Shown here: positions 1-64,000 of the stretch, one piece after another
Position numbering within the stretch: the stretch's first letter is position 1
Layout: each line of letters begins with the position of its first letter
Origin: Pedobacter sp.
GTDB taxonomy: Bacteria; Desulfobacterota; Desulfuromonadia; Desulfuromonadales; Syntrophotaleaceae
Length of the DNA stretch: 64,000 nt
Assembly (NCBI GenBank): GCA_050253415.1
Contig: JBFWJC010000004.1
Location: 256,001-320,000, forward strand
Direction: 5' to 3'
Made by a program: the position numbers and the translations under genes
Notes under the pieces: generated by a model
Told to the model about the DNA's origin: nothing
Databases searched by the model: none
The model's input: the letters and a program-made list of their open reading frames with translations, nothing else

Positions 1-61
1 CGTTATGGGCTCTTCCAAAACCTATCAAAGAGGCTGCAATGTCAAGAGTTGAGACCTGACC
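1..61 (+). mobile_element. 3' end remnant of a RAYT-like (REP-associated tyrosine transposase) element
   Basis: ATGTCAAGAGTTGAGACCTGACC (MSRVET*); the same GTTGAGACCTG motif recurs inverted at ~1822-1832 next to an HTH-coding remnant. Confidence 0.4.
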
Positions 62-140
62 ACTATTCCTTCCGAGAGAACACATTGCCCTCTCGGCCTG
101 CCTGAAGAGAGGTCCTCTTTCCGTGTATGGATATGGATAG

Positions 141-170
141 GGGGACATCCTGTTAAACAAGGTGTCCCCC
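141..170. repeat. REP-like palindrome GGGGACA..TGTCCCC
   Basis: ggggacatcctgttaaacaaggtgtccccc imperfect inverted repeat. Confidence 0.45.
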
Positions 171-222
171 CGAATTCCTGCAAAGCGCCCCTGTCCTCTT
201 CTAAGGGCGGGTCGCCGGAACG

Positions 223-822
223 CTACCCCTTTTCCAGGACGGCTTCTTTGGCGCCGGAGCGGACCGGCAGTAACCGCAGCATTTCCGCCAACAGATAGCC
301 GATCAGAATAGCCAACGCCCCGTAAAGAATGCCCTGAAAGATCAACGCCATACCAGCAGCAAAGGAAGCGGGCCCGGCCTTTAGAAAGGGAAAAAACACC
401 GCCGTCTTATCTAACAATACACGGGCCTCCCGGCCGGCAAACCACAGATAAACCGCGGCCCCGCAGCCGAGCAGCGCAGAGGCGATGCCCCACGCCTCAC
501 CGGCCAGCTTGAGGACGACCGATGAAACCAATACCGCGGCGGACCCTCCGGATGCGGCCTGCTTAATCTCCCCAGCGCGTATCAGGGTGCAATGGACGAC
601 AAAATAAGAGGCGATAGCAAAAGAAAGCTGATAGATGATGCCTCCGATCATCCCTTCCGAGGACATGTCAAAGAGGTCCTTCCAGCCGAGAAAAAAGACG
701 ATAACGGCGGCGACGGCACAGGCAACGGCCAAGGCCTTGAGCAAACGGGAAAAACCGATCCGGAAATCGTCGTCCTTTTCGAGCTTACGGATCAACAACG
801 GGGCCAATAAATATTTTTCCAT
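223..822 (-). CDS. Hypothetical multi-pass membrane protein (~199 aa)
   Basis: Several hydrophobic segments; GGAG RBS precedes ATG at 822 (MEKYLL). Confidence 0.75.
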   Translation of the reverse strand: MEKYLLAPLLIRKLEKDDDFRIGFSRLLKALAVACAVAAVIVFFLGWKDLFDMSSEGMIGGIIYQLSFAIASYFVVHCTLIRAGEIKQAASGGSAAVLVSSVVLKLAGEAWGIASALLGCGAAVYLWFAGREARVLLDKTAVFFPFLKAGPASFAAGMALIFQGILYGALAILIGYLLAEMLRLLPVRSGAKEAVLEKG

Positions 823-924
823 GTATTCATCTCCATGCAGAAGGTATCCGGCCGGCCGCGGGAAAACAGTAAAGGCTGTCCTCGACGGTCCGGAACCGAC
901 CATTCATAGGGCACTATCCTGGGA

Positions 925-1362
925 TCAGGAGTGCCGCTTGTTCTTCTCCTTGCCTTTGCCATGACCGGCGGCGTGTCCATCAGGTTCCCATCCCAAATTG
1001 CCCCGTTTGAGATCTTTAAAGGCGGCCGATCCCGGCTTGATGCCGAGACTCTGGGCAAGCGCACCCCATCCCTGGCCCTTGTGCCTACGGTACTCACGCA
1101 CCACAACATCGACCGGCCGATGGGTCTCCTGAGCCAACCAGAAACAGATGGCGGCATCACCCGGCGCATCGACGGAACGGAAAACGAGATCGAGTTGCGG
1201 ACCGGAGGCGCCGAAATGGGCCCCGACACTGGCACGGAACCCTCCGATATCCCCCGAAGCACTGACATTGAGACTGTGCAAATAAGCGTCGAGTTCAGCG
1301 TGTGCCATTCCCGCCATAAGCAGGACAAAGAAAAACGTCAGTAAAGAGCGTCGAAAATTCAT
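925..1362 (-). CDS. Exported hypothetical protein, 145 aa
   Basis: Signal peptide ending AMAHA; GGAGG RBS; GQGWGALAQSLGIKPGS motif; basic tail. Confidence 0.8.
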   Translation of the reverse strand: MNFRRSLLTFFFVLLMAGMAHAELDAYLHSLNVSASGDIGGFRASVGAHFGASGPQLDLVFRSVDAPGDAAICFWLAQETHRPVDVVVREYRRHKGQGWGALAQSLGIKPGSAAFKDLKRGNLGWEPDGHAAGHGKGKEKNKRHS

Positions 1363-1413
1363 ACCTGTTCCTCCGTATTGTCATAAGAGTTGGGATCACG
1401 GCGTGGATGAGTC

Positions 1414-1428
1414 GCAGGAAACGTGCCA
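1414..1428 (-). promoter_or_regulatory. Putative sigma-54 promoter
   Basis: Minus strand TGGCACG-TTTC-CTGC vs consensus TGGCACG-N4-TTGC, ~50 bp upstream of the start at 1362. Confidence 0.5.
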
Positions 1429-1710
1429 GACAAGAGGAAACACGAAAACTGCGGTTTTACGGCTCCCGCAACGTCCGTGCATTAGCCCTCCTGGTCCGCA
1501 CTGACAAAAAAGGGCAACGAAACACCTCTATTCAGACCTAGGTATCCCGGCTCGCCATAAATAAATAGGAGGAGAGATTCTCTTTTCTCTGGAGATAATT
1601 TTTTCGACAAGCTGTCCCGGCCGAACCACCTACCCTACGACAACCCGAACCTTGCGACCGATATATCCAGGTATAAATCCGGGAATCCGGAAAAAGGACA
1701 TGCTGCTAAG

Positions 1711-1807
1711 TTTTTGCATTTGCCCTGCTCAAAAGAAAAAGCCGCCAACCGGATCAACTCCGGCCTGGCGGCTCTGCTCATTTAGGAATAATTTGGTGCT
1801 TCTCGGG
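1711..1807. repeat. Direct repeat copy 1 (GC hairpin plus T-run on minus strand, then TGGTGCTTC)
   Basis: aaaaagccgccaaccggatcaactccggcctggcggctctgctcatt..ttggtgcttc, near-identical to 4803-4896. Confidence 0.75.
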
Positions 1808-1821
1808 CAGCATAGAGGTGC

Positions 1822-1968
1822 CAGGTCTCAACTTCTGACACTCACCAACTCTGCCTCCAGACGCCCGGTTAAATTCCTCAGCACTTGGTCTTTTTCTGCT
1901 TTCAAAGCCAATCTCCGGCTCACCTGGGAAACTGCCGCATCACTTATCCCGAAATGCTCCCCTATTTC
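1822..1968 (-). pseudogene. C-terminal HTH remnant of a RAYT-type transposase
   Basis: Minus strand reads EIGEHFGISDAAVSQVSRRLALKAEKDQVLRNLTGRLEAELVSVRS*, preceded by an in-frame stop; ends in GTTGAGACCTG. Confidence 0.55.
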
Positions 1969-2051
1969 CTACCCTAGAACATAAGAGGAAACGCATAATT
2001 TCATGGGCGTCCCTAAACTCAAAATTTAGATTCTGTTTTTCTGGAAGCACC

Positions 2052-2088
2052 CCAGTATTTTCCGTCCGCGTTGATTAAGTGGTTAGCT
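2052..2088 (-). mobile_element. Truncated attC (left arm only)
   Basis: GCTAAC-CACTTA-ATCAAC-GCGGAC overlapping the stop of cassette gene 2075..2998; no right arm seen. Confidence 0.5.
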
Positions 2089-2998
2089 TTTTTTTCCTTG
2101 CTTCCATGAACTCTTGGTCTGACAGTGGTTTAAGAGGTGTATTCTTACCTCTTATCGGAGGCGTAGCAGTTGGTTCACAATATGGAGTAATTAGCGCACA
2201 GTGGGGTAGAATAAATTCTTTAACAAATGGTTGATTAACTGCCTCACTCTTTACCCAAATTTCGCCAGGAACATCAAATACCCAGAGTAAATCTTTTCTT
2301 TTTTCATAATTAAATTGTAAATCGATAATTTCTGAAAGAGCACGAACCGCAGCTTCTGCATTTTTTTCAAAATCATAGTTGTCGTTATAATGGATCGAAT
2401 CGTTTCTAAATGATTTTAATATTAAAAATATCTCCGCAACTTTACTTGAAATGACGCCCCATTCTTTTAGTACTAAGACAGGATAGTCCCATTGGTCGAA
2501 ACTATCTTTTTTGTAAATTTTTTTATAGTGACTTGAACTTTTGAAATATTCTCTGGTTTTGATGATTAATCTATTTAGGATTCTTTCGCCTAGTGCGCCA
2601 GCACTTGTCATGGCGGGATAATAACGACCGCAACAGTAAGAGGAGACAATGTCCCACAAGAAACTGTAGTATTCCTCGGGAATTCCAAGGAATGAAAGGT
2701 TTAACTCTTTAAATCTGGACAGCTTTTCGGGAAAACCTTGCTCACCCCATTCTGCTTTTAAGCCATTTGATATGTGATCATAATGACCACGCATGGACTC
2801 ATTGTTTAACAGTCTCACTCTTGTATCGAGTGCAAGATTGAAAACACGGTACATCAAAGCAATATTGGGGCATACGAAATTACTTAGGACAGGGTCCTTG
2901 CCCTCTCTTTGTCGCTGAGTCAACTGGTCAAAATCGATTTCGATTTTGTGTTGTTGATTGCAGCGGTCACAGTTAAATGTCTGAGTTCTTATGTCCAT
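2075..2998 (-). CDS. Integron cassette protein, HEPN/DUF4145-like
   Basis: AT-rich; N-terminal CxxC; GALGERIL helix and RNDSIH (RxxxxH) motif; directly downstream of attC. Confidence 0.7.
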   Translation of the reverse strand: MDIRTQTFNCDRCNQQHKIEIDFDQLTQRQREGKDPVLSNFVCPNIALMYRVFNLALDTRVRLLNNESMRGHYDHISNGLKAEWGEQGFPEKLSRFKELNLSFLGIPEEYYSFLWDIVSSYCCGRYYPAMTSAGALGERILNRLIIKTREYFKSSSHYKKIYKKDSFDQWDYPVLVLKEWGVISSKVAEIFLILKSFRNDSIHYNDNYDFEKNAEAAVRALSEIIDLQFNYEKRKDLLWVFDVPGEIWVKSEAVNQPFVKEFILPHCALITPYCEPTATPPIRGKNTPLKPLSDQEFMEARKKKLTT

Positions 2999-3003
2999 AA
3001 TTT

Positions 3004-3077
3004 ATTTAACGCCTGCATCACCGGTCGCTGAAATTGCGTAGCGCTGTAAGCGATCCGAGTGCATGCTGTTGTTATGG
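3004..3077 (-). mobile_element. attC recombination site (74 bp)
   Basis: Minus strand CCATAAC-AACAGC-ATGCAC...GGTGATGCAGGC-GTTAAAT: R'', L'', L' and R' boxes with a palindromic centre, just after the stop of 3079..4440. Confidence 0.9.
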
Positions 3078-3078
3078 A

Positions 3079-4440
3079 TTATTTCTTTGTTAGATTCTCA
3101 ATAGTTAACTTAATGAGGTCAAACAATGAAGAGCTTGTGACTTTCTCTTTGGTCGCAATGTCTGCAGCATGATTATTTCCAAAAAATCTTTCAGTAAGTT
3201 TTGCTTTTAATTCGTGTTTTGTTATATCAGGCATCTTTTCAAGATAAGGATCGATAGACGCCAATTCAAGCTCTGCTTGTCGATTTCGGTACTCGGAGTT
3301 TCTGTGTTTTGACGATTCTGATGCTGCATATGTTGCTGGGACTGCAAGAACTAATGCAGCCCCTAGCCTAAATAAGGATAATTTCCAGTCGAAACCATTT
3401 TGTGCCGATATAAAAATAGTTAAACCAATAACAAGAACCATACCTGTCATTAAGAATAAGGCTACCTTACGAAGCCAATCAGCAGTTTCCTTTTCTTGAT
3501 TCGCGATTCTCTGAAAATTTCCAGTTACTCCAATATTACCAATAATTTGAACTAAATTTGATGCCTCCTCTTTCTTTTGTTGTAGTTCATTTAAAATTGA
3601 TTCAGCATCAGTTTTAAAAGATTCGATTTGCTTTTTTGTTTCTTCTTGCAATTGATTAGATATCTTTTCTGCTCGACCATCAATTTCGTTTATCCGCTCA
3701 GAAATTTTCGCTATCTTTAAATTTGCGCTTTCTTCAACTTTTTTCAGAAAAGATGAGAAGTTTTCGTTGTTTTGGCTTACAAGCTCATCGATTTTTTGTT
3801 CGTGACTTTCGAGAGCCGCCGTGTGCTCATCATTTCGTTGTTTTTCTGCTTCTGCAAACTGTTCTCTGCGCTTTTCAGCGGCATCAGAAAATTGCTGTTG
3901 GAATTGAGAGATGGCAGTGTCCAACCTACCTTTTTGGCTATTGATCTCATTGGTTGTTGCAGTGGCTTTAGCCGTTAATTCTTCAATCTTGCTTTTTAAA
4001 TTATTAAAATCTTCCTCAAGATACCTGATATATTGTCCTGCAGACTTTCTAAAATTTCCAATTGAGTCCCGAAGCCCATCTATGTCGGTGACTTGCGTAA
4101 CAGAAAACAACATTCGGCCTTGTACCAGAAGGTGGTCAGCCTGATTATTTGCATTTACAAGATGCCCCCTATTTTGATTTGCATTGTAATTTGAAAGCTC
4201 TTGTATGATGTTTTGCGAATGGTTGCTCAAATTTTGTAACGTTGGTTTTGGGGCCATCAAGGGATCTGTGCTGGATAAAGCATTTGCAACAAATAATATA
4301 ATTTGAGTAAGCCTGTTATAATCTTCTAGCGCATCTGATTGTTTTTCAGCATGCTTCCCAACCTGTTCTAGCAAATCTTTGATCTGTTGAATTTGGGCGT
4401 GTATCTGATGATTCTCAAATGAATTTAGCCATTCAGACAT
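3079..4440 (-). CDS. Integron cassette protein: long coiled coil plus two C-terminal TM helices
   Basis: AT-rich; heptad-rich; hydrophobic segments near the C-terminus; bounded by GTTATGG (4461-4467) and attC. Confidence 0.85.
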   Translation of the reverse strand: MSEWLNSFENHQIHAQIQQIKDLLEQVGKHAEKQSDALEDYNRLTQIILFVANALSSTDPLMAPKPTLQNLSNHSQNIIQELSNYNANQNRGHLVNANNQADHLLVQGRMLFSVTQVTDIDGLRDSIGNFRKSAGQYIRYLEEDFNNLKSKIEELTAKATATTNEINSQKGRLDTAISQFQQQFSDAAEKRREQFAEAEKQRNDEHTAALESHEQKIDELVSQNNENFSSFLKKVEESANLKIAKISERINEIDGRAEKISNQLQEETKKQIESFKTDAESILNELQQKKEEASNLVQIIGNIGVTGNFQRIANQEKETADWLRKVALFLMTGMVLVIGLTIFISAQNGFDWKLSLFRLGAALVLAVPATYAASESSKHRNSEYRNRQAELELASIDPYLEKMPDITKHELKAKLTERFFGNNHAADIATKEKVTSSSLFDLIKLTIENLTKK

Positions 4441-4460
4441 TCATTAACCTCTCTTTTTTG

Positions 4461-4500
4461 CCATAACTATAAATGGGCAGTCTGGATAAAACTGTAAACA
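4461..4500 (-). mobile_element. Putative attI (core GTTATGG)
   Basis: GTTATGG is the exact complement of this cassette's attC R'' CCATAAC; not preceded by an attC palindrome; lies just 3' of the intI remnant. Confidence 0.6.
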
Positions 4501-4630
4501 CAGACACTAACCTGTCTGTATAAGACAATTGCCAACTCATTGACCATCCAACAATTCCACTACATTTTCAGACACTTAACCAATTCATTACTAAAACACC
4601 ATCCGGGATATACAGACTGGATATACCAGC

Positions 4631-4781
4631 TCAAAGGGTATCGACCGGGGTTCGGACACCGTGCCCTCCTTTTATTGAGAACATGGGTATGGATCATTGT
4701 CGTATTGATATCCTTGTGACCAAGCAACTCCTGAATCGCCCGAAGAGCCTAACCATCTTCAAAAAGATGAGTAGCGAAAGG
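4631..4781 (-). pseudogene. intI: Integron integrase 3' remnant
   Basis: [35 protein letters not shown]/(frameshift)[12 protein letters not shown] matches the IntI C-terminus; stop, frameshift and catalytic Tyr->His. Confidence 0.85.
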
Positions 4782-4802
4782 GAAAAGGAGATCCCCCTGA
4801 AA

Positions 4803-4896
4803 TTTTTACCTTTGCCTTACAAAAAAAGCCGCCGACCGGATTAACTCCGGCCTAGCGGCTCTGTTCATTCAGGTATGACCTTGGTGCTTCCCCGGC
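4803..4896. repeat. Direct repeat copy 2
   Basis: aaaaagccgccgaccggattaactccggcctagcggctctgttcatt..ttggtgcttc. Confidence 0.75.
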
Positions 4897-5131
4897 ATAT
4901 CCCCTCCAAATTACAATAAAAAAAGACATTAATAAATACGGCCAAATAACCGTACTTGTCAAACTTTTTAATATTGGAATTGGGCAGAGGCAAGGATTTC
5001 AGCGTATTCGGGTAGCTCCTATACTTTCAATAAATTTACCCTCAGCACACCGACCTAACTGTATCGCCAAAAGAGGATTCTTTTCGCATGACCAGGAGCG
5101 GAGCCAACCCACACCGGCACGTCGCAAAGTG

Positions 5132-5587
5132 TTAATTGACCTCTTCCGGCAACAGCCGATGTGCCAACCGATACGCCACCCACACCAGCAGCGGCGCCAC
5201 GACCAACCACACCGCCAGCCCGCGCAGGTTGACCTGCCAGAACAGTCGGGCGCACAGCAACGGATCGACCGCCAAAGTTTCCCGTAACCGGGGCAACACC
5301 TCCGGCTGCCCGGGTGCCAGCAGATATTGTCCGGCCGTGAGAAACGGAAACAACAAGGCTAGCTGTAACGGGTACACGGCATAGTTGGCGGCCTGCACGA
5401 CGACCACCGGCAACCGCAGCGCAACGGCTAGCAGCAGGCAAAGCAGAGTCGTCCCCCACACCAGCGGCGCCAATCCCAGGGTCACCCCCACTGCCAAAGC
5501 CCAGGCAAGGCGACGTCGGGAATGCCCGCGCAGCAGCAGCCGATGCAGCAAATCCCGCAGGGCCATCATTTTGCTTTGGACAGACAC
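5132..5587 (-). CDS. DUF2062-family membrane protein
   Basis: LAWALAVGVTLGLAPLVWGTT..VQAANYAVYPLQL pattern; starts 3 bp after the upstream stop. Confidence 0.75.
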   Translation of the reverse strand: MSVQSKMMALRDLLHRLLLRGHSRRRLAWALAVGVTLGLAPLVWGTTLLCLLLAVALRLPVVVVQAANYAVYPLQLALLFPFLTAGQYLLAPGQPEVLPRLRETLAVDPLLCARLFWQVNLRGLAVWLVVAPLLVWVAYRLAHRLLPEEVN

Positions 5588-5590
5588 TAT

Positions 5591-6640
5591 TTAGATTCGG
5601 TCATGGTGTACGAAAAAACTCATGCGGGCGCCGGTCACCTGACTGCGGCCCATGCTGATGAATACAAGCAGCCACAAGCCCTGCAAAGCCAGCAGCACGC
5701 CCGGATGCCACAAGCTGTCCAGTCCGGCGGCGATATCGGGCAGCGGTGCGGAGGCTCCGAACCATGCGGCCAGTCCGATGGCGTAAGGCAGGATCAACAA
5801 GCTGAGAATCTGATAAACGGAAAGTCGCCCGCTGCCGCGCCAATCGGCGCGCAGGGTTTCCGACCAGGCGCGCCAGCCCTGGGTCACCAGGGCGGCGACC
5901 AGAAACGAAGCGGCGAAATGCCCCGTCAGGAACAGACCGGTGGTAAGCAGACCGGTACCGCAATAAACCATGGCGGTCAGGGCCTGCACCGGCAGCACCG
6001 GCTCGCCCTCCAGCCCGTCGGCATAGGCGATCTTTTTGGTATCGCCGCTGAACTGAAAATGCCAGCGACTGAACAGGCGCTGCACCCAGGGGTTGCATTC
6101 GGCCAGCGGCTTGCCGTAGCAGCATCCGAAACTGATGCAGGCCAGACGCCCCAGCCCCTCGCCGAAGGCATATCCCGCCGTCAAGGCCGCGAGGGTCGGC
6201 AGCATCGGCAACGACGCCCCCGCCCCTGCGGGCAGCAAACGGTTGACCGCCGTGATGATCCAGGGGGCCAGTACGAAGCCGACGAAGGCCGCCGCGCCGA
6301 CGGAGAAGGTGTGGGCCTTGCCTTCGATCAGGGCGGCGAGGCCCTTGGCCGCCACCAGGCACGCGATCAGCAGGGTGACCGCCAGCAAGAGGGTCGCCTG
6401 GTGCGACACGCCGATGCCGCCGAGCAGGCTGAGGATCAGCACTACCGAGGCCAGACAAGAGGTTGCGGTCAGCAAGCCGTACCAGGTCAGGTTGTGCCCC
6501 TGCCATTCGCCGCTGCCCGCATCGAAACGCGGCACGGTGGCGGCGAACTGCCAATGCCGCCCCGGCAGGCAACGAAAGCCCCAGTACAGGACCGCACCGG
6601 TAACCAGCGCCAACATCGAAAGAAACCACAAATTCATCAT
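5591..6640 (-). CDS. Divergent Lgt-family (diacylglyceryl transferase-like) protein
   Basis: GEGLGRLACISFGCCYGKP Lgt signature and ETLR; multi-TM. Confidence 0.8.
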   Translation of the reverse strand: MMNLWFLSMLALVTGAVLYWGFRCLPGRHWQFAATVPRFDAGSGEWQGHNLTWYGLLTATSCLASVVLILSLLGGIGVSHQATLLLAVTLLIACLVAAKGLAALIEGKAHTFSVGAAAFVGFVLAPWIITAVNRLLPAGAGASLPMLPTLAALTAGYAFGEGLGRLACISFGCCYGKPLAECNPWVQRLFSRWHFQFSGDTKKIAYADGLEGEPVLPVQALTAMVYCGTGLLTTGLFLTGHFAASFLVAALVTQGWRAWSETLRADWRGSGRLSVYQILSLLILPYAIGLAAWFGASAPLPDIAAGLDSLWHPGVLLALQGLWLLVFISMGRSQVTGARMSFFVHHDRI

Positions 6641-6655
6641 CGCCTCACCCTTTCT

Positions 6656-6775
6656 GGCGTCGCAAAAAGTCCGTCCTACGGCGTTACGGCGTTTTTTCAG
6701 GATCTCGACATACCTGATGTATGCCTTCGCCCCTAAAAAACCACCAAGCCTTGTAGGTCGAATTTTTGCTTAGCC
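6656..6775. repeat. MITE/REP-like element inside the operon
   Basis: Imperfect terminal inverted repeats GGCGTCGCAAAAAGTCCG / TCGAATTTTTGCTTAGCC with nested palindromes. Confidence 0.6.
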
Positions 6776-6813
6776 TTTCTACGAGTTTTTCTAAAACATC
6801 ACTTTTCCATAAG

Positions 6814-7830
6814 TTACGCGTCCGTCGGCATGGCGATGCGCGAGCGCACCTGCACTTCGGTCTCCACCAGCGACCGCCCGAATCCCTGGGAAAAACGACT
6901 CGACACCTGCGCCCGCCCCTGATTGCGCAGCAGGTCTTCGTCAAACCGTACCCGACTGGGCTCGAAGATCAGCACGTCGGTACTGCTGCCGGGTTTGAAC
7001 AGACTTTTGGGACGCCCGCGCCCGACGTTCAGACCAGGCCGCATCGGGAGCGGATCGGCATAAGCATGGTCGCTGTAGCACTGCACCACTTCGCCGATCA
7101 TCAGGGCCACCACCTCGATCATGGCCACCAGGCCGACGCCGCTGCCGCCGGGTACGTCGGTATCGAACACCGTGACCACGCGGCGATTTTTGGAATAAGG
7201 CGTCACCGCTGTCACCACCGCTTGCGGATTGCAGCTGTGGAAGACGCCATCCAGTTCGTAAAAATCGATGACGCGACCGCTTACCGGGGTGTGGTTGTAG
7301 TGATACTTGTCGGGCGTCAGGCGAAAGATGGCGAAATCCCCGCCGGCAAAGGCCTTTTGCCAGCGCGGCCGGTCGCAGCCCAACAGCTCTTCGAAATCGA
7401 AAAACTTGCCCTTGAGAAACAGTTGGCAATCCTCGCGGAAGGAGCCGATCAGCATGCGGGCATCGGCGGGGGAAAGGACCGCGCGCGGTTCGTCCGGCAC
7501 CGGTCGGCACTCCCAGTAGCGGATCTTGCGCTCGAAAACTTTGCGGGCCGTATCCAGCTGCTCGAGGGGATCGAGACATTCCGCAAGATCGACCCCGGCC
7601 TCCTTCAGAAAGTTGCGATTGCCCAGCACCCGGCAGCCGAGGGCGAAATCGTAGTTGAACAGGGCCAGCGCCGCCGAACAGCGGGGGCTGGTAAAGGCGT
7701 TAAACAGTTTCGGAGCGTGCTCCCGCAGGGGATGGTAAAGAAACCGGACCAGGCGGTCGCCGAATAGCTGTTCGGTGCGCACCGTCCCGGTGTCCCGTTC
7801 AACGTATTGATGGGGAACCGACATCGGCAT
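6814..7830 (-). CDS. Phosphatidylserine decarboxylase-family proenzyme (pyruvoyl)
   Basis: SPADAR, RLTPDKYHYNHTP, FKPGSST cleavage motif; start at 7830 or 7824 after AAGGGA. Confidence 0.85.
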   Translation of the reverse strand: MPMSVPHQYVERDTGTVRTEQLFGDRLVRFLYHPLREHAPKLFNAFTSPRCSAALALFNYDFALGCRVLGNRNFLKEAGVDLAECLDPLEQLDTARKVFERKIRYWECRPVPDEPRAVLSPADARMLIGSFREDCQLFLKGKFFDFEELLGCDRPRWQKAFAGGDFAIFRLTPDKYHYNHTPVSGRVIDFYELDGVFHSCNPQAVVTAVTPYSKNRRVVTVFDTDVPGGSGVGLVAMIEVVALMIGEVVQCYSDHAYADPLPMRPGLNVGRGRPKSLFKPGSSTDVLIFEPSRVRFDEDLLRNQGRAQVSSRFSQGFGRSLVETEVQVRSRIAMPTDA

Positions 7831-10270
7831 GAGTCCCTTCTGTAGTGTGTTGGCCGGCACGGGCGGCGTCATGATGAACGGATAGCAGCAACAGGTGGAT
7901 GAGGCGCCGCAAACTGCCGGCAGGCAACTTTTCGTCAAGGCAATCGCGGCGCACCACGCGCAGAAAATCGCTGGCCGAGCCGGCGCCCAGCAATGCATGC
8001 AGGGCCTGGCGCAGATCGGCGTCACGGGTGGCGGCGCATTCGAGTTGGACCAGATCCGCTTCCAGGTCGCGCAGCCCTTCCTCCAGCTGGCGAAGCCGCA
8101 GGGGGCCGCGATAGTAGTCTTCGGCGGCCCGATTGAACTCCTGCGCCGGCACCGCCATGGGATCGATCGCCCCCAGTTCGGAGAGGATGCCGTTGGTCAA
8201 ACGACCGGCGGCGGAAAAAACGCCGGGAAGCTCGAGGCGCAGTCGCAGATCGCGCATCAATTCCCCCAGCCCCATGGCTTCGATCAATTCCGCGCCGTCC
8301 GCTTCAACCACCTCCAGCAGTGCACGCTGGTAGGCCTCCAACGGCACGCTCGAATAACCGGGATAGCGGCGGCTGGCGCGCAGACCGTCGGTTTGCCGCA
8401 TGATACGGCGCAGCAACCGGTTGCGGGTGTTTTTGCGCACGAAAAAAGTCGGAATGCCCAGCGCCGCGCCGAAAAACATCTGGCGGCGCTCGCTTTCGGT
8501 GACCGGATCGTCCGGAATGTCACGATGGTCGTAACTACCCTGCGCCAGGTACTTGTAGGCCAGGGCCACCAGCAGCGTCTGCAGGCTGGCCGCCTGCCCC
8601 ATATCGCGGGAAAATTCGGGAAACAGGCTGTATTGGCGGCCTTCGAAACCGCAGAATCCCATCACATCGAACTGGCGCTGTTTGCAGGCCAGATACAGGG
8701 ACATGCGCTCGTCGAACACCCCCTGCTCCGCCAGATCGCGTTTGAGATGCTGCTGGCTGTCGATGCTGCCGTCCAGCGCCGGTGAGTGATAGGTACTCAG
8801 CAGCCAGACCGGATAATCGATGAGGCGAAAATCCGGCACAAAATCCCCCCGCAGCCGAAAGGCTCCGGCCACCGCGCGGTCGATCCAGGGCGGTCCGAAG
8901 GGCGTCATCGAGCGGCCCAGCACCGACAGGTTGGCCTTTTTGCGCCAGCGCAGCCACAGCATGCGCAGATGGGTGTAATCGAGTTCGTGCGCCAGAAAGC
9001 CGAGGGCCTTTTCCGGATGAAAGTCGGCGAACCCGAGGCGCGAAGGTGCGGCGCTGTAGGTACCGACGAACAGCGGCATGAAATGCTCGACCAGCTTGAT
9101 CACCAGATCACCGAGCCGTTTTTCCCCGGCAGCGTCAAAACCTGCCAGACCGGCGCCGCGCAAGGCGGTCAAACGACGGCTGCCAAGGGTGATATGCACG
9201 CCGTTATTGGCCAGGCTGGTGTTGGAGACATTGGGCAGCACCACCAGGTTATTGAGGATGATACCGGCGTCGCGCAGCTTGGCGACCGCATTGAGCTGGC
9301 TGCGCCCGAGCACCTCGTGGCACAGATGCATGTAGCGATGCTTATCTTCGCCCCGGTCCCAGCCGGACAGGCAGGGACTCATGAACAGCTCGCGATACAA
9401 AGCATCCGGGATCAGGTCGTTGAGGCGTCGCTGCCGCTGCGGCGGCTGTGGCGCGGCGTAGATCATGGCGCGTTGGCCGTGGGCACCGAGTTTAAAATGC
9501 TCGTTGGCGTACTGCACCAGTAAATGGGTCAGCGCAAACCGCTTGGCCGATTCGCGCCCCAGTGCCTGGCCCTGGCCACGATGCGGAGTCAGCGGCACCA
9601 CGAAAAACGAAAAGGTCTCCGGCGAAGTGTTGTCGTTGAGAAAATGCTCCAGCAGACGCATCCCGGTACCACGGACCGCCGATGGCAGCGGCTCCTCACC
9701 ACCGATGGCATCGGCCAGCGCCAGCTTGACCAGGTAGCTGATCGGCACGCGCAGCTGTTCCCCCTGTCGGTCGCGCAGCACAAAACGAGTATGATCGCTG
9801 CGCAAACCGCAGCCGGGGCGGCTTTTATCGACCAGCAGATCCCGCTGGAAAACCGCATCCGCATGGCTGTTAAGGGCATGGCGCGGAAACCGCACCCAGC
9901 TGTTTTCCCAGATCCCGTCACGGTTGTCCTCGATCCAGGCGGTCAAGTCATCGACCTGCTGGCGGGGAGTTTCCCCCGCATGAGCCCGGCGCGCCATCTG
10001 CGCAAAAAAGCTCGATTCCCGCACGCTGCAGGGCAAGTCGACCACACTGGCGGCACCGACCACCGCCGCCTGCAGCTCCGCTTCCGCACCGGCGGTGACA
10101 TCCTCGCCGACAAACGGCAGCGTGGCCAGCAGGCTCTCGGTACTGGATACGTCCACACCCAGGCGGGACAGCAGTTCAGCGGGCGGCAGAGTTATCGGGG
10201 CAGGATTAAGCCCGGCAGGGCAAGGCTCCTCGACGAGTTTGAGACTGGATAATTGTTGTGCTACGGACAT
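7799..10270 (-). CDS. Large hypothetical protein (~823 aa), possible glutamine-synthetase/glutamate-cysteine-ligase fold
   Basis: Long ORF with RBS AGGAAGGGG; motifs TAGAEAELQ, NTSPET, NNGVHITLG, GFEGR (fold call is inference). Confidence 0.8.
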   Translation of the reverse strand: MSVAQQLSSLKLVEEPCPAGLNPAPITLPPAELLSRLGVDVSSTESLLATLPFVGEDVTAGAEAELQAAVVGAASVVDLPCSVRESSFFAQMARRAHAGETPRQQVDDLTAWIEDNRDGIWENSWVRFPRHALNSHADAVFQRDLLVDKSRPGCGLRSDHTRFVLRDRQGEQLRVPISYLVKLALADAIGGEEPLPSAVRGTGMRLLEHFLNDNTSPETFSFFVVPLTPHRGQGQALGRESAKRFALTHLLVQYANEHFKLGAHGQRAMIYAAPQPPQRQRRLNDLIPDALYRELFMSPCLSGWDRGEDKHRYMHLCHEVLGRSQLNAVAKLRDAGIILNNLVVLPNVSNTSLANNGVHITLGSRRLTALRGAGLAGFDAAGEKRLGDLVIKLVEHFMPLFVGTYSAAPSRLGFADFHPEKALGFLAHELDYTHLRMLWLRWRKKANLSVLGRSMTPFGPPWIDRAVAGAFRLRGDFVPDFRLIDYPVWLLSTYHSPALDGSIDSQQHLKRDLAEQGVFDERMSLYLACKQRQFDVMGFCGFEGRQYSLFPEFSRDMGQAASLQTLLVALAYKYLAQGSYDHRDIPDDPVTESERRQMFFGAALGIPTFFVRKNTRNRLLRRIMRQTDGLRASRRYPGYSSVPLEAYQRALLEVVEADGAELIEAMGLGELMRDLRLRLELPGVFSAAGRLTNGILSELGAIDPMAVPAQEFNRAAEDYYRGPLRLRQLEEGLRDLEADLVQLECAATRDADLRQALHALLGAGSASDFLRVVRRDCLDEKLPAGSLRRLIHLLLLSVHHDAARAGQHTTEGTHADVGSPSIR

Positions 10271-10333
10271 CGGCACCCCTTCCTGACCTATGTGCCTGGA
10301 GATGTCAGACACATGCACTTCTTGTTGCCGGTG

Positions 10334-10376
10334 AAATTATCCTATGGAGATTAGGGATGCGTTACAGGCGGGTTAT
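10334..10376 (-). promoter_or_regulatory. Pho-box-like promoter site 1
   Basis: Minus strand ATAAC-N6-GTAAC-N6-CTAAT-N10-TAATTT. Confidence 0.6.
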
Positions 10377-10454
10377 TTCTTCATTCTGCGGCTTGGTTAA
10401 TAGCCAGGGTCGATGTGCTTCGAGCCTCAGCACATCCTGCCAACGGTCGACAGG

Positions 10455-12915
10455 AGGGGAGCCATTTTTTGCTTACTTTTTTGTGGGCTTGATCAAAAAG
10501 TCAGGTGCCGGGCGGGGGGCGCGATCTCGCGGTCTTGTAGTTGTTCGTTTGGTTTCTTAAACACTTCAACTTCAACTTCTACACCGCCGGTCCCGGCCGG
10601 CAGCCGGCTTACTTTCTTTACCCGTCTATAGAAAGTAAGCAAAGAAAGGACGTAACGTCTGGCTTCGCCGTTATGTCTGTCGCGAAGTGGCTTGGCTCGA
10701 CGCACCTTACTGGTAACGGATAAGGCATCCGCCTTCGTAGGGCTTCATTTGCCGGCGGAGGTGGGGCGCACAGCTCGCCGCGTAGCTGTTGCAGGCACCG
10801 GCTCTGCTAGTTTTATAAACGCTTTTGCCTCTGCCGCTAATCCCCTGTGACGCTGCCGGAATGGAGCGACCGGCGGGAGAAACAGGCGGAGGACTGAGCG
10901 TAGCGAATCTTCTCCGCCCGCCCGGCGGTTGCGGAATGCAGGGTATCCGCCGCAGGCGGGCCAGGAAAGGGGCGCGCTTTTCTGCTTACTCTTTTGACGC
11001 GCTTTAAAAGAGTAAGGCGCCGGGCGGGGGCGCGGCCCCGCGGTCTTGCATGCAAGGGTTGGATTCTTGAAAACCGAAATTCAACACCGCCGGTCCCGGC
11101 CGGCAGCCGGCTTACTTTCTTTACTCGTCTATAGAAAGTAAGCAAAGAAAGGACGTAACGTCTGGCTTCGCCGTTATGTCTGTCGCGAAGCAAGCTTGGC
11201 TCGACGCACCTTACCGGGCAAAGACAAACGGCGCGTCTGCGTAGGGCTTCATTTGCCGGCGGAGGTGGAGCGCACAGCTCGCCGCGTAGCTGTTGCTGGA
11301 ACCGGCGCTGCTAGTTTTATAAACGCATTTGCCTCTTCCGCTAATCCCCTGTGACGCAGCCGGAGTGGAGCGACCGGCGGGCGAAACAGGCGGAGGACTG
11401 AGCGCAGCGAATCTTCTCCGCCCGCCCGGCGGTTGCGGAATGCAGGGTATCCGCCGCAGGCGGGCAAGGAAAGGGGCGCGCTTTTCTGCTTACTCTTTTG
11501 AGGCGTATTAAAAGAGTAAGGCGACGGGCGGGGGCGCGGCCCCGCGGTCTTGCATGCAAGGGTTGGATTCTTGAAAACCGAAATGCAACACCGCCGGTCC
11601 CGGCCGGCAGCCGGCTTACTTTCTTTACCCGTCTATAGAAAGTAAGCAAAGAAAGGACGTAACGTCTGGCTTCGCCGTTATGTCTGTCGCAAAGAGGCTT
11701 GGCTCGACGCACCTTACTGGTAACGGATAAGGCATCCGTCTTCGTAGGGCTTCATTTGCCGGCGGAGGTGGGGCGCACAGCTCGCCGCGTAGCTGTTGCT
11801 GGAACCGGCGCTGCTAGTTTTTTTAAACGCTTTTGCGATTATTTTTGCTTTTGTCTCCGCCTTGGCATTCCCCTGTGACGCAGCCGGAGTGGAGCGACCG
11901 GCGGGCGAAACAGGCGGAGGACTGAGCGCAGCGAATCTTCTCCGCCCGCCCGGCGGTTGCGGAATGCAGGGTATCCGCCGCAGGCGGGCAAGGAAAGGGG
12001 CGCGCTTTTCTGCTTACTCTTTAGACGCGCATCAAAAGAGTAAGGCGCCGGGCGGGGGCGCGGCCCCGCGGTCTTGTATGTAAGGGGTGGATTCCTGAAA
12101 ACCGAAATTCAACACCGCCGGTCCCGGCCGGCAGCCGGCTTACTTTCTTTACCCGTCTATAGAAAGTAAGCAAAGAAAGGACGTAACGTCTGGCTTCGCC
12201 GTTATGTCTGTCGCGAAGTGGCTTGGCTCGACGCACCTTACTGGTAACGGATAAGGCATCCGTCTGCGTCGGGCTTCATTTGCCGGCGGAGGTGGGGCGC
12301 ACAGCTCGCCGCGTAGCTGTTGCTGGAACCGGCGCTGCTAGTTTTTTTAAACGCTTTTGCGATTATTTTTGCTTTTGTCTCCGCCTTGGTATTCCCCTGT
12401 GACGCAGCCGGAGTGGAGCGACCGGCGGGCGAAACAGGCGGAGGACTGAGCGCAGCGAATCTTCTCCGCCCGCCCGGCGGTTGCGGAATGCAGGGTATCC
12501 GCCGCAGGCGGGCAAGGAAAGGGGCGCGCTTTTCTGCTTACTCTTTAGACGCGCATCAAAAGAGTAAGGCGCCGGGCGGGGGCGCGGCCCCGCGGTCTTG
12601 TATGTAAGGGGTGGATTCCTGAAAACCGAAATTCAACACCGCCGGTCCCGGCCGGCAGCCGGCTTACTTTCTTTACCCGTCTATAGAAAGTAAGCAAAGA
12701 AAGGACGTAACACCTGGCTTCGCCGTTATGTCTGTCGCGAAGCGAGCTTGGCTCGACGCACCTTACCGGGAAAGAACAAGCGGCGCGTCTGCGTCGGGCT
12801 TCACTTGCCGGCGGAGGTGGGGCGCACAGCTCGCCGCGTAGCTGTTGCTGGAACCGGCGCTGCTAGTTTTATAAACGCATTTGCCTCTTCCGTTTATCCC
12901 CTGTGACGCTGCCGG
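10455..12915 (+). repeat. Tandem array of a ~504-524 bp two-module palindromic repeat (5 A modules, 4 full B modules)
   Basis: caccgccggtcccggccggcagccggcttactttc begins at ~10583, 11086, 11589, 12114 and 12637; B module atcccctgtgacgc...ccccgcggtcttg. Confidence 0.95.
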
Positions 12916-13104
12916 GCCTCAGCACATCCCACGCGTTGATCGCCAACTATGGAGTGGAAATGAAGAGTGTTAACAGAGGCTGTCTCCTCTGAGAACTAAC
13001 GCTATTCCAACGTTTCGCTTACGATCAGCAAAGAATATTCCTGCATGGTTCTCAGTAAAATCATAGGACTATGCCCCGCAAGCGACTTTCATCGGACCAA
13101 CACC

Positions 13105-13884
13105 ATGACGACCATCTGCACGTATTCCCTGGCGCACAGGATGACTGCTGCATGCCTGCTGATCCTGCTGTGCCTGACGACTCAGGCCCGGGCCGGCGAG
13201 CCTTCGGAAGGCTATCGTTACCGACAACAAACCGGCGATAAAATCGAATATTTCGACTGGATGCTGGAGAGAGCGGAAAATCTTTTATTGACCGCTACCA
13301 GCGGCACGGAAACCTTTCGCACACTCATGGACAGCGACCTGCGTACGCATAGCTGGATGTTTAATAACCCTGCCGAACACATCGCCATAGAAGCCCGGCG
13401 TCAGTCCGACAGCATCACGCTGACAGGTCTGTGGAACGGGCAACCGCTCCGTAAAACCCTGCGTATTGACGCCGAACCCTGGTATCAGGCCATGTCCCTG
13501 TCGATGCGTGCCGTTATGAATTCCACCGAGGAGTCCATAACGTTCTGGACTTTGCGCCCGGATGAATTGAAACCGCTGAAACTGAAGGCGATAAAAAAAG
13601 GGAGGGAAGTCCTGAATATCGACGGACGTTCCATCCAGGCACAGAAGATTGAAATCCGCCTTACCGGGCTGGGCGCGTTGCTGGGGCATTCCCTGTACTG
13701 GCTGCGACCAAGCGACGGCCTGTTCCTCAAATACCAGGGGCCTATCGGTCTGGCGGGAATGGCCTGCACAACCATCACCCTGGACCATGCATTGCTATCC
13801 TCGACCGATGTGCCCTCCACCGTACTTTGCAACAGATTGAATTCTTTGCATCCCTCTTCCGATACCGCCCCGAAACATCCCTGA
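13105..13884 (+). CDS. Exported hypothetical protein
   Basis: Signal-peptide-like LLILLCLTTQARA; beta-rich; start uncertain. Confidence 0.7.
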   Translation: MTTICTYSLAHRMTAACLLILLCLTTQARAGEPSEGYRYRQQTGDKIEYFDWMLERAENLLLTATSGTETFRTLMDSDLRTHSWMFNNPAEHIAIEARRQSDSITLTGLWNGQPLRKTLRIDAEPWYQAMSLSMRAVMNSTEESITFWTLRPDELKPLKLKAIKKGREVLNIDGRSIQAQKIEIRLTGLGALLGHSLYWLRPSDGLFLKYQGPIGLAGMACTTITLDHALLSSTDVPSTVLCNRLNSLHPSSDTAPKHP

Positions 13885-13937
13885 ACTCGGCATGGTCGGA
13901 AATCTTCGGCCTGCTCCGACAAAAAAGATCCGAGCGG

Positions 13938-13966
13938 GATGTAACCTTTTCGCCTGCCTGGCGATT
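13938..13966 (+). promoter_or_regulatory. Putative ECF sigma promoter (autoregulatory)
   Basis: GATGTAACC-N15-CGATT, same motif and spacing as 15748-15776. Confidence 0.65.
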
Positions 13967-14080
13967 TTGTCAATAGGAATATGATATGCTGCCGACGCCG
14001 GCAGCCGTCGTGGTGTTCAAGCACAGGGAAATTCCACCGGTTTCGGTTCTGATTTCCAACAAAGCGGAGTACGGCATTTG

Positions 14081-14695
14081 ATGAAAAGTGATGTGGCGGT
14101 CAAAACGGATGAGACTGAGGACGTTGAAATCATCGACCGCGTGCTCCGTGGGGCCACCAACGATTTCGAGATTCTCCTGCACAGGTATCGCGGGTATGTG
14201 TTTAAAATTGTCGCGGGGATCATTCCCGCTGATGCGGTAGCGGATCTATCCCACGAGATATTCATCGATGTCTACAAATCGCTGCCTCGCTACGATGATA
14301 GAAAAACATTCAAGAAATGGCTTGCCAGCATAGCGATCCGGCGCTGTTACGACTACTGGCGCAAGCATTACCATAACCGGGAAATCCCGCTCAGCGACCT
14401 TACCGAGGAACACGAAAACTGGGTCGAAAATGTCGCCGCCACCCAAGCCAAAGACCTGTTTGAAAAGGGTGAAAAGCAAAAAGAGGCACGGGAAGTTTTA
14501 CAATGGGCGATGGCCGGCCTCTCTGCCAAAGACAGGATGGTCCTCACCCTGGTCCACCTGGAGGGGCATTCCGTAAAGGAGGCCGCGCAAATCCTTGGCT
14601 GGAGCGCGATCAATGTGAAGGTTCGCGCCCACAGATCACGGAAAATACTGCGGAAGAGAATTGCGACAATGTTGGAAGGAGAAAGCAGCAGATGA
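14081..14695 (+). CDS. ECF RNA polymerase sigma factor
   Basis: Region 2 (DLSHEIFIDVYKSL..FKKWLASIAIRRCYD) and region 4 (EGHSVKEAAQILGWSAINVKVRAHR). Confidence 0.95.
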   Translation: MKSDVAVKTDETEDVEIIDRVLRGATNDFEILLHRYRGYVFKIVAGIIPADAVADLSHEIFIDVYKSLPRYDDRKTFKKWLASIAIRRCYDYWRKHYHNREIPLSDLTEEHENWVENVAATQAKDLFEKGEKQKEAREVLQWAMAGLSAKDRMVLTLVHLEGHSVKEAAQILGWSAINVKVRAHRSRKILRKRIATMLEGESSR

Positions 14696-15012
14696 TGAAA
14701 AATGATCGCGTAACCGAGCTGGAAAAAGCGCTTGTCGCGTCGCACCGTAGCCGACCGCAGGTCGAGGCACCCGCAGGATGGGACATGCAGGTGATGCAAC
14801 AGATACAGGCACAAGGCCGCGCACGCATCGAAGAACAGGAATCCTTCCTGACTCAACGCTTTGTCTGGCGTTTCGCCGCAGTTGCCTGCACGATTGCATT
14901 CATCGTTTCCATGTACGCCTTTGGAACCGACCTCGGCCCGGAACATCTGGTCGCCAAGCTCTTCTTCGATGATCCTTTGGGCCTGGTCACCATGCCTATT
15001 TTTGCCTTGTAA
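14692..15012 (+). CDS. Putative single-TM anti-sigma factor
   Basis: ATGA overlap with the sigma gene; APAGWDMQVMQQI then one TM. Confidence 0.75.
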   Translation: MMKNDRVTELEKALVASHRSRPQVEAPAGWDMQVMQQIQAQGRARIEEQESFLTQRFVWRFAAVACTIAFIVSMYAFGTDLGPEHLVAKLFFDDPLGLVTMPIFAL

Positions 15013-15085
15013 CCCGCATCATGCGCGTCTGTTTATTTTATAAAAACGGAAAATACAACCTGTCAGAGGGGGGGAGTAACCTGAT

Positions 15086-15466
15086 ATGAAAAGATGGAAA
15101 CTATGGGCGGGAGTTCTGCTGGTTTTTGCTGCAGGTGCGTGCATGGGCGTTGTCGGCACCGGTCTTTATGTCCGCCACTCCTTTGAGTCCCTGCTCCAGG
15201 GTGGCCCACCGGCCGTGGCTGAACGGGTCACTAATAAACTTGCCCGAGAGCTGGACCTCTCGAAATCCCAGAAGATTGCAGTGGGTGAAACCGTGCAAGA
15301 GATGCAATCCCAAATACAGGCACTGCGACTCCAGTACCGGCCGGAAGCAAAACAAATCCTGATCACCGGTATGTCGAAGATGAAGACGGAACTGTCGGCG
15401 GAGCAACAGCAAAAGCTGGACAGACTGTATAACAAGCTCACGGCGCGATGGCGATTAAACGAATAA
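15086..15466 (+). CDS. Membrane-anchored periplasmic Spy/CpxP-like helical protein
   Basis: N-terminal TM; LDLSKSQK and LSAEQQ (LTxxQ-like) motifs. Confidence 0.7.
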   Translation: MKRWKLWAGVLLVFAAGACMGVVGTGLYVRHSFESLLQGGPPAVAERVTNKLARELDLSKSQKIAVGETVQEMQSQIQALRLQYRPEAKQILITGMSKMKTELSAEQQQKLDRLYNKLTARWRLNE

Positions 15467-15532
15467 TACCGTTTCGGGATCGGCTCTTTAACGCAAGTAC
15501 TTAGGCTGACCGCCAGTGAAGCAAACCATACA

Positions 15533-15607
15533 AAACAGGGATACTCAGGATGTTCAGGATAAAATCTTGAATTCCGGGCCTTGGTATTGATCCTGGATAT
15601 CCCTGAT
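15533..15607. repeat. Short palindromic REP-like element
   Basis: aacagggatactcaggat...atcctggatatccctgatt. Confidence 0.5.
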
Positions 15608-15747
15608 TAAATAGAACCGCGAAAAACATTCACTTTCGAAAAAATCAACATCCGAGGGTTTCACAGGTATATCCACGAGCTGGCCGAACATCTCGACCTG
15701 ATCCCTTCCCCGCAGTCAACCGATCATTTCTAAATAAATCCATTCAA

Positions 15748-15776
15748 GATGTAACCTTTTTCGTTCCTTTCCGATT
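15748..15776 (+). promoter_or_regulatory. Putative ECF sigma target promoter
   Basis: GATGTAACC-N15-CGATT. Confidence 0.65.
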
Positions 15777-15923
15777 CTAAGCACAGGGAGGCATGTCATG
15801 GACCTGCCAGGATGCCATGCCACAGGACATGGCAACACGCGTTATGTGAAAACTTTTCACGTGGTTAGCCATGTCCCTACGGCTTAGGTGTTAAAAACAG
15901 AAAGACAAACCAGGAGGAAAAGG

Positions 15924-16475
15924 ATGAAAGTATTGAGTTTTTACAAGGTCAGAGTATTTAGGAATGTGGCGTGCATGCTATTCGTATTGATGTTCCTGAC
16001 TGCCTCGACTGATGTCATGGCCTGGCAACGCAACGTATCACGCACCGGCCCATCAGGACAGAGCGCCACGCGCAACATTACCGCCACCCGATCAGGCAGT
16101 GGATACAACCGAAGCACTACGTTCAACGGCCCCCAGGGTAACTCCGCCACCCGCGAAACGTCAGCCTCCCGCACCGAGTCCGGAATAAACCGCTCCACCA
16201 CGACTACCGGCCCTCAAGGCAACACGATGACCCGCGAAGCCAATAGCCAGTGGAATCCGGAAACCAAAACCTGGACCAAGAGCTCAAACACCACTGGATC
16301 CGGCGGACAGACCGCCACCCGTGAAACATCAGTCTCCCGCACCGAGTCCGGAATAAACCGCTCCACCACGACTACCGGCCCTCAAGGCAGCTCGGTGACC
16401 CGCGATGCCAACGGCCAATGGGATCCGGAGACAAAAACCTGGTCGAAAAACGTAATAGTGGAGACTGCCCCATGA
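15924..16475 (+). CDS. Exported Thr/Gly/Ser-rich repeat protein
   Basis: AGGAGG RBS; signal peptide; duplicated block ATRETS.SRTESGINRSTTTTGPQG..W.PETKTW. Confidence 0.8.
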   Translation: MKVLSFYKVRVFRNVACMLFVLMFLTASTDVMAWQRNVSRTGPSGQSATRNITATRSGSGYNRSTTFNGPQGNSATRETSASRTESGINRSTTTTGPQGNTMTREANSQWNPETKTWTKSSNTTGSGGQTATRETSVSRTESGINRSTTTTGPQGSSVTRDANGQWDPETKTWSKNVIVETAP

Positions 16476-16825
16476 TCAATTTCGCAAAGAACAGGTTGAT
16501 GAGAAGTCACTCGCTTGGCAGCGCCAAATCGACGAGGATGCTGGTAGCGATGCTCGCCGGGTTAACCCTTATTCTTCCGGCAAGCATGGCGATAGCTCGG
16601 GAAAACCCCCTCGATGTTCTCTTCCAGATAAGCGACAGCGATGCCAACGGGCTCATCAGTGAAGCGGAATGGCACGCAACCATGCAGAAACGCATGGAAT
16701 CGCTCGACACCAATCACGACGGAAACCTGTCGCGGGTGGAATTCGAAAAGGCACGACAAACCGTCAGGGAAAGAATGCGCAGCATGTCACCGCGTGCACG
16801 CAGTGATAATCAGTCTATGGAATAA
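16472..16825 (+). CDS. Exported EF-hand protein
   Basis: DSDANGLISEAE and DTNHDGNLSRVE EF-hand loops; ATGA overlap. Confidence 0.8.
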   Translation: MINFAKNRLMRSHSLGSAKSTRMLVAMLAGLTLILPASMAIARENPLDVLFQISDSDANGLISEAEWHATMQKRMESLDTNHDGNLSRVEFEKARQTVRERMRSMSPRARSDNQSME

Positions 16826-16989
16826 TTTCTACCAGGTGAGACGAGCGTTGGACCTGAAACGGTCGGTTTGATTGCCTTGATTTGACAATAAAGCCGGTCC
16901 CGAACATAGTGCTTCGAGGCCGGCTTTGTATTTGAGGGGTTCTCTTTCCTTTAACAATGCACGGACTGCGGCCTCGTCTACCACGCCAG

Positions 16990-17982
16990 GGAACCTGCCG
17001 GGCGAGGCGCCATCCCGCGGTCTGGATTTTGTTCGTTTGGTTTCTTAAACACTTCAACTTCTACACCGCCGGTCCCGGCCGGCAGCCGGCTTACTTTCTT
17101 TACCCGTCTATAGAAAGTAAGCAAAGAAAGGACGTAATGTCTGGCTTCGCCGTTATGTCTGTCGCGAAGGAGCTTGGCTCGACGCACCTTGCTGGGCAAA
17201 GACAAACGGCGCGTCTGCGTAGGGCTTCATTTGCCGGCGGAGGTGAGGCGCACAGCTCGCCGCGTCGCTGTTGCAGGCACCGGCGCTGCTAGTTTTTATA
17301 AACGCTTTTGCGATTATTTTCGCTTTCGCCTCTGCCGTTTATCCCCTGTGACGCAGCCGGAGTGGAGCGACCGGCGGGCGAAACAGGCGGAGGACTGAGC
17401 GTAGCGAATCTTCTCCGCCCGCCGGGCGGGGGCGCGGCCCCGCGATCTTGAAGTTGGTTTGGTTTTTCTTGAAACCTCAACCTCAACACCGCCGGTCCCG
17501 GCCGGCAGCCGGGATACTTTCTTTGCAAGGCCCCAAAGAAAGTATCCAAAGAAATGGTTTGGCTTCGCCGTTATGTCTATCGCGAAGGAGCTTGGCTCGA
17601 TGCGCCTTACCGGTAACGGATAAGCCATACGTCTTCGTAGGGCTTCATTTGCCGGCTGAAGAGAGGCGCGTAGCTCGCAGCACAGCCGTCGCCGGCACCG
17701 GCGCTGCTGCCTCGAGAAGACCACAAGCACGTTTTGCTTTAGATTTCAACCAACTGCTCCTTGACGCCCGTTCGCAAGAGACGAACCCTCTCGTAGCAAC
17801 CTCCCAACGGCCGACAAAAGGAGAGCCGAAAGAAACCTCCGACGCCATCCATCGAACGCCGGTCGTTAACCTCCGACCCCCGTCGCGCCATGCCCCCCGC
17901 AGGGGAGCCCTTTTTTGCTTACTTTTTGTGGGCTTGGACAAAAAGTCAGGCGCCGGGCGGGGGCGCGTCCCCGCGGTCTTAG
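16990..17982 (+). repeat. Second array of the modular repeat (A, internally deleted B, diverged A, variant module)
   Basis: Same A/B sequences as 10455-12915. Confidence 0.9.
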
Positions 17983-18049
17983 TCTTAGCCTTGGATTTAC
18001 AAAAGATGCACAATAAATTCTGCGCCCAATCGCACCACATCCCGCAACC

Positions 18050-20212
18050 TTATCCGACCAGCATGGGCACATTCCCGCCAGTTTTCCCGGCGATCACATT
18101 GCCGTCACCGGCTTCGAGCTTGAAATTCCCCAACATGGCGTGCAGTTCGTCGGCCCAGCTGGCCAGTTGTTCGGCTGCCGCGGCGGCCTCGGTACTGCTG
18201 GAGGCATTCTGCTGGATGATGCGATCGATACAATCGGCCTCCTGGCTGATATGGCCGATGCGCTCTGCCTGGACATCGGAGGCCGATGCGATTTCATCGA
18301 CCAGTTCCTTGACCTGGGCCACGCCCTGCCCGATCTCCAGCAGCGCGCGGTCGGTGCCGGCCACCACTTCGGAGCCGAGCTGCACTTTTTGCAGGGTGTC
18401 CTGAATCATGCTGCCGGTCTCCCTGGCGGCCCGGGCGCTGCGCGCGGCCAGGTTGCGCACTTCTTCGGCGACCACGGCGAACCCCTTGCCGTGGCTGCCG
18501 GCGCGGGCTGCTTCGACCGAAGCGTTGAGGGCGAGCAGGTTGGTCTGGAAGGCGATTTCGTCGATCATCTTGATGACCCGGGCGATATCCTGGGTCGACT
18601 GCCGGATCTGTTCCATGGCGGTGACCATATCGTGCATCTGCTGCTGGCCGCTGCCGGCGGCCCGGGCAAGCAGGTCGGTCAAACCGGTGGAGCGCACCGC
18701 GCGCTCGGCATTTTCACGGGCCTGGCGGGCGGTTTCGCCAAGGTTGCCGGTGATATCCTCGAGGGAGGATGCCTGTTGATGGGTACCATGGGAAAGGTCC
18801 TGGCTGGCGCGGGCGATTTCAGCGGCACCGGCGGCGACCTGGTCGCCGGCCTGCCGCATGCGTTGGATCAGACGTCCCAGAGCCGTATTGGCTTTTTGCA
18901 ACGGCTGCCGGATAGGGCCATGGGCCTCAAAGGTGAAGTCGCCGACGGCAAGCCGGTCAAACGCCTCCATGACATCGTTGCGCATGTGGTCGGCAAAGGT
19001 ATCGAGGGCTTTGGCCATCTGCCCCAGCTCGTCCTGACGGGTCAAACCGAGGCGCCGGTCGAGGCGGCCTTTTTCCAGATCCAGAATCATATCCACGGTC
19101 TGATGCAGCGGACGGGTAATGCTGCGCGTGATGTTCCAGCCTGCCAGGGCGGATAACACCACGACCACCAGGGTTATAAGCAAATTGCCCCGCTGCATAT
19201 TGGCAAGCTTGCGGGAAACGCTCTGTTCGCGGGAAAGCAGCAAAGCGGCTGATTCGCCGATCGCCGAAGCGTTGGCGTTGGTCAGGTTCTCAAGCTGGCC
19301 CTGCAGTTGGTCAAGAGCGCTCAGGGCCTGCTCGGAGGACTGCTTGACCTGCTGGTTGAGCAACCCCACCACCTCGTGCTGTGCCTGCAGGATCTGCCCT
19401 TCCACGGCGAGCACCTGGTCCAGATCGACGGACATCGATTTGACGGTGCTCGGGAACTCGTCGCGATACAGGATCCGGGCCTGTTCCCAGTTGCTTTCCA
19501 TGGTCAGGCCGGCGAGCTTGTAGGAAGCATCCCACAGCCGGCTATTGCTCTCGGTGGCCTTGGCCAAGGCCTCGGTCAGCACCGGAAAATCGGCGGCAAA
19601 ACGCTTGTATACCGGGCCTGCGCGGAACTCCTCCAGAGGGGTATCGGTCAGCTCCTCATACAGCAGTTCACCGATGCTGCTTTTGATAAACAGCATGTTG
19701 GCGACCTTGAGGGTCCAGTACAGCTGGGTGCGCTTGATTTCATCAAGGGCTTCGGCCAATCCTTCATGACGCGGCCGCCAGGTGCTGCGAATCTGCTCGT
19801 CGACGGTGCGCAGGGCTTCATCCGCCTGCTGCAGGGACTCCACCGCCGCCTGCGCCTCGGGCAGGGATTTGACCATTTCGGACAGTATGTCGCCGGCCAC
19901 CAGTTGCGACAGGGCATCGGATTGGTCCGCGGAAAACAACTCGGCCCGGGCCGCGTTATTAAGCACCGCGTCACGCAGTCCGTTCAGGTGTGCCACGAGG
20001 TCCGCCCGCGTCTCTTTGAGCTGCGCCGCCCAGATCTCCTGCGCGGTGGGTTCGACCTTGACCAGGGACGACGCACGCAAAGCGTCGCCGAGCTCCTTGT
20101 TGGCCAGACTCAGATCCCGCGTCCCCCACCAGGTCATGGCAAACATCATCCCGACCAGCACGAGTACGGCAGCGAATCCGCATCCCAGACGTTTTCCAAT
20201 GGTTAACTGCAT
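18050..20212 (-). CDS. Methyl-accepting chemotaxis protein
   Basis: Two TMs, HAMP, IAFQTNLLALNASVEAARAGSHGKGFAVVAEEVR. Confidence 0.95.
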   Translation of the reverse strand: MQLTIGKRLGCGFAAVLVLVGMMFAMTWWGTRDLSLANKELGDALRASSLVKVEPTAQEIWAAQLKETRADLVAHLNGLRDAVLNNAARAELFSADQSDALSQLVAGDILSEMVKSLPEAQAAVESLQQADEALRTVDEQIRSTWRPRHEGLAEALDEIKRTQLYWTLKVANMLFIKSSIGELLYEELTDTPLEEFRAGPVYKRFAADFPVLTEALAKATESNSRLWDASYKLAGLTMESNWEQARILYRDEFPSTVKSMSVDLDQVLAVEGQILQAQHEVVGLLNQQVKQSSEQALSALDQLQGQLENLTNANASAIGESAALLLSREQSVSRKLANMQRGNLLITLVVVVLSALAGWNITRSITRPLHQTVDMILDLEKGRLDRRLGLTRQDELGQMAKALDTFADHMRNDVMEAFDRLAVGDFTFEAHGPIRQPLQKANTALGRLIQRMRQAGDQVAAGAAEIARASQDLSHGTHQQASSLEDITGNLGETARQARENAERAVRSTGLTDLLARAAGSGQQQMHDMVTAMEQIRQSTQDIARVIKMIDEIAFQTNLLALNASVEAARAGSHGKGFAVVAEEVRNLAARSARAARETGSMIQDTLQKVQLGSEVVAGTDRALLEIGQGVAQVKELVDEIASASDVQAERIGHISQEADCIDRIIQQNASSSTEAAAAAEQLASWADELHAMLGNFKLEAGDGNVIAGKTGGNVPMLVG

Positions 20213-20297
20213 TTGCGTTCCCTCCTGCTACATAAATTAACGAAAAGGTGCGCTCGCCATCCCTATGCGGCTCAGCGACACCATGCATATCAAGTCA

Positions 20298-20867
20298 TCA
20301 GATAAACAGAAAATCACAGCCCCAGGCGATGCCACGCCCCAGCAAGGTACCGAGCAGCCCGCCGACCAGGACATCGGTCGGGTAATGGGCACCCAGGTAA
20401 ACCCGGGACAGACCGATCAGCACGGCCGAGGTCAACAACAGCGGCACCAGCGTCGGAACCAGACTCCCCAGGCTGCCGTACATGGCAAAGGCGGTCAGCG
20501 TATGCCCCGAGGGGAAAGAAAAACGATCCGGCGGCGGCAGCAGGCAGGACAGGTCCGACCAGCGTTCAAAGGGGCGCGGCCGACGGATCAGATGTTTAAG
20601 GAGGCTGAACAGTCCCACGGCCGCCATGGCCGCCAGCGCCGCTGCGGCTACCGCCAAACGCTCCGGCGTCCCGCCCAGTAGCAACAGGGTAATCCCGACA
20701 GCCCCCCAGAGCGGACCGTCGCCAAGTCGGCTGACGAACTTGAAGCTTGCCGTCAACCACGGGTAGTCCCGTAACCAACCCAGGCGGCGCATCAGCCCGG
20801 CTTCCACGGGTGTGACATAGTGGGCGTAACCGGCGGAAAATCTCTTTTGGACGTAGGAATCGGACAT
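20298..20867 (-). CDS. PAP2-family lipid phosphatase
   Basis: KHLIRRPRP, SFPSGH, SRVYLGAHYPTD. Confidence 0.93.
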   Translation of the reverse strand: MSDSYVQKRFSAGYAHYVTPVEAGLMRRLGWLRDYPWLTASFKFVSRLGDGPLWGAVGITLLLLGGTPERLAVAAAALAAMAAVGLFSLLKHLIRRPRPFERWSDLSCLLPPPDRFSFPSGHTLTAFAMYGSLGSLVPTLVPLLLTSAVLIGLSRVYLGAHYPTDVLVGGLLGTLLGRGIAWGCDFLFI

Positions 20868-20930
20868 GACCCCTCCTGTCTGGCAAAAGGTGAAACGCCA
20901 ACAATCCAGTAATTCCGGCGTTGTAAGAAA

Positions 20931-20984
20931 AGGATATTCCGCTGAGATTTAATAGCTGTTAGCAACTTGCTAGAGTTGTGTTGC
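20931..20984 (-). promoter_or_regulatory. Pho-box-like promoter site 2
   Basis: Minus strand GCAAC-N6-CTAGC-N6-CTAAC-N6-TAAAT-N10-TATCCT. Confidence 0.55.
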
Positions 20985-21051
20985 GGGGAGGGAGAATTAA
21001 GGAGAGACGACTTCAGACTGGTTGCCAGCCACTACCGAAAAGAATAAAGCA

Positions 21052-21161
21052 TCTCACGCTCGTTCGCTTTGCTCACTCAAGCCGCAAAGACGCAAAGCAG
21101 GACAAAACCGCTTTTCTTGGATCCGTTGCGTCTTGAGCGACTGAAAGGAGCGAGCGTGAGA
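21052..21161. repeat. Palindromic REP-like element
   Basis: tctcacgctcgttc...gagcgagcgtgaga terminal inverted repeat; internal aagacgcaa/ttgcgtctt. Confidence 0.55.
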
Positions 21162-21183
21162 ATGGGTTTGCTTTTGTTCTGGA

Positions 21184-22983
21184 TCAAGATTGTGCAAAGG
21201 AGCCATTGGCAGCCATGCCGGGGGTTTCCAGTTCAGACAAAGCACACTGGCGCCGATCGATGAACAGATGGCTGCCGGCAACCTTTTTGGCCTGCTGTTT
21301 CATTTCCACCGCTGCGGTGGAAATCGCGTGGCAAGAGCTAAACGCTCCCCCAACGGCATAAACCGCGCCGATAGACAGACTGACCAGGGGAAAAAACTTG
21401 TGACTGCCATCGCGAGCTTGACTTCGAATCCCCCCCTGTTGCAAATCGCAGGGGTCATAAAGAGCCTTGATCTCCTCATCAAACCGGCGCAACACCTGGT
21501 CACAACGTCGCTGCCAATCGTCGGTACACAACACCGCCAGAAAATCATCGCCGCCGATATGCCCGATAAAATCCAGGCGGCTGTCGGCTTCTTCCTGCAG
21601 CAGGCGAGCGAGCAGGCAAATGACCTGATCGCCGCGACGGTATCCGTAGGTATCGTTGAACGGTTTGAAATGATCGAGGTCGCAATAACAGGCGGCGAAC
21701 GGGGTAGCATCCGCCAGGAGTTTATCCAGGTGTTCGTTGATAAGCACATTGCCCGGCAGCAAAGTCAGGGGGTTGGCATGGCGGGCATGACTGATTTGCA
21801 GATCGGTGATTTCCCGCAACAGGGACAAAAGGGTGCCGGTACCGACATATCTGCCGCTTTCCGTGATGATGAAATCATCCAGGCAGGTAAACTCGCGCGA
21901 GCTGGTAATCTGCTGACTGAGTTGTTCAAGGGGCTGATCTTTTTCGATAATCAGCGGCTGGGCATCCATGAATTTTGCGACCGCCATACGCCCGTAAAGA
22001 TCGCGACCGTAGCGGCTGCCGAGCATGTTCATGAATTGATGGCGCGAAACCAGGCCGACCGGGACATCCCCGTCACCGACCACGGGCAAGGCCTGCACTG
22101 AAGGCAGATCGACAAACATGTCGGCCACTTCATGGACCTGCACTCCGGGCGAAACCGATGGCACCCTGCGAATCAGGCAACTGACATTGCGCATTTTACC
22201 GCTGACCATCGGGCGGTCTTTGCCCATGCCCAAAGCGATCAACCCGACTTTATCCCCGGACAGATCGGGGTGCGAGGACGGCCTGGCGAAGAAATAACCC
22301 TGCCCGAAAGTGACGCCCAATTTGGACACGGCACGGAATTCCGCTTCGGTTTCGATCCCCTCGGCAATCGTCTGGCAACCAAGTTCCTTGGAGATTTCCT
22401 GCATGGAGCGGATAAATTGTCCCTTGGTCGGGTCGGAGTCGATGTTCTGGATGAAATGACGGTCGAATTTAACGAAATCGGGGCGCAACTCCGACCACAG
22501 ACGCAAACCGGCATACCCCGCCCCCAGATCGTCGATGGCCACGGCGAACCCCATGCTGCGATAATGGGCGATGGCGCGCCGCACCAGCTCAAAATCTTCA
22601 ATAGGATAATGTTCGGTCAGTTCGATAACGACCTGGTCCGGCGTAAGCCCCAAATCACGCAAAACCCGACGGGTCATGCCGGAACAGAAATCGGCCTGCA
22701 TCAAGGTCTCCGGACAGACGTTGAGAAACAGCTTGCCCGGCAGCTTGCGGGCAGAAAAATTGGCGATGTGCACTTCGCGACAGAGCCGGTCAAGTTCACC
22801 AAGCCGCCCTGCACGGTCCGCAACGGAAAGCAAGGTGGTCGGCGCATGCAGAGGGCTGTCCGATGGACCGCGCATCAGCGCCTCATAGCCGATGACCACG
22901 CCCGCCTTCAGATCGATGATGGGCTGAAAAAGAGAAGTCAGGCGACGGTTATCGAGAATATCCTTCAGAATTTCGGCCAACAT
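21184..22983 (-). CDS. EAL-CBS-GGDEF c-di-GMP enzyme (RapA-like architecture)
   Basis: YEALMR, ELTE, DDLGAGY, AEGIE, QGY; CBS pair; HIGGDDF. Confidence 0.92.
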   Translation of the reverse strand: MLAEILKDILDNRRLTSLFQPIIDLKAGVVIGYEALMRGPSDSPLHAPTTLLSVADRAGRLGELDRLCREVHIANFSARKLPGKLFLNVCPETLMQADFCSGMTRRVLRDLGLTPDQVVIELTEHYPIEDFELVRRAIAHYRSMGFAVAIDDLGAGYAGLRLWSELRPDFVKFDRHFIQNIDSDPTKGQFIRSMQEISKELGCQTIAEGIETEAEFRAVSKLGVTFGQGYFFARPSSHPDLSGDKVGLIALGMGKDRPMVSGKMRNVSCLIRRVPSVSPGVQVHEVADMFVDLPSVQALPVVGDGDVPVGLVSRHQFMNMLGSRYGRDLYGRMAVAKFMDAQPLIIEKDQPLEQLSQQITSSREFTCLDDFIITESGRYVGTGTLLSLLREITDLQISHARHANPLTLLPGNVLINEHLDKLLADATPFAACYCDLDHFKPFNDTYGYRRGDQVICLLARLLQEEADSRLDFIGHIGGDDFLAVLCTDDWQRRCDQVLRRFDEEIKALYDPCDLQQGGIRSQARDGSHKFFPLVSLSIGAVYAVGGAFSSCHAISTAAVEMKQQAKKVAGSHLFIDRRQCALSELETPGMAANGSFAQS

Positions 22984-24139
22984 AATGGGATCGACCTCTT
23001 CCACATCGAACACCGGGGGCAACAACTTGATACTGCTCACGAACTTGCTCCAGAATATGATCCCAGCACTGCGTTTTGGCATACATACGGGCCGCCTGGC
23101 CCATACACTGACGCTGTTGTGCCATGATGGTTAGATGGGCCATGGCCCTTGCCAGGGCTCCGATGGTCCGCTCCTGGATAATCAGGCCGGTTTCCCCGTG
23201 GCGCACGATGTCCCGAGGGCCGGCGACATCAAAACCGATCACCGGCAACCCCGACGCCATGGCTTCCAGCATGACGTTGCCGAAGGTATCGGTCAGCGAG
23301 GGAAAAACGAACAAGTCGCCGGCAGCGTAGCTTTGCGCCAGGTCTTCGCCCCGCCGATACCCGGCAAACACCACCCCCTCTATAGCGGCCGCCTGCAAAG
23401 AGGCGCGCAGAGGTCCGTCTCCGATCAGCAACAGCCGGTCCGGCCCATCGGCGGGCCGGTTTTGCCAGGCATCCATAAGCAGGGGCAGGTTTTTTTCCGC
23501 CGCCAGCCGGCCGGCATAGACCGCCACCACTTCGTGATCGCCAATGCCCAGTTCACGGCGTACCGCGAGGTTGCGCCTGGCCGGATCGAACAGCCGGGTA
23601 TCGACTCCCCTGCCCCAGACCTTGACATGTTCAAAACCGCGCTGCACAAGCAAGTCACGGGTGGTCGACGTCGGGCACAAGGTGGCACGGGTAGCGTTAT
23701 GGAACCAGCGCAGATAACGCCAGGCCACCGGTTCCAGCCTGCCGAGCTTGTAAGCGGAAAGGTATTGGGGAAAGTTGGTGTGATAGGAACTCACAACCGG
23801 CAAACCGAGTTGCCGGCAGGCGCGCAGTGCCGACCAGCCCAGCGGGCCTTCGGTGGCAATGTGCACCACATCCGGTGAAAAGTTTCGCAGTTCACGCCGC
23901 AGATGGCGCGGTGCGACCATCGGGAGTTGTATCTCCCGGTAAAACGGCAACTGCCAACCGCGCCAGGAGTGGCGGATCAGGCCAGAGATAGCCTCACATT
24001 CCTCCTCGTATTCCGGCACCATAAGCTGGACCTGATCGCCCTGGCGCAGGCAATGCTCGACCAGCCGCCCCAGAGTGCGTGACACCCCGTTGATCTGCGG
24101 CATGTAGGTTTCGGTTACCAGGGTTATACGCAGTGGCAT
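22949..24139 (-). CDS. GT4-family glycosyltransferase
   Basis: TETYMPQINGV, HIATEGPLG, FPSLTDTFGNVMLEAMASGLPV; alternative start at 24184. Confidence 0.92.
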   Translation of the reverse strand: MPLRITLVTETYMPQINGVSRTLGRLVEHCLRQGDQVQLMVPEYEEECEAISGLIRHSWRGWQLPFYREIQLPMVAPRHLRRELRNFSPDVVHIATEGPLGWSALRACRQLGLPVVSSYHTNFPQYLSAYKLGRLEPVAWRYLRWFHNATRATLCPTSTTRDLLVQRGFEHVKVWGRGVDTRLFDPARRNLAVRRELGIGDHEVVAVYAGRLAAEKNLPLLMDAWQNRPADGPDRLLLIGDGPLRASLQAAAIEGVVFAGYRRGEDLAQSYAAGDLFVFPSLTDTFGNVMLEAMASGLPVIGFDVAGPRDIVRHGETGLIIQERTIGALARAMAHLTIMAQQRQCMGQAARMYAKTQCWDHILEQVREQYQVVAPGVRCGRGRSHYVGRNSEGYSR

Positions 24140-24186
24140 GACGGTTTCCAGAGAAGGGGGTGGAACGGACGAATTCGGGCGCATGC

Positions 24187-24303
24187 CTATTTATCCGGAT
24201 ACAACTGCTGCAAACGGCGGGCGGTTCGGATCGCCGAACGGTAGTTGAAAGCCCCGAGCAACCCCAGTCCGACCAGAAACAACAGCCCATATAGAAAAGC
24301 CAT
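24187..24303 (-). CDS. Small single-TM protein, 38 aa (not in ORF track)
   Basis: AAGGAGG RBS then MAFLYGLLFLVGLGLLGAFNYRSAIRTARRLQQLYPDK*. Confidence 0.65.
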   Translation of the reverse strand: MAFLYGLLFLVGLGLLGAFNYRSAIRTARRLQQLYPDK

Positions 24304-24455
24304 GAAACCTCCTTTTTGGCGCACTCGCAGCAGCACCCGCTGTCAGGTTGCGCCGCCCGGGACAGGAGTGGGTTGGAATGGCATGCGATTGCGATGACAT
24401 ACGCGCACCGCCCTCCGGGACCCATCCCGGCCAAGGTGCGTCTGCGACTCACGCA

Positions 24456-24701
24456 TCAACACCAGTCGGCATCCACCACGGACCCGAAACCTGTGCTCTC
24501 GTCGCGCGTACGGTTGAGATGCATGCGCCTTTGCAGGGACGCGCATTGCCGCTCAAGCCGCCGCACCTTGCGATGCAGCCTTTGCAGGCGCCCTTCGCTG
24601 CGCCGGGATTGCCAAAGCCGAGCGAGATTACGCCATGCGTCATCCAGCCAGAGCCTCACATTCAGTATCGCCACCATGGAAATAAGATTCATCATGCGCA
24701 C
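24456..24701 (-). CDS. Small basic hypothetical protein
   Basis: GGAGG RBS; overlaps the stop of the upstream acyltransferase. Confidence 0.55.
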   Translation of the reverse strand: MRMMNLISMVAILNVRLWLDDAWRNLARLWQSRRSEGRLQRLHRKVRRLERQCASLQRRMHLNRTRDESTGFGSVVDADWC

Positions 24702-26515
24702 AGAACCTCCCGGCGGCCGCTGAGCAACCGCTGATAGGTGAAGAAAGCCGCGGCCCCTTCACGTCCCATGTAACGCTGGATGGTTTTCTGGTCGGTCTGC
24801 AGCAGATCGATCAGGATCAACCCGTCCAGCACATCGCTGAACTGCGGATCGAGGTTGAAAGTCAGCAGCTTGCCACCAAGATTAAGATAATGTCGCAGCA
24901 GCACCGGGATCCCCTTCTGTTGCACCTCGATATCGGCCACCAGGGGAGCCACCTGTTCCATGTTGCTGCAAAAGCTTCGGGCCATCTCCCCGCTGCAACC
25001 GCGAATGCGCGCCTTGGCGTGAAACGGCACGCGCGGTTTTACCAGCCGCGACAATTGCGGCAAGGGCATTTCGGCATGCAGGGTGCCGGCTATCAGCTTA
25101 CGGGACAGGTCGCAATAATCGCGGGTAATGCTGACCGGGCCGAACAGCACCCGGTAGCGGGGATTTTTAACCACGAAGCGACCGATCCCCTTCCACAGCA
25201 GCAACAGGGGGGAATAGCTTTTCTGGTATTCGGGCCGTACGAAAGAGCGCCCCAACTCCAGCGCCGGGCCGATGGCGTCGAACATGCGGCGGCGGTATTT
25301 GAACAGGGTATGGGTATACAGCCCCTGTTTGCCGAAACGCTCCAGCAGCGTGTCGCAGCAACCGACACGATAAGCGCCGACCAGCTCATGCCGCTCGCTA
25401 TGCCACAGGAACAGGTGCAGGTAATTCTGATCGAAACGATCCAGGTCAAAGGATCGGCCGGTACCCTCCCCCACCGCTCTGAAGGTGACTTCACGCAGTC
25501 GCCCGATCTCCAGCAACAGGTACGGGATCTGGCTGGCTTCGGCCTGCCACACCTGCAGGGCTCCGCTGTGCACCAGCAATTGGCTTTGCGGCAATCGGGA
25601 CACCTCTTCGGCCAGCAGATCCGCATCCTGAGGCGAAATAATATCTTGCGCAACCTCGCCACCGGAGGCAGCGGAAGACCCTGACGGGGTCACAGCTTCA
25701 CCCAGCAGGTAGGTACGCAAACGCAGATAATCGATGCGTTCGCGGTCATCGGCACACTCGGACAACCGCGACCAGGGCACCGGCCGGCCGCCACGCAACC
25801 GGATCGTACCGCCCTGCTGACGCAACAGCATGCGACCCAGCAACAGGGTGCGCAGGCGTGGATGGACCAATCCGGCCGCCTGGAACAGCATCCCGTTGCG
25901 GCCAGGGATATAAACCGGGATCACGGGTGCCTGGCAGTGGCGGATCAATGCCCCCACCGACGCCTGCCAGGGCGAATCGGCCACTTCGCGGCGACGCAGT
26001 TGCAAGTGCGACACTTCGCCCGCCGGAAAGGTCAGCAACAACCCGCCTTCCCGCACATGGCGGATGGCCTGACGCAATGGTCCGATGTTGACGCGCGCCC
26101 CCTGCGTACCAGTCAGGATATCGACCCCGATGAGGGCCTCGCGCAAAGGCGGCAGACGCTGCAGCAAACTGTTGGCCAGGACTTTGACATCCGGACGAAT
26201 GCGCCGCAGCGCCTCGATCATGACCAGCCCCTCGATGGCACCAAACGGATGGTTGGCCACCACGATAGCCGCCCCCTGGCGAGGAATATGATTCAGGCCC
26301 TCGCCCTCCAGGGCACACGTCACGTTCATACGCTCAAGCACCGCCCGACAAAAATCGTCGGCGGAGTTTGTGGCCGGTAACTGCCGATAGATATCCCGGC
26401 ATTGACGCACCCCGAGAAGTTTTTCCAAAGGATCGGCCACCAGGGTTCTGAATAAACGGTTATGCGCAAGGGGCCAGGGAATATCGAAAGGATCGGACGT
26501 AATGTGGTCGCTCAT
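24692..26515 (-). CDS. PlsC-type acyltransferase fused to GNAT (OlsF-like bifunctional aminolipid synthase)
   Basis: NHPFGAIEG and FPAGEV N-terminal; EIGRLREVTFRAVGEGTG..DLDRFD and LELGRSFV C-terminal. Confidence 0.85.
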   Translation of the reverse strand: MSDHITSDPFDIPWPLAHNRLFRTLVADPLEKLLGVRQCRDIYRQLPATNSADDFCRAVLERMNVTCALEGEGLNHIPRQGAAIVVANHPFGAIEGLVMIEALRRIRPDVKVLANSLLQRLPPLREALIGVDILTGTQGARVNIGPLRQAIRHVREGGLLLTFPAGEVSHLQLRRREVADSPWQASVGALIRHCQAPVIPVYIPGRNGMLFQAAGLVHPRLRTLLLGRMLLRQQGGTIRLRGGRPVPWSRLSECADDRERIDYLRLRTYLLGEAVTPSGSSAASGGEVAQDIISPQDADLLAEEVSRLPQSQLLVHSGALQVWQAEASQIPYLLLEIGRLREVTFRAVGEGTGRSFDLDRFDQNYLHLFLWHSERHELVGAYRVGCCDTLLERFGKQGLYTHTLFKYRRRMFDAIGPALELGRSFVRPEYQKSYSPLLLLWKGIGRFVVKNPRYRVLFGPVSITRDYCDLSRKLIAGTLHAEMPLPQLSRLVKPRVPFHAKARIRGCSGEMARSFCSNMEQVAPLVADIEVQQKGIPVLLRHYLNLGGKLLTFNLDPQFSDVLDGLILIDLLQTDQKTIQRYMGREGAAAFFTYQRLLSGRREVLCA

Positions 26516-26553
26516 AGCGCTTGCCTCCAGTGATGCGGTATCGGAACAAGCGA

Positions 26554-26596
26554 AGGCTAGCGCAGCAAAATTAGGGAAAGGTTATAAATGAGTTAA
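26554..26596 (-). promoter_or_regulatory. Pho-box-like promoter site 3
   Basis: Minus strand TTAAC-N6-ATAAC-N6-CTAAT-N10-TAGCCT. Confidence 0.6.
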
Positions 26597-26625
26597 TTTC
26601 AGGTAGGGATGGGGGATCAGCGAAG

Positions 26626-27160
26626 TTGATGTTAAGGTTTTTAAGAAACCAAACGAGCACCATCTAGACCGCGGGGTCGCGCCCCCGCCCGGCGCCTTAC
26701 TCTTTTAAAGCGCGTCAAAAGAGTAAGCAGAAAAGCGCGCCCCTTTCCTTGCCCGCCTGCGGCGGATACCCTGCATTTCGCAACCGCCGGGCGGACGGAG
26801 AAGATTCGCTGCGCTCAGTCCTCCGCCTTTTTCGCCCGCCAGCCGCTCCACTCCGGCTGCGTCACAGGGGATAAACGGCAGAGGCAAAAGCAAAATTAAA
26901 CGCAAAAGCGTTTATAAAACTAGCAGCACCGGTGCCTGCAACAGCTACGCGGCGAGTTGCGCGCCCCACCTCCGCCGACAAATGAAGCCCTACGCAGTCG
27001 CACCGATTGTTCTTTCTCGGCAAGGTGCGTCAAGCCAAGCCCCTTCGCGCCAGACATAACGGCGAAGCCAGACCCTGCGTCCTTTCTTTGCTTATTTTCT
27101 ATAGACGGGTAAAGAAAGTAAGCCGGCTGCCGGCCGGGACCGGCGAACTTGATGTTAAGG
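26626..27160 (-). repeat. Modular repeat copy (A+B), inverted
   Basis: Reverse complement of the 10455-12915 unit. Confidence 0.9.
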
Positions 27161-27306
27161 TTTCAGCTTTCAAATCTTCCAAACTATCAACTAAATAATT
27201 CGTTTTCCGCCAACAAGCCTCACCTGATAGAATAGTTTTCAAGAGTAAAACGACAAGCCCGATAATCTCCTGGCTTCCTCAGATATTTACCGAAAGGAAC
27301 CACCCC

Positions 27307-28137
27307 ATGTGCCAGTTACTCGGCATGAACTGCAACGTACCGACCGATATCTGTTTTTCCTTCACCGGTTTCCGGAAGCGCGGCGGTGCGACCGATGTGC
27401 ATTCGGACGGCTGGGGGATCGGTTTCTTCGAAGGCAAAGGGGTACGGCTGTTTGTCGATCCGCAAGCGTCGGCCGAATCGACCATCGCCGAACTGGTGCG
27501 CAGCTACCCCATCCACTCCCTGAATGTTGTTGCGCATATCCGCAAGGCCACCCAGGGAGTGACCAGCCTGGAAAACACCCATCCCTTCATGCGCGAGCTG
27601 TGGGGCCGCTACTGGCTGTTTGCCCACAACGGCAACCTGCCGCAATTTCAGCCGCAGCTGGACGGCAGTTTCGTACCGGTGGGCAATACCGACAGTGAAC
27701 GGATTTTCTGCTGGCTGCTACAGAGCCTGCGCCAGCGTTTCGGAACCACGGCGCCGCAGCGACGGGAGCTTTTCGGCGCCATTGGCGAACTGACCCTGCC
27801 GCTGGCCGGCATGGGAATCTTCAACTACCTGCTATCCAACGGCGACAGCCTGGTGGCGCACTGCTCCACCGAATTGAGCTATATCATCCGCTGCGCACCG
27901 TTTGCCGAAGCGCATCTCAAGGATGAGGATATCAATATCGATTTCAGCCAGGTGACGAACCCCGAAGACAGGGTGGCGGTCATCGCGACCCTGCCCCTGA
28001 CCGACAACGAACCCTGGGTCAACATGCGCCCGGGCACCCTGTGGATGTTCCACGACGGACAGGTCATCGCCCAACAGGACACGATCCCCAGCCCGGTCAA
28101 GTCGCTGGCCGAATCCCTCGATGCGGCGTTGCAATGA
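27307..28137 (+). CDS. yafJ: Class II glutamine amidotransferase, YafJ family
   Basis: MCQLLGM N-terminal Cys, DGWG, AHIRKAT, NTHPF, HNG, TDSE. Confidence 0.9.
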   Translation: MCQLLGMNCNVPTDICFSFTGFRKRGGATDVHSDGWGIGFFEGKGVRLFVDPQASAESTIAELVRSYPIHSLNVVAHIRKATQGVTSLENTHPFMRELWGRYWLFAHNGNLPQFQPQLDGSFVPVGNTDSERIFCWLLQSLRQRFGTTAPQRRELFGAIGELTLPLAGMGIFNYLLSNGDSLVAHCSTELSYIIRCAPFAEAHLKDEDINIDFSQVTNPEDRVAVIATLPLTDNEPWVNMRPGTLWMFHDGQVIAQQDTIPSPVKSLAESLDAALQ

Positions 28138-28139
28138 GA

Positions 28140-28860
28140 TTGCAAAGGCGTTTATTAAATCCAGCAGCACCGGTCCCGGCGACGGCTGTGCTGCGAGCTG
28201 TGCGCTCCACCTCCGCCGGCAAATGAAGCCAGACGAAGACGCGCCGTTTGTCCTTTTTCGACAAGGAGCGTCGGGGCAAGCTTCTTCGCGGCAGACATAA
28301 CGGCGAAGCCAGACCTTACGTCCTTTCTTTGCTTACTTTCTTTAGACGGGTAAAGAAAGTAAGCCGGCTGCCGGCCGGGACCGGCGAACTTGATGTTAAG
28401 GTTTCGAAACTTTCAAACACCATCAAGACCGCGGGGTCGCGCCCCTTTCCTGGCCCGCCTACGGCGGGGTCCCTGCGCTGCGCAACCGCCGGGCGGGCAG
28501 GAAGAGATTCGCTGCGCTCAGTCTTCCGCCTATTTCGCCCGCCGGCCGCTCCACTCCGGCTGCGTCACAGGGGATAAACGGCAAGAGCAAAAATAATCGC
28601 AAAAGCGTTTAAAAAAAACTAGCAGCGCCGGTTCCAGCAACAGCTGCGCGGCGAGCTGTGCGCTCCACCTTCGCTGGCAAATGAAGCCCAACGCAGACGC
28701 GCCGCCTGTTCTTTCTCGGTAAGGTGCGTCTAGCCAAGCTCCTTCGTGACAGACATAATGGCGAAGCCAGACCCTGCGTCCTTTCTTTGCTTACTTTCTT
28801 TAGACGGGTAAAGAAAGTAAGCCGGCTGCCGGCCGGGACCGGCGAACTTGATGTTAAAAC
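28140..28860 (-). repeat. Modular repeat array (A, deleted B, A), inverted
   Basis: Reverse complement of the repeat modules. Confidence 0.9.
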
Positions 28861-29038
28861 TTTTTGCACCAGGCTCGAACTTCAATACAGCAAATTCACA
28901 GTGGATAATCGTTGTAGCCGTTTACAAAACCTTGCGGCACCCAACAAATCTGTTGCAAATCAAACGTATATGCTTCATATACAGATGCTTTTCTTCAACA
29001 CCGTCCCGATCTGCGGCACGTCCGCATAAGGCAAATTT

Positions 29039-29491
29039 ATGAAACTGGAAATTGGCTGGCGCGAATGGCTGGCACTGCCCGAGCTGGGGATACCCGCCAT
29101 CAAGGCCAAGGTCGATACCGGCGCACGCACCTCAGCCCTGCACGCATTTTTTATCGAACCGTTCGAAAGAGACGGGAAGGAGCATGTCCGCTTCGGGCTG
29201 CACCCCCTACAACGCCGCACCGACATCGAGAAGATTTGCGAGGCGCCGGTCAAGGATCGCAGGATTGTAACCGACAGCGGCGGACACCGGGAATCGCGTT
29301 ATATTATCGAAACCATGGTTTGCTTCAGGGAGTATCACTGGCCGATTGAAATCACCCTGACAAATCGCGAAACCATGTTGTTTCGCATGTTGTTGGGGAG
29401 ATCGGCCATGGCCGGACGATTCTATGTCGACCCGGCCGCGTCTTATCTGGGGGGCCGTCACCATGGCAAAATCTACACGCAGGAAGGTTGA
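29039..29491 (+). CDS. RimK-associated retropepsin-like protease ('ATP-dependent Zn protease' family)
   Basis: [26 protein letters not shown]. Confidence 0.9.
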
Positions 29492-29493
29492 CA

Positions 29494-30399
29494 ATGAAAA
29501 TCGGAATTTTATCGCGGAACCCTGAGCTGTACTCAACCCGAAAGCTGTATGAAGCCGCCGTCATCCGTGGTCACCAGGCCCGGGTTATCGACCCGCTGCT
29601 CTGCTATATGACCATCGCCTCCGAGCGCCCGACCATTCACTACAAGGGCGACGAATTGACCGGCTTTGATGCCATCATCCCCCGCATCGGCGCCTCCATC
29701 ACCTTTTACGGAACGGCAGTAGTGCGGCAGTTTGAAATGATGAAGGTCTACAGTGTCAACGAATCGGTGGCTATCAGCCGCTCCCGGGACAAACTGCGCA
29801 GTCTGCAGCTGTTGTCCCGCAAGGGGATCGGCCTGCCGGTTACCGGATTTGCCCATTCGACCAAATATACCCAGGATTTGATTTCCCGGGTAGGCGGCGC
29901 GCCGCTGGTGGTCAAATTGCTGGAAGGCACACAGGGAATCGGGGTGGTTCTGGCCGAGACGCAAAAAGCGGCCGAAAGCGTTATCGAAGCATTCAAGGGC
30001 TTGAAAGAGCAGATCCTGGTGCAGGAATTCATCCATGAAGCCGGTGCCGCCGACATACGTTGCCTGGTGGTGGGCGATAAAGTCGTGGCGGCCATGAAAC
30101 GCCAGGGCGCCGAAGGCGAATTCCGCTCCAACATTCATCGCGGCGGAAAAGCATCGATCATCCGCCTCTCCCCGGAAGAGCGGGCCACCGCCGTGCGCTC
30201 GGCCCGTATCATGGGACTTAACGTGGCCGGGGTCGATATCCTGCAGTCTCACCGTGGCCCGATCGTCATGGAGGTCAACTCGTCGCCGGGTCTGGAAGGG
30301 ATCGAAACAGCCACGGGCCTGGATGTTGCCGACAAGATCATCCAGTTTATCGAAAAGCATACCAAACCGGGCAAGACCAAAACCCGTGGCAAAGGTTGA
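29494..30399 (+). CDS. rimK: RimK alpha-L-glutamate ligase
   Basis: [48 protein letters not shown]. Confidence 0.95.
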
Positions 30400-30400
30400 C

Positions 30401-31429
30401 ATGCAGGAGCCTCTCGCTATCGGGGATACGATCATTCAGGCAGGGCAACGCACTACGGTTGCCCTGCCGATGGCCAAACTCTACACCCACACCGATATGA
30501 CCCTCACGGCCCACGTGATTCATGGGCGCAAACCGGGGCCGCGACTGTTTATCTGCTCCACCTTGCATGGCGATGAAATCAACGGCATCGAAATTGTCCG
30601 TCAGGTGCTCAAACGCAAAGATATCAACAACCTGCATGGCACCCTGATCGCTATTCCGGTGGTCAACAGTTTCGGATTCATCCAGCGCAGCCGTTACCTC
30701 CCCGACCACCGTGATTTGAACCGCTCCTTCCCCGGCTCGGAAAAGGGGTCGCTTGGTTCGAGGCTGGCGGCGCTGTTCCTAAAAGAAATTGTCGCAGGCT
30801 GTACCCACGGCATCGATCTGCACACAGGGTCGAATCATCGGTTTAACCTGCCCCAGGTTCGCGCCTGCCTGGATGATCCGGAAACCGAGCGCCTGGCGCA
30901 TGCCTTCGGTGCGCCGGTGGTTATCAATTCCCATGTACGCGACGGTTCGCTACGGGCGGCCATGGCCGACATGGGAATCACCGTGCTGCTGTACGAATCG
31001 GGGGAAGCCTTCCGCTTCGACGATCTGTCGATCCGCACCGGCGTCAAAGGGATCGTCTCGGTGATGCGCGCTATCGGCATGCTCCCACCGAAGACGGCGA
31101 CACCTACCCAAGCGATCTTCAAGGCCCATTCCTCCAAATGGGTGCGCGCGCCGATCAGCGGCATGCTCACAAAATCGGTGAAGACGGGGAAAATGGTCGC
31201 CAAAGGGGATATCCTGGGCAATGTATGTGATCCCTTCGGGGAAAACGAGAGGACCGTGTGCGCGCCGCTTTCAGGCCTGGTTATCGGCCGACTCAACATG
31301 CCGCTGGTCTACCAGGGCGATGCCCTTTTTCATTTAGCCACCCGGGAAGAAGAAGCGGACGCCGCTCAAAATCAGGAAGAAGTGGTTTCACCCCTGGGAC
31401 AGGAAGATTTCTGGCCGGCACACAGATGA
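30401..31429 (+). CDS. Succinylglutamate desuccinylase/aspartoacylase (M14) family protein
   Basis: HGDEING, DLNRSFPG, IDLHTG. Confidence 0.92.
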   Translation: MQEPLAIGDTIIQAGQRTTVALPMAKLYTHTDMTLTAHVIHGRKPGPRLFICSTLHGDEINGIEIVRQVLKRKDINNLHGTLIAIPVVNSFGFIQRSRYLPDHRDLNRSFPGSEKGSLGSRLAALFLKEIVAGCTHGIDLHTGSNHRFNLPQVRACLDDPETERLAHAFGAPVVINSHVRDGSLRAAMADMGITVLLYESGEAFRFDDLSIRTGVKGIVSVMRAIGMLPPKTATPTQAIFKAHSSKWVRAPISGMLTKSVKTGKMVAKGDILGNVCDPFGENERTVCAPLSGLVIGRLNMPLVYQGDALFHLATREEEADAAQNQEEVVSPLGQEDFWPAHR

Positions 31430-31442
31430 TAAGGACAACTCC

Positions 31443-31607
31443 ATGATCACGAAAGTAACAACAATGCTTTCCGTCTCTCTCGGCGGATCGGCAGGTTGGT
31501 GGCTCGGTGCAAAAGTCGGCTTCATGACCGGCTATTTTCTTGCCGTATTCGGAGCCTCCGCAGGTCTCTACCTGGGCCGACAATTCGGACGCAACTTCCT
31601 GGACTGA
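31443..31607 (+). CDS. Small Gly-rich two-TM protein, 54 aa (not in ORF track)
   Basis: AAGGA RBS; MITKVTTMLSVSLGGSAGWWLGAKVGFMTGYFLAVFGASAGLYLGRQFGRNFLD*. Confidence 0.65.
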   Translation: MITKVTTMLSVSLGGSAGWWLGAKVGFMTGYFLAVFGASAGLYLGRQFGRNFLD

Positions 31608-31809
31608 TCTTGACTTGCGGTCTCCGGTGAAAAATTCCTGAAAAAACCATCGTCTATTCTTTTTATTCTTTTTGCGTTACCATCCGCGCCATTTCGTTTT
31701 GGTTGACGGTATCGTCTTCCTTTTTTCCTCTATATCTCCGCCGACACCTGGACTCAATTAAGCCCTCGCTGCCGACGGACATTTTCAACCTTAATCTCGG
31801 GGGTTGGCT

Positions 31810-33480
31810 ATGTCCACTTCGTCGCTTGTACCCAAGCTCGTCACCGTTTTGCGGGAGGGCTATTCCCGCCACCAGTTTGCCAACGACCTGCTCGCCGGCC
31901 TGATCGTCGGAGTCGTGGCTTTGCCGCTGGCCATCGCCTTTGCCATCGCTTCGGGGGTCAAACCCGAACAAGGTTTGTATACCGCGGTGGTGGCCGGGTT
32001 TATCATCTCGTTGCTGTCGGGAAGCCGTGTGCAGATCGGTGGCCCCACCGGCGCATTTGTGGTGTTGATCTTCGGCATCATGGCCAAGTATGGTTACCAG
32101 GGATTAGCCGTGGCCACCATCATGGCCGGTATCATGCTGGTGCTGATGGGCATTGCCGGCATGGGGACCATTATCAAATACGTGCCCTACCCTGTGACGG
32201 TGGGCTTTACCGCCGGTATCGCCCTGATTATTCTGGCGGGCCAGGGGCGCGATTTTTTTGGGCTGCACATGGACACGGTGCCGTCCGAATTCATCCCTAA
32301 GCTGATGGCCTACGGAAGCCACTTGTCCTCGGTCAATCTCTGGGCTACCGGCCTTGGCGTCTTTACCATCGCAATTATCCTGCTGTGGCCACGGGTCACG
32401 CGACGCCTGCCTGGTTCGCTCATCGCCATCCTGCTGACGACGGCACTGGTGCAATACTTCAACCTGCCCGTCGAGACCATCGGCAGCCGCTTCGGGGCTG
32501 TCCCCAATAGCCTGCCGGCGCCTCACCTGCCGGCGTTTTCCCTGGCCCAGGTGCGGGAAATGTTCTTCCCGGCGCTGTCGATCGCGCTGTTGGGTGGCAT
32601 CGAATCTCTGTTATCGGCGGTAGTGGCCGACGGCATGACCGAACGCCGCCATCGTTCCAACATGGAACTGGTAGCCCAGGGGGTGGCCAATATCCTCTCG
32701 CCGATTTTCGGCGGCATCCCCGCCACCGGCGCGATCGCCCGCACCGCTACCAACATCAAAAACGGCGGTCGCACACCCGTCGCCGGGCTGATTCATGCTG
32801 CGACCTTGTTGCTGATTTTGATCTTTTTCGGTAAATGGGCCGCCCTCATCCCCATGGCCACCCTGGCCGGGATCCTGGTGGTGGTGGCCTGCCACATGGG
32901 CGAATGGCAACTGTTCGCACGCCTGATGCGCTGCCCGCGCGGCGACGTGGCGGTGCTGCTGTCGACCTTTTTACTGACGCTGTTCATCGATCTGACCGTG
33001 GCGATCCAGGTCGGCATGTTGTTGGCGATGGTATTGTTCATGCGCCGCATGGCCGAAACGACCCACGTTGAAAAAATGCCCGACCTGCTCAAAGAGGACG
33101 AGGAAAACATCGGCGACCCCTTGAGTATGAGTTCGCGCAAAGTCCCTGCCGGGGTGGAGGTTTACGAAGTTGCCGGGCCGTTCTTTTTCGGCGCCGCGGA
33201 CAAGTTCAAACGGGCATTGGGTACGGTGGCCGGTCGGCCAAAGGTACTGGTGTTGCGCCTGCGCCATGTCCCTATCATCGATGCCACAGGGCTCGAAGCA
33301 CTCGAAAACCTCTACAAGAAGACCTCCCGCGGCGGAACACGGCTCATTTTGTCTGGGGTATCGCCGGGAGTGCGGCACGTCATGGTCCGGTCGGGCTTCA
33401 TCCATCGCATCGGCCGCAACAATATCTGCGGGGACATCGACTCGGCTTTGGAGCGTGCCGCAAAAGGGCTTGAGGGATAA
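31810..33480 (+). CDS. SulP/SLC26 anion permease with STAS domain
   Basis: DLLAGLIVGVVALPLAIAFAIASG, GPTGAF, GPFFFGAA, IDATG. Confidence 0.95.
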   Translation: MSTSSLVPKLVTVLREGYSRHQFANDLLAGLIVGVVALPLAIAFAIASGVKPEQGLYTAVVAGFIISLLSGSRVQIGGPTGAFVVLIFGIMAKYGYQGLAVATIMAGIMLVLMGIAGMGTIIKYVPYPVTVGFTAGIALIILAGQGRDFFGLHMDTVPSEFIPKLMAYGSHLSSVNLWATGLGVFTIAIILLWPRVTRRLPGSLIAILLTTALVQYFNLPVETIGSRFGAVPNSLPAPHLPAFSLAQVREMFFPALSIALLGGIESLLSAVVADGMTERRHRSNMELVAQGVANILSPIFGGIPATGAIARTATNIKNGGRTPVAGLIHAATLLLILIFFGKWAALIPMATLAGILVVVACHMGEWQLFARLMRCPRGDVAVLLSTFLLTLFIDLTVAIQVGMLLAMVLFMRRMAETTHVEKMPDLLKEDEENIGDPLSMSSRKVPAGVEVYEVAGPFFFGAADKFKRALGTVAGRPKVLVLRLRHVPIIDATGLEALENLYKKTSRGGTRLILSGVSPGVRHVMVRSGFIHRIGRNNICGDIDSALERAAKGLEG

Positions 33481-33637
33481 GCGCCCCGTCAGCCGCTTGA
33501 AAAAATCCAAACTAAGAGCCTCTGAAAAACGAACTTTTGCAGGCCATTAAAAATTGCTTTTAAACTGTTTCAATTAATGTTAGTTAGATGGGCATGTCTG
33601 TTATTTCAACCCTCATGGGAAAGGAGAATTTTGCATT

Positions 33638-33967
33638 ATGAAATATGTGACCATGTCCTTGTCTATCGTGTTTTTAGCCCTCATGACGGCAACGGTATTC
33701 GCCGGAAGCATGCCGGACTACAAATGCGCCGAGCAGAACACACGCTGTGAAAAAGCTTGCGATGAAATGGCGGAAGGATCCAAAAACGCCAACGCTTATC
33801 AGCGTTGTCTGGATCGCTGCCAGGAAGCTAATCAGAGATGCGAAGAGCGCCAGTCCAAGACCACCGGTTGTGCCGAAGCCTTCATGGACTGCACCAAAGA
33901 GGCGGCCGGCAATGAGGAAGCTCAGGAAGGCTGCCGTGAAGCGTACCGACTCTGCAAAGACAACTGA
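33638..33967 (+). CDS. Exported Cys-rich helical protein
   Basis: AAGGAG RBS; signal peptide; 10 Cys in CX6C/CX3C spacing. Confidence 0.75.
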   Translation: MKYVTMSLSIVFLALMTATVFAGSMPDYKCAEQNTRCEKACDEMAEGSKNANAYQRCLDRCQEANQRCEERQSKTTGCAEAFMDCTKEAAGNEEAQEGCREAYRLCKDN

Positions 33968-33986
33968 TTTTTCGGTTCAAAATTAA

Positions 33987-34021
33987 TAACGGCAGGTCCT
34001 CACACGGGATCTGCCGTTTAT
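33987..34021 (+). terminator. Putative intrinsic terminator
   Basis: aacggcaggtcc..ggatctgccgttt. Confidence 0.5.
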
Positions 34022-34065
34022 CGTTGCACCCATCCCGTCGTTCAACAAAACAGGGAGATTCCTCC

Positions 34066-34485
34066 ATGAAATCCTGGGTTACCACAGCAATCATGGCCAC
34101 CCTTCTGGCATGCACCGCATGCGCTTCATCCAACAACGGGCCCGCACAAGAAACCGCGACGCCACTCTTTCAGCGGCCCCCCCAATACCAGGGCGGAACA
34201 TTTACCGAAGGAGACTGGAGCTATGTGCTAACCATCCGCAACCCCGGCAGCCGCAGCGAAGGCTCGGAAGGCCGGTTATATTATCAAGGCAGGGAGATTC
34301 CGAGACCCGTGCAATTATCTGATTTTTACGATACGCCGCTGGGAATATTCCGCCATACGGGAGTCGAGGCGGGACAGGAACAGCTTCCGTGGGATACGAC
34401 CGGATGGATGCGGCAAAGCGAGGATTCCCCGGCCACAGAAGGCAAGGCCTTACCCTGGCCGCACCCCTTACAGACGGAAAGGTAG
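34066..34485 (+). CDS. Hypothetical lipoprotein
   Basis: GGGAG RBS; lipobox-like LLACTAC. Confidence 0.65.
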   Translation: MKSWVTTAIMATLLACTACASSNNGPAQETATPLFQRPPQYQGGTFTEGDWSYVLTIRNPGSRSEGSEGRLYYQGREIPRPVQLSDFYDTPLGIFRHTGVEAGQEQLPWDTTGWMRQSEDSPATEGKALPWPHPLQTER

Positions 34486-34494
34486 GGGATTGCT

Positions 34495-34818
34495 ATGAAG
34501 GACAAAGCTCCTTTGGTCCCTGCCGAACGCTTAGCGACCTTGCGCCAACAGATCATGGACCTGCTGCAGCAACATCCCATGACGGCCAAAGACCTATCCA
34601 TGGCCATCGGCATCGGGGAAAAACAGATTTATCCCCACCTTGAACATATTCAACAGAGCCTGCGCCAGCAAAACCGATCATTGCAGGTCACACCCTCTAT
34701 CTGCAAACAGTGTGGATTCGCATTCAAAAAACGCGAGCGCTATAAAAAACCGGGCAAATGCCCGGTATGTCGTGGCGAAGCTATTGAAGAACCGGTATTT
34801 TTCCTTCCCACCGATTGA
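34495..34818 (+). CDS. HTH plus Zn-ribbon transcriptional regulator
   Basis: MTAKDLSMAIGIGEKQIYPHLEHI, CKQCGF..KPGKCPVC. Confidence 0.85.
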   Translation: MKDKAPLVPAERLATLRQQIMDLLQQHPMTAKDLSMAIGIGEKQIYPHLEHIQQSLRQQNRSLQVTPSICKQCGFAFKKRERYKKPGKCPVCRGEAIEEPVFFLPTD

Positions 34819-34875
34819 ATATCCCCCGCTTTCCTTGCCATACTCCACAAACACGGAATAAACCTGCTGGAGCTC

Positions 34876-35097
34876 TTATCGTAGCGGATCGAACAGATAT
34901 TCCAGGCCGTTAACTTTGATCTCGTGCACCGCCTGCAACATGCGCCCCAGTTTGCCCGGCGGGAACCCCTGACCGGCAAACCACACCACATACGGTTCGG
35001 GCAGGTCGATAAGGCGACTGCCCTTGTATTTACCGAACGGCATGCGCATCTCGGCCAGTTCCAGAAGATGGGATGAATCGAAAACAACGGTTTCCAT
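34876..35097 (-). CDS. DUF3820-family protein
   Basis: MPFGKYKG..DLPEPYVVWF..GFPPGKLG..EIKVNGL. Confidence 0.85.
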   Translation of the reverse strand: METVVFDSSHLLELAEMRMPFGKYKGSRLIDLPEPYVVWFAGQGFPPGKLGRMLQAVHEIKVNGLEYLFDPLR

Positions 35098-35104
35098 GGG
35101 CGGT

Positions 35105-36082
35105 TTACTCCAATTCCGCAAGCAAGGCGTTAAACAATTGCATATTGCGACATTTTTTAAGTTTTTCAATGGTTTTTATAAACGCGGGTTCATCGATCAA
35201 CTTGAGTATCTCGCGAAGCTTCCCCAGCACCTGGGTATCACCGCAAAACAGCTCGGTGTAACGGCCCGACACCTCGGTCAAATAACGCCGCAGCATACCG
35301 ACCCGCTGCCGCCGGTTCGGCTGAGCGGGCGCTTTGCGCCGCAACCGCTCAAACAACAACGGATCGGCAATGGCACCGCGTCCCAACATCAAGCCGGCAA
35401 TGCCGCCCTGATCGAGTAACCGCCAACCATCTGCGGCCCTGCGGATATCGCCGTTGGCAATAACCGGCAAGCAGGTCCGCTCGGCTACCGCAGCCGTAAT
35501 GGCGTGATCGGCGTGCCCACCATAGCCCTGCACCACGGTGCGGGGATGCAGGATAAAAAAGTCGACACCGGCATCCTCCAGCATGGGCAGCAGAGAAAAA
35601 ATCTGGGAGGGATCATCGTAACCGGCCCGCAGTTTGACGGAAAAAGAGCCCTTCGCCACCTTGCGCAGGCCGGTCAGCATCGAAGCCAGACGCTCCGGCT
35701 GAGCCAACAAGTTCCCACCAACCGCCGCGCTGGTCATGCGCCCGTGGGGACAACCGAGGTTCAGGTTGATATGCCGGGCACCCGCCTGCTGGGCGGACTG
35801 GGCCGCCGTGGCCAAAGCCTGGCTGTCATGGCCGATGAGCTGTACAACCAGCGGGACGTCCTCGTCGCAACCGGTGTTCCACTGCTTCCCGGTAAAAACC
35901 GGCATGCGCCCCGGAGCCACCCGTACAAACTCGGTGAACAACACGTCGGGGCGTCCCAAACCGGCAAACACCGCCCGTAACGCCGCGTTGGTCAGCCCCT
36001 GCATGGGCGCCAGCATGAGCGGCTTTTGGCCATCGGGCCAGGGCAACCGCCTCGCTGAAAAACTTGTATCGGGAGCAGGCAT
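35105..36082 (-). CDS. tRNA-dihydrouridine synthase family protein
   Basis: LAPMQG, NLNLGCP, SVKLRAG, HPRT, ANGDI, MLGRG. Confidence 0.92.
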   Translation of the reverse strand: MPAPDTSFSARRLPWPDGQKPLMLAPMQGLTNAALRAVFAGLGRPDVLFTEFVRVAPGRMPVFTGKQWNTGCDEDVPLVVQLIGHDSQALATAAQSAQQAGARHINLNLGCPHGRMTSAAVGGNLLAQPERLASMLTGLRKVAKGSFSVKLRAGYDDPSQIFSLLPMLEDAGVDFFILHPRTVVQGYGGHADHAITAAVAERTCLPVIANGDIRRAADGWRLLDQGGIAGLMLGRGAIADPLLFERLRRKAPAQPNRRQRVGMLRRYLTEVSGRYTELFCGDTQVLGKLREILKLIDEPAFIKTIEKLKKCRNMQLFNALLAELE

Positions 36083-36431
36083 GAAACACTCACAATGAAG
36101 TAAAGACGAAAGAAGAGCGGGCCGCCAGGAAACAGCGACCTTAAAAAGGCAGGATAACTCTAAAGGGCATGGCAGTGCCAGCCCCTTTTGAGCTTCCCCC
36201 CTGTGTCAGCATAATGTCGCCTCTAACTGAACTCAAAACAACAAAACGGCCCTGCCAACGTTCCTTGCGGGCTCTATATTTTGTGACAACCATGTATCGG
36301 TATGAGAAACAACCGGGAGCGTCTACCAAACCAGGGGCGATTTAGTGTCGTTTGTTTGCCATCATGGATGCTTACGCTATAGTGATTAAGTAAGGATCAA
36401 TCATAAATTCTCAACGGAAAGGGGAAAGGAT

Positions 36432-36638
36432 ATGCTAGTACAGGATGGCGATGTATTAATCGGCAAAGCTGGCGAGTATGACGTGGAACTGACCGTAACC
36501 AAAGTCTGCAAAGGAGACGTTTGCTGGACGGAGTGCGATGCCGACCTGGTATGCAACGGTGAACCGTTGGTGCCCGTCTCATCCGGATCGCGCTTGTCCG
36601 AACGCGATCCCCAACGTATGGATCGTGTGATCAGGTAA
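36432..36638 (+). CDS. Small hypothetical protein
   Basis: Purine-rich RBS GGAAAGGA; 68 aa. Confidence 0.5.
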   Translation: MLVQDGDVLIGKAGEYDVELTVTKVCKGDVCWTECDADLVCNGEPLVPVSSGSRLSERDPQRMDRVIR

Positions 36639-36767
36639 AAGAGCGTTTTGCACCTGAGTTGCTCGAAGGACAGCCTTGATCGGTCCTGATCACCCCAGGC
36701 TAAGCCTTGGGTGATAATGCAAACTTTTGTTGAGCAACCGTTCCACCTATTACCACCCATCAGGCAC

Positions 36768-36800
36768 GAAGAGCCCGCCAAGTGAACTTGCGGGCTCTTC
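36768..36800. terminator. Hairpin downstream of nrfA
   Basis: gaagagcccgc..gcgggctcttc. Confidence 0.5.
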
Positions 36801-36843
36801 TCATATTGTGCAGTATTCGCAAAAACCTGCTACCAGGTTGATC

Positions 36844-38145
36844 TTATCTCTGTTGGTTGACAGCCAGGGCGGCGATTTGCGCCTGGCGGGCATAGTCGAT
36901 CGATTCGGCCAGGATACGGGCCGCCTCCTGCGGGCTGTGAAAGCCGGTGCTGTTTTCCGACGAGACGAAATCCCAGCGCAGTTGCGCACGGCGGTGCAGA
37001 TGCCGGGCCTGCGCCAGCTGGGCATCGGTCGCTCCGGCCTGTTGCTGCTGCACGATGGCGTCCATGGCCGCCAGCAGCGCTTCTTCGCTTTTGCGCAGCA
37101 GTGCGGCGGTCTTATTCTGAATCAGGATGACGCGTTCCTTCAACTCCTGCTCGGGCAGGTTATGACAGCTCTGGCAGGCCTGATTGAGATTGGTCAACGG
37201 GCTGCGCACCCAGTGGTCGGAAACCTTGACGCTCCCCTGTCGGACATACGGCATGTGACAATCCGCGCAGGCCACGCCGGAACGGGCATGAATGCCGGTG
37301 CCCCACATTTCGAATTCGGGGTGCTGCATCTTGAGCATCGGCGCGCCGGTTTCCTTATGGGTCCAGTCTTTGAATCCATAGGCATCGTAATGCTCCTCGA
37401 TGGCGTCGATGGTACGGCCACGGCTCCAAGGGAAGGTCAGCAGCTTGTTGTCGCCCTTGAAGTAATATTCCACATGGCATTGGCCGCACACGTAGGAGCG
37501 CATCTGTTGGCGATCGGCCTTGGTGACATCGACGCCGACCTCCGCCATGGCGTTGATGAACGCGGGACGGGTCACACGCAACGCCATGGTTTTGGGATCA
37601 TGGCAATCGGCGCAGGACGAACCGGTGTGCAGCATCGGCTCAAGCTCGTTATACGGGGTGTGGTTGAAGGCCTCCCAGCCCATCTTTTCGATCAGCCCGG
37701 GGGCCTCGGCGGCATGGCAGTTGACGCAGGCGCCGGGCTGGCTGACGACTTTGACGCGCTGGGTATTTTTCTGATCGGTAACGGCATAATAATGCCCGCG
37801 CTCTTCGTTGTGATCGATGCTGAAGGCATAACCGGCCCACAGGCGCTTCATGGCCGGATAACGCTCCAGCTTGCTGTAGGGTTCGGACCCGCCGTAAGCG
37901 GTGCTGCCGTAGTTGGTTTCCGTCTTGACGAAGGAATCGTATTCAAACGGAAAGTTTTTACCCCACACCGCCGGGTCGATTTCCTTGTCGCCGATCTCGA
38001 CCACTTTCAGCGGATACTGCAAGGCCTCCAGCTTGCGCTGACGGATGTTGAGCAGCAACAAAGCTACCGCCACACTGCCGGCCACAGCGACCAGAAACAC
38101 GATCACCGACAGCCGCCATGGAGAAAAAAGGGATTTGAACGTCAT
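36844..38145 (-). CDS. nrfA: Pentaheme cytochrome c nitrite reductase (CXXCH active-site variant)
   Basis: LWAGYAFS..ERGH, five CxxCH, CGQCHVEYYF, KMQHPEFE, ENSTGFH. Confidence 0.95.
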   Translation of the reverse strand: MTFKSLFSPWRLSVIVFLVAVAGSVAVALLLLNIRQRKLEALQYPLKVVEIGDKEIDPAVWGKNFPFEYDSFVKTETNYGSTAYGGSEPYSKLERYPAMKRLWAGYAFSIDHNEERGHYYAVTDQKNTQRVKVVSQPGACVNCHAAEAPGLIEKMGWEAFNHTPYNELEPMLHTGSSCADCHDPKTMALRVTRPAFINAMAEVGVDVTKADRQQMRSYVCGQCHVEYYFKGDNKLLTFPWSRGRTIDAIEEHYDAYGFKDWTHKETGAPMLKMQHPEFEMWGTGIHARSGVACADCHMPYVRQGSVKVSDHWVRSPLTNLNQACQSCHNLPEQELKERVILIQNKTAALLRKSEEALLAAMDAIVQQQQAGATDAQLAQARHLHRRAQLRWDFVSSENSTGFHSPQEAARILAESIDYARQAQIAALAVNQQR

Positions 38146-38160
38146 GCTCGGTTCCTTTCC

Positions 38161-38628
38161 TTATCTGCGAGTACCATGACCGACATTGCCATGGCAGTGC
38201 AGGCAATCGGCCTGTTGCCCGCCGGCATTGCGCACCATACGATCGATTACGGGACGATGGCAGCGAATGCAGTTGGCCACGGCTATCTGACGATTGAAGG
38301 GACGGATGCGCAAAGGGTCCTGCAAATGGCCGGTGGTGAAGGCCTTGCTGTGGTTCCAGCCGTTAATGGCCTTGACGGCATATTTGCCGATGAGATTGTG
38401 AGGGGTGTGGCAGCTGTTGCAGTTGGCCACGGCTTTGTGGCTGCCGCGATTCCAGGCATCATAGGTATCGCGCATGATATGGCAGTTGAGGCAGGCACGC
38501 GGGTCATCGCGAAAATAAGACAGGCCCCGCGCATAGATGAAGGTCAGCCCGGAAAGCCCGATCAGCACTCCCAGGGAAAGTGGCAGCAGCCATCGAAACG
38601 TTGCTGAAAAACGTCGTGGAGCAGTCAT
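38161..38628 (-). CDS. nrfH: Tetraheme membrane quinol dehydrogenase subunit
   Basis: N-terminal TM; CLNCHIM, CNSCH, CIRCH, CLHCH..VGH. Confidence 0.95.
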   Translation of the reverse strand: MTAPRRFSATFRWLLPLSLGVLIGLSGLTFIYARGLSYFRDDPRACLNCHIMRDTYDAWNRGSHKAVANCNSCHTPHNLIGKYAVKAINGWNHSKAFTTGHLQDPLRIRPFNRQIAVANCIRCHRPVIDRMVRNAGGQQADCLHCHGNVGHGTRR

Positions 38629-38923
38629 CCACGCATCCTCTCTTTATATTGTAAAAAAAACGAGCGCCTGATCGTGGCTCCTGAAAGCTTAACCATGTTT
38701 TACCTTTCCGACAAGAGCGTATGCACATAAATACCCCATGTTTCCCGATTTGTCGTAATTTTAGCGGTGCCGGCATGCTGGTAGCCTCGCCGCACATCCT
38801 CATTTCTCAGGCTCACGCCAATCAAAAACTGACACGGAAAAATCTCCTGTTTTTTCAAAAAGATGTACACAATTTCAACCCGTTGGAGATTTCATACCAT
38901 CTTTTCAGCTATACTTGGAAACC

Positions 38924-40707
38924 ATGAACGACTCCTCTCCAGCCTCCCATCAAAGCGTTGCTTAAATTGCCCGGCAGCTTGACGCCGATGTGCAACGGGG
39001 CCTTTCCATGCAGCAGGCGAAACGCCGTCTGATACGCTACGGACGCAATCTCATCGCTCGTGGCAAACAGGTTTCGGCATGAAAAATCGTGCTGCGTCAG
39101 CTGCGCAACATCATCGTTTTTCTACTGCTGGTGGCGGCCGCCATCTCATTTTTTCTGGGCGACACACTGGAAGGGCTTGCGGTCCTGGCGGTGGTGGTAC
39201 TCAACACGCTGTTCGGGTTCATTACCGAATATCGCGCTGAGAAATCGGTGGAAGCCTTGCAGCAGATGGTAAAACCACGGCCAAGGTTCTACGTGAAGGC
39301 CGACTGCGACAGATTTCCGCGGAGGAAGTGGTGCCCGGTGACATTCTGGTATTTGAGGAAGGCGACCTGGTCACCGCCGATGCCCGGTTGGTGGAGGCTG
39401 ACACTCTTGCCGTCGACGAAGCTCTTTTGACGGGAGGATCCAAGCCGACCAGCAAAAACCTGGAAATCATCGTTGGCGAAGTAGCACTGGCCGACTGCCG
39501 CAACATGGTCTTCATGGGAACCGCCGTTACGCGAGGAAACGGCGCTGCCATCGTGGTGGCAAAGGGGATATCCACCGAGATGGGCAAAATCTCCAGCCTG
39601 CTGGTTGCCACCGAAACCGAACCGAGCCCCCTTGAAAAACGTCTGGAGAGAACCGGGCGCTTTCTGGTAATGCTGACCCTGGCGATTACCGCAGTGGTGG
39701 CAGGCACCGGCGGGGCGGCATTGGAAACGAAACGGCCACCTGCGAACCGGAACTGACACGCATGTCGACCGCCGAACTGACGGAACGCCTGCGCCGGTGC
39801 AGCGTTTTTGCACGCATCTCGCCGCGTCATAGACTCGATATCGTTGCCGCGCTCAAAGCCGACAATCAGATAGCGGCCATGACCGGCGACGACGTCAACG
39901 ATGCACCGGCTCTGAAAAAAGCCGACATCGGAGTGGCCATGGGACAGCGCGACACCAGCGTCGCCAGGCAAGCCGCCAACATGGTGCTGCTTGACGACCG
40001 TTTTATCACCATCCTGGAGGCGGTGCGCCAGGGGAGGGTGATTTTCGACAACATCCATAAATTCATCCACTACCTGCTTTCCTGCAACCTGAGCGAAATC
40101 CTGATCATCTTTTTGTGCATCGTCCAGGGGATGCCCACCCCCCCTGGTGGCCTTGCAGATCCTGTGGCTCAACCTGGTTACCGACGTGTTCCCCGCCTTG
40201 GCCATGGGGTTTGAAGTACCCGAAACCGACCTCATGGCACGGCCGCCACGCAATCCGTCTGAGGGGCTCATCACCACCCGGTTCAAGCTGCGCATCGTCA
40301 TGGAGGGGCTGGTGATCATCCTCGGGCCGCTTACGGTATTCCTGTTCAGCGTCCAGCAAGGCTTCCCACTGGCCGAAACCCGCACGGTAGCCTTCATGAC
40401 CCTGGCCCTGGGCCAGCTGCTGCACGTTTTCAACGTCCGGCGCAAAAACGGCCTGGGTTTCGATACCAGCCTGTCCAGAGCGCCCTTTTTATGGGGAGCC
40501 TTTGCCCTGACGCTGATCCTGCAATGGCTGGCCGTCTATACGCCGGGATTGCAGCGGGTATTGCACACCACGGCCATGACGCATGACATGTGGATATTAA
40601 CCCTGGTCGGCGCCACAGCACCGGAGGTGATATTGCAGACCGTTGCCCTGATCCGCCGGATGACTTGCAAGCATGCGACCGGTGCTGTCAACCACCGTAA
40701 ATTTTAA
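38924..40707 (+). pseudogene. Disrupted cation-transporting P-type ATPase (type II)
   Basis: Fragments in several frames with early stops; LTGGS (TGES), MTGDDVND (TGDGVND), QILWLNLVTD; DKTGT region absent. Confidence 0.9.
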
Positions 40708-40756
40708 AATTCTGGGGCTGTTAAAAGAATTGGGCCGGAAGAACTCCGGCCCGATA

Positions 40757-41824
40757 TCACGAGGAGGCGGGATGGGGGGAAGTAACAACGGGGAAACAGA
40801 CCGGTTGAGCCAGCCTGGCGGAGATTCCTACACTGTGACCGACGGACCATTCACTGGTTCCGGGAAACAATGCCTGCAACTGTTGACCACTAGGCAACTC
40901 CAATAAATAAAACATATCGGCGCCACGAAACTGACGATGGACGACACAAGCTTTAACCTGTGAGGAATCATCAGGAAATATATTTTCAGGGCGCAGCAAT
41001 ACCTGCACCGGACCGTCGCACCGAGTGTCCTGGCGATCAAAAAACGTTCCCAGTTCGGTGTGGACCGCTCCCGCGATAGACGCATGTCCGGACACCAGCG
41101 TCCCTTCGCCAACAAAGCAGGCAACTTGGGGATCGGCCGGTTTCCGGTAAAGATTGTCGACGCTGTCCCACTGTAGCAATTGCCCCCCGTTCATCACACC
41201 GATGCGATCGGCAATGGCAAACGCCTCCTGCTGGTTATGGGTGACGAACAGGGCGGTGGCGCCGTAGGATTTGATAATCTGACGCACTTCCAGGGCTAAT
41301 CGATCACGCAAAGTGACATCGAGATTGGAAAACGGCTCATCCATGAGTAGCAGCGCAGGCCGGGGAGCCAGGGCTCTGGCCAGGGCAACGCGCTGCTGCT
41401 GACCACCGGAAAGCTCATGGGGGAAACGATGCCGGCTGCCCGACAATCCCACCAGTTCCAGCACTTCTCCCGTTCTGCCCTTGCGTTCCGCGCGGGACAG
41501 ATGCGGTAATCCAAAACTCACGTTATCCTGCACCGACAGATGAGGGAACAGGGCATAATCCTGAAACACCATGCCGATAGCCCGTTTCTCAGGAGGCAAA
41601 AGCCTGCCGGGGCGACTGACGACCTCGCCGTTGAGTACAACCTGCCCTGCCAACAAGGGCTCGAAACCGGCAATAATACGCAGCATGGTGGTCTTGCCGC
41701 AGCCGCTGGGACCAAGCAAACAACCAATCTGGTCTTTGGCCAGGCTCAAGGTAAGATCACGAACCACCTTAAAAGAACCGTAGGACTGGGAGACGTGCTG
41801 CAACTCAAGAACAGGTTTATTCAT
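40757..41824 (-). CDS. fbpC: Fe3+ ABC transporter ATPase
   Basis: GPSGCGKT, FQDYALFPH, LSGGQQQR; TOBE-like C-terminus. Confidence 0.88.
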   Translation of the reverse strand: MNKPVLELQHVSQSYGSFKVVRDLTLSLAKDQIGCLLGPSGCGKTTMLRIIAGFEPLLAGQVVLNGEVVSRPGRLLPPEKRAIGMVFQDYALFPHLSVQDNVSFGLPHLSRAERKGRTGEVLELVGLSGSRHRFPHELSGGQQQRVALARALAPRPALLLMDEPFSNLDVTLRDRLALEVRQIIKSYGATALFVTHNQQEAFAIADRIGVMNGGQLLQWDSVDNLYRKPADPQVACFVGEGTLVSGHASIAGAVHTELGTFFDRQDTRCDGPVQVLLRPENIFPDDSSQVKACVVHRQFRGADMFYLLELPSGQQLQALFPGTSEWSVGHSVGISARLAQPVCFPVVTSPHPASS

Positions 41825-41837
41825 ATGTTTCTCCTTG

Positions 41838-43553
41838 CTATCCCTTTTCACTTCTGCGACCGGAACCACCTGCACCCTCGCCCGCCCGCATGAACAACAC
41901 AATAGGCAGCACCCCTGCGGCCAACAGGGTCAGGGCTGGTAATGCCGCCCTTTCCCATTCGCCTTCGGAGGTCAGTTCAAAGATCTTTACGGCCAAAGTA
42001 TCGACTCCGAAAGGACGCGTCATGAGGGTAATGGGCATCTCTTTCATAATGTCGACGAACACCAGGGTGGCCGCGGTGAGTAAACCGTTCTTGAGCAGCG
42101 GCAGATGCAGTCGCATCAATCTCGAAAAGCCCCCATGCCCCATAAGCCGTGCGGCTTCGTCAAGATGCGGCGGGATCCGGTGCATGGCGCCATCCACGGC
42201 TTTGAAGCCCACGGCCAGGAAGCGCACCAGATAAGCCAACAGCATGGCCAGCCCCGTGCCGGTCAACAAAGCGCCCGGCGCCAGGCCGAAGGTATCCTGC
42301 AAAAACGTGGAAACATACCGATCGAGGGCAATCATGGGGATAAACAATCCCACCGCCAGAACCGGCCCAGGCAGGGCGTACCCCAAGTTCGCCAAACGCA
42401 CCATGGCCCGATGACCCGGACCAGGCCGTCTGCGCTGCCCATAGGCAACGCCCAGCGATGCCAGCACAACAATTACAGCCCCGATCAGACCCAGCCGCAG
42501 GGAATGATAGATGAGGCTCAGGTAACGGCCATTGAACTCCTCCCCGAACGAACCGATGGCCCAGGACATAAGTTGCCCTACCGGCAGAACCAGCGCCAGC
42601 AACAACACGCCCCCGGTGTAGGCCAATGCGAGCCAACGCAAGGGACCCTCAAGGCGCAGCCGGGCACCTGTGGCGATCGGCCGCGATTCGGCATATCGGC
42701 GCCTGCTGCGCAAGCGTTGCTCCAGCAGAACCACGACGAAGACCACAGTCACAAGGCAGGAAGACAATTGAGCTGCTGCCGGCAAGGAAAAAAAGCCATA
42801 CCATGCTTTGTAGATGGCGGTGGTAAAGGTATCGAAATTGAAAGCGGAGACGGTGCCGAAATCGGCCAGGGTTTCCATCAACACCAGCATCACTCCACCC
42901 GCAACCCAGGGACGGGCCATGGGCAGAATGACTTTATAAAACGCTCTGAAAGGACTGCACCCCAAGGTGCGAGCAGCTTCCAGCATCCTTTGCCCCTGGG
43001 TAAGGAAAGCGTTGCGCGTCAGCAGATATACATAGGGATACAGGGTCAGGGTAAGGACCGCAATAATCACCGGCGTCGACCGCGCCGGAGGTGTCCACGC
43101 CCCCGGTCCGAACAATCCGCGTATCAGGCTGGCAACCGGTCCACCAAAATCGAGCAGGCCGAGTACCGCCACCGCCAGCACGTAACCGGGCATGGCAAGG
43201 GGCAACAGCAGGGCCCAGGACAGCACCCGCCTGCCGGGAAACTCGCACATGGCCGTTAGCCATGCCAAGCTAACCCCGAGCACCGCCGATGCGACGCAAA
43301 CACCCACCGATAGCATCACGGTATTAACCAGGAGATCCGGCAAAACCGTAGAGTACAAATGTTCCCAGATATCCCAGACTGGCTGACGCCAGGCCGTAAA
43401 AATAACCAGCAGCGGCGCCAGTACCAAGGCACTGATCGTGGCGATCAGAAGAGTCCATCCGCTATCCCGGCCGGGTCTGACCGACGACGTGAAGGCACGA
43501 AACAACCGTGCCTTCACGTTCATGGCCCCTATTATGGGTTCGGAAGTTGCCAT
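41838..43553 (-). CDS. fbpB: Fe3+ ABC transporter permease (duplicated)
   Basis: Two EAA loops (EAARTLG, EAARLMG), ETLADFG, KEMPITL. Confidence 0.9.
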   Translation of the reverse strand: MATSEPIIGAMNVKARLFRAFTSSVRPGRDSGWTLLIATISALVLAPLLVIFTAWRQPVWDIWEHLYSTVLPDLLVNTVMLSVGVCVASAVLGVSLAWLTAMCEFPGRRVLSWALLLPLAMPGYVLAVAVLGLLDFGGPVASLIRGLFGPGAWTPPARSTPVIIAVLTLTLYPYVYLLTRNAFLTQGQRMLEAARTLGCSPFRAFYKVILPMARPWVAGGVMLVLMETLADFGTVSAFNFDTFTTAIYKAWYGFFSLPAAAQLSSCLVTVVFVVVLLEQRLRSRRRYAESRPIATGARLRLEGPLRWLALAYTGGVLLLALVLPVGQLMSWAIGSFGEEFNGRYLSLIYHSLRLGLIGAVIVVLASLGVAYGQRRRPGPGHRAMVRLANLGYALPGPVLAVGLFIPMIALDRYVSTFLQDTFGLAPGALLTGTGLAMLLAYLVRFLAVGFKAVDGAMHRIPPHLDEAARLMGHGGFSRLMRLHLPLLKNGLLTAATLVFVDIMKEMPITLMTRPFGVDTLAVKIFELTSEGEWERAALPALTLLAAGVLPIVLFMRAGEGAGGSGRRSEKG

Positions 43554-43565
43554 CAGGGACGTATC

Positions 43566-44582
43566 CTAACGGTAGCCGGCGCGATCCATCAACTTGATGG
43601 CGCGTTCCTGAAGTTCACCCGCACGGGACAGGGGAAGATCGCTGGCATGAAAAGTGCCCCATGCTGCCACATCCGGATGAGCTTTAACCTGCGGGTTAAC
43701 CGGGTACTCCAAATTGCCGTCGGCAAACAGATTCTGCGCCTTTTCGCTGGACAACCACTCCAGGAATCGTATCGCTTCAGCCCGATGTTTGGCATGGCGC
43801 GTAATCCCCGCCCCCGAGACATTGACATGCACTCCCCCGGCACCTGTCCCCTGATTAGGCCAGGACAGGGCCAGTTTCAGATTCGGATTCTTCTGCTGCA
43901 GGCGACCGAAGTAATAGGTATTCACGATCCCCACATCCCCCTGTCCGGCCAGGATCGCTTCCATGACCTGAGTATCGTTGGCCAGTGGCGCAGCGGCAAA
44001 GTTACCAACCCAGGAACGCACGATGTTTTCTGTAACCGCCTCTCCGTGAGCCGCCAACAACATGGCAACCAGCGATTGGTTATAGACCTTTTTAGAGGTA
44101 CGCAGCAGCAATCGCCCCTTCCACGCGGCATCCCCAAGGGCTTCATATGTGCTGAGCTGCTCAGGTCGCACCCGCTCGGTACTGTAAACCAGGGTCCGGG
44201 CACGCAGCGAAAGTCCGAACCAACGATTTTTTTCGTCGCGCAAATGAGCGGGGATATTTCGTTGCAGGGTTTGCGAAACCACCGGTTGCAAGATGCCTTC
44301 CTCTGCCGCATGCCAGAGGTTTCCGGCGTCCACGGTAATCAGAATATCCGCCGGAGTGCTGGCACCTTCAGCCTTAAGACGAGCCAGCAGAGGACCTTCC
44401 TTGTCGGTGATAAAGCGAATATGGGTACCGGTCTGCTCGGTATAAGCATCGAACAACGGCTGAATAAGATGCTCGTTGCGCGCCGAGTAAACCACCAATT
44501 CATTTGCATCGGCTGGGGTTTGCCACACACCGACAAATGCGGCAACCAATAGAAAATGGGTTACAAAAATAAATTGCTTCAT
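43566..44582 (-). CDS. fbpA: Fe3+ ABC substrate-binding protein (FbpA/FutA type)
   Basis: VYSAR, PADILITVDAG, YNQSL, NTYY, HVNVSG. Confidence 0.9.
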   Translation of the reverse strand: MKQFIFVTHFLLVAAFVGVWQTPADANELVVYSARNEHLIQPLFDAYTEQTGTHIRFITDKEGPLLARLKAEGASTPADILITVDAGNLWHAAEEGILQPVVSQTLQRNIPAHLRDEKNRWFGLSLRARTLVYSTERVRPEQLSTYEALGDAAWKGRLLLRTSKKVYNQSLVAMLLAAHGEAVTENIVRSWVGNFAAAPLANDTQVMEAILAGQGDVGIVNTYYFGRLQQKNPNLKLALSWPNQGTGAGGVHVNVSGAGITRHAKHRAEAIRFLEWLSSEKAQNLFADGNLEYPVNPQVKAHPDVAAWGTFHASDLPLSRAGELQERAIKLMDRAGYR

Positions 44583-44601
44583 ACAACCTCCCGTTAAGTG
44601 G

Positions 44602-44621
44602 AAATGAAAACCGTTTTCATC
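44602..44621. promoter_or_regulatory. Fur-box-like operator
   Basis: ATGAAAACCGTTTTCAT palindrome just upstream of the fbpA RBS; matches the feoA site. Confidence 0.75.
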
Positions 44622-44802
44622 TTCTACATAAAACAACCAAGGCAGTCAACAAAAAACTTTGCTTGCCTTACGATTTCCTACCTTGTCAGTATTGTTTGAC
44701 CACCCCATACCACCTAAACGGACTAAACTCGAGGATTTGCGGCTTCCTAAACCCCAGAGGGGTAACTTTGCAGATTTGCCTATTGCGTTTCTAAATGACC
44801 TG

Positions 44803-44828
44803 CTATAGGGTACCCCCCTACCCCTACA
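44803..44828. promoter_or_regulatory. CsoR/RcnR-type operator (G/C tract)
   Basis: tatagggtacccccctacccctac upstream of the repressor gene. Confidence 0.55.
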
Positions 44829-44841
44829 AAGGAGACACGGT

Positions 44842-45120
44842 ATGAGTCTTTGCGGATCAGACCAAGACAAAGAACGCCTGCTTAAACGACTGCATCGCAT
44901 AGAAGGCCAGGTAAAAGGGTTATGCGGGATGATTGAAACCGATCGCGACTGCATTGAGGTCTTACGCCAAATCGCATCGGCGACCATGGCCTTAAAAGGT
45001 GTATGGGTGCAAATGGTCGGCGATCACTTGCGCGGGTGTGTTAAACAGGCGGTGTTGGATGGCGACAATAGCGAACAACTGATCGATGAACTGACGGACC
45101 TGCTACAAAAGGTACGGTGA
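44842..45120 (+). CDS. CsoR/RcnR-family metal-sensing repressor
   Basis: RLHRIEGQVKGL..RDCIEVLRQI..HLRGC. Confidence 0.92.
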   Translation: MSLCGSDQDKERLLKRLHRIEGQVKGLCGMIETDRDCIEVLRQIASATMALKGVWVQMVGDHLRGCVKQAVLDGDNSEQLIDELTDLLQKVR

Positions 45121-46058
45121 GAGAGTATTCCATGAACGAAAAGAACGGGCAGAAATCCTGCAGCCATTCCCATGCCACTGCTCCCCATGTGCATGGGAAC
45201 GAAGTTAAAACGTTGCGCGTGGTGATACTGACTTTCGCCACCATGGTGGTTGAAGTAGCGGCCGGATATATAACCGGATCCATGGCCCTGCTGGCTGATG
45301 GCTGGCACATGGGCACACATGCTTTTGCACTTGGCATTACCTGGTTGGCATATATACTGGCCAGGAGGCATGCCAACTCGCCGGATTTCAGTTTCGGCAC
45401 GGGAAAATTCGGCATTCTTGCCGGCTACACCAGCGCCCTGTTCCTTGGTATCGCCGCGATATCCATGCTCTATCAATCGGTTGAACGTTTGATTTCACCG
45501 ATACCCATCGCATTCAACGAAGCGATTGTCGTCGCCGTACTGGGTTTGATCGTCAATGCGGCAAGCATCGTTATCATGCAAGATCATGGGCAGGACCACG
45601 GTCATGGGCATCATCATGACCATAGTTTCAGAGCAGCATATCTTCACGTCATTGCCGATGCCCTGACATCCGTGCTCGCCATAACAGCACTTTTGACCGG
45701 GAAATTTCTTGGATGGACGTTCCTTGATCCCGTCATGGGCATGATTGGCGGATTGCTCATCCTTCGCTGGGCCGGTCTTCTGCTTAAACAAACGGCCAGG
45801 ATTCTTCTGGATGGCAGAGCCCCCGGCGACATCCACGAGCAAATCCGCAGGGAACTCGAATCGGATACAGATAGTCTCGTTACCGATTTGCGTGTCTGGT
45901 ATCTGAGCTCCCAGCATCTTGCAGCTCTGATATCCGTTGAGACAGGTAAACCTCGCGCCCCCAGTGAATACCGGCAACGGCTGGAAGCGATGCACAATCT
46001 CCAACACGTTACAGTTGAAGTACTCCACCGAAAGAGTGAAAGCATCACAACACCATAA
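45117..46058 (+). CDS. dmeF: CDF-family Co/Ni efflux transporter (DmeF-like)
   Basis: SMALLADGWHMGTH, His-rich loop, AAYLHVIADALTS. Confidence 0.88.
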   Translation: MREYSMNEKNGQKSCSHSHATAPHVHGNEVKTLRVVILTFATMVVEVAAGYITGSMALLADGWHMGTHAFALGITWLAYILARRHANSPDFSFGTGKFGILAGYTSALFLGIAAISMLYQSVERLISPIPIAFNEAIVVAVLGLIVNAASIVIMQDHGQDHGHGHHHDHSFRAAYLHVIADALTSVLAITALLTGKFLGWTFLDPVMGMIGGLLILRWAGLLLKQTARILLDGRAPGDIHEQIRRELESDTDSLVTDLRVWYLSSQHLAALISVETGKPRAPSEYRQRLEAMHNLQHVTVEVLHRKSESITTP

Positions 46059-46094
46059 AACTGCTGTACACTCAACTTTACCAAGGAAACATTT

Positions 46095-47165
46095 ATGGAC
46101 GTCTTGACCCTTATCATGCTCATCGCAGGTTTTATCATTCTCATCGGCGGCGCCGAACTGCTGGTACGCGGGGCGGCGCAACTGGCCTCCGACCTGGGGA
46201 TTTCACCACTGGTGGTCGGCCTCACCGTTGTTTCGTTCGGCACCAGCGCACCGGAACTGGCCGTCAGCGTGTTTTCGGCCTGGAACGGCCAGGCGGGACT
46301 GGCACTGGGCAATGTGGTCGGCAGCAACATCTGCAATGTCCTGCTGATTCTGGGCGTATCCGCTCTGGTGGCGCCCCTGGTGGTTGCGCGCCAGGTGGTG
46401 CGCCTGGAAGTGCCGATCATGATCGGCACCGCCTTGCTGCTGATACTGCTGAGCCTCAACGGTGGACTGGAACGCTGGGAAGGACTGTTGATGTTCGCCT
46501 GCGCAGTGATTTATGTCACCTGGACGGTACTACGCAGCCGGCGGGAAACCCGCGATCAGCCAGCCCAGTGTGAACTGCCCGCGGGACCCCGCCCCAGGCG
46601 CCTGTGGCAGATCGGTCAGATCGTCGCCGGCCTGGCGCTGCTTGGATTGGGATCGCACTGGCTGGTAGGCGGGGCCATCAGCATCGCCACCTATTTCGGC
46701 GTCAGCGACCTGGTCATCGGTCTGACGGTGGTGGCGGTAGGCACCTCGCTGCCGGAACTGGCCACTTCGGCCCTGGCCGCCCTGCGCGGCCAACGCGACA
46801 TTGCCGTCGGCAACGTGGTGGGCAGCAACATCTTCAACATCCTTGTGGTACTGGGGCTGACGGCCAGCGTGGCGCCGACGGCCATACCCATACCCCAGCA
46901 GGCTTTGATGGTCGATCTGCCGATCATGCTGGCGGTCTGTCTGGCCTGCCTGCCCATCTTCCTGGCCGGACACCGTATCGCCCGCTGGGAGGGAGGGCTG
47001 TTCTTCGGCTACTTTATCGCCTATATCGTTTTCACCGTCCTCACTACCCTGCACCACCCGCAAAGGGGGCTGTTTGTGCAGGCCATGACGTTTTTCTTCA
47101 TCCCCCTTACCGTGGTGACCCTGACGCTGTCCCTGTGGCGCGCTCTGCATCGAAGACGCACATAG
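46095..47165 (+). CDS. Ca2+/Na+ antiporter (YrbG family)
   Basis: GTSAPEL..GNVVGSN and GTSLPEL..GNVVGSN alpha repeats. Confidence 0.93.
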   Translation: MDVLTLIMLIAGFIILIGGAELLVRGAAQLASDLGISPLVVGLTVVSFGTSAPELAVSVFSAWNGQAGLALGNVVGSNICNVLLILGVSALVAPLVVARQVVRLEVPIMIGTALLLILLSLNGGLERWEGLLMFACAVIYVTWTVLRSRRETRDQPAQCELPAGPRPRRLWQIGQIVAGLALLGLGSHWLVGGAISIATYFGVSDLVIGLTVVAVGTSLPELATSALAALRGQRDIAVGNVVGSNIFNILVVLGLTASVAPTAIPIPQQALMVDLPIMLAVCLACLPIFLAGHRIARWEGGLFFGYFIAYIVFTVLTTLHHPQRGLFVQAMTFFFIPLTVVTLTLSLWRALHRRRT

Positions 47166-47199
47166 CCGATACCTCTTCACAATCAGAAAGATGTCCTTT

Positions 47200-47230
47200 G
47201 GGCGGTCCTTGCGACCGCCCTTTCTTTTTG
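47200..47230 (+). terminator. Intrinsic terminator
   Basis: gggcggtc..gaccgccc followed by a T-rich run. Confidence 0.7.
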
Positions 47231-47368
47231 TATTTGGGTTCTGCCGTCATAACCCGTGGACAAAAAAAAATGACCCAGATCAAAAAATCGGTTGACAAGC
47301 TTCGCTCAATATATTACCTATCTAGTCATCATTACCGAATTGGTCATAATTCAACGGGGGAATTATAC

Positions 47369-47767
47369 ATGATTACGAGGGAAGCCGATTACTGCATACG
47401 CACCATCCTGCACCTTTCTCGTCCGGAGCATCGAAATCAACCGGTGCCGGTGGGCGAATTGGCCACGGAGATGGCCATCCCCTCCCCTTTCCTGCGCAAG
47501 ATTCTGGCAAAACTTATCGATGCCGGACTGGTGCTCAGCCACCGCGGACGGAACGGTGGGCTGACCCTGAATGGCTCCCCCGAACAGATCAGCTTGCTGA
47601 AGATCCTGCAACTGGCGGATGACAGGGGCCTGTTACTGAATCAATGCCTTGGGCACAACGGCTGTTGCACCCGCAAGGGAAGCTGCACGGTGCATAGCGC
47701 CATGCAAAAACTGCAATCCGTGATGGAGGAGCATCTGAAATCCATCACTTTTGATCAACTTACTTGA
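47369..47767 (+). CDS. Rrf2-family regulator with Cys cluster ligands
   Basis: TREADY, LRKIL..L..AGLV.S.RGRNGG, CLGHNGCC..C. Confidence 0.92.
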   Translation: MITREADYCIRTILHLSRPEHRNQPVPVGELATEMAIPSPFLRKILAKLIDAGLVLSHRGRNGGLTLNGSPEQISLLKILQLADDRGLLLNQCLGHNGCCTRKGSCTVHSAMQKLQSVMEEHLKSITFDQLT

Positions 47768-47819
47768 GCTAACCATCAAACATCCACAATCAAACATTAT
47801 CAAAACCTGGAGGGAACCA

Positions 47820-49709
47820 ATGTCACGCTGTCAATCCGCAGATACTTGCCTGTCAAACTACCTGGATACCAAAACCGACATCAACACCGCTTTTGACCGC
47901 TTCGCCGAGCAGAAAGTAAAATGCGGCTTCGGCAAACTCGGCGTCTGTTGCCGCCTCTGTTCCAACGGCCCCTGCCGCATCACCCCCGACTCCCCCAAAG
48001 GGGTCTGCGGCGCGACCGCCGACAGCATTGTAGCTCGCAATTTCCTGCGCATGGTTGCCGCAGGCTCCGCCTGTTACCTGCATGTCTGCGAAGCCACCGC
48101 CAAGCGTCTCAAGGCCATCGGCGAAGGTGTCTCCCCCCTGCCGATTCGCTCCAAACAATCCCTTGATGAGCTGGCTGCCATGTTCGGCATCGAAGGGGAA
48201 ACCACCGAAGAGAAGGCCCGACTGGTAGCCGGAAAGGTGCTGGCCGACCTATACAAACCCCGCGATGAAAAGATGGAACTGGTCGAATTCATGGCACCGA
48301 AGGAACGCATCGACACTTGGGAAAAACTGGGCATCCTCCCCGGCGGCGCCAAATCCGAAGTATTCGACGCCCTGGTAAAAACCAGCACCAACCTCAACAC
48401 CGACCCCGTCGACCAGATGCTGCACGTTCTCAACCTCGGCATCAGCACCGGCCTGTATGGCCTGGCCATGACCAACCTGATGAACGACGTCATCATGGGC
48501 GAACCGGTCATCCGCACCGCCGCTACCGGCTTTTCCGTCGCCAACCCCGACTACGTCAATATCGCCGTCAGTGGCCATAGTCATTCGGTTTTCGCCGGGC
48601 TCATCGCCCTGCTGGAATCGGAAGCCGGTCAGGCCATCGGCCGCGAAGTCGGTGCCCAGGGCATCAAGCTGGTCGGCATGACCTGCGTCGGTCAGGATAT
48701 GCAGCTGCGCGCCGGCGCCAGCGGTACCGACATCTTCTGCGGTCAGGCCGGTAACAACTTCACCCAGGAAGCGCTGCTTTCCACCGGTGCCATCGACATG
48801 GTGATCAGCGAGTTCAACTGTACCCTGTCCGGCATCGAGCCGATCGCCGCCAAGCAGAACGTCAAACTGATCTGCCTCGACGACGTCGCCAAACAGACCA
48901 CCGCCGAACTGCTGCCGGACGTGCTTGGCAATGAGATGGAACTGGCCGAGCAACTGGCCCGCATGGCGGCGGCCCAGCATAAACAGCGCCGCGCCATCGA
49001 CACCGGTGTGATCCTCGACATTCCCCAGCATGGCTTCGGCGACGTTGTCACCGGAGTCAGCGAAAAATCCCTGGTCAACCTGTTGGGCGGTTCGGTGCAA
49101 CCCCTCATCGACCTGATCGTCAGCGGTCAGATCAAAGGGGTGGTCGGCGTGCTCGGCTGCTCCAACCTGGCCGAAGGCGGCCACGACGTGATGACCGTCA
49201 ACCTGACCCGCGAACTGATCAAACGTGACATCCTGGTGCTGTCGGCCGGCTGTACCACCGGTGGTCTGGCCAACGTCGGCCTCTGCTCACCGGGCGCCAA
49301 AGATCTTGCCGGTCCCGGTCTCAAGGCGGTGTGTGAAGCTCTCGGTATCCCTCCGGTGCTCAACTTCGGTCCATGCCTGAGCATCGGCCGCATCGAAATG
49401 GTCGCCAAAGCACTGGCCAAGACCATGAACGTCTCCATGCCGGAATTGCCGGTGGTTATCAGCGCCCCTCAGTGGTTGGAAGAACAAGCGCTGGCCGACG
49501 GCGCCTTTGGTCTGGCCATGGGCCTGACCCTGCACCTTGCCCAGACTCCCCCCGTGGCCGGGTCCCCGATCATTACTAAATTGCTTACCGAAGATCTGCC
49601 CGCCATCACCGGCGGCCGGTTGTTTATCGAATCCGATCCGGTCAAGACAGCAGAGCAGATGGCCGATATCATCGCCGGCAAACTCCAGGCTCTGGGGGTG
49701 GCGGCATGA
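47820..49709 (+). CDS. cooS: Ni-CODH family catalytic subunit (non-canonical)
   Basis: CGFGKLGVCCRLCSNGPC..VCGA, GH, FNC, GCSN, AGCT, GPC. Confidence 0.9.
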   Translation: MSRCQSADTCLSNYLDTKTDINTAFDRFAEQKVKCGFGKLGVCCRLCSNGPCRITPDSPKGVCGATADSIVARNFLRMVAAGSACYLHVCEATAKRLKAIGEGVSPLPIRSKQSLDELAAMFGIEGETTEEKARLVAGKVLADLYKPRDEKMELVEFMAPKERIDTWEKLGILPGGAKSEVFDALVKTSTNLNTDPVDQMLHVLNLGISTGLYGLAMTNLMNDVIMGEPVIRTAATGFSVANPDYVNIAVSGHSHSVFAGLIALLESEAGQAIGREVGAQGIKLVGMTCVGQDMQLRAGASGTDIFCGQAGNNFTQEALLSTGAIDMVISEFNCTLSGIEPIAAKQNVKLICLDDVAKQTTAELLPDVLGNEMELAEQLARMAAAQHKQRRAIDTGVILDIPQHGFGDVVTGVSEKSLVNLLGGSVQPLIDLIVSGQIKGVVGVLGCSNLAEGGHDVMTVNLTRELIKRDILVLSAGCTTGGLANVGLCSPGAKDLAGPGLKAVCEALGIPPVLNFGPCLSIGRIEMVAKALAKTMNVSMPELPVVISAPQWLEEQALADGAFGLAMGLTLHLAQTPPVAGSPIITKLLTEDLPAITGGRLFIESDPVKTAEQMADIIAGKLQALGVAA

Positions 49710-50209
49710 GAAAAAAAATCATCGATGTTGCCAACTGTACCGGTTGTAAAAACTGCGAACTGGCCTGCATCGTCTCCCACAGCCCCAATGAAAACCTGCA
49801 GCAGGCATACAAGGATGGCGGCATTGCCGCCATCCGCGCCCGCTGCAAAGTGGAGGTGACCAACGAGGGCCAGAATTTCCCCCGCCACTGCCAGCACTGC
49901 GAGGATCCGCAATGCGTGCGGGCCTGTATGAGCGGTGCCTTGAGCAAGGGCGATGACGGCTACGTGGTCTGCGACACCGAAACGTGCGTCGGCTGCTATA
50001 TGTGCGTCATGAGCTGTCCCAACGGCTTTGCCCGGCCGTCCACCAGCGGCCGGCGTATGATGCTCAAATGCGACGGCTGTACCTCGCGGGACTGCATGGC
50101 CTGCGTTGAGAACTGCCCGACCGGGTGTTTGAGCGTTGAAGAAACCGACCTGCCGGGGGACAGTGTGGAATATGTCAATCGGCCAGAGCCAAGGGAGAGT
50201 CGCGTATGA
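49706..50209 (+). CDS. cooF: CooF-like 4Fe-4S ferredoxin
   Basis: CTGCKNCELAC, CQHCEDPQCVRAC, CVGCYMCVMSCP, KCDGC..CVENCP. Confidence 0.85.
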   Translation: MRKKIIDVANCTGCKNCELACIVSHSPNENLQQAYKDGGIAAIRARCKVEVTNEGQNFPRHCQHCEDPQCVRACMSGALSKGDDGYVVCDTETCVGCYMCVMSCPNGFARPSTSGRRMMLKCDGCTSRDCMACVENCPTGCLSVEETDLPGDSVEYVNRPEPRESRV

Positions 50210-51444
50210 AATATGTGATTATCGGCAACAGTGCGGCGGGAACGGCCGCGGCGGAAACAATTCGGCAGCAGGATCCGACCGGTGAAATCACCATGCTCAG
50301 CCGGGATACGACCTTTTATTCCCGCTGCCAGTTGCACCTGGTGGCTTCCGGGCAACGTTCGCTGCAGCAAGCCAATTTCCTGCCGGCCGACTGGGCGCAA
50401 CGCTACGGCGTAAAACTGCATCTGGGGTGCAATGTATCCGGGATCGACATGGCACGACGGCAGGTAATTTGCGAGGATGGCGAACAGTTCGCCTACAACC
50501 GACTGCTGCTCACCACCGGTTCGCGCAGCGCCCTGCCCCCTGTAGAGGGCATGGAGGGGCCGGGCGTTTACGGTCTGCGTCACATGGCTGATGCAGAGCA
50601 ACTGCTGCAGGTGTTCCGCAACAAGCAACATATTGTCATCATCGGCGCCGGTCTGGTCGGCTGCGAACTGGCCGAAGCGCTGGTAGAAGTCGGGCATCCT
50701 TCGGTGAGTCTGGTGGAAATGTCGCCCTATCCGTTGCCCCTGCAACTGGAAGAAGTCACCGGCCGCCGCCTGGGCCAACTGATGCAGCAGCACGGAATCG
50801 CCATGCACTGCGGAGACGGCGTGACCAAAGTGGAACGTCACGCGGACGGTACGCCTGCGGCGGTGCACCTGAAGTCGGGCAAACGACTGCCGGCCGATCT
50901 GATTGTCGCCGCCGCCGGGGTACGGGCCAACACCGAATTGCTCACCCGCCTCGGCGCCGAGTGTAATCGCGGCCTCGTCATCGACGAGCGATGCCGCACC
51001 AGCCTGCCCGACATTTTTGCTGCCGGCGATGTCACCGAGTGTCGCGACGTGACCCTCGACCGGGTGATGAGCAGCGCCATCTGGCCTGCGGCCCGCAAGC
51101 AGGGCCGGGTAGCCGGCACCAACATGGCCGGTGGCAAGGCCTCCCTGCAGGAGCATACGGGGCTGCGCGCCTCCGTCTCCCTGTTCGGCACCAGCATGGT
51201 GTCGGTAGGTGCCGTGTTCAGCCCCGATCCCGCCTGGCAGAAACAGATTTACGATCGTACCGACAGCCGCGGTCGCCTGTGCAGCAAAATCTGCTACAGC
51301 GATTCCAAAGGGGTACTGAAAGCGGCGATCCTCTGGGGCGATATCAGCCAGGCTGGCCTTTATGGCGAAGCCGTGCTCAAGCGCTGTCATCTGGGAGACC
51401 TGGCCCCCGGCGTCCTGCCCGACTATCTTCTGCAAGCCGTCTGA
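50206..51444 (+). CDS. FAD-dependent NAD(P)H oxidoreductase (NirB/rubredoxin reductase-like)
   Basis: GNSAAG, TGS, GAGLVGCE, FAAGD. Confidence 0.9.
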   Translation: MKYVIIGNSAAGTAAAETIRQQDPTGEITMLSRDTTFYSRCQLHLVASGQRSLQQANFLPADWAQRYGVKLHLGCNVSGIDMARRQVICEDGEQFAYNRLLLTTGSRSALPPVEGMEGPGVYGLRHMADAEQLLQVFRNKQHIVIIGAGLVGCELAEALVEVGHPSVSLVEMSPYPLPLQLEEVTGRRLGQLMQQHGIAMHCGDGVTKVERHADGTPAAVHLKSGKRLPADLIVAAAGVRANTELLTRLGAECNRGLVIDERCRTSLPDIFAAGDVTECRDVTLDRVMSSAIWPAARKQGRVAGTNMAGGKASLQEHTGLRASVSLFGTSMVSVGAVFSPDPAWQKQIYDRTDSRGRLCSKICYSDSKGVLKAAILWGDISQAGLYGEAVLKRCHLGDLAPGVLPDYLLQAV

Positions 51445-51483
51445 CCCATAGCTCTACAGTCTTACCTCCTCCATCGCTGTACT

Positions 51484-51523
51484 GGGGCCGTCGATCCTTA
51501 ACCATCGACGGCCCGATTTTTAT
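51484..51523 (+). terminator. Intrinsic terminator
   Basis: gggccgtcgat..atcgacggccc-gattttt. Confidence 0.7.
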
Positions 51524-51796
51524 TGAAGCCCCCCTTTTTTTTCTTTGGGATGCGACCAACTGGAAGAATTTACGGTTTTTTTTGCGATTTGGTGGACACT
51601 TGTGCTATTTAAGAATCTTTTTGCGTCGGGAATCAAACAACTCGGGTTGTGAATAAAGGGGGAAAACGGATCGCTGGACCCGTTTTTCCGCTCGACCGGT
51701 GCGGTTTTGATCCAAATTCGATAAACGTTGTCGTTGCCTTTGATTCACCTTGTCCAGCAGACATCCAAGCCTAGTGTTCACCCATGGAGTAGCCTG

Positions 51797-52930
51797 ATGA
51801 GCAAGATTAACCGAAACGCCCCCTGCCCTTGCGGCAGCGGACTGAAATTCAAGAAGTGCTGTCTTAACCAGGAGGCGGCAGAACAACCCCGCCCCCTGAT
51901 GGAAGGTTTGCGTAAAGCCGAAGAAGAATTGTTCCACATCCTGTTTAAACAGGCTCAGCAGCAATTGGGACCAGAAGGCATCACCGAAGCCTGGCAGACA
52001 TTTTGCCAGGACACGGATGCCCCCCTCGACCCGCAAACACAACCGGAGGCCAACACCTGCTTTTTGTCATGGCTCTTGCTTCACTGGCAACCCGGTTCTC
52101 CCGAACAACCGGAAGAGAGTATTGCAGCCCGCTATCGCCGCCGAATGGATCACCGGTTGCCCATTTTGCAGCGGCGCTTTCTCGATGAAGCATGCAATCA
52201 GCCGTTCAGTTTTTTTGTCGTAACCGATATTAAACAAGGTGTTTCCGTAACCCTGCAGGACCTCTTGTGGCCGCGAACCCTGGAAGTCTACGAGCAGAAA
52301 GCGTCGACCTTACTGTCCCGGGGCAACATCCTGTACACCCAGGTACTGCCGCTGGATAACGTTGCAATCTTCCTTGGCTGCGCCCCCTTTGCGATTCCCG
52401 ATGCCTACCAGGTCCGTCTGATGGAAGTCCGCGACGCGATCGAGAAAAACCTCGGCAGCATCAACCGCGACACGCTGTTTTCCATGGAAGCCCGGTTACG
52501 CGCCTGTTATTTCGAAATCCGCAACGAGATGCAGAAAATGGACGAGGAACAAGCCGAGGCGCAGACAACAGCAGAAGTGGAACAACCCTCTGCATCCGAT
52601 AGCAGCGACAGGTTAACATTCAGTCTGGACTGCAGCGTCCGTGAGGCCTTCGAGGCCTTGCGCACCCTGAGTTGGAAACTTGAGGAGGACGAACTCCCAC
52701 CCGCCACCCGTCTGGATGAGCAAGGACAACCCAGCCACATGACTCTTCCGTGGCTTGAAAAGGGTAACCGCAAACCCTCCAAGACCGACAACCCGGAATT
52801 GGGACAGATCATTATCGATGGCAACCAGTTAACCATCGAAATAGCGGATGAGGAGCAGAAAGACGCCATGCTTCGCAAAATCGCCCGCCGGTTGGGCAAG
52901 CTTGCGACCCCGCAGGAATCCGCGGCCTGA
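51797..52930 (+). CDS. SEC-C motif domain protein
   Basis: RNAPCPCGSGLKFKKCC after GGAG RBS. Confidence 0.85.
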   Translation: MSKINRNAPCPCGSGLKFKKCCLNQEAAEQPRPLMEGLRKAEEELFHILFKQAQQQLGPEGITEAWQTFCQDTDAPLDPQTQPEANTCFLSWLLLHWQPGSPEQPEESIAARYRRRMDHRLPILQRRFLDEACNQPFSFFVVTDIKQGVSVTLQDLLWPRTLEVYEQKASTLLSRGNILYTQVLPLDNVAIFLGCAPFAIPDAYQVRLMEVRDAIEKNLGSINRDTLFSMEARLRACYFEIRNEMQKMDEEQAEAQTTAEVEQPSASDSSDRLTFSLDCSVREAFEALRTLSWKLEEDELPPATRLDEQGQPSHMTLPWLEKGNRKPSKTDNPELGQIIIDGNQLTIEIADEEQKDAMLRKIARRLGKLATPQESAA

Positions 52931-52957
52931 CCTGGCTGTTGCAGATTATAAAATAAT

Positions 52958-52991
52958 AAAAAACGGGCCCGTTTCAGCGGACCCGTTTTTT
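52958..52991. terminator. Bidirectional-type terminator
   Basis: aaaaacgggccc..gacccgtttttt. Confidence 0.7.
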
Positions 52992-53132
52992 ATTATGATC
53001 CCCGTAATTTCACGCTTGCCGCAGGATAGGGCAATATCCCCCGGCGAGTTCTTGCCTGCATAAAGGTGATAGGACCTTCCTCAACGGCAACCGGGCAGCA
53101 TCCCCATCAAAGCCCTGTTCCCGAATTAGACA

Positions 53133-53161
53133 TTGACACACACTGCCTCTCGGATTATGTT
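53133..53161 (+). promoter_or_regulatory. Sigma-70 promoter of the riboswitch/ribB
   Basis: TTGACA-N17-TATGTT. Confidence 0.65.
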
Positions 53162-53171
53162 TGCAGCAACA

Positions 53172-53315
53172 TAATTCTCAAGGCGGGGTGAAAGTCCCCA
53201 CCGGCGGTGATGTTGCCAACGTGCAAACAAGCCCGCAAGCGCCTGTCGCAAGACAGGGCCAGCAGACCCGGTTGGAATCCGGGGCCGACGGTTATAGTCC
53301 GGACGGGAGAGAATG
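53172..53315 (+). ncRNA. FMN riboswitch (RFN element)
   Basis: GGCGGGGTGAAAGTCCCCACCGGCGGT..AGCCCGC..AGCAGA..CCGACGGTTATAGTCCGGA..GGAGA upstream of ribB. Confidence 0.95.
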
Positions 53316-53408
53316 CATAACCTGCGGGCCTTGTCGACCTGCACTCTCGCCAAAAAGATTCACTCCATCACGCCTTGGGATGCCAACACTATTTCAAGGA
53401 GCCTCGTG

Positions 53409-54062
53409 ATGTCACAATCTCTACTTGCCCGCTTCGGAACACCTCTCGAACGTGTGGATAAAGCTATCACCCGCCTGCGCCAGGGGCGCGGGGTATTGCT
53501 GGTCGATGATGAAGACCGCGAAAACGAAGGCGATTTAATCTTCCCCGCCGAAACCATTACCCCGGCCCAGATGGCCATGATGATCCGGGAATGCAGCGGC
53601 ATCGTCTGCCTGTGCCTCACCGATGAAAAACTTACGCAGCTCGATCTGCCTCCGATGGTCAACAACAACACCAGCGCCAACCAGACGGCCTTTACCCTCT
53701 CCATCGAGGCTCGCCACGGTGTCACCACCGGGGTTTCAGCAGCCGACCGAGTCACCACCATCCGCACCGCCATTGCCGACCAGTGCAAACCCGAAGACCT
53801 TGCGCGCCCCGGCCATGTATTCCCCCTTCGCGCGCAACCCGGCGGGGTTCTGACCCGGCGCGGTCACACGGAAGGTACCGTCGATCTCATGCGTATGGCC
53901 GGATACAAGCCTGCCGGCATACTCTGTGAATTAACCAACGAGGACGGTAGCATGGCCCGCCTGCCCGAAATCGTCACCTTTGCCGAACGGCATTATTTCA
54001 CCGTACTCACCATCGAAGATCTGGTGCTTGCCACAGAACAGCTCTTAAAGAAATCAGCCTGA
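53409..54062 (+). CDS. ribB: 3,4-dihydroxy-2-butanone-4-phosphate synthase
   Basis: [33 protein letters not shown]. Confidence 0.97.
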
Positions 54063-54068
54063 TCTCGA

Positions 54069-54105
54069 TCAGCCGGGACAGGAGGTGTTTAGCTGTCCCG
54101 GCTGA
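54069..54105 (+). terminator. Hairpin after ribB
   Basis: tcagccgggacag..ctgtcccggctga. Confidence 0.55.
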
Positions 54106-54303
54106 TTCAACAAACTCTTTACCTTCCACTCACAAAATCCTTATCGAGCTCATGCATCCTGGCTTTGCCTTCAGCACATACCTGCCCCGCACAATTGGCG
54201 GTAATCAGCCAGCGGGACATGGTGTCACGGCATCTCCACCGAGGGACCTCCGGTTCCGCACCTCCATGCTATGGCACGCTGCCTTTTCACTCCTGTGCAG
54301 CGT

Positions 54304-54965
54304 GTCTTTTTTTACCTCAAACTTCCCGACCAGCGCCCCCTGTGCAAACGCACACTTTTCCAACGCGGATATTTCGCCCAACTTCTACGGTAAGCCACGT
54401 GGCCTCCCGGATACCGCTGCGCTACACTCCAAACATCAACAACACGTTGATACGAACGGTTGGAACATTACAAACCAACACCTCCATCTTTGGCGCGTTG
54501 CCTCACCTCCTGAGCAACGCGTCTTTTTTTACCTCAAACTTCCCGACCAGCGCCCCCTGTGCAAACGCACACTTTTCCAACGCGGATGTTTCGCCCAACT
54601 TCTACGGTAAGCCACGTGGCCTCCCGGACACCGCTGCGCTACACTCCAAACATCAACAACACGTTGATACGAACGGTTGGAACATTACAAACCAACACCT
54701 CCATCTTTGGCGCGTTGCCTCACCTCCTGAGCAACGCGTCTTTTTTTACCTCAAATTTCCCGGCCAGCGTCCCCCTGTGCAAACGCACACTTTTCCAACG
54801 CGGATGTTTCGCCCAACTTCTACGGTAAGCCACGTGGCCTCCCGGATACCGCTGCGCTACACTCCAAACATCAACAACACGTTGATACGAACGGTTGGAA
54901 CATTACAAACCAACACCTCCATCTTTGGCGCGTTGCCTCACCTCCTGAGCAACGCGTCTTTTTTT
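54304..54965 (+). repeat. Three near-identical tandem 217-218 bp units, each ending in a hairpin plus T-run (putative sRNA genes)
   Basis: gtctttttt at 54304, 54521, 54738 and 54956; a diverged fourth 3' module at ~54257-54313. Confidence 0.95.
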
Positions 54966-55067
54966 ATTTCTAGTCATTGTCCAGATACTCAAAACAAAAG
55001 CCGCCCTGCGGACGGCTTTAAGACAAAGACCAATGGCCCTGTATGTTTTTCTGTCAGGAAAAAAATT

Positions 55068-55775
55068 TTATACCGTTGCTGCTCGACCGGATTTGGCCAG
55101 ACTGGCCACCGCCAGAATGGTTCCGAGCACAATGCCGAGCAGCGCCGCAAAAAGCACCCGGTGCATTTCCGGCAACAGGAACGTAATCGTATGCGCGGGG
55201 ATCCAGAACAACGGCAAGGTCTTTTTGAACACGAATCCCCACATCACCTGCCAGTCGATATCCTGCAGGATACGACCGAAATCGATAGGGCTGAAAAAAC
55301 CTCGCAAGGTACCTCCTGTCTTCTGGATATGCATATCGGTGACCCGATGCAAAGTCATGAACAGCGGCGCAAAGATCAGGTTCATGCTGACGCTCACGGC
55401 AAACGCGGCTATCAGCTTTCCCCCGCTGAACGGCTGCCCCAAAATGCCTTGCGGCAGAGGGATGAGAAACTTGCTGACAACAGCCGGAGCACCGGTGGCA
55501 AAAATCACGAATGCCACCTGAATACCGACTCCAAGCCCGCCCCAAACCAGGGCCCGAGGCCAAAGGCCGAACCCCGGGGCATAATAGTGCCCCCTGACAA
55601 TACGCAGCCCTATGACTTCACCGAGAGTCGCCAGAATGGCGAACTTCCAAAAGCTCATCAAAAGTGCGTGGGCGCTGACGCTCGCCATGTAAAAGTCAAA
55701 AATATCTTGCGATAAAAAAAACGGGCAGAAAAACAGCCCTAGACAAACACCAAAATAAAGATCCTGCTTTTTCAT
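55068..55775 (-). CDS. Mpv17/PMP22-like membrane protein
   Basis: GAGGAG RBS; KFAILATLGE, HRVTD, FWIPAHTITFLLP. Confidence 0.75.
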   Translation of the reverse strand: MKKQDLYFGVCLGLFFCPFFLSQDIFDFYMASVSAHALLMSFWKFAILATLGEVIGLRIVRGHYYAPGFGLWPRALVWGGLGVGIQVAFVIFATGAPAVVSKFLIPLPQGILGQPFSGGKLIAAFAVSVSMNLIFAPLFMTLHRVTDMHIQKTGGTLRGFFSPIDFGRILQDIDWQVMWGFVFKKTLPLFWIPAHTITFLLPEMHRVLFAALLGIVLGTILAVASLAKSGRAATV

Positions 55776-55915
55776 CTGAATACTCCTCTGCCATCTCCCT
55801 TTGGTCTTTCCGTGCATAGCCAGCCGCTTTGGCAAGCCCATATTAGCGGTTTAGTCACATAAAAAAAAGAGTCCACTTCCTTAAAAATTCCGCAGAGGTT
55901 TACCCTGCATGAACT

Positions 55916-55993
55916 GATATTGAAAACGATAGTCATTTTTTACTTGACAGAAAAGGTCGGGCTTACTATCTTCCATGAAAATCGTTTTCAATT
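55916..55993 (+). promoter_or_regulatory. feo promoter with two Fur-box-like sites
   Basis: ATTGAAAACGATAGTCAT; TTGACA-N17-TATCTT; ATGAAAATCGTTTTCAAT. Confidence 0.75.
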
Positions 55994-56010
55994 TCATACA
56001 GGAGTTCACC

Positions 56011-56232
56011 ATGAGCCTTTGCGAGCTGCGCCACGGACAGTATGCCACCATCGACAACATTTCCGATGAATCTCTCCGCGTACAGTTGCTACGTTTCGGT
56101 ATTACCTGCGGCAGCAAGGTACGCTGCCACTGCAAACTCCCCTTTGGCCCCGTTGTCCTGAAATTCGGCGCCCAGGAGATCGCCCTGGGACGCGACATAG
56201 CACGCCAGGTTGCCATCCTTCCCTTAGCCTGA
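56011..56232 (+). CDS. feoA: Ferrous iron transport protein A
   Basis: AGGAG RBS; LLRFGITCG..PFGPV..EIALGR. Confidence 0.9.
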   Translation: MSLCELRHGQYATIDNISDESLRVQLLRFGITCGSKVRCHCKLPFGPVVLKFGAQEIALGRDIARQVAILPLA

Positions 56233-56271
56233 TCAACACACGACTTATATAATATTTGGAGGTTTTTCCCA

Positions 56272-58116
56272 ATGTCCCATTCCTGCTGCGGCGCGGTGGC
56301 CTGTGCAACATCAGGCCAGAGAAAAATAGTTCTGGTCGGCAATCCCAATGTCGGCAAGTCGATCTTCTTCAGCTCCTGGAGCGGCATCTATGCCGATGTT
56401 TCCAACTTTCCCGGGACCACGGTTGAGATCAGTTCCGGCAAAATCGGCGAAGATGTGTTGTTGGATACCCCCGGTGTCTACGGAGTGTCTTCCTTCAACG
56501 ACGAGGAACGCGTTGCACGCGATGTTATTCTAACCGCCGATGTGGCGGTTAATGTGGTTGATGCCACCCATCTGGAGCGAGACCTGTTTCTGACTTTGCA
56601 ACTGGTCGACATGGGCATCCCCATGGTGGTTGCACTGAATTTTTGCGATGAGGCGGAAAGCCTTGGCATCCGCATCGATGCACGAAAGCTGGAGGACCAA
56701 CTCGGCGTACCGGTTATTCCAACCGCTGCGGTCAAAAATAGCGGTATCAAAGAAGTGTTCGCAGCCCTGCCCCTGGCCCGGCCGGGATTGTGCCACCCCG
56801 AAGTAGATCAAGCGGTAACCAAACTGCTCGACCGCATCGATACCCGTCCCGAGGCGCTGATGGTGCTTGAAGGGGATGAAGTGGTGGCCGAGCGTCACGG
56901 AGTTGACCCGGAAAACGATCGTGAGCGTGTCTACCTGTTGCGCCGCCAGAAGGCCAACGAGATCGTTGCCGCGACTGTCACCCGCCCCGAAAAATCGGCT
57001 CGGTTGCGAGACCTTCTGGGGCGACTGTGCCTGCATCCGGCAAGTGGTCTGCTGATTTTACTCGCAGTGTTGTGGGGCTGCTATGAACTCATCGGCGTCT
57101 GGGTAGCCGGCGACATCGTCGGGCTGACGGAAGAAACAATCATGCAGGGGCACTGGGAACCATGGATCCGAGGCCTGGTTAACCCTATCGTCTCGGAAAG
57201 TTCGGTTTTCGGGCAAATCCTGATTGGCGAGTTCGGTGTGCTGACGATGACGATCACCTACCTGCTCGGCCTGCTGCTGCCGCTGGTCATCGGTTTTTAT
57301 GTGGCTCTGTCAATTCTCGAGGATTCCGGTTATCTGCCTCGACTGGCGACCTTTGTCGATCGCCTGATGACCGGCATAGGCCTCAATGGTCGCGCCGTGA
57401 TCCCGATGATTCTCGGCTTTGGTTGCGTACAGCTCGGTACCATCACCACCCGTATCCTTGGCAGCAAGCGCGAGCGTACCATCGCCACCTCGATTCTGAA
57501 TTTCGTTATACCCTGCAGTGCCCAGATCGGTGTCATTGCCGGCATGCTGGCCGCGGTCGGGTTTGCTTTGAGCATGACGTACGTCGCGATCATCTTCGCC
57601 TGCCTGGCGGTAATCGGCACCGTCCTTAACAAAGTTATCCCCGGTAAAAGCAGTGCCCTGCTTATCGATCTGCCCCCCATGCGTTTGCCGCGCCCGACCA
57701 ACGTGCTGCGCAAAACCTTGATCCGCTCGTTCTTTTTTATGAAGGAAGCGTACATCTGGTTTTTTGCCGGTTCCCTGGGCGTATCCCTATTGCAAGTAAC
57801 AGGCGGTCTCAAAGCCTGGCAAGATCTGGTTGCACCCTTGACCGAAGGCTGGTTGCATCTTCCCAAGGAGGCCGCCACCGCATTCGTCATGGGCATGGTG
57901 CGACGCGACTTCGGTGCCGCGGGACTGACCGATCTGGCGCTGTCACCCTGGCAGGTGGTTGTCTCCCTGGTGGTCATCACTTTGTTTGTACCCTGCATCG
58001 CAAGCTTGATGATTCTGTTCAAGGAGCGCGGGGTCAAGGAAGCTGTAACCGTTTGGTTGGGTGCATGGGTACTGGCTTTCAGTGTCGGCGGTATCCTCGC
58101 CCAGATCGTACTCTAG
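56272..58116 (+). CDS. feoB: Ferrous iron transport protein B
   Basis: GNPNVGKS, NFPGTTV, DTPG, EDSGYLPR, LGFGC, PCSAQ. Confidence 0.96.
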   Translation: MSHSCCGAVACATSGQRKIVLVGNPNVGKSIFFSSWSGIYADVSNFPGTTVEISSGKIGEDVLLDTPGVYGVSSFNDEERVARDVILTADVAVNVVDATHLERDLFLTLQLVDMGIPMVVALNFCDEAESLGIRIDARKLEDQLGVPVIPTAAVKNSGIKEVFAALPLARPGLCHPEVDQAVTKLLDRIDTRPEALMVLEGDEVVAERHGVDPENDRERVYLLRRQKANEIVAATVTRPEKSARLRDLLGRLCLHPASGLLILLAVLWGCYELIGVWVAGDIVGLTEETIMQGHWEPWIRGLVNPIVSESSVFGQILIGEFGVLTMTITYLLGLLLPLVIGFYVALSILEDSGYLPRLATFVDRLMTGIGLNGRAVIPMILGFGCVQLGTITTRILGSKRERTIATSILNFVIPCSAQIGVIAGMLAAVGFALSMTYVAIIFACLAVIGTVLNKVIPGKSSALLIDLPPMRLPRPTNVLRKTLIRSFFFMKEAYIWFFAGSLGVSLLQVTGGLKAWQDLVAPLTEGWLHLPKEAATAFVMGMVRRDFGAAGLTDLALSPWQVVVSLVVITLFVPCIASLMILFKERGVKEAVTVWLGAWVLAFSVGGILAQIVL

Positions 58117-58126
58117 GAATACAGCT

Positions 58127-58282
58127 ATGAAATGGTTGGATAAAAACAAAAAATCAGGTCACAACCCAGCGGCCTGCCCCAGTTGTGGGTGTCCGCTTCA
58201 GGACCGAAGCTGGCAGCAGTGCCCGCGCTGCCGACAAGAACTGCCCGGTTGCCAGGGGTGTGGAAATTGCAAAGGTCATTAA
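58127..58282 (+). CDS. Small Cys-rich protein following feoB, 51 aa
   Basis: CPSCGC..CPRC..CQGCGNC. Confidence 0.6.
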   Translation: MKWLDKNKKSGHNPAACPSCGCPLQDRSWQQCPRCRQELPGCQGCGNCKGH

Positions 58283-58328
58283 TAACTTTCAATTCTAAAA
58301 TCTGATAATTGTCAGGAGGTTTAACCCG

Positions 58329-59447
58329 ATGAAATCGCTTTCCCGAAATTTTTTCACTGCGGTCCTTGCCGCCTCACTGATTGTATGCCCCATGACCGCT
58401 ATGGCCGCTCACCCCGGCGATGGCAGCAGCGAAATCGAAAACCTCAAACGGCGTATCGAAGCCCTGGAGGCCGAAAGGACCGAGGCAAAAGAAGAGAAGG
58501 AGAGTCCCCTGTCGTTGGGAAGTCTGGCCGACAAGATCGCCGTGCATGGACTGATTGAGCTTGAAGCCATGTACAACAAGCCCGAAGGTGGCGATGAAAG
58601 CAGCGACCTGTCCCTGGCGACAGTGGAACTGGGGCTCGACATCCAGGCCACCGACTACCTCGGCGGCCACATCCTGCTGCTGTGGGAGGAAGGCGAAACC
58701 GAACCCGTTGATCTGGACGAGGCTGTGATCCGATTGACCTATCCCCGCCCCCTGTGGGGTGTGACGGCTGGTTTCACCGGCGGAAAAATGTATGTGCCAT
58801 TCGGTAAGTTCAACAGTTTCATGATCACCGACCCACTGACCCTGGATCTCGGCGAGACCAACCAGAGTGCCGGATTGCTGACTTTTGAAGGTGAAAAATG
58901 GCTCCTGCAGGCGGGGGCTTTCAGCGGCGAAACCGACACCAACGGCGACAACGACACGATCGATGGTTGGGTAGCGGCGCTGGAGATTCAGCCGACGGAG
59001 CAATTCGGATTCGGCGCTTCGCTGATCAGCGATCTGGCCGAAAGCGATATCGAACTGGTCGCGGACGAAGCTTTGTACGACGAAAGCGTTATCGCCGCCT
59101 CGGCATGGATTTCATACCAGCTCGGCCAATTCGGCCTGGAAGCGGAATATGTCACCGCCCTGGACCGGTTTGAATCAGCCCTGATCGGACTCTCCGACCT
59201 GACCGGCGACCGGCCAAGCGCCTGGAACCTGGAATTGGCCTGGATGCCTTCGGATCGTTGGCAAGTCGCTGGACGCTACGAACAGGCCGATGATTTTCAA
59301 AACGACGTAACCCGCTACGGTGCCACCGCTTCTTACGGTCTGATTGAACATGCAGTGCTGGCGGTCGAGTACCTGCACAGCGACGCCAAGGGCCCTGACG
59401 GCGCCACCGACCATACGGTCACCGCACAACTGGCATTCGAATTCTGA
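58329..59447 (+). CDS. Outer-membrane beta-barrel, LbtU-like porin
   Basis: AGGAGG RBS; signal peptide, coiled coil, GKMYVPFG..DPLTLDLGET, C-terminal AFEF. Confidence 0.8.
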   Translation: MKSLSRNFFTAVLAASLIVCPMTAMAAHPGDGSSEIENLKRRIEALEAERTEAKEEKESPLSLGSLADKIAVHGLIELEAMYNKPEGGDESSDLSLATVELGLDIQATDYLGGHILLLWEEGETEPVDLDEAVIRLTYPRPLWGVTAGFTGGKMYVPFGKFNSFMITDPLTLDLGETNQSAGLLTFEGEKWLLQAGAFSGETDTNGDNDTIDGWVAALEIQPTEQFGFGASLISDLAESDIELVADEALYDESVIAASAWISYQLGQFGLEAEYVTALDRFESALIGLSDLTGDRPSAWNLELAWMPSDRWQVAGRYEQADDFQNDVTRYGATASYGLIEHAVLAVEYLHSDAKGPDGATDHTVTAQLAFEF

Positions 59448-59537
59448 AGTTTCACAGACACTAACCCACCATAACAAACCTGCATGGGCGGCCTTTTCAG
59501 GCCGCCTGTTTTTCTGCGACAGACTGGCGCACCACAC

Positions 59538-59568
59538 AAAAAAGGCCGGGACAAACCCGGCCTTTTTT
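59538..59568. terminator. Bidirectional terminator
   Basis: aaaaaggccggg..cccggcctttttt between convergent genes. Confidence 0.8.
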
Positions 59569-59606
59569 CCTATCACGTGCTTCCGTTACGACCACGGGGA
59601 CCGTAG

Positions 59607-60371
59607 TTACTGGAACAATCCCACCCCTCCGATGGAATAGGCCCGCCGGTTAGGCGTCCCTTTCGTCTCCGGGATATGCAGGCGACTGCCGCTCCGGAGC
59701 GGGTCGGAAAACAGTAAGGTGTGGGCAGTTTTTTCATCGTAGGGAATCCCTACCGGGCCTTCAAACATAAAACCGAGAATATCTCCTGCCTGAACCGCCA
59801 TCGGGACCGCAAGGTCAATTTGTTCCAAACCGGTGGCAGCAACCTGGAGAGGTTCGGAGACCTGAACCACTTCCCACTGTTCTTCTACCGGTCGTAAAAT
59901 CAGCAGGCGCAGCCGGCAGGGGGCAATGAAATACCCCCTGACCGCCAGCAACGTGCCATTACCGGGCAACCGGTTGCCACTGTCGACCAGAGTGAGGTTT
60001 TCGTCGCCGCTATGCTGACGATTGACCAGTTCCGCACCGATATAATCGAAGAAATCCTGCCGCAGGGAAAACTCCCTCAGGGTTTCCATTTGCTCCTGGG
60101 CAAAGCTACGCATGGCCTTGCGCAATTGGTCCGCTTCTTCCACTCGTGCACGTTTTTCCCTTTGCAGCGTACCGGAGACTCGAATCAGATCGGCAACTTT
60201 GTCATTGAGTGCGGCTTTCTCGGCAGTCAGGGTCTGGATATCTTGATGTGCCAGAGTCAGGCTTTCCTGAAGCTGTTGATTTTCTTGCCGTAAACGCTTT
60301 AAGCGATCACCCGATCCTGCGCATCCACCAAGTAAACTCGCAACCATAACAACTATTAAAATGTGGCGCAT
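59607..60371 (-). CDS. Hypothetical lipoprotein with coiled coil
   Basis: GGAGG RBS; lipobox LLGGC. Confidence 0.75.
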   Translation of the reverse strand: MRHILIVVMVASLLGGCAGSGDRLKRLRQENQQLQESLTLAHQDIQTLTAEKAALNDKVADLIRVSGTLQREKRARVEEADQLRKAMRSFAQEQMETLREFSLRQDFFDYIGAELVNRQHSGDENLTLVDSGNRLPGNGTLLAVRGYFIAPCRLRLLILRPVEEQWEVVQVSEPLQVAATGLEQIDLAVPMAVQAGDILGFMFEGPVGIPYDEKTAHTLLFSDPLRSGSRLHIPETKGTPNRRAYSIGGVGLFQ

Positions 60372-60971
60372 CGATGCCTCCAGAAAAAACTCATAGCAGA
60401 TATGCCACATACTTTAACAAAACATGCCGGCAGAGGAAACCCGGAACTTGTTATTTTTAGTAACATACCAGCTATCTTGCCACGAAACTTGACACATTGG
60501 AAAAACTCGAAAAGCTTTCCGCTGGAACGCTTCAAAACCTTTAAAAACCAGGCGACCGGTGTTATTCCACCAAAGATTCGTCCACGGAATGTGTCGGACG
60601 GGTTATGGAGGAGAGTGACTTTTCTTGAAACCGTTTTACAACATTCCTTATGGTCTGGTCCTCCTCAACCCTGTAGAAGTCAACCGGATTATCCTTGAGC
60701 ATGTAGAATGATTTTTCACCGAGACGGAAAGTAAGCAGCACATCGACTTTCTGCATAAAACCGTTTTGACAACCTTCATTCCAATGAACTTTTCCCGCCA
60801 GATCCGCCAGATCCGCAAGATGATGGGCACGATGCAACGGTCTGCGCCATGCCTCCATAATCCATGATCCCCGCAGCAAGTCCTCCAAGGTCTGTTAAAA
60901 TGAACCTGGGAAAATAGCCTTCTGCCGGAGAAAACCATCTCCGCCACCCCGTGTATGGAGGTTCCTCTCCG

Positions 60972-61700
60972 ATGAAGACCATGCACCTGCCTTTTACCAT
61001 TTTGCCACAACCGGATGAGATTACCTGCGGCCCGACCTGCCTGCATGCCGTCTATCGCTATTTTGATCGCGAACGTCCCCTGCAGCAAGTTATCCAGGAG
61101 GTGCCGATGTTGGAGGGAGGTGGCACCCTGGCGGTACTACTGGCCTGCCATGCCTTGCAGAACGGTTTTCGCGCCACGATATACAGCTACAAGATGCAGC
61201 TGTTCGATCCGACCTGGCTGCTGCCCGGCGGGCCGGATCTGCGTGAACGATTGCAGGCACAAATGCTGTTCAAGGATGACCCGAAGCTGCATGCCGCCTC
61301 CCGCGGTTACCTGCGGTTTCTGGAACTGGGCGGTCAATTGCGGTTGGAGGACTTGACCCTCGACCTGATCCGGCGTTACGTCAAACGCGGCTTGCCGATC
61401 ATCACCGGCCTCAGCGCCACCTATCTGTACCGCACCCCCCGCGAATATGGCCCGCAATGCGAATTTGACGATGTACGCGGCGAACCTTCAGGGCATTTTG
61501 TTGTCCTGTGCGGCTACAACCGGGACCGGCGTACCATTGCTGTGGCCGACCCGCTACTGCCCAACCCGGTCGCAGATAAGCCAATCTACGAAGTTCCCAT
61601 CGAAAGGGTGGTGTGCGCAATTTTGCTCGGCGTACTGACTTACGATGCCAACCTGCTGATCATTCAGCCACGACACGAACGGCATCATCATGGCTCTTGA
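60972..61700 (+). CDS. Peptidase C39-like (papain-fold) protein
   Basis: QPDEITCGPTCL, GHFVVLCGY, VADP. Confidence 0.85.
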   Translation: MKTMHLPFTILPQPDEITCGPTCLHAVYRYFDRERPLQQVIQEVPMLEGGGTLAVLLACHALQNGFRATIYSYKMQLFDPTWLLPGGPDLRERLQAQMLFKDDPKLHAASRGYLRFLELGGQLRLEDLTLDLIRRYVKRGLPIITGLSATYLYRTPREYGPQCEFDDVRGEPSGHFVVLCGYNRDRRTIAVADPLLPNPVADKPIYEVPIERVVCAILLGVLTYDANLLIIQPRHERHHHGS

Positions 61701-63174
61701 ATCCCTGATCGTCGTTGACGACCCATGTGCCTGGCCGCTCAAGATTCCGGGCACGGAACTGGTGACAGCGCGTAACTACCTGACGGAACCGGAGTATCAA
61801 ACCCGGCGCCGGGTCAAGGTGTTCAATCTCTGCCGCTCCTATCGCTACCAGAGCCTGGGCTATTACGTATCCCTGCTTGCCGAGGCTCGCGGCCATCACC
61901 CCCTGCCCGGCGTCACCGCCATTCAGGACCTCAAATCGGCCAGCATTATTCGCATCGTTTCGGATGAACTCGACGAGCTGATCCAGAAAACGCTACGCCC
62001 TCTGCGGTCCGGGGAATTCGTTCTCAGCATCTATCTGGGTCGCAATCTGGCCAAGCGTTACGACCGGCTCGGCCAGCAACTGTTCAATCTGTTTCCGGCA
62101 CCGTTTCTGCGAGCCTTTTTTGTGTACAGCACCAAACGGGAAAAGTGGCAATTGCAGAACATCTTTCCCCTGTCGACAAGTGAAATCCCTGAGGAACACC
62201 GGTCTTTTGCCCTGGATATGGCGCGCGAATATTTCCAGGGCATCCGGCCGCGACCGGTCAGGCGTAATCGCGCGCGCTTCGACCTGGCGATTCTGGTGAA
62301 CCCTGACGAGGCAGAGCCTCCGTCTGACACCCGCGCCTTGCGCCGGTTTTTACGCGCCGCCCGGGAGGTAGGGTTTGCTCCGGAATTGATCGGACGCGAA
62401 GACTTCGGGAGGTTGGCCGAATTCGATGCGCTGTTTTTGCGTGAAACCACCAATGTCAATCATCACACCTACCGATTCGCGCGCCGCGCCGCCGCCGAAG
62501 GTTTGGCCGTGGTCGACCATCCTGAATCGATCCTCAAATGCTCCAACAAAGTGTTTCTGGCGGAGTTGCTGCGCCGCCATCACATAGCCATCCCGACCAC
62601 CATGATTCTGCATCGCTCCACACCCGACCCGGTATTGAAAACCCTTGGACTGCCTTGCATTCTCAAAAAACCGGACGGCTCCTTTTCCCGCGGAATGGTA
62701 CGTGTCGAACAACCGGGGCACCTGCGCGGACAGATCGCGCAACTGCTCACGCAGTCCGACCTGGTGATCGCACAGCAATATCTGCCAACCGCTTTCGATT
62801 GGCGCATCGGCGTTTTTGACCGACAGCCTCTGTATGCCTGCCGCTACTACATGGCCGACAAGCACTGGCAGATCCTGCGCCACGCTCCCGACGGCAAGCT
62901 CCTTGACGAAGGCCGCTGGGATACCTTGCCCATCGAAGAAGTCCCGGCAACGGTCATCGCCACGGCTCTCAAGGCGGCCAACCTCATCGGCGACGGGCTC
63001 TATGGCGTGGATCTCAAGCAGGTAGGCAGACGCGTCTATGTCATCGAAATCAATGACAATCCCAATGTCGACGCCGGCGTGGAGGATGCGATCCTTAAAG
63101 ATGAGCTCTACCGGCGCATCATGCAGGGCATCATGCGCCGCGTGGAACGACACAAAGGGATATCCAAGGTATGA
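61690..63174 (+). CDS. RimK-like ATP-grasp ligase with N-terminal extension
   Basis: NLCRSYRYQSLGYYVSLLAEARGH, KPDGSFSRG, FDWRIG, YGVDLK, IEINDNP. Confidence 0.9.
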   Translation: MALESLIVVDDPCAWPLKIPGTELVTARNYLTEPEYQTRRRVKVFNLCRSYRYQSLGYYVSLLAEARGHHPLPGVTAIQDLKSASIIRIVSDELDELIQKTLRPLRSGEFVLSIYLGRNLAKRYDRLGQQLFNLFPAPFLRAFFVYSTKREKWQLQNIFPLSTSEIPEEHRSFALDMAREYFQGIRPRPVRRNRARFDLAILVNPDEAEPPSDTRALRRFLRAAREVGFAPELIGREDFGRLAEFDALFLRETTNVNHHTYRFARRAAAEGLAVVDHPESILKCSNKVFLAELLRRHHIAIPTTMILHRSTPDPVLKTLGLPCILKKPDGSFSRGMVRVEQPGHLRGQIAQLLTQSDLVIAQQYLPTAFDWRIGVFDRQPLYACRYYMADKHWQILRHAPDGKLLDEGRWDTLPIEEVPATVIATALKAANLIGDGLYGVDLKQVGRRVYVIEINDNPNVDAGVEDAILKDELYRRIMQGIMRRVERHKGISKV

Positions 63175-64000
63175 ATACACCGGCCCCGTTGCATCTGTTC
63201 GAAGGAATCGGCGTCGAGCTCGAATACATAATCGTCAACCGGCACTCCCTGGCGGTGCTGCCGGTGGCCGACCAGCTTTTGGCCGCCCAGGCCGGGTGGA
63301 TAACCGACGAGGTCGAGGTCGGCCCATTGCGGTGGTCCAACGAACTGGTCCTGCATGTCGTCGAGTTGAAAACCAACGGCCCGGCGACGGGCTTGCATGG
63401 CCTGACAGATCACTTTAAGGAAGGCGTTGCGGCCATCAACCGACGATTGCAGGCATTGGACGGTCAGCTGATGCCGACGGCCATGCACCCCTGGATGGAT
63501 CCCGCCCGCGACAGTCATCTGTGGCCCCACGACAACAGTCTGATATACCAGACCTACCATCGTATTTTTGACTGTCGCGGTCACGGTTGGGTTAACCTGC
63601 AAAGCTGCCACCTGAACCTGCCGTTTTGCGGCGACGACGAATTCGGCCGCCTGCATGCCGCCATCCGTCTTCTACTGCCGATATTGCCGGCACTGGCGGC
63701 CAGTTCGCCTTTCATGGATGGGATCCCCAGCGGTCTTCTCGACACCCGGTTGCAGGTCTACCGGGATAACCAAAAACGCATTCCTCTGATCACCGGGAGG
63801 GTCATCCCCGAACCGCTATTCACCCGCAGCGCCTACCAGAAAGGTATCTTGCAGCCTCTGTACCGCGCCATTGCCGATTACGATCCGGAAGGCGTGTTAC
63901 AGGATGAATGGCTCAATTCACGAGGTGCCATCGCCCGTTTCGACCGCAATACCATCGAGATCCGCACCCTGGATGTGCAGGAAACCCCTATGGCCGACCT
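63171..64000 (+). CDS. Glutamate--cysteine ligase GCS2-family protein (runs off window)
   Basis: MNTPAPLHLFEGIGVELEY.., SNELVLHVVELKT, AMHPWM, NLQSCHLNLP, NSRGAIARF..IEIR; ATGA overlap. Confidence 0.88.
   Translation, partial: MNTPAPLHLFEGIGVELEYIIVNRHSLAVLPVADQLLAAQAGWITDEVEVGPLRWSNELVLHVVELKTNGPATGLHGLTDHFKEGVAAINRRLQALDGQLMPTAMHPWMDPARDSHLWPHDNSLIYQTYHRIFDCRGHGWVNLQSCHLNLPFCGDDEFGRLHAAIRLLLPILPALAASSPFMDGIPSGLLDTRLQVYRDNQKRIPLITGRVIPEPLFTRSAYQKGILQPLYRAIADYDPEGVLQDEWLNSRGAIARFDRNTIEIRTLDVQETPMAD

Follow-up and report, generated by a model that had tools for sequence, protein, structure and literature searches.

Three adjoining genes, designated A, B and C, form a conserved module that we tentatively interpret (probability about 0.4) as a phosphate-starvation pathway that would make a phosphorus-sparing, amino-acid-headed diacylglycerol lipid from phosphatidylglycerol, a DUF2062 gene (D) having been added to it in one lineage. 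No published description of such an A-B-C module was found in the literature searched.

Gene arrangement and conservation

Four minus-strand genes, A to D, lie between 5132 and 10273 of the window, the 64,000-nt stretch of DNA that was analysed. Gene A (7799..10273) encodes a soluble protein of 824 aa with a predicted GCL/GS-type fold and no sequence family. Its start was taken as the ATG at 10273, which is preceded by GGAAGGGG; the ORF itself opens with a GTG at 10318. Gene B (6814..7830) encodes a pyruvoyl-type protein of 338 aa from the phosphatidylserine decarboxylase (Psd) family (PF02666), and its start was taken as the ATG at 7830, preceded by GAAGGGA, in an ORF that opens at 8025. This ATG sits 32 nt ahead of the TGA stop of A (7799-7801), and the resulting overlap suggests translational coupling. 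Gene C (5591..6640) encodes a membrane protein of 349 aa with a predicted 7-TM Lgt fold (PF01790). A gap of 3 nt separates its stop (5591-5593) from the GTG start (5587) of gene D (5132..5587), a DUF2062 membrane protein of 151 aa (PF09835).

The spacer between B and C consists of a 173-bp element (6641..6813). Four further partial copies, with 77-87% identity over 122-151 bp, were found in the 4.10-Mb genome, and the element is absent from the two closest related loci, L001 and L002, where the gap measures only ~23-26 bp. The spacer is therefore a small inserted repeat. The layout described in the sequence-only reading, with co-oriented and tightly spaced genes, an overlap, a 3-nt gap and an inserted MITE, was recovered in each of these respects.

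Among 23 related loci, 20 have B after A, and 18 have B and then C, which bears out the expected co-conservation of the ligase, Psd and Lgt genes. Gene C is missing from the remaining five loci; four of these end too early or are fragments, and in the fifth (L009) a DDE transposase directly follows B. The three genes were also contiguous in all five further genomes examined (L073, one of these, and L016 are one and the same contig). In Syntrophotalea carbinolica the homologs are Pcar_2302, Pcar_2300 and the gene lying between these two. Their distribution in the Thermodesulfobacteriota is patchy (44 of 401 genomes), and only A, B and C were common across the 23 loci.

Gene D matched PF09835 (38.3 bits, cut-off 27.4) and has 3-4 hydrophobic segments. 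It adjoins C in only two of the 23 loci (L001 and L002) and occurs in four of five A-carrying genomes of the window's own family, being seen otherwise only in that same family. DUF2062 is thus a lineage-specific addition to A-B-C, and the conserved partnership implied by its earlier description as a membrane partner of the pathway was not upheld.

Predicted folds and motifs of A, B and C

Gene A gave no Pfam, NCBIfam or PADLOC match, and none of the 120 relatives listed, from 2850 found, carries a Pfam domain. The predicted structure (pLDDT 73.8, pTM 0.79) was compared with known structures by VIA-align, and the top 17 rows all came from the GCL/GS superfamily. The highest scores were to GshF 3ln7 (Z 14.6), GshA 3nzt (Z 14.4) and 1v4g (Z 14.3), followed by the YbdK-like 1tt4 (Z 12.9) and by PafA and Dop (Z 12.6-12.7). 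Foldseek matched the model to 3ln7 with a probability of 1.00, and no link to GCS2 was found by sequence (hhalign probability 0.16). Based on the model, the fold of A is of the glutamate-cysteine ligase/GS type, as had been guessed beforehand. The catalytic fold is shared with GshA and GshF across 382-387 aligned residues (Z 14.3-14.6); however, A is ~300 residues longer than GshA, the additions including an insert at 300-356 (PCLSGWDRGEDKHRYMHLCH...), which is highly conserved and poorly modelled, and a C-terminal helical domain at 710-811. Residues E64, E66, E123, E219, H360, E544 and R546 are invariant and lie on predicted sheet strands; taken as a set rather than mapped one-to-one onto known ligases, these acidic, His and Arg residues would form the active site. 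Neither a TM segment nor an export signal was found in A.

Gene B scored 126 bits against PF02666 (cut-off 22) and fell under all five NCBIfam Psd equivalog cut-offs, the best being 123.5 against 371. The Asp of the PAD motif, the His of the YH motif and the Gly-Ser self-cleavage site, also present in E. coli Psd (7cnw/6l06), are invariant across 13 B-family rows and the genome's own Psd. Gene B differs from Psd in a conserved N-terminal HQYI(D/E)R region and in QCYS and CNP motifs of its own, and it lacks the N-terminal hydrophobic segment present in the genome's own short Psd; neither an export signal nor a TM segment was found. Because the canonical psd is located elsewhere in the genome (G000:C3:292922), B is a paralog, and the earlier Psd-like assignment holds with the catalytic motifs intact.

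The Psd family also includes the soluble tryptophan decarboxylase PsiD, to which B showed a weak match (9jer, E 0.0098), and several GS-fold enzymes glutamylate free amines. The product could accordingly be a soluble metabolite, with B decarboxylating a free amino acid, A acting as a gamma-glutamyl-amine synthetase and C serving as a membrane partner whose role is something other than diacylglyceryl transfer. We consider this very unlikely: B is far nearer to E. coli Psd (7cnw, E 2.2e-11), the conservation and linkage of C are as tight as those of A and B, and lipid genes often adjoin the module. GT4 and PAP2 homologs lie beside it in L013 and L019, a GT4 homolog in L006 and G017, an Aas-like acyltransferase in G264 and a class-3 lipase in G206.

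Gene C scored 32.7 bits against PF01790 (cut-off 24.9) and 30.7 bits against the NCBIfam Lgt equivalog (cut-off 334); its profile gave no match to PDB sequences at E up to 10. It has at least seven hydrophobic segments, and the GRLACISFGCCYG motif is invariant among its relatives. The predicted structure (pLDDT 85.5) aligned with E. coli Lgt 5azb over 234 of 284 residues (Z 14.4, rmsd 3.7), and the chain ranked after 5azb reached only Z 5.5. According to this model the fold is that of Lgt. The canonical lgt (266.7 bits) is located elsewhere in the genome (G000:C3:325328), so C, too, is a paralog, in agreement with the sequence-only reading. Compared with E. coli Lgt, C has the 7-TM fold in common but is ~90 residues longer, is a second copy and is always linked to A and B.

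Residue correspondences were drawn from an hhalign alignment, which is not significant alone, together with the family invariants. They indicate that C retains WYG, the Arg of GR(L/I) and the C-terminal R..E..R.D, whereas it has FVG, C and C in place of the HGG, N and E of the Lgt signature, inside an invariant CISFGCCYG. We take the residues replaced by Val, Cys and Cys to be H103, N146 and E151 of E. coli Lgt, presumably all three important in that enzyme. With their loss, C may use another acceptor than Lgt does, or may even catalyse another reaction.

The Lgt family is known solely for lipidating protein cysteines, and PafA and Dop nearly equal GshA as matches to A. The module might on these grounds lipidate a dedicated peptide or protein, A carrying out a PafA-like ligation, in which a carboxylate is joined to an amine of a macromolecule, and C placing diacylglycerol on a target cysteine. 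Little probability is assigned to this explanation, since C lacks the three Lgt residues, a Psd-type decarboxylase would have no obvious role, and no small conserved ORF or conserved substrate gene was found beside A-B-C across the 23 loci.

Promoter repeats and the proposed link to phosphate

A Pho-box-like site lies upstream of A (10350..10375, minus strand), made up of TAAC/TAAC/TAAT direct repeats with 11-bp spacing. A -10-like GATAAT (10341-10336) was read from the sequence 9 nt past the box; no sigma-70 consensus promoter was found upstream of A. The pattern TAAC-N7-TAAC-N7-TAAT has exactly two copies in the genome, the second (26570..26595, minus strand) being 55 nt upstream of an OlsF-like gene (24692-26515, minus strand). 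Downstream of the latter, on the same strand, are genes for a GT4 (22949-24184), an EAL-GGDEF-CBS protein (21184-23082) and a PAP2 (20298-20867). The same repeat promoter had been claimed for A, the OlsF-like gene and PAP2. The first two are exact; before PAP2 there is a weak periodic array (20936..20983, minus strand; CAAC/TAGC/TAAC/AAAT) in which three overlapping windows each have 2 mismatches of 12, so that this part of the claim was only weakly confirmed.

Relaxing the pattern to TAAY-N7-TAAY-N7-TAAY gave three exact sites in the genome, before A, the OlsF-like gene and a PHO4-family phosphate transporter, each pointing towards its own gene from 32-218 nt upstream. One-mismatch sites precede pstS and a porin-like gene; the latter is followed by an OmpR-type regulator and a histidine kinase (phoB-phoR-like), just upstream of pstS...phoU. 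Elsewhere, L001 and L002 preserve the box upstream of A, and the 280 bp ahead of A contain TAAY-type triples in 9 of the 23 loci (~6 independent lineages), against 8 of 2179 control windows, which are mostly coding DNA and so A+T-poorer than promoters. Two distant genomes, G264 and G059, have such repeats in the promoter of a pstS gene as well as in that of A; in G059 pstS is 17 kb away from A. Ppx/GppA lies upstream of the module in L013, L018 and L019.

The repeats could instead be bound by an OmpR-family regulator other than PhoB, or be due to chance, leaving the module without a phosphate link. Three exact sites were observed against 2.2 expected in the genome, and one-mismatch windows numbered 57, compared with 39-44 across three simulations; since the number of sites is not above chance, the case for a Pho box rests on their positions. 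No triple was found upstream of A in 14 of the 23 loci, and the genes adjoining the module often encode histidine kinases, response regulators and EAL-GGDEF-CBS proteins. Ten of ~51 distinct box-like sites, picked as intergenic, were annotated. Four of these precede unrelated genes (cdaA-like, NlpC/P60, acyl-CoA dehydrogenase and DUF362) and another three precede short ORFs without a family; phosphate or lipid genes follow five sites in the genome, namely the other three annotated ones and those of A and the OlsF-like gene. We nevertheless regard such an alternative as improbable, as all three exact and two one-mismatch sites lie in promoters of genes for phosphate or phosphorus-free lipids, pstS promoters of distant genomes have the same kind of repeats, and the triples are enriched upstream of A. 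From the recurrence of the A box at phosphate-uptake genes, and upstream of A in other loci, we infer that the module belongs to the Pho regulon and would be under Pho control.

Proposed pathway

The module might alternatively modify the head group of an ordinary phospholipid, with the phosphate kept and the aim of altering membrane charge under stress. For example, B could convert phosphatidylserine (PS) to phosphatidylethanolamine (PE), A could gamma-glutamylate or amidate the amine, and C could act in head-group exchange or lipid handling. GS/GCL-fold enzymes, as generally understood of the family, typically acylate primary amines with glutamate, and the matches to A include gamma-glutamylmethylamide synthetase (9qur) and 1-naphthylamine GS (8wwu). 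All Psd motifs are kept in B, and the two Arg positions of Lgt retained in C by the same hhalign alignment are those that we take to bind the phosphate of phosphatidylglycerol. This alternative appears unlikely, however: a housekeeping psd is already in the genome, no such lipid was found in the literature searched, and a Pho-type box in common with an ornithine-lipid-type synthase and phosphate transporters suits phosphorus sparing better.

For the favoured phosphorus-sparing pathway, we infer the substrates, the sequence of reactions and the lipid as follows. Expression would probably be turned on by a PhoB-like regulator through the three 11-bp-spaced TAAC/TAAT repeats, which would replace a -35 element. 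Gene C would move diacylglyceryl from phosphatidylglycerol onto a small amino-acid or peptide acceptor, most likely a cysteine-type thiol. By analogy with the conversion of PS to PE by Psd, B would strip the alpha-carboxyl from the lipid-bound amino acid. Gene A would be an ATP-dependent carboxylate-amine ligase of the gamma-glutamylcysteine synthetase type that either builds the acceptor, a dipeptide resembling gamma-glutamyl-cysteine, or adds a glutamyl cap to the newly formed amine to give a zwitterionic head.

Further points stand against the proposal. Lgt acts on the outer side of the inner membrane, yet A and B are without export signals or TM segments. In addition, drawing on phosphatidylglycerol alone would spare just part of the lipid phosphorus.

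Pho-controlled lipid remodelling is known from PlcP with glycosyltransferases, from BtaA/BtaB for DGTS and from OlsBA/OlsF for ornithine lipids. The locus resembles these systems in the putative Pho box in common with an OlsF-like gene and in the glycosyltransferase and PAP2 genes close to the module; to our knowledge, and in the literature searched, an Lgt-, Psd- or GCL-type enzyme has no part in any of them. The step assigned to C would free glycerol-1-phosphate, the phosphate of which could be reused by the cell, and the control sequence common to A-B-C and the phosphate-uptake genes suggests that the putative membrane lipid is probably made when phosphate is low.

Organization of the gene cluster

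The four genes lie within positions 5132-10376 of the window, all on the minus strand, in DNA of 61-64% G+C. Gene A, encoding the ligase-like protein, lies at 7799..10273 (minus strand; 824 aa); its chosen start is the ATG at 10273, which follows GGAAGGGG, and the open frame begins at a GTG at 10318. Gene B, of the Psd family, lies at 6814..7830 (minus strand; 338 aa). Its chosen start, the ATG at 7830 after GAAGGGA, is 32 nt before the stop codon of A, so the two genes overlap. Gene C, of the Lgt family, is found at 5591..6640 (minus strand; 349 aa), and gene D, encoding the DUF2062 protein, at 5132..5587 (minus strand; 151 aa), with a GTG start 3 nt past the stop codon of C. The co-orientation and tight packing of the genes proposed in the sequence-only reading were thus confirmed, as was an inserted element between B and C. 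The B-C spacer is a 173-bp small repeat that has four other partial copies elsewhere in the genome and is missing from the two nearest related loci. No convincing terminator was found inside the operon, and no Rfam family was matched within or near it.

The surroundings of the operon were also inspected. A low-G+C island (37-40%, compared with 61-64% in the operon) starts just downstream of D and covers approximately positions 2000-5000 of the window. Its ORFs include one of 453 aa that looks coiled-coil-like (3079-4440, minus strand) and one of 307 aa without a family, and there is an apparent C-terminal remnant of a tyrosine recombinase (integrase fragment, ~4640-4790, minus strand); this stretch is probably an integrated element. 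Further away, an FMN riboswitch (103.6 bits, 53170-53318) immediately precedes a ribB-type gene for DHBP synthase (53313-54062), an ordinary arrangement. A class-II amidotransferase, a Zn-protease-like protein, RimK and an AstE/AspA-like protein are clustered at 27307-31429, while the region 60951-64000 encodes a C39-like peptidase, an RLAN-RimK protein and, cut off by the end of the window, a GCS2-family ligase. The two clusters with RimK-type ATP-grasp proteins may be peptide-modification systems with no link to A-B-C.

Conservation of A-B-C

At least 2850 relatives of A were found among 8000 scored candidates, and at least 2403 relatives of C. Counted as clusters at 50% identity, the A family numbers 742. 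None of the 120 matches to A that were listed had a Pfam domain, and the named ones were called hypothetical. The nearest named relative among the matches listed was Pcar_2302 of Syntrophotalea carbinolica (80% identity). The host is a member of the Pelobacter/Syntrophotalea group, within the Desulfuromonadales. In the cultured S. carbinolica (strain DSM 2380), A-B-C corresponds to Pcar_2300 to Pcar_2302, and C matches Pcar_2300 at 91%.

For gene order, 23 related A loci from species-representative genomes were compared. B directly followed A in 20 of them and B was then followed by C in 18, so that conservation of the neighbourhood, which the earlier reading had left to be checked, was upheld for A-B-C. 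Of the five loci in which C is missing, three (L003, L005, L022) are fragments or do not extend beyond A, and one (L004) stops inside B. In the fifth, L009, a DDE transposase gene (10507-12117 of the locus, minus strand) directly follows the Psd-like gene, and no Lgt-like gene was found after B within the 16-kb locus. A-B-C was contiguous in all five further genomes searched, one of which duplicates an already counted contig. Gene D was present in only 2 of the 23 loci, and adjoined C in four of the five same-family genomes having A. D is therefore a lineage-specific addition outside the core, and the proposal that it is a membrane partner is not backed by conservation.

A was present, once per genome, in 44 of the 401 genomes sampled from the phylum. 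Within the genus it was found in three of six other genomes, within the family in 9 of 16, and in other families of the order in 4 of 24. The A-B-C module is accessory and patchy.

The Psd-like and DUF2062 proteins

B matched PF02666 with 126 bits (cut-off 22) and aligned to E. coli Psd with an E-value of 2.2e-11, and its score against the best NCBIfam equivalog was 123.5 bits, compared with a cut-off of 371. As in Psd, the Asp-His-Ser self-processing triad and the Gly-Ser cleavage site are present: D123, H177 and G281-S282 were invariant in a 14-row alignment that included the canonical Psd of the genome. D matched DUF2062 (PF09835) with 38.3 bits (cut-off 27.4) and has three or four hydrophobic segments. 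PADLOC gave no defence-system match for any of the four proteins.

Five longer proteins containing B were found, resembling chimeric or truncated gene calls. In one 873-aa metagenome protein (P0272), residues 235-808 of A are joined to residues 58-252 of the B open frame as read from a GTG at 8025, which may reflect either a genuine fusion of A with B or an artefact of a frameshift.

The Lgt-fold paralog

The match of C to PF01790 was weak yet full-length (32.7 bits, cut-off 24.9), and C scored 30.7 bits against the NCBIfam equivalog NF000778, the cut-off of which is 334. A search of PDB sequences with the C profile gave no match at E-values up to 10. The predicted model of C (pLDDT 85.5) was aligned by VIA-align to the E. 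coli Lgt structure 5azb with a Z-score of 14.4 and an rmsd of 3.7 over 234 of 284 residues, the next chain scoring 5.5; Foldseek returned the same structure with a probability of 1.00 and an E-value of 2.6e-3. The description of C as Lgt-like is thus supported by a predicted seven-transmembrane Lgt fold. The genome (4.10 Mb, 18 contigs) encodes a canonical Lgt (266.7 bits) and a canonical short Psd, both on another contig, which makes B and C additional copies.

To compare residues, C was aligned by hhalign to the genome's own Lgt. In this alignment, which is not significant alone, C retains WYG, the Arg of GR(I/L), the next Gly and the C-terminal R..E..R.D, whereas HGG is replaced by FVG and the signature Asn and Glu by two Cys. 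Taking the Lgt signature in E. coli numbering to be H103, R143, N146, E151, G154, R239 and E243, the same alignment would keep R143, G154, R239 and E243 in C and replace H103, N146 and E151 by V, C and C. The replacing residues were invariant across 14 family members, with the motif GRLACISFGCCYG.

A has no hydrophobic segment and C has at least seven. A soluble gamma-glutamyl-amine pathway is considered very unlikely. Complex prediction for C with B gave a score of 0.00 and no verdict.

Fold of the ligase-like protein

A matched no Pfam or NCBIfam family, and a Pfam search of 26 relatives at E-values up to 5 was also empty. The A profile gave nothing credible against PDB sequences (the best hit, E = 0.17, was a spurious NifB), and the ESM Atlas gave no functional lead. 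With phmmer against 1.84 billion representatives, the best 150 of 742 matches contained only its own family. Alignment to GCS2 with hhalign (probability 0.16) indicated no link.

For A, AlphaFold2 was run on an alignment of 26 rows and gave a model with a mean pLDDT of 73.8 and a pTM of 0.79, confidence being low at residues 300-356 and 414-444. Foldseek found no match to this model at E-values up to 0.001; its best rows were to GshF (3ln7), with an E-value of 3.5e-3 and a probability of 1.00, and to E. coli gamma-glutamylcysteine synthetase. In a VIA-align comparison with 48,161 chains, the Z-scores were 14.6 for GshF (3ln7, 382 residues aligned), 14.4 for GshA (3nzt) and 14.3 for gamma-GCS (1v4g), followed lower down by a YbdK-like protein (12.9), Dop (12.7), PafA (12.6), plant GCL (9.8) and glutamine synthetase (8.2). 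The first 17 rows all belonged to the GS/GCL superfamily, and beyond them only helical-bundle matches to the C-terminal domain were seen. The earlier assignment of A as a GS/GCS-fold ligase was therefore right at the level of the fold, which rests on the predicted model (Z 14.3-14.6 for the best three). In its predicted model, A shares the catalytic fold of the GshA (PF04262), GCS2 (PF04107) and PafA ligases but belongs to none of these families by sequence.

Seven invariant residues of A (E64, E66, E123, E219, H360, E544 and R546) were placed on predicted strands. The GS/GCL fold bears its metal- and ATP-binding residues on those strands of the sheet, and the invariant residues may occupy the corresponding positions in the model. 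For neither A nor C was a characterised close relative found.

Direct repeats at the promoter

Upstream of A is the box TAAC-N7-TAAC-N7-TAAT (10350-10375, minus strand). Only two genomic sites have this exact form, one upstream of A and the other upstream of the OlsF-like gene, and CCCTAAT across the third repeat is common to both. With the relaxed pattern of three TAAY repeats at 11-bp spacing, three exact sites were found in the genome, the third being 218 nt before the gene for a 769-aa PHO4-family phosphate transporter. Triples of TAAY with one mismatch occurred in 57 windows, corresponding to ~51 distinct sites, and the ten of these that are intergenic with a downstream ORF were annotated. 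At one annotated site, four repeats precede a porin-like gene, after which come an OmpR-type regulator, a PAS/HAMP histidine kinase and the genes from pstS to phoU; at another, four repeats precede the PHO4-family transporter gene. The pstS site was read straight from the sequence. Four further sites precede cdaA-like, NlpC/P60, acyl-CoA dehydrogenase and DUF362 genes and three precede short ORFs without a family; these seven were taken as chance. Since the counts did not exceed expectation (2.2 exact sites were expected and three seen; simulations gave 39-44 one-mismatch windows and the genome 57), the evidence lies in where the sites are placed.

In 9 of the 23 loci, representing about six independent lineages, the 280 bp upstream of A contain triples of T[ATC]A[CT] spaced 11 bp apart. 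Such triples were seen in 8 of 2179 control windows, which were taken from the same loci and are mostly coding DNA. Two distant genomes (G264 and G059) had such repeats at both a pstS promoter and the A promoter, and two others (G017 and G279) had a TAAC-N7-TAAC pair at pstS. No such repeats were seen at the promoters compared in G206.

The direct-repeat box of the A promoter is thus also found before the pst and phoBR genes of the genome, and a search for a sigma-70 consensus promoter at the box found none. Among the sequencing runs listed, no RNA run covered the stretch. Judged from sequence, the box is most likely the Pho box of this group, and A-B-C(-D) and the OlsF-like gene most likely belong to the Pho regulon. 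Site numbers at the level of expectation would also suit control by a regulator unrelated to phosphate, which the placement at pst and phoBR makes rather unlikely. The box had earlier been described as shared with both the OlsF-like and PAP2 genes; the former was verified by the exact copy, but the array upstream of PAP2 is weak.

Arrays of a 504-524-bp unit adjoin both box-bearing promoters. Directly upstream of the A promoter, approximately five copies (78-97% alike) form a tandem array at 10455-12915, and an inverted array lies upstream of the OlsF-like promoter at ~26613-28844. The unit also occurs at 16996-17980 and in further arrays of the genome, e.g. C4:214551-215577, C1:331017-332338 and C1:858024-859081. 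It matched no Rfam family, and its short ORFs had no Pfam match. That the box is part of this repeat element was ruled out, as the two boxes have different flanks and lie ~30-95 bp from the end of the repeat.

Lipid- and phosphate-related neighbours

In the window, the stretch 10-16 kb upstream of the operon carries, on the same strand, the OlsF-like gene together with genes for a GT4 glycosyltransferase, an EAL-GGDEF-CBS protein and PAP2. Similar genes were seen near the module elsewhere. GT4 and PAP2 homologs lie just downstream of A-B-C in two loci (L013, L019), a GT4 gene is found upstream in L006 and downstream in G017, and EAL-GGDEF-CBS proteins flank the module in four loci (L002, L010, L012, L016). 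Other neighbours were an Aas-like PP-binding/AMP-binding/acyltransferase protein (G264), a class-3 lipase (G206) and, upstream in three loci (L013, L018, L019), Ppx/GppA. The neighbourhood leans towards membrane lipids and phosphate.

At greater distances, a PstS-family gene (C11:521718) was observed 17 kb from A in G059, and six PstS-family paralogs (C3:865452-907444) 12-55 kb from A in G206.

Proposed pathway

A mechanism was drawn from the known activities of the Lgt, Psd and GCL/GS families. In the Lgt reaction, a thiol displaces glycerol-1-phosphate from phosphatidylglycerol; Psd catalyses the pyruvoyl-dependent decarboxylation of a lipid-bound alpha-amino acid; and GCL/GS enzymes form gamma-glutamyl amides in an ATP-driven reaction. 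The module would accordingly spare phosphorus by converting phosphatidylglycerol into a diacylglycerol lipid whose head is derived from an amino acid. The most economical guess is that the acceptor of the diacylglyceryl group would be of the cysteine type, with A either building this acceptor or capping the decarboxylated amine.

Three points count against the lipid proposal. Firstly, three Lgt signature residues appear to be lost in C. Secondly, A and B are cytoplasmic, while the active site of Lgt faces outwards. Thirdly, only the phosphorus of phosphatidylglycerol would be freed. As a rival reading, the module might lipidate a dedicated peptide, an option that stays closer to the established role of Lgt but that we give little credence; all-against-all ORF clustering of the 23 loci revealed no other widely shared gene. 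A modified phospholipid head group, with which a Pho-type promoter would agree less readily, is unlikely as the product.

A more specific form of the phosphorus-sparing route would have Lgt chemistry recruited for bulk lipid. With phosphatidylglycerol as diacylglyceryl donor, C would alkylate either free cysteine or a gamma-glutamyl-cysteine supplied by A, and the thioether-linked product would mimic phosphatidylserine while lacking phosphorus. Its decarboxylation by B would yield a mimic of phosphatidylethanolamine, and a gamma-glutamyl cap from A would restore the zwitterion. This reading, under which there would be a new class of sulfur-linked, phosphorus-free glycerolipids, induced by phosphate starvation and widespread in anaerobic sediment bacteria, is unlikely in our estimation.

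A full-text literature search, within the texts it covers, found no paper on the gene combination or on Pcar_2300-2303, and a term look-up in the main texts of PMC5193443 and PMC3543383 returned no mention of these genes. Each part can be placed in a superfamily already described, and lipid remodelling under Pho control, the purpose presumed here, is likewise a known kind of system.

Replacement of phospholipids under phosphate scarcity is a major microbial strategy, for which the known routes lead to glycolipids, betaine lipids and ornithine lipids. To our knowledge, the three enzyme types (Lgt, Psd and GCL) have not been joined before in one pathway, and in anoxic sediments many phosphorus-free lipids still have no assigned genes. 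A-B-C is a large, highly conserved module without functional annotation, and it is directly testable because the cultured S. carbinolica DSM 2380 carries it. If the proposal is true, a new lipid pathway would be gained, with a real chance of a new lipid class. The Lgt family would also acquire a function beyond lipoprotein maturation for the first time, and a role would be assigned to an orphan family of 800-residue proteins that has a fold of the glutathione-synthesis type.
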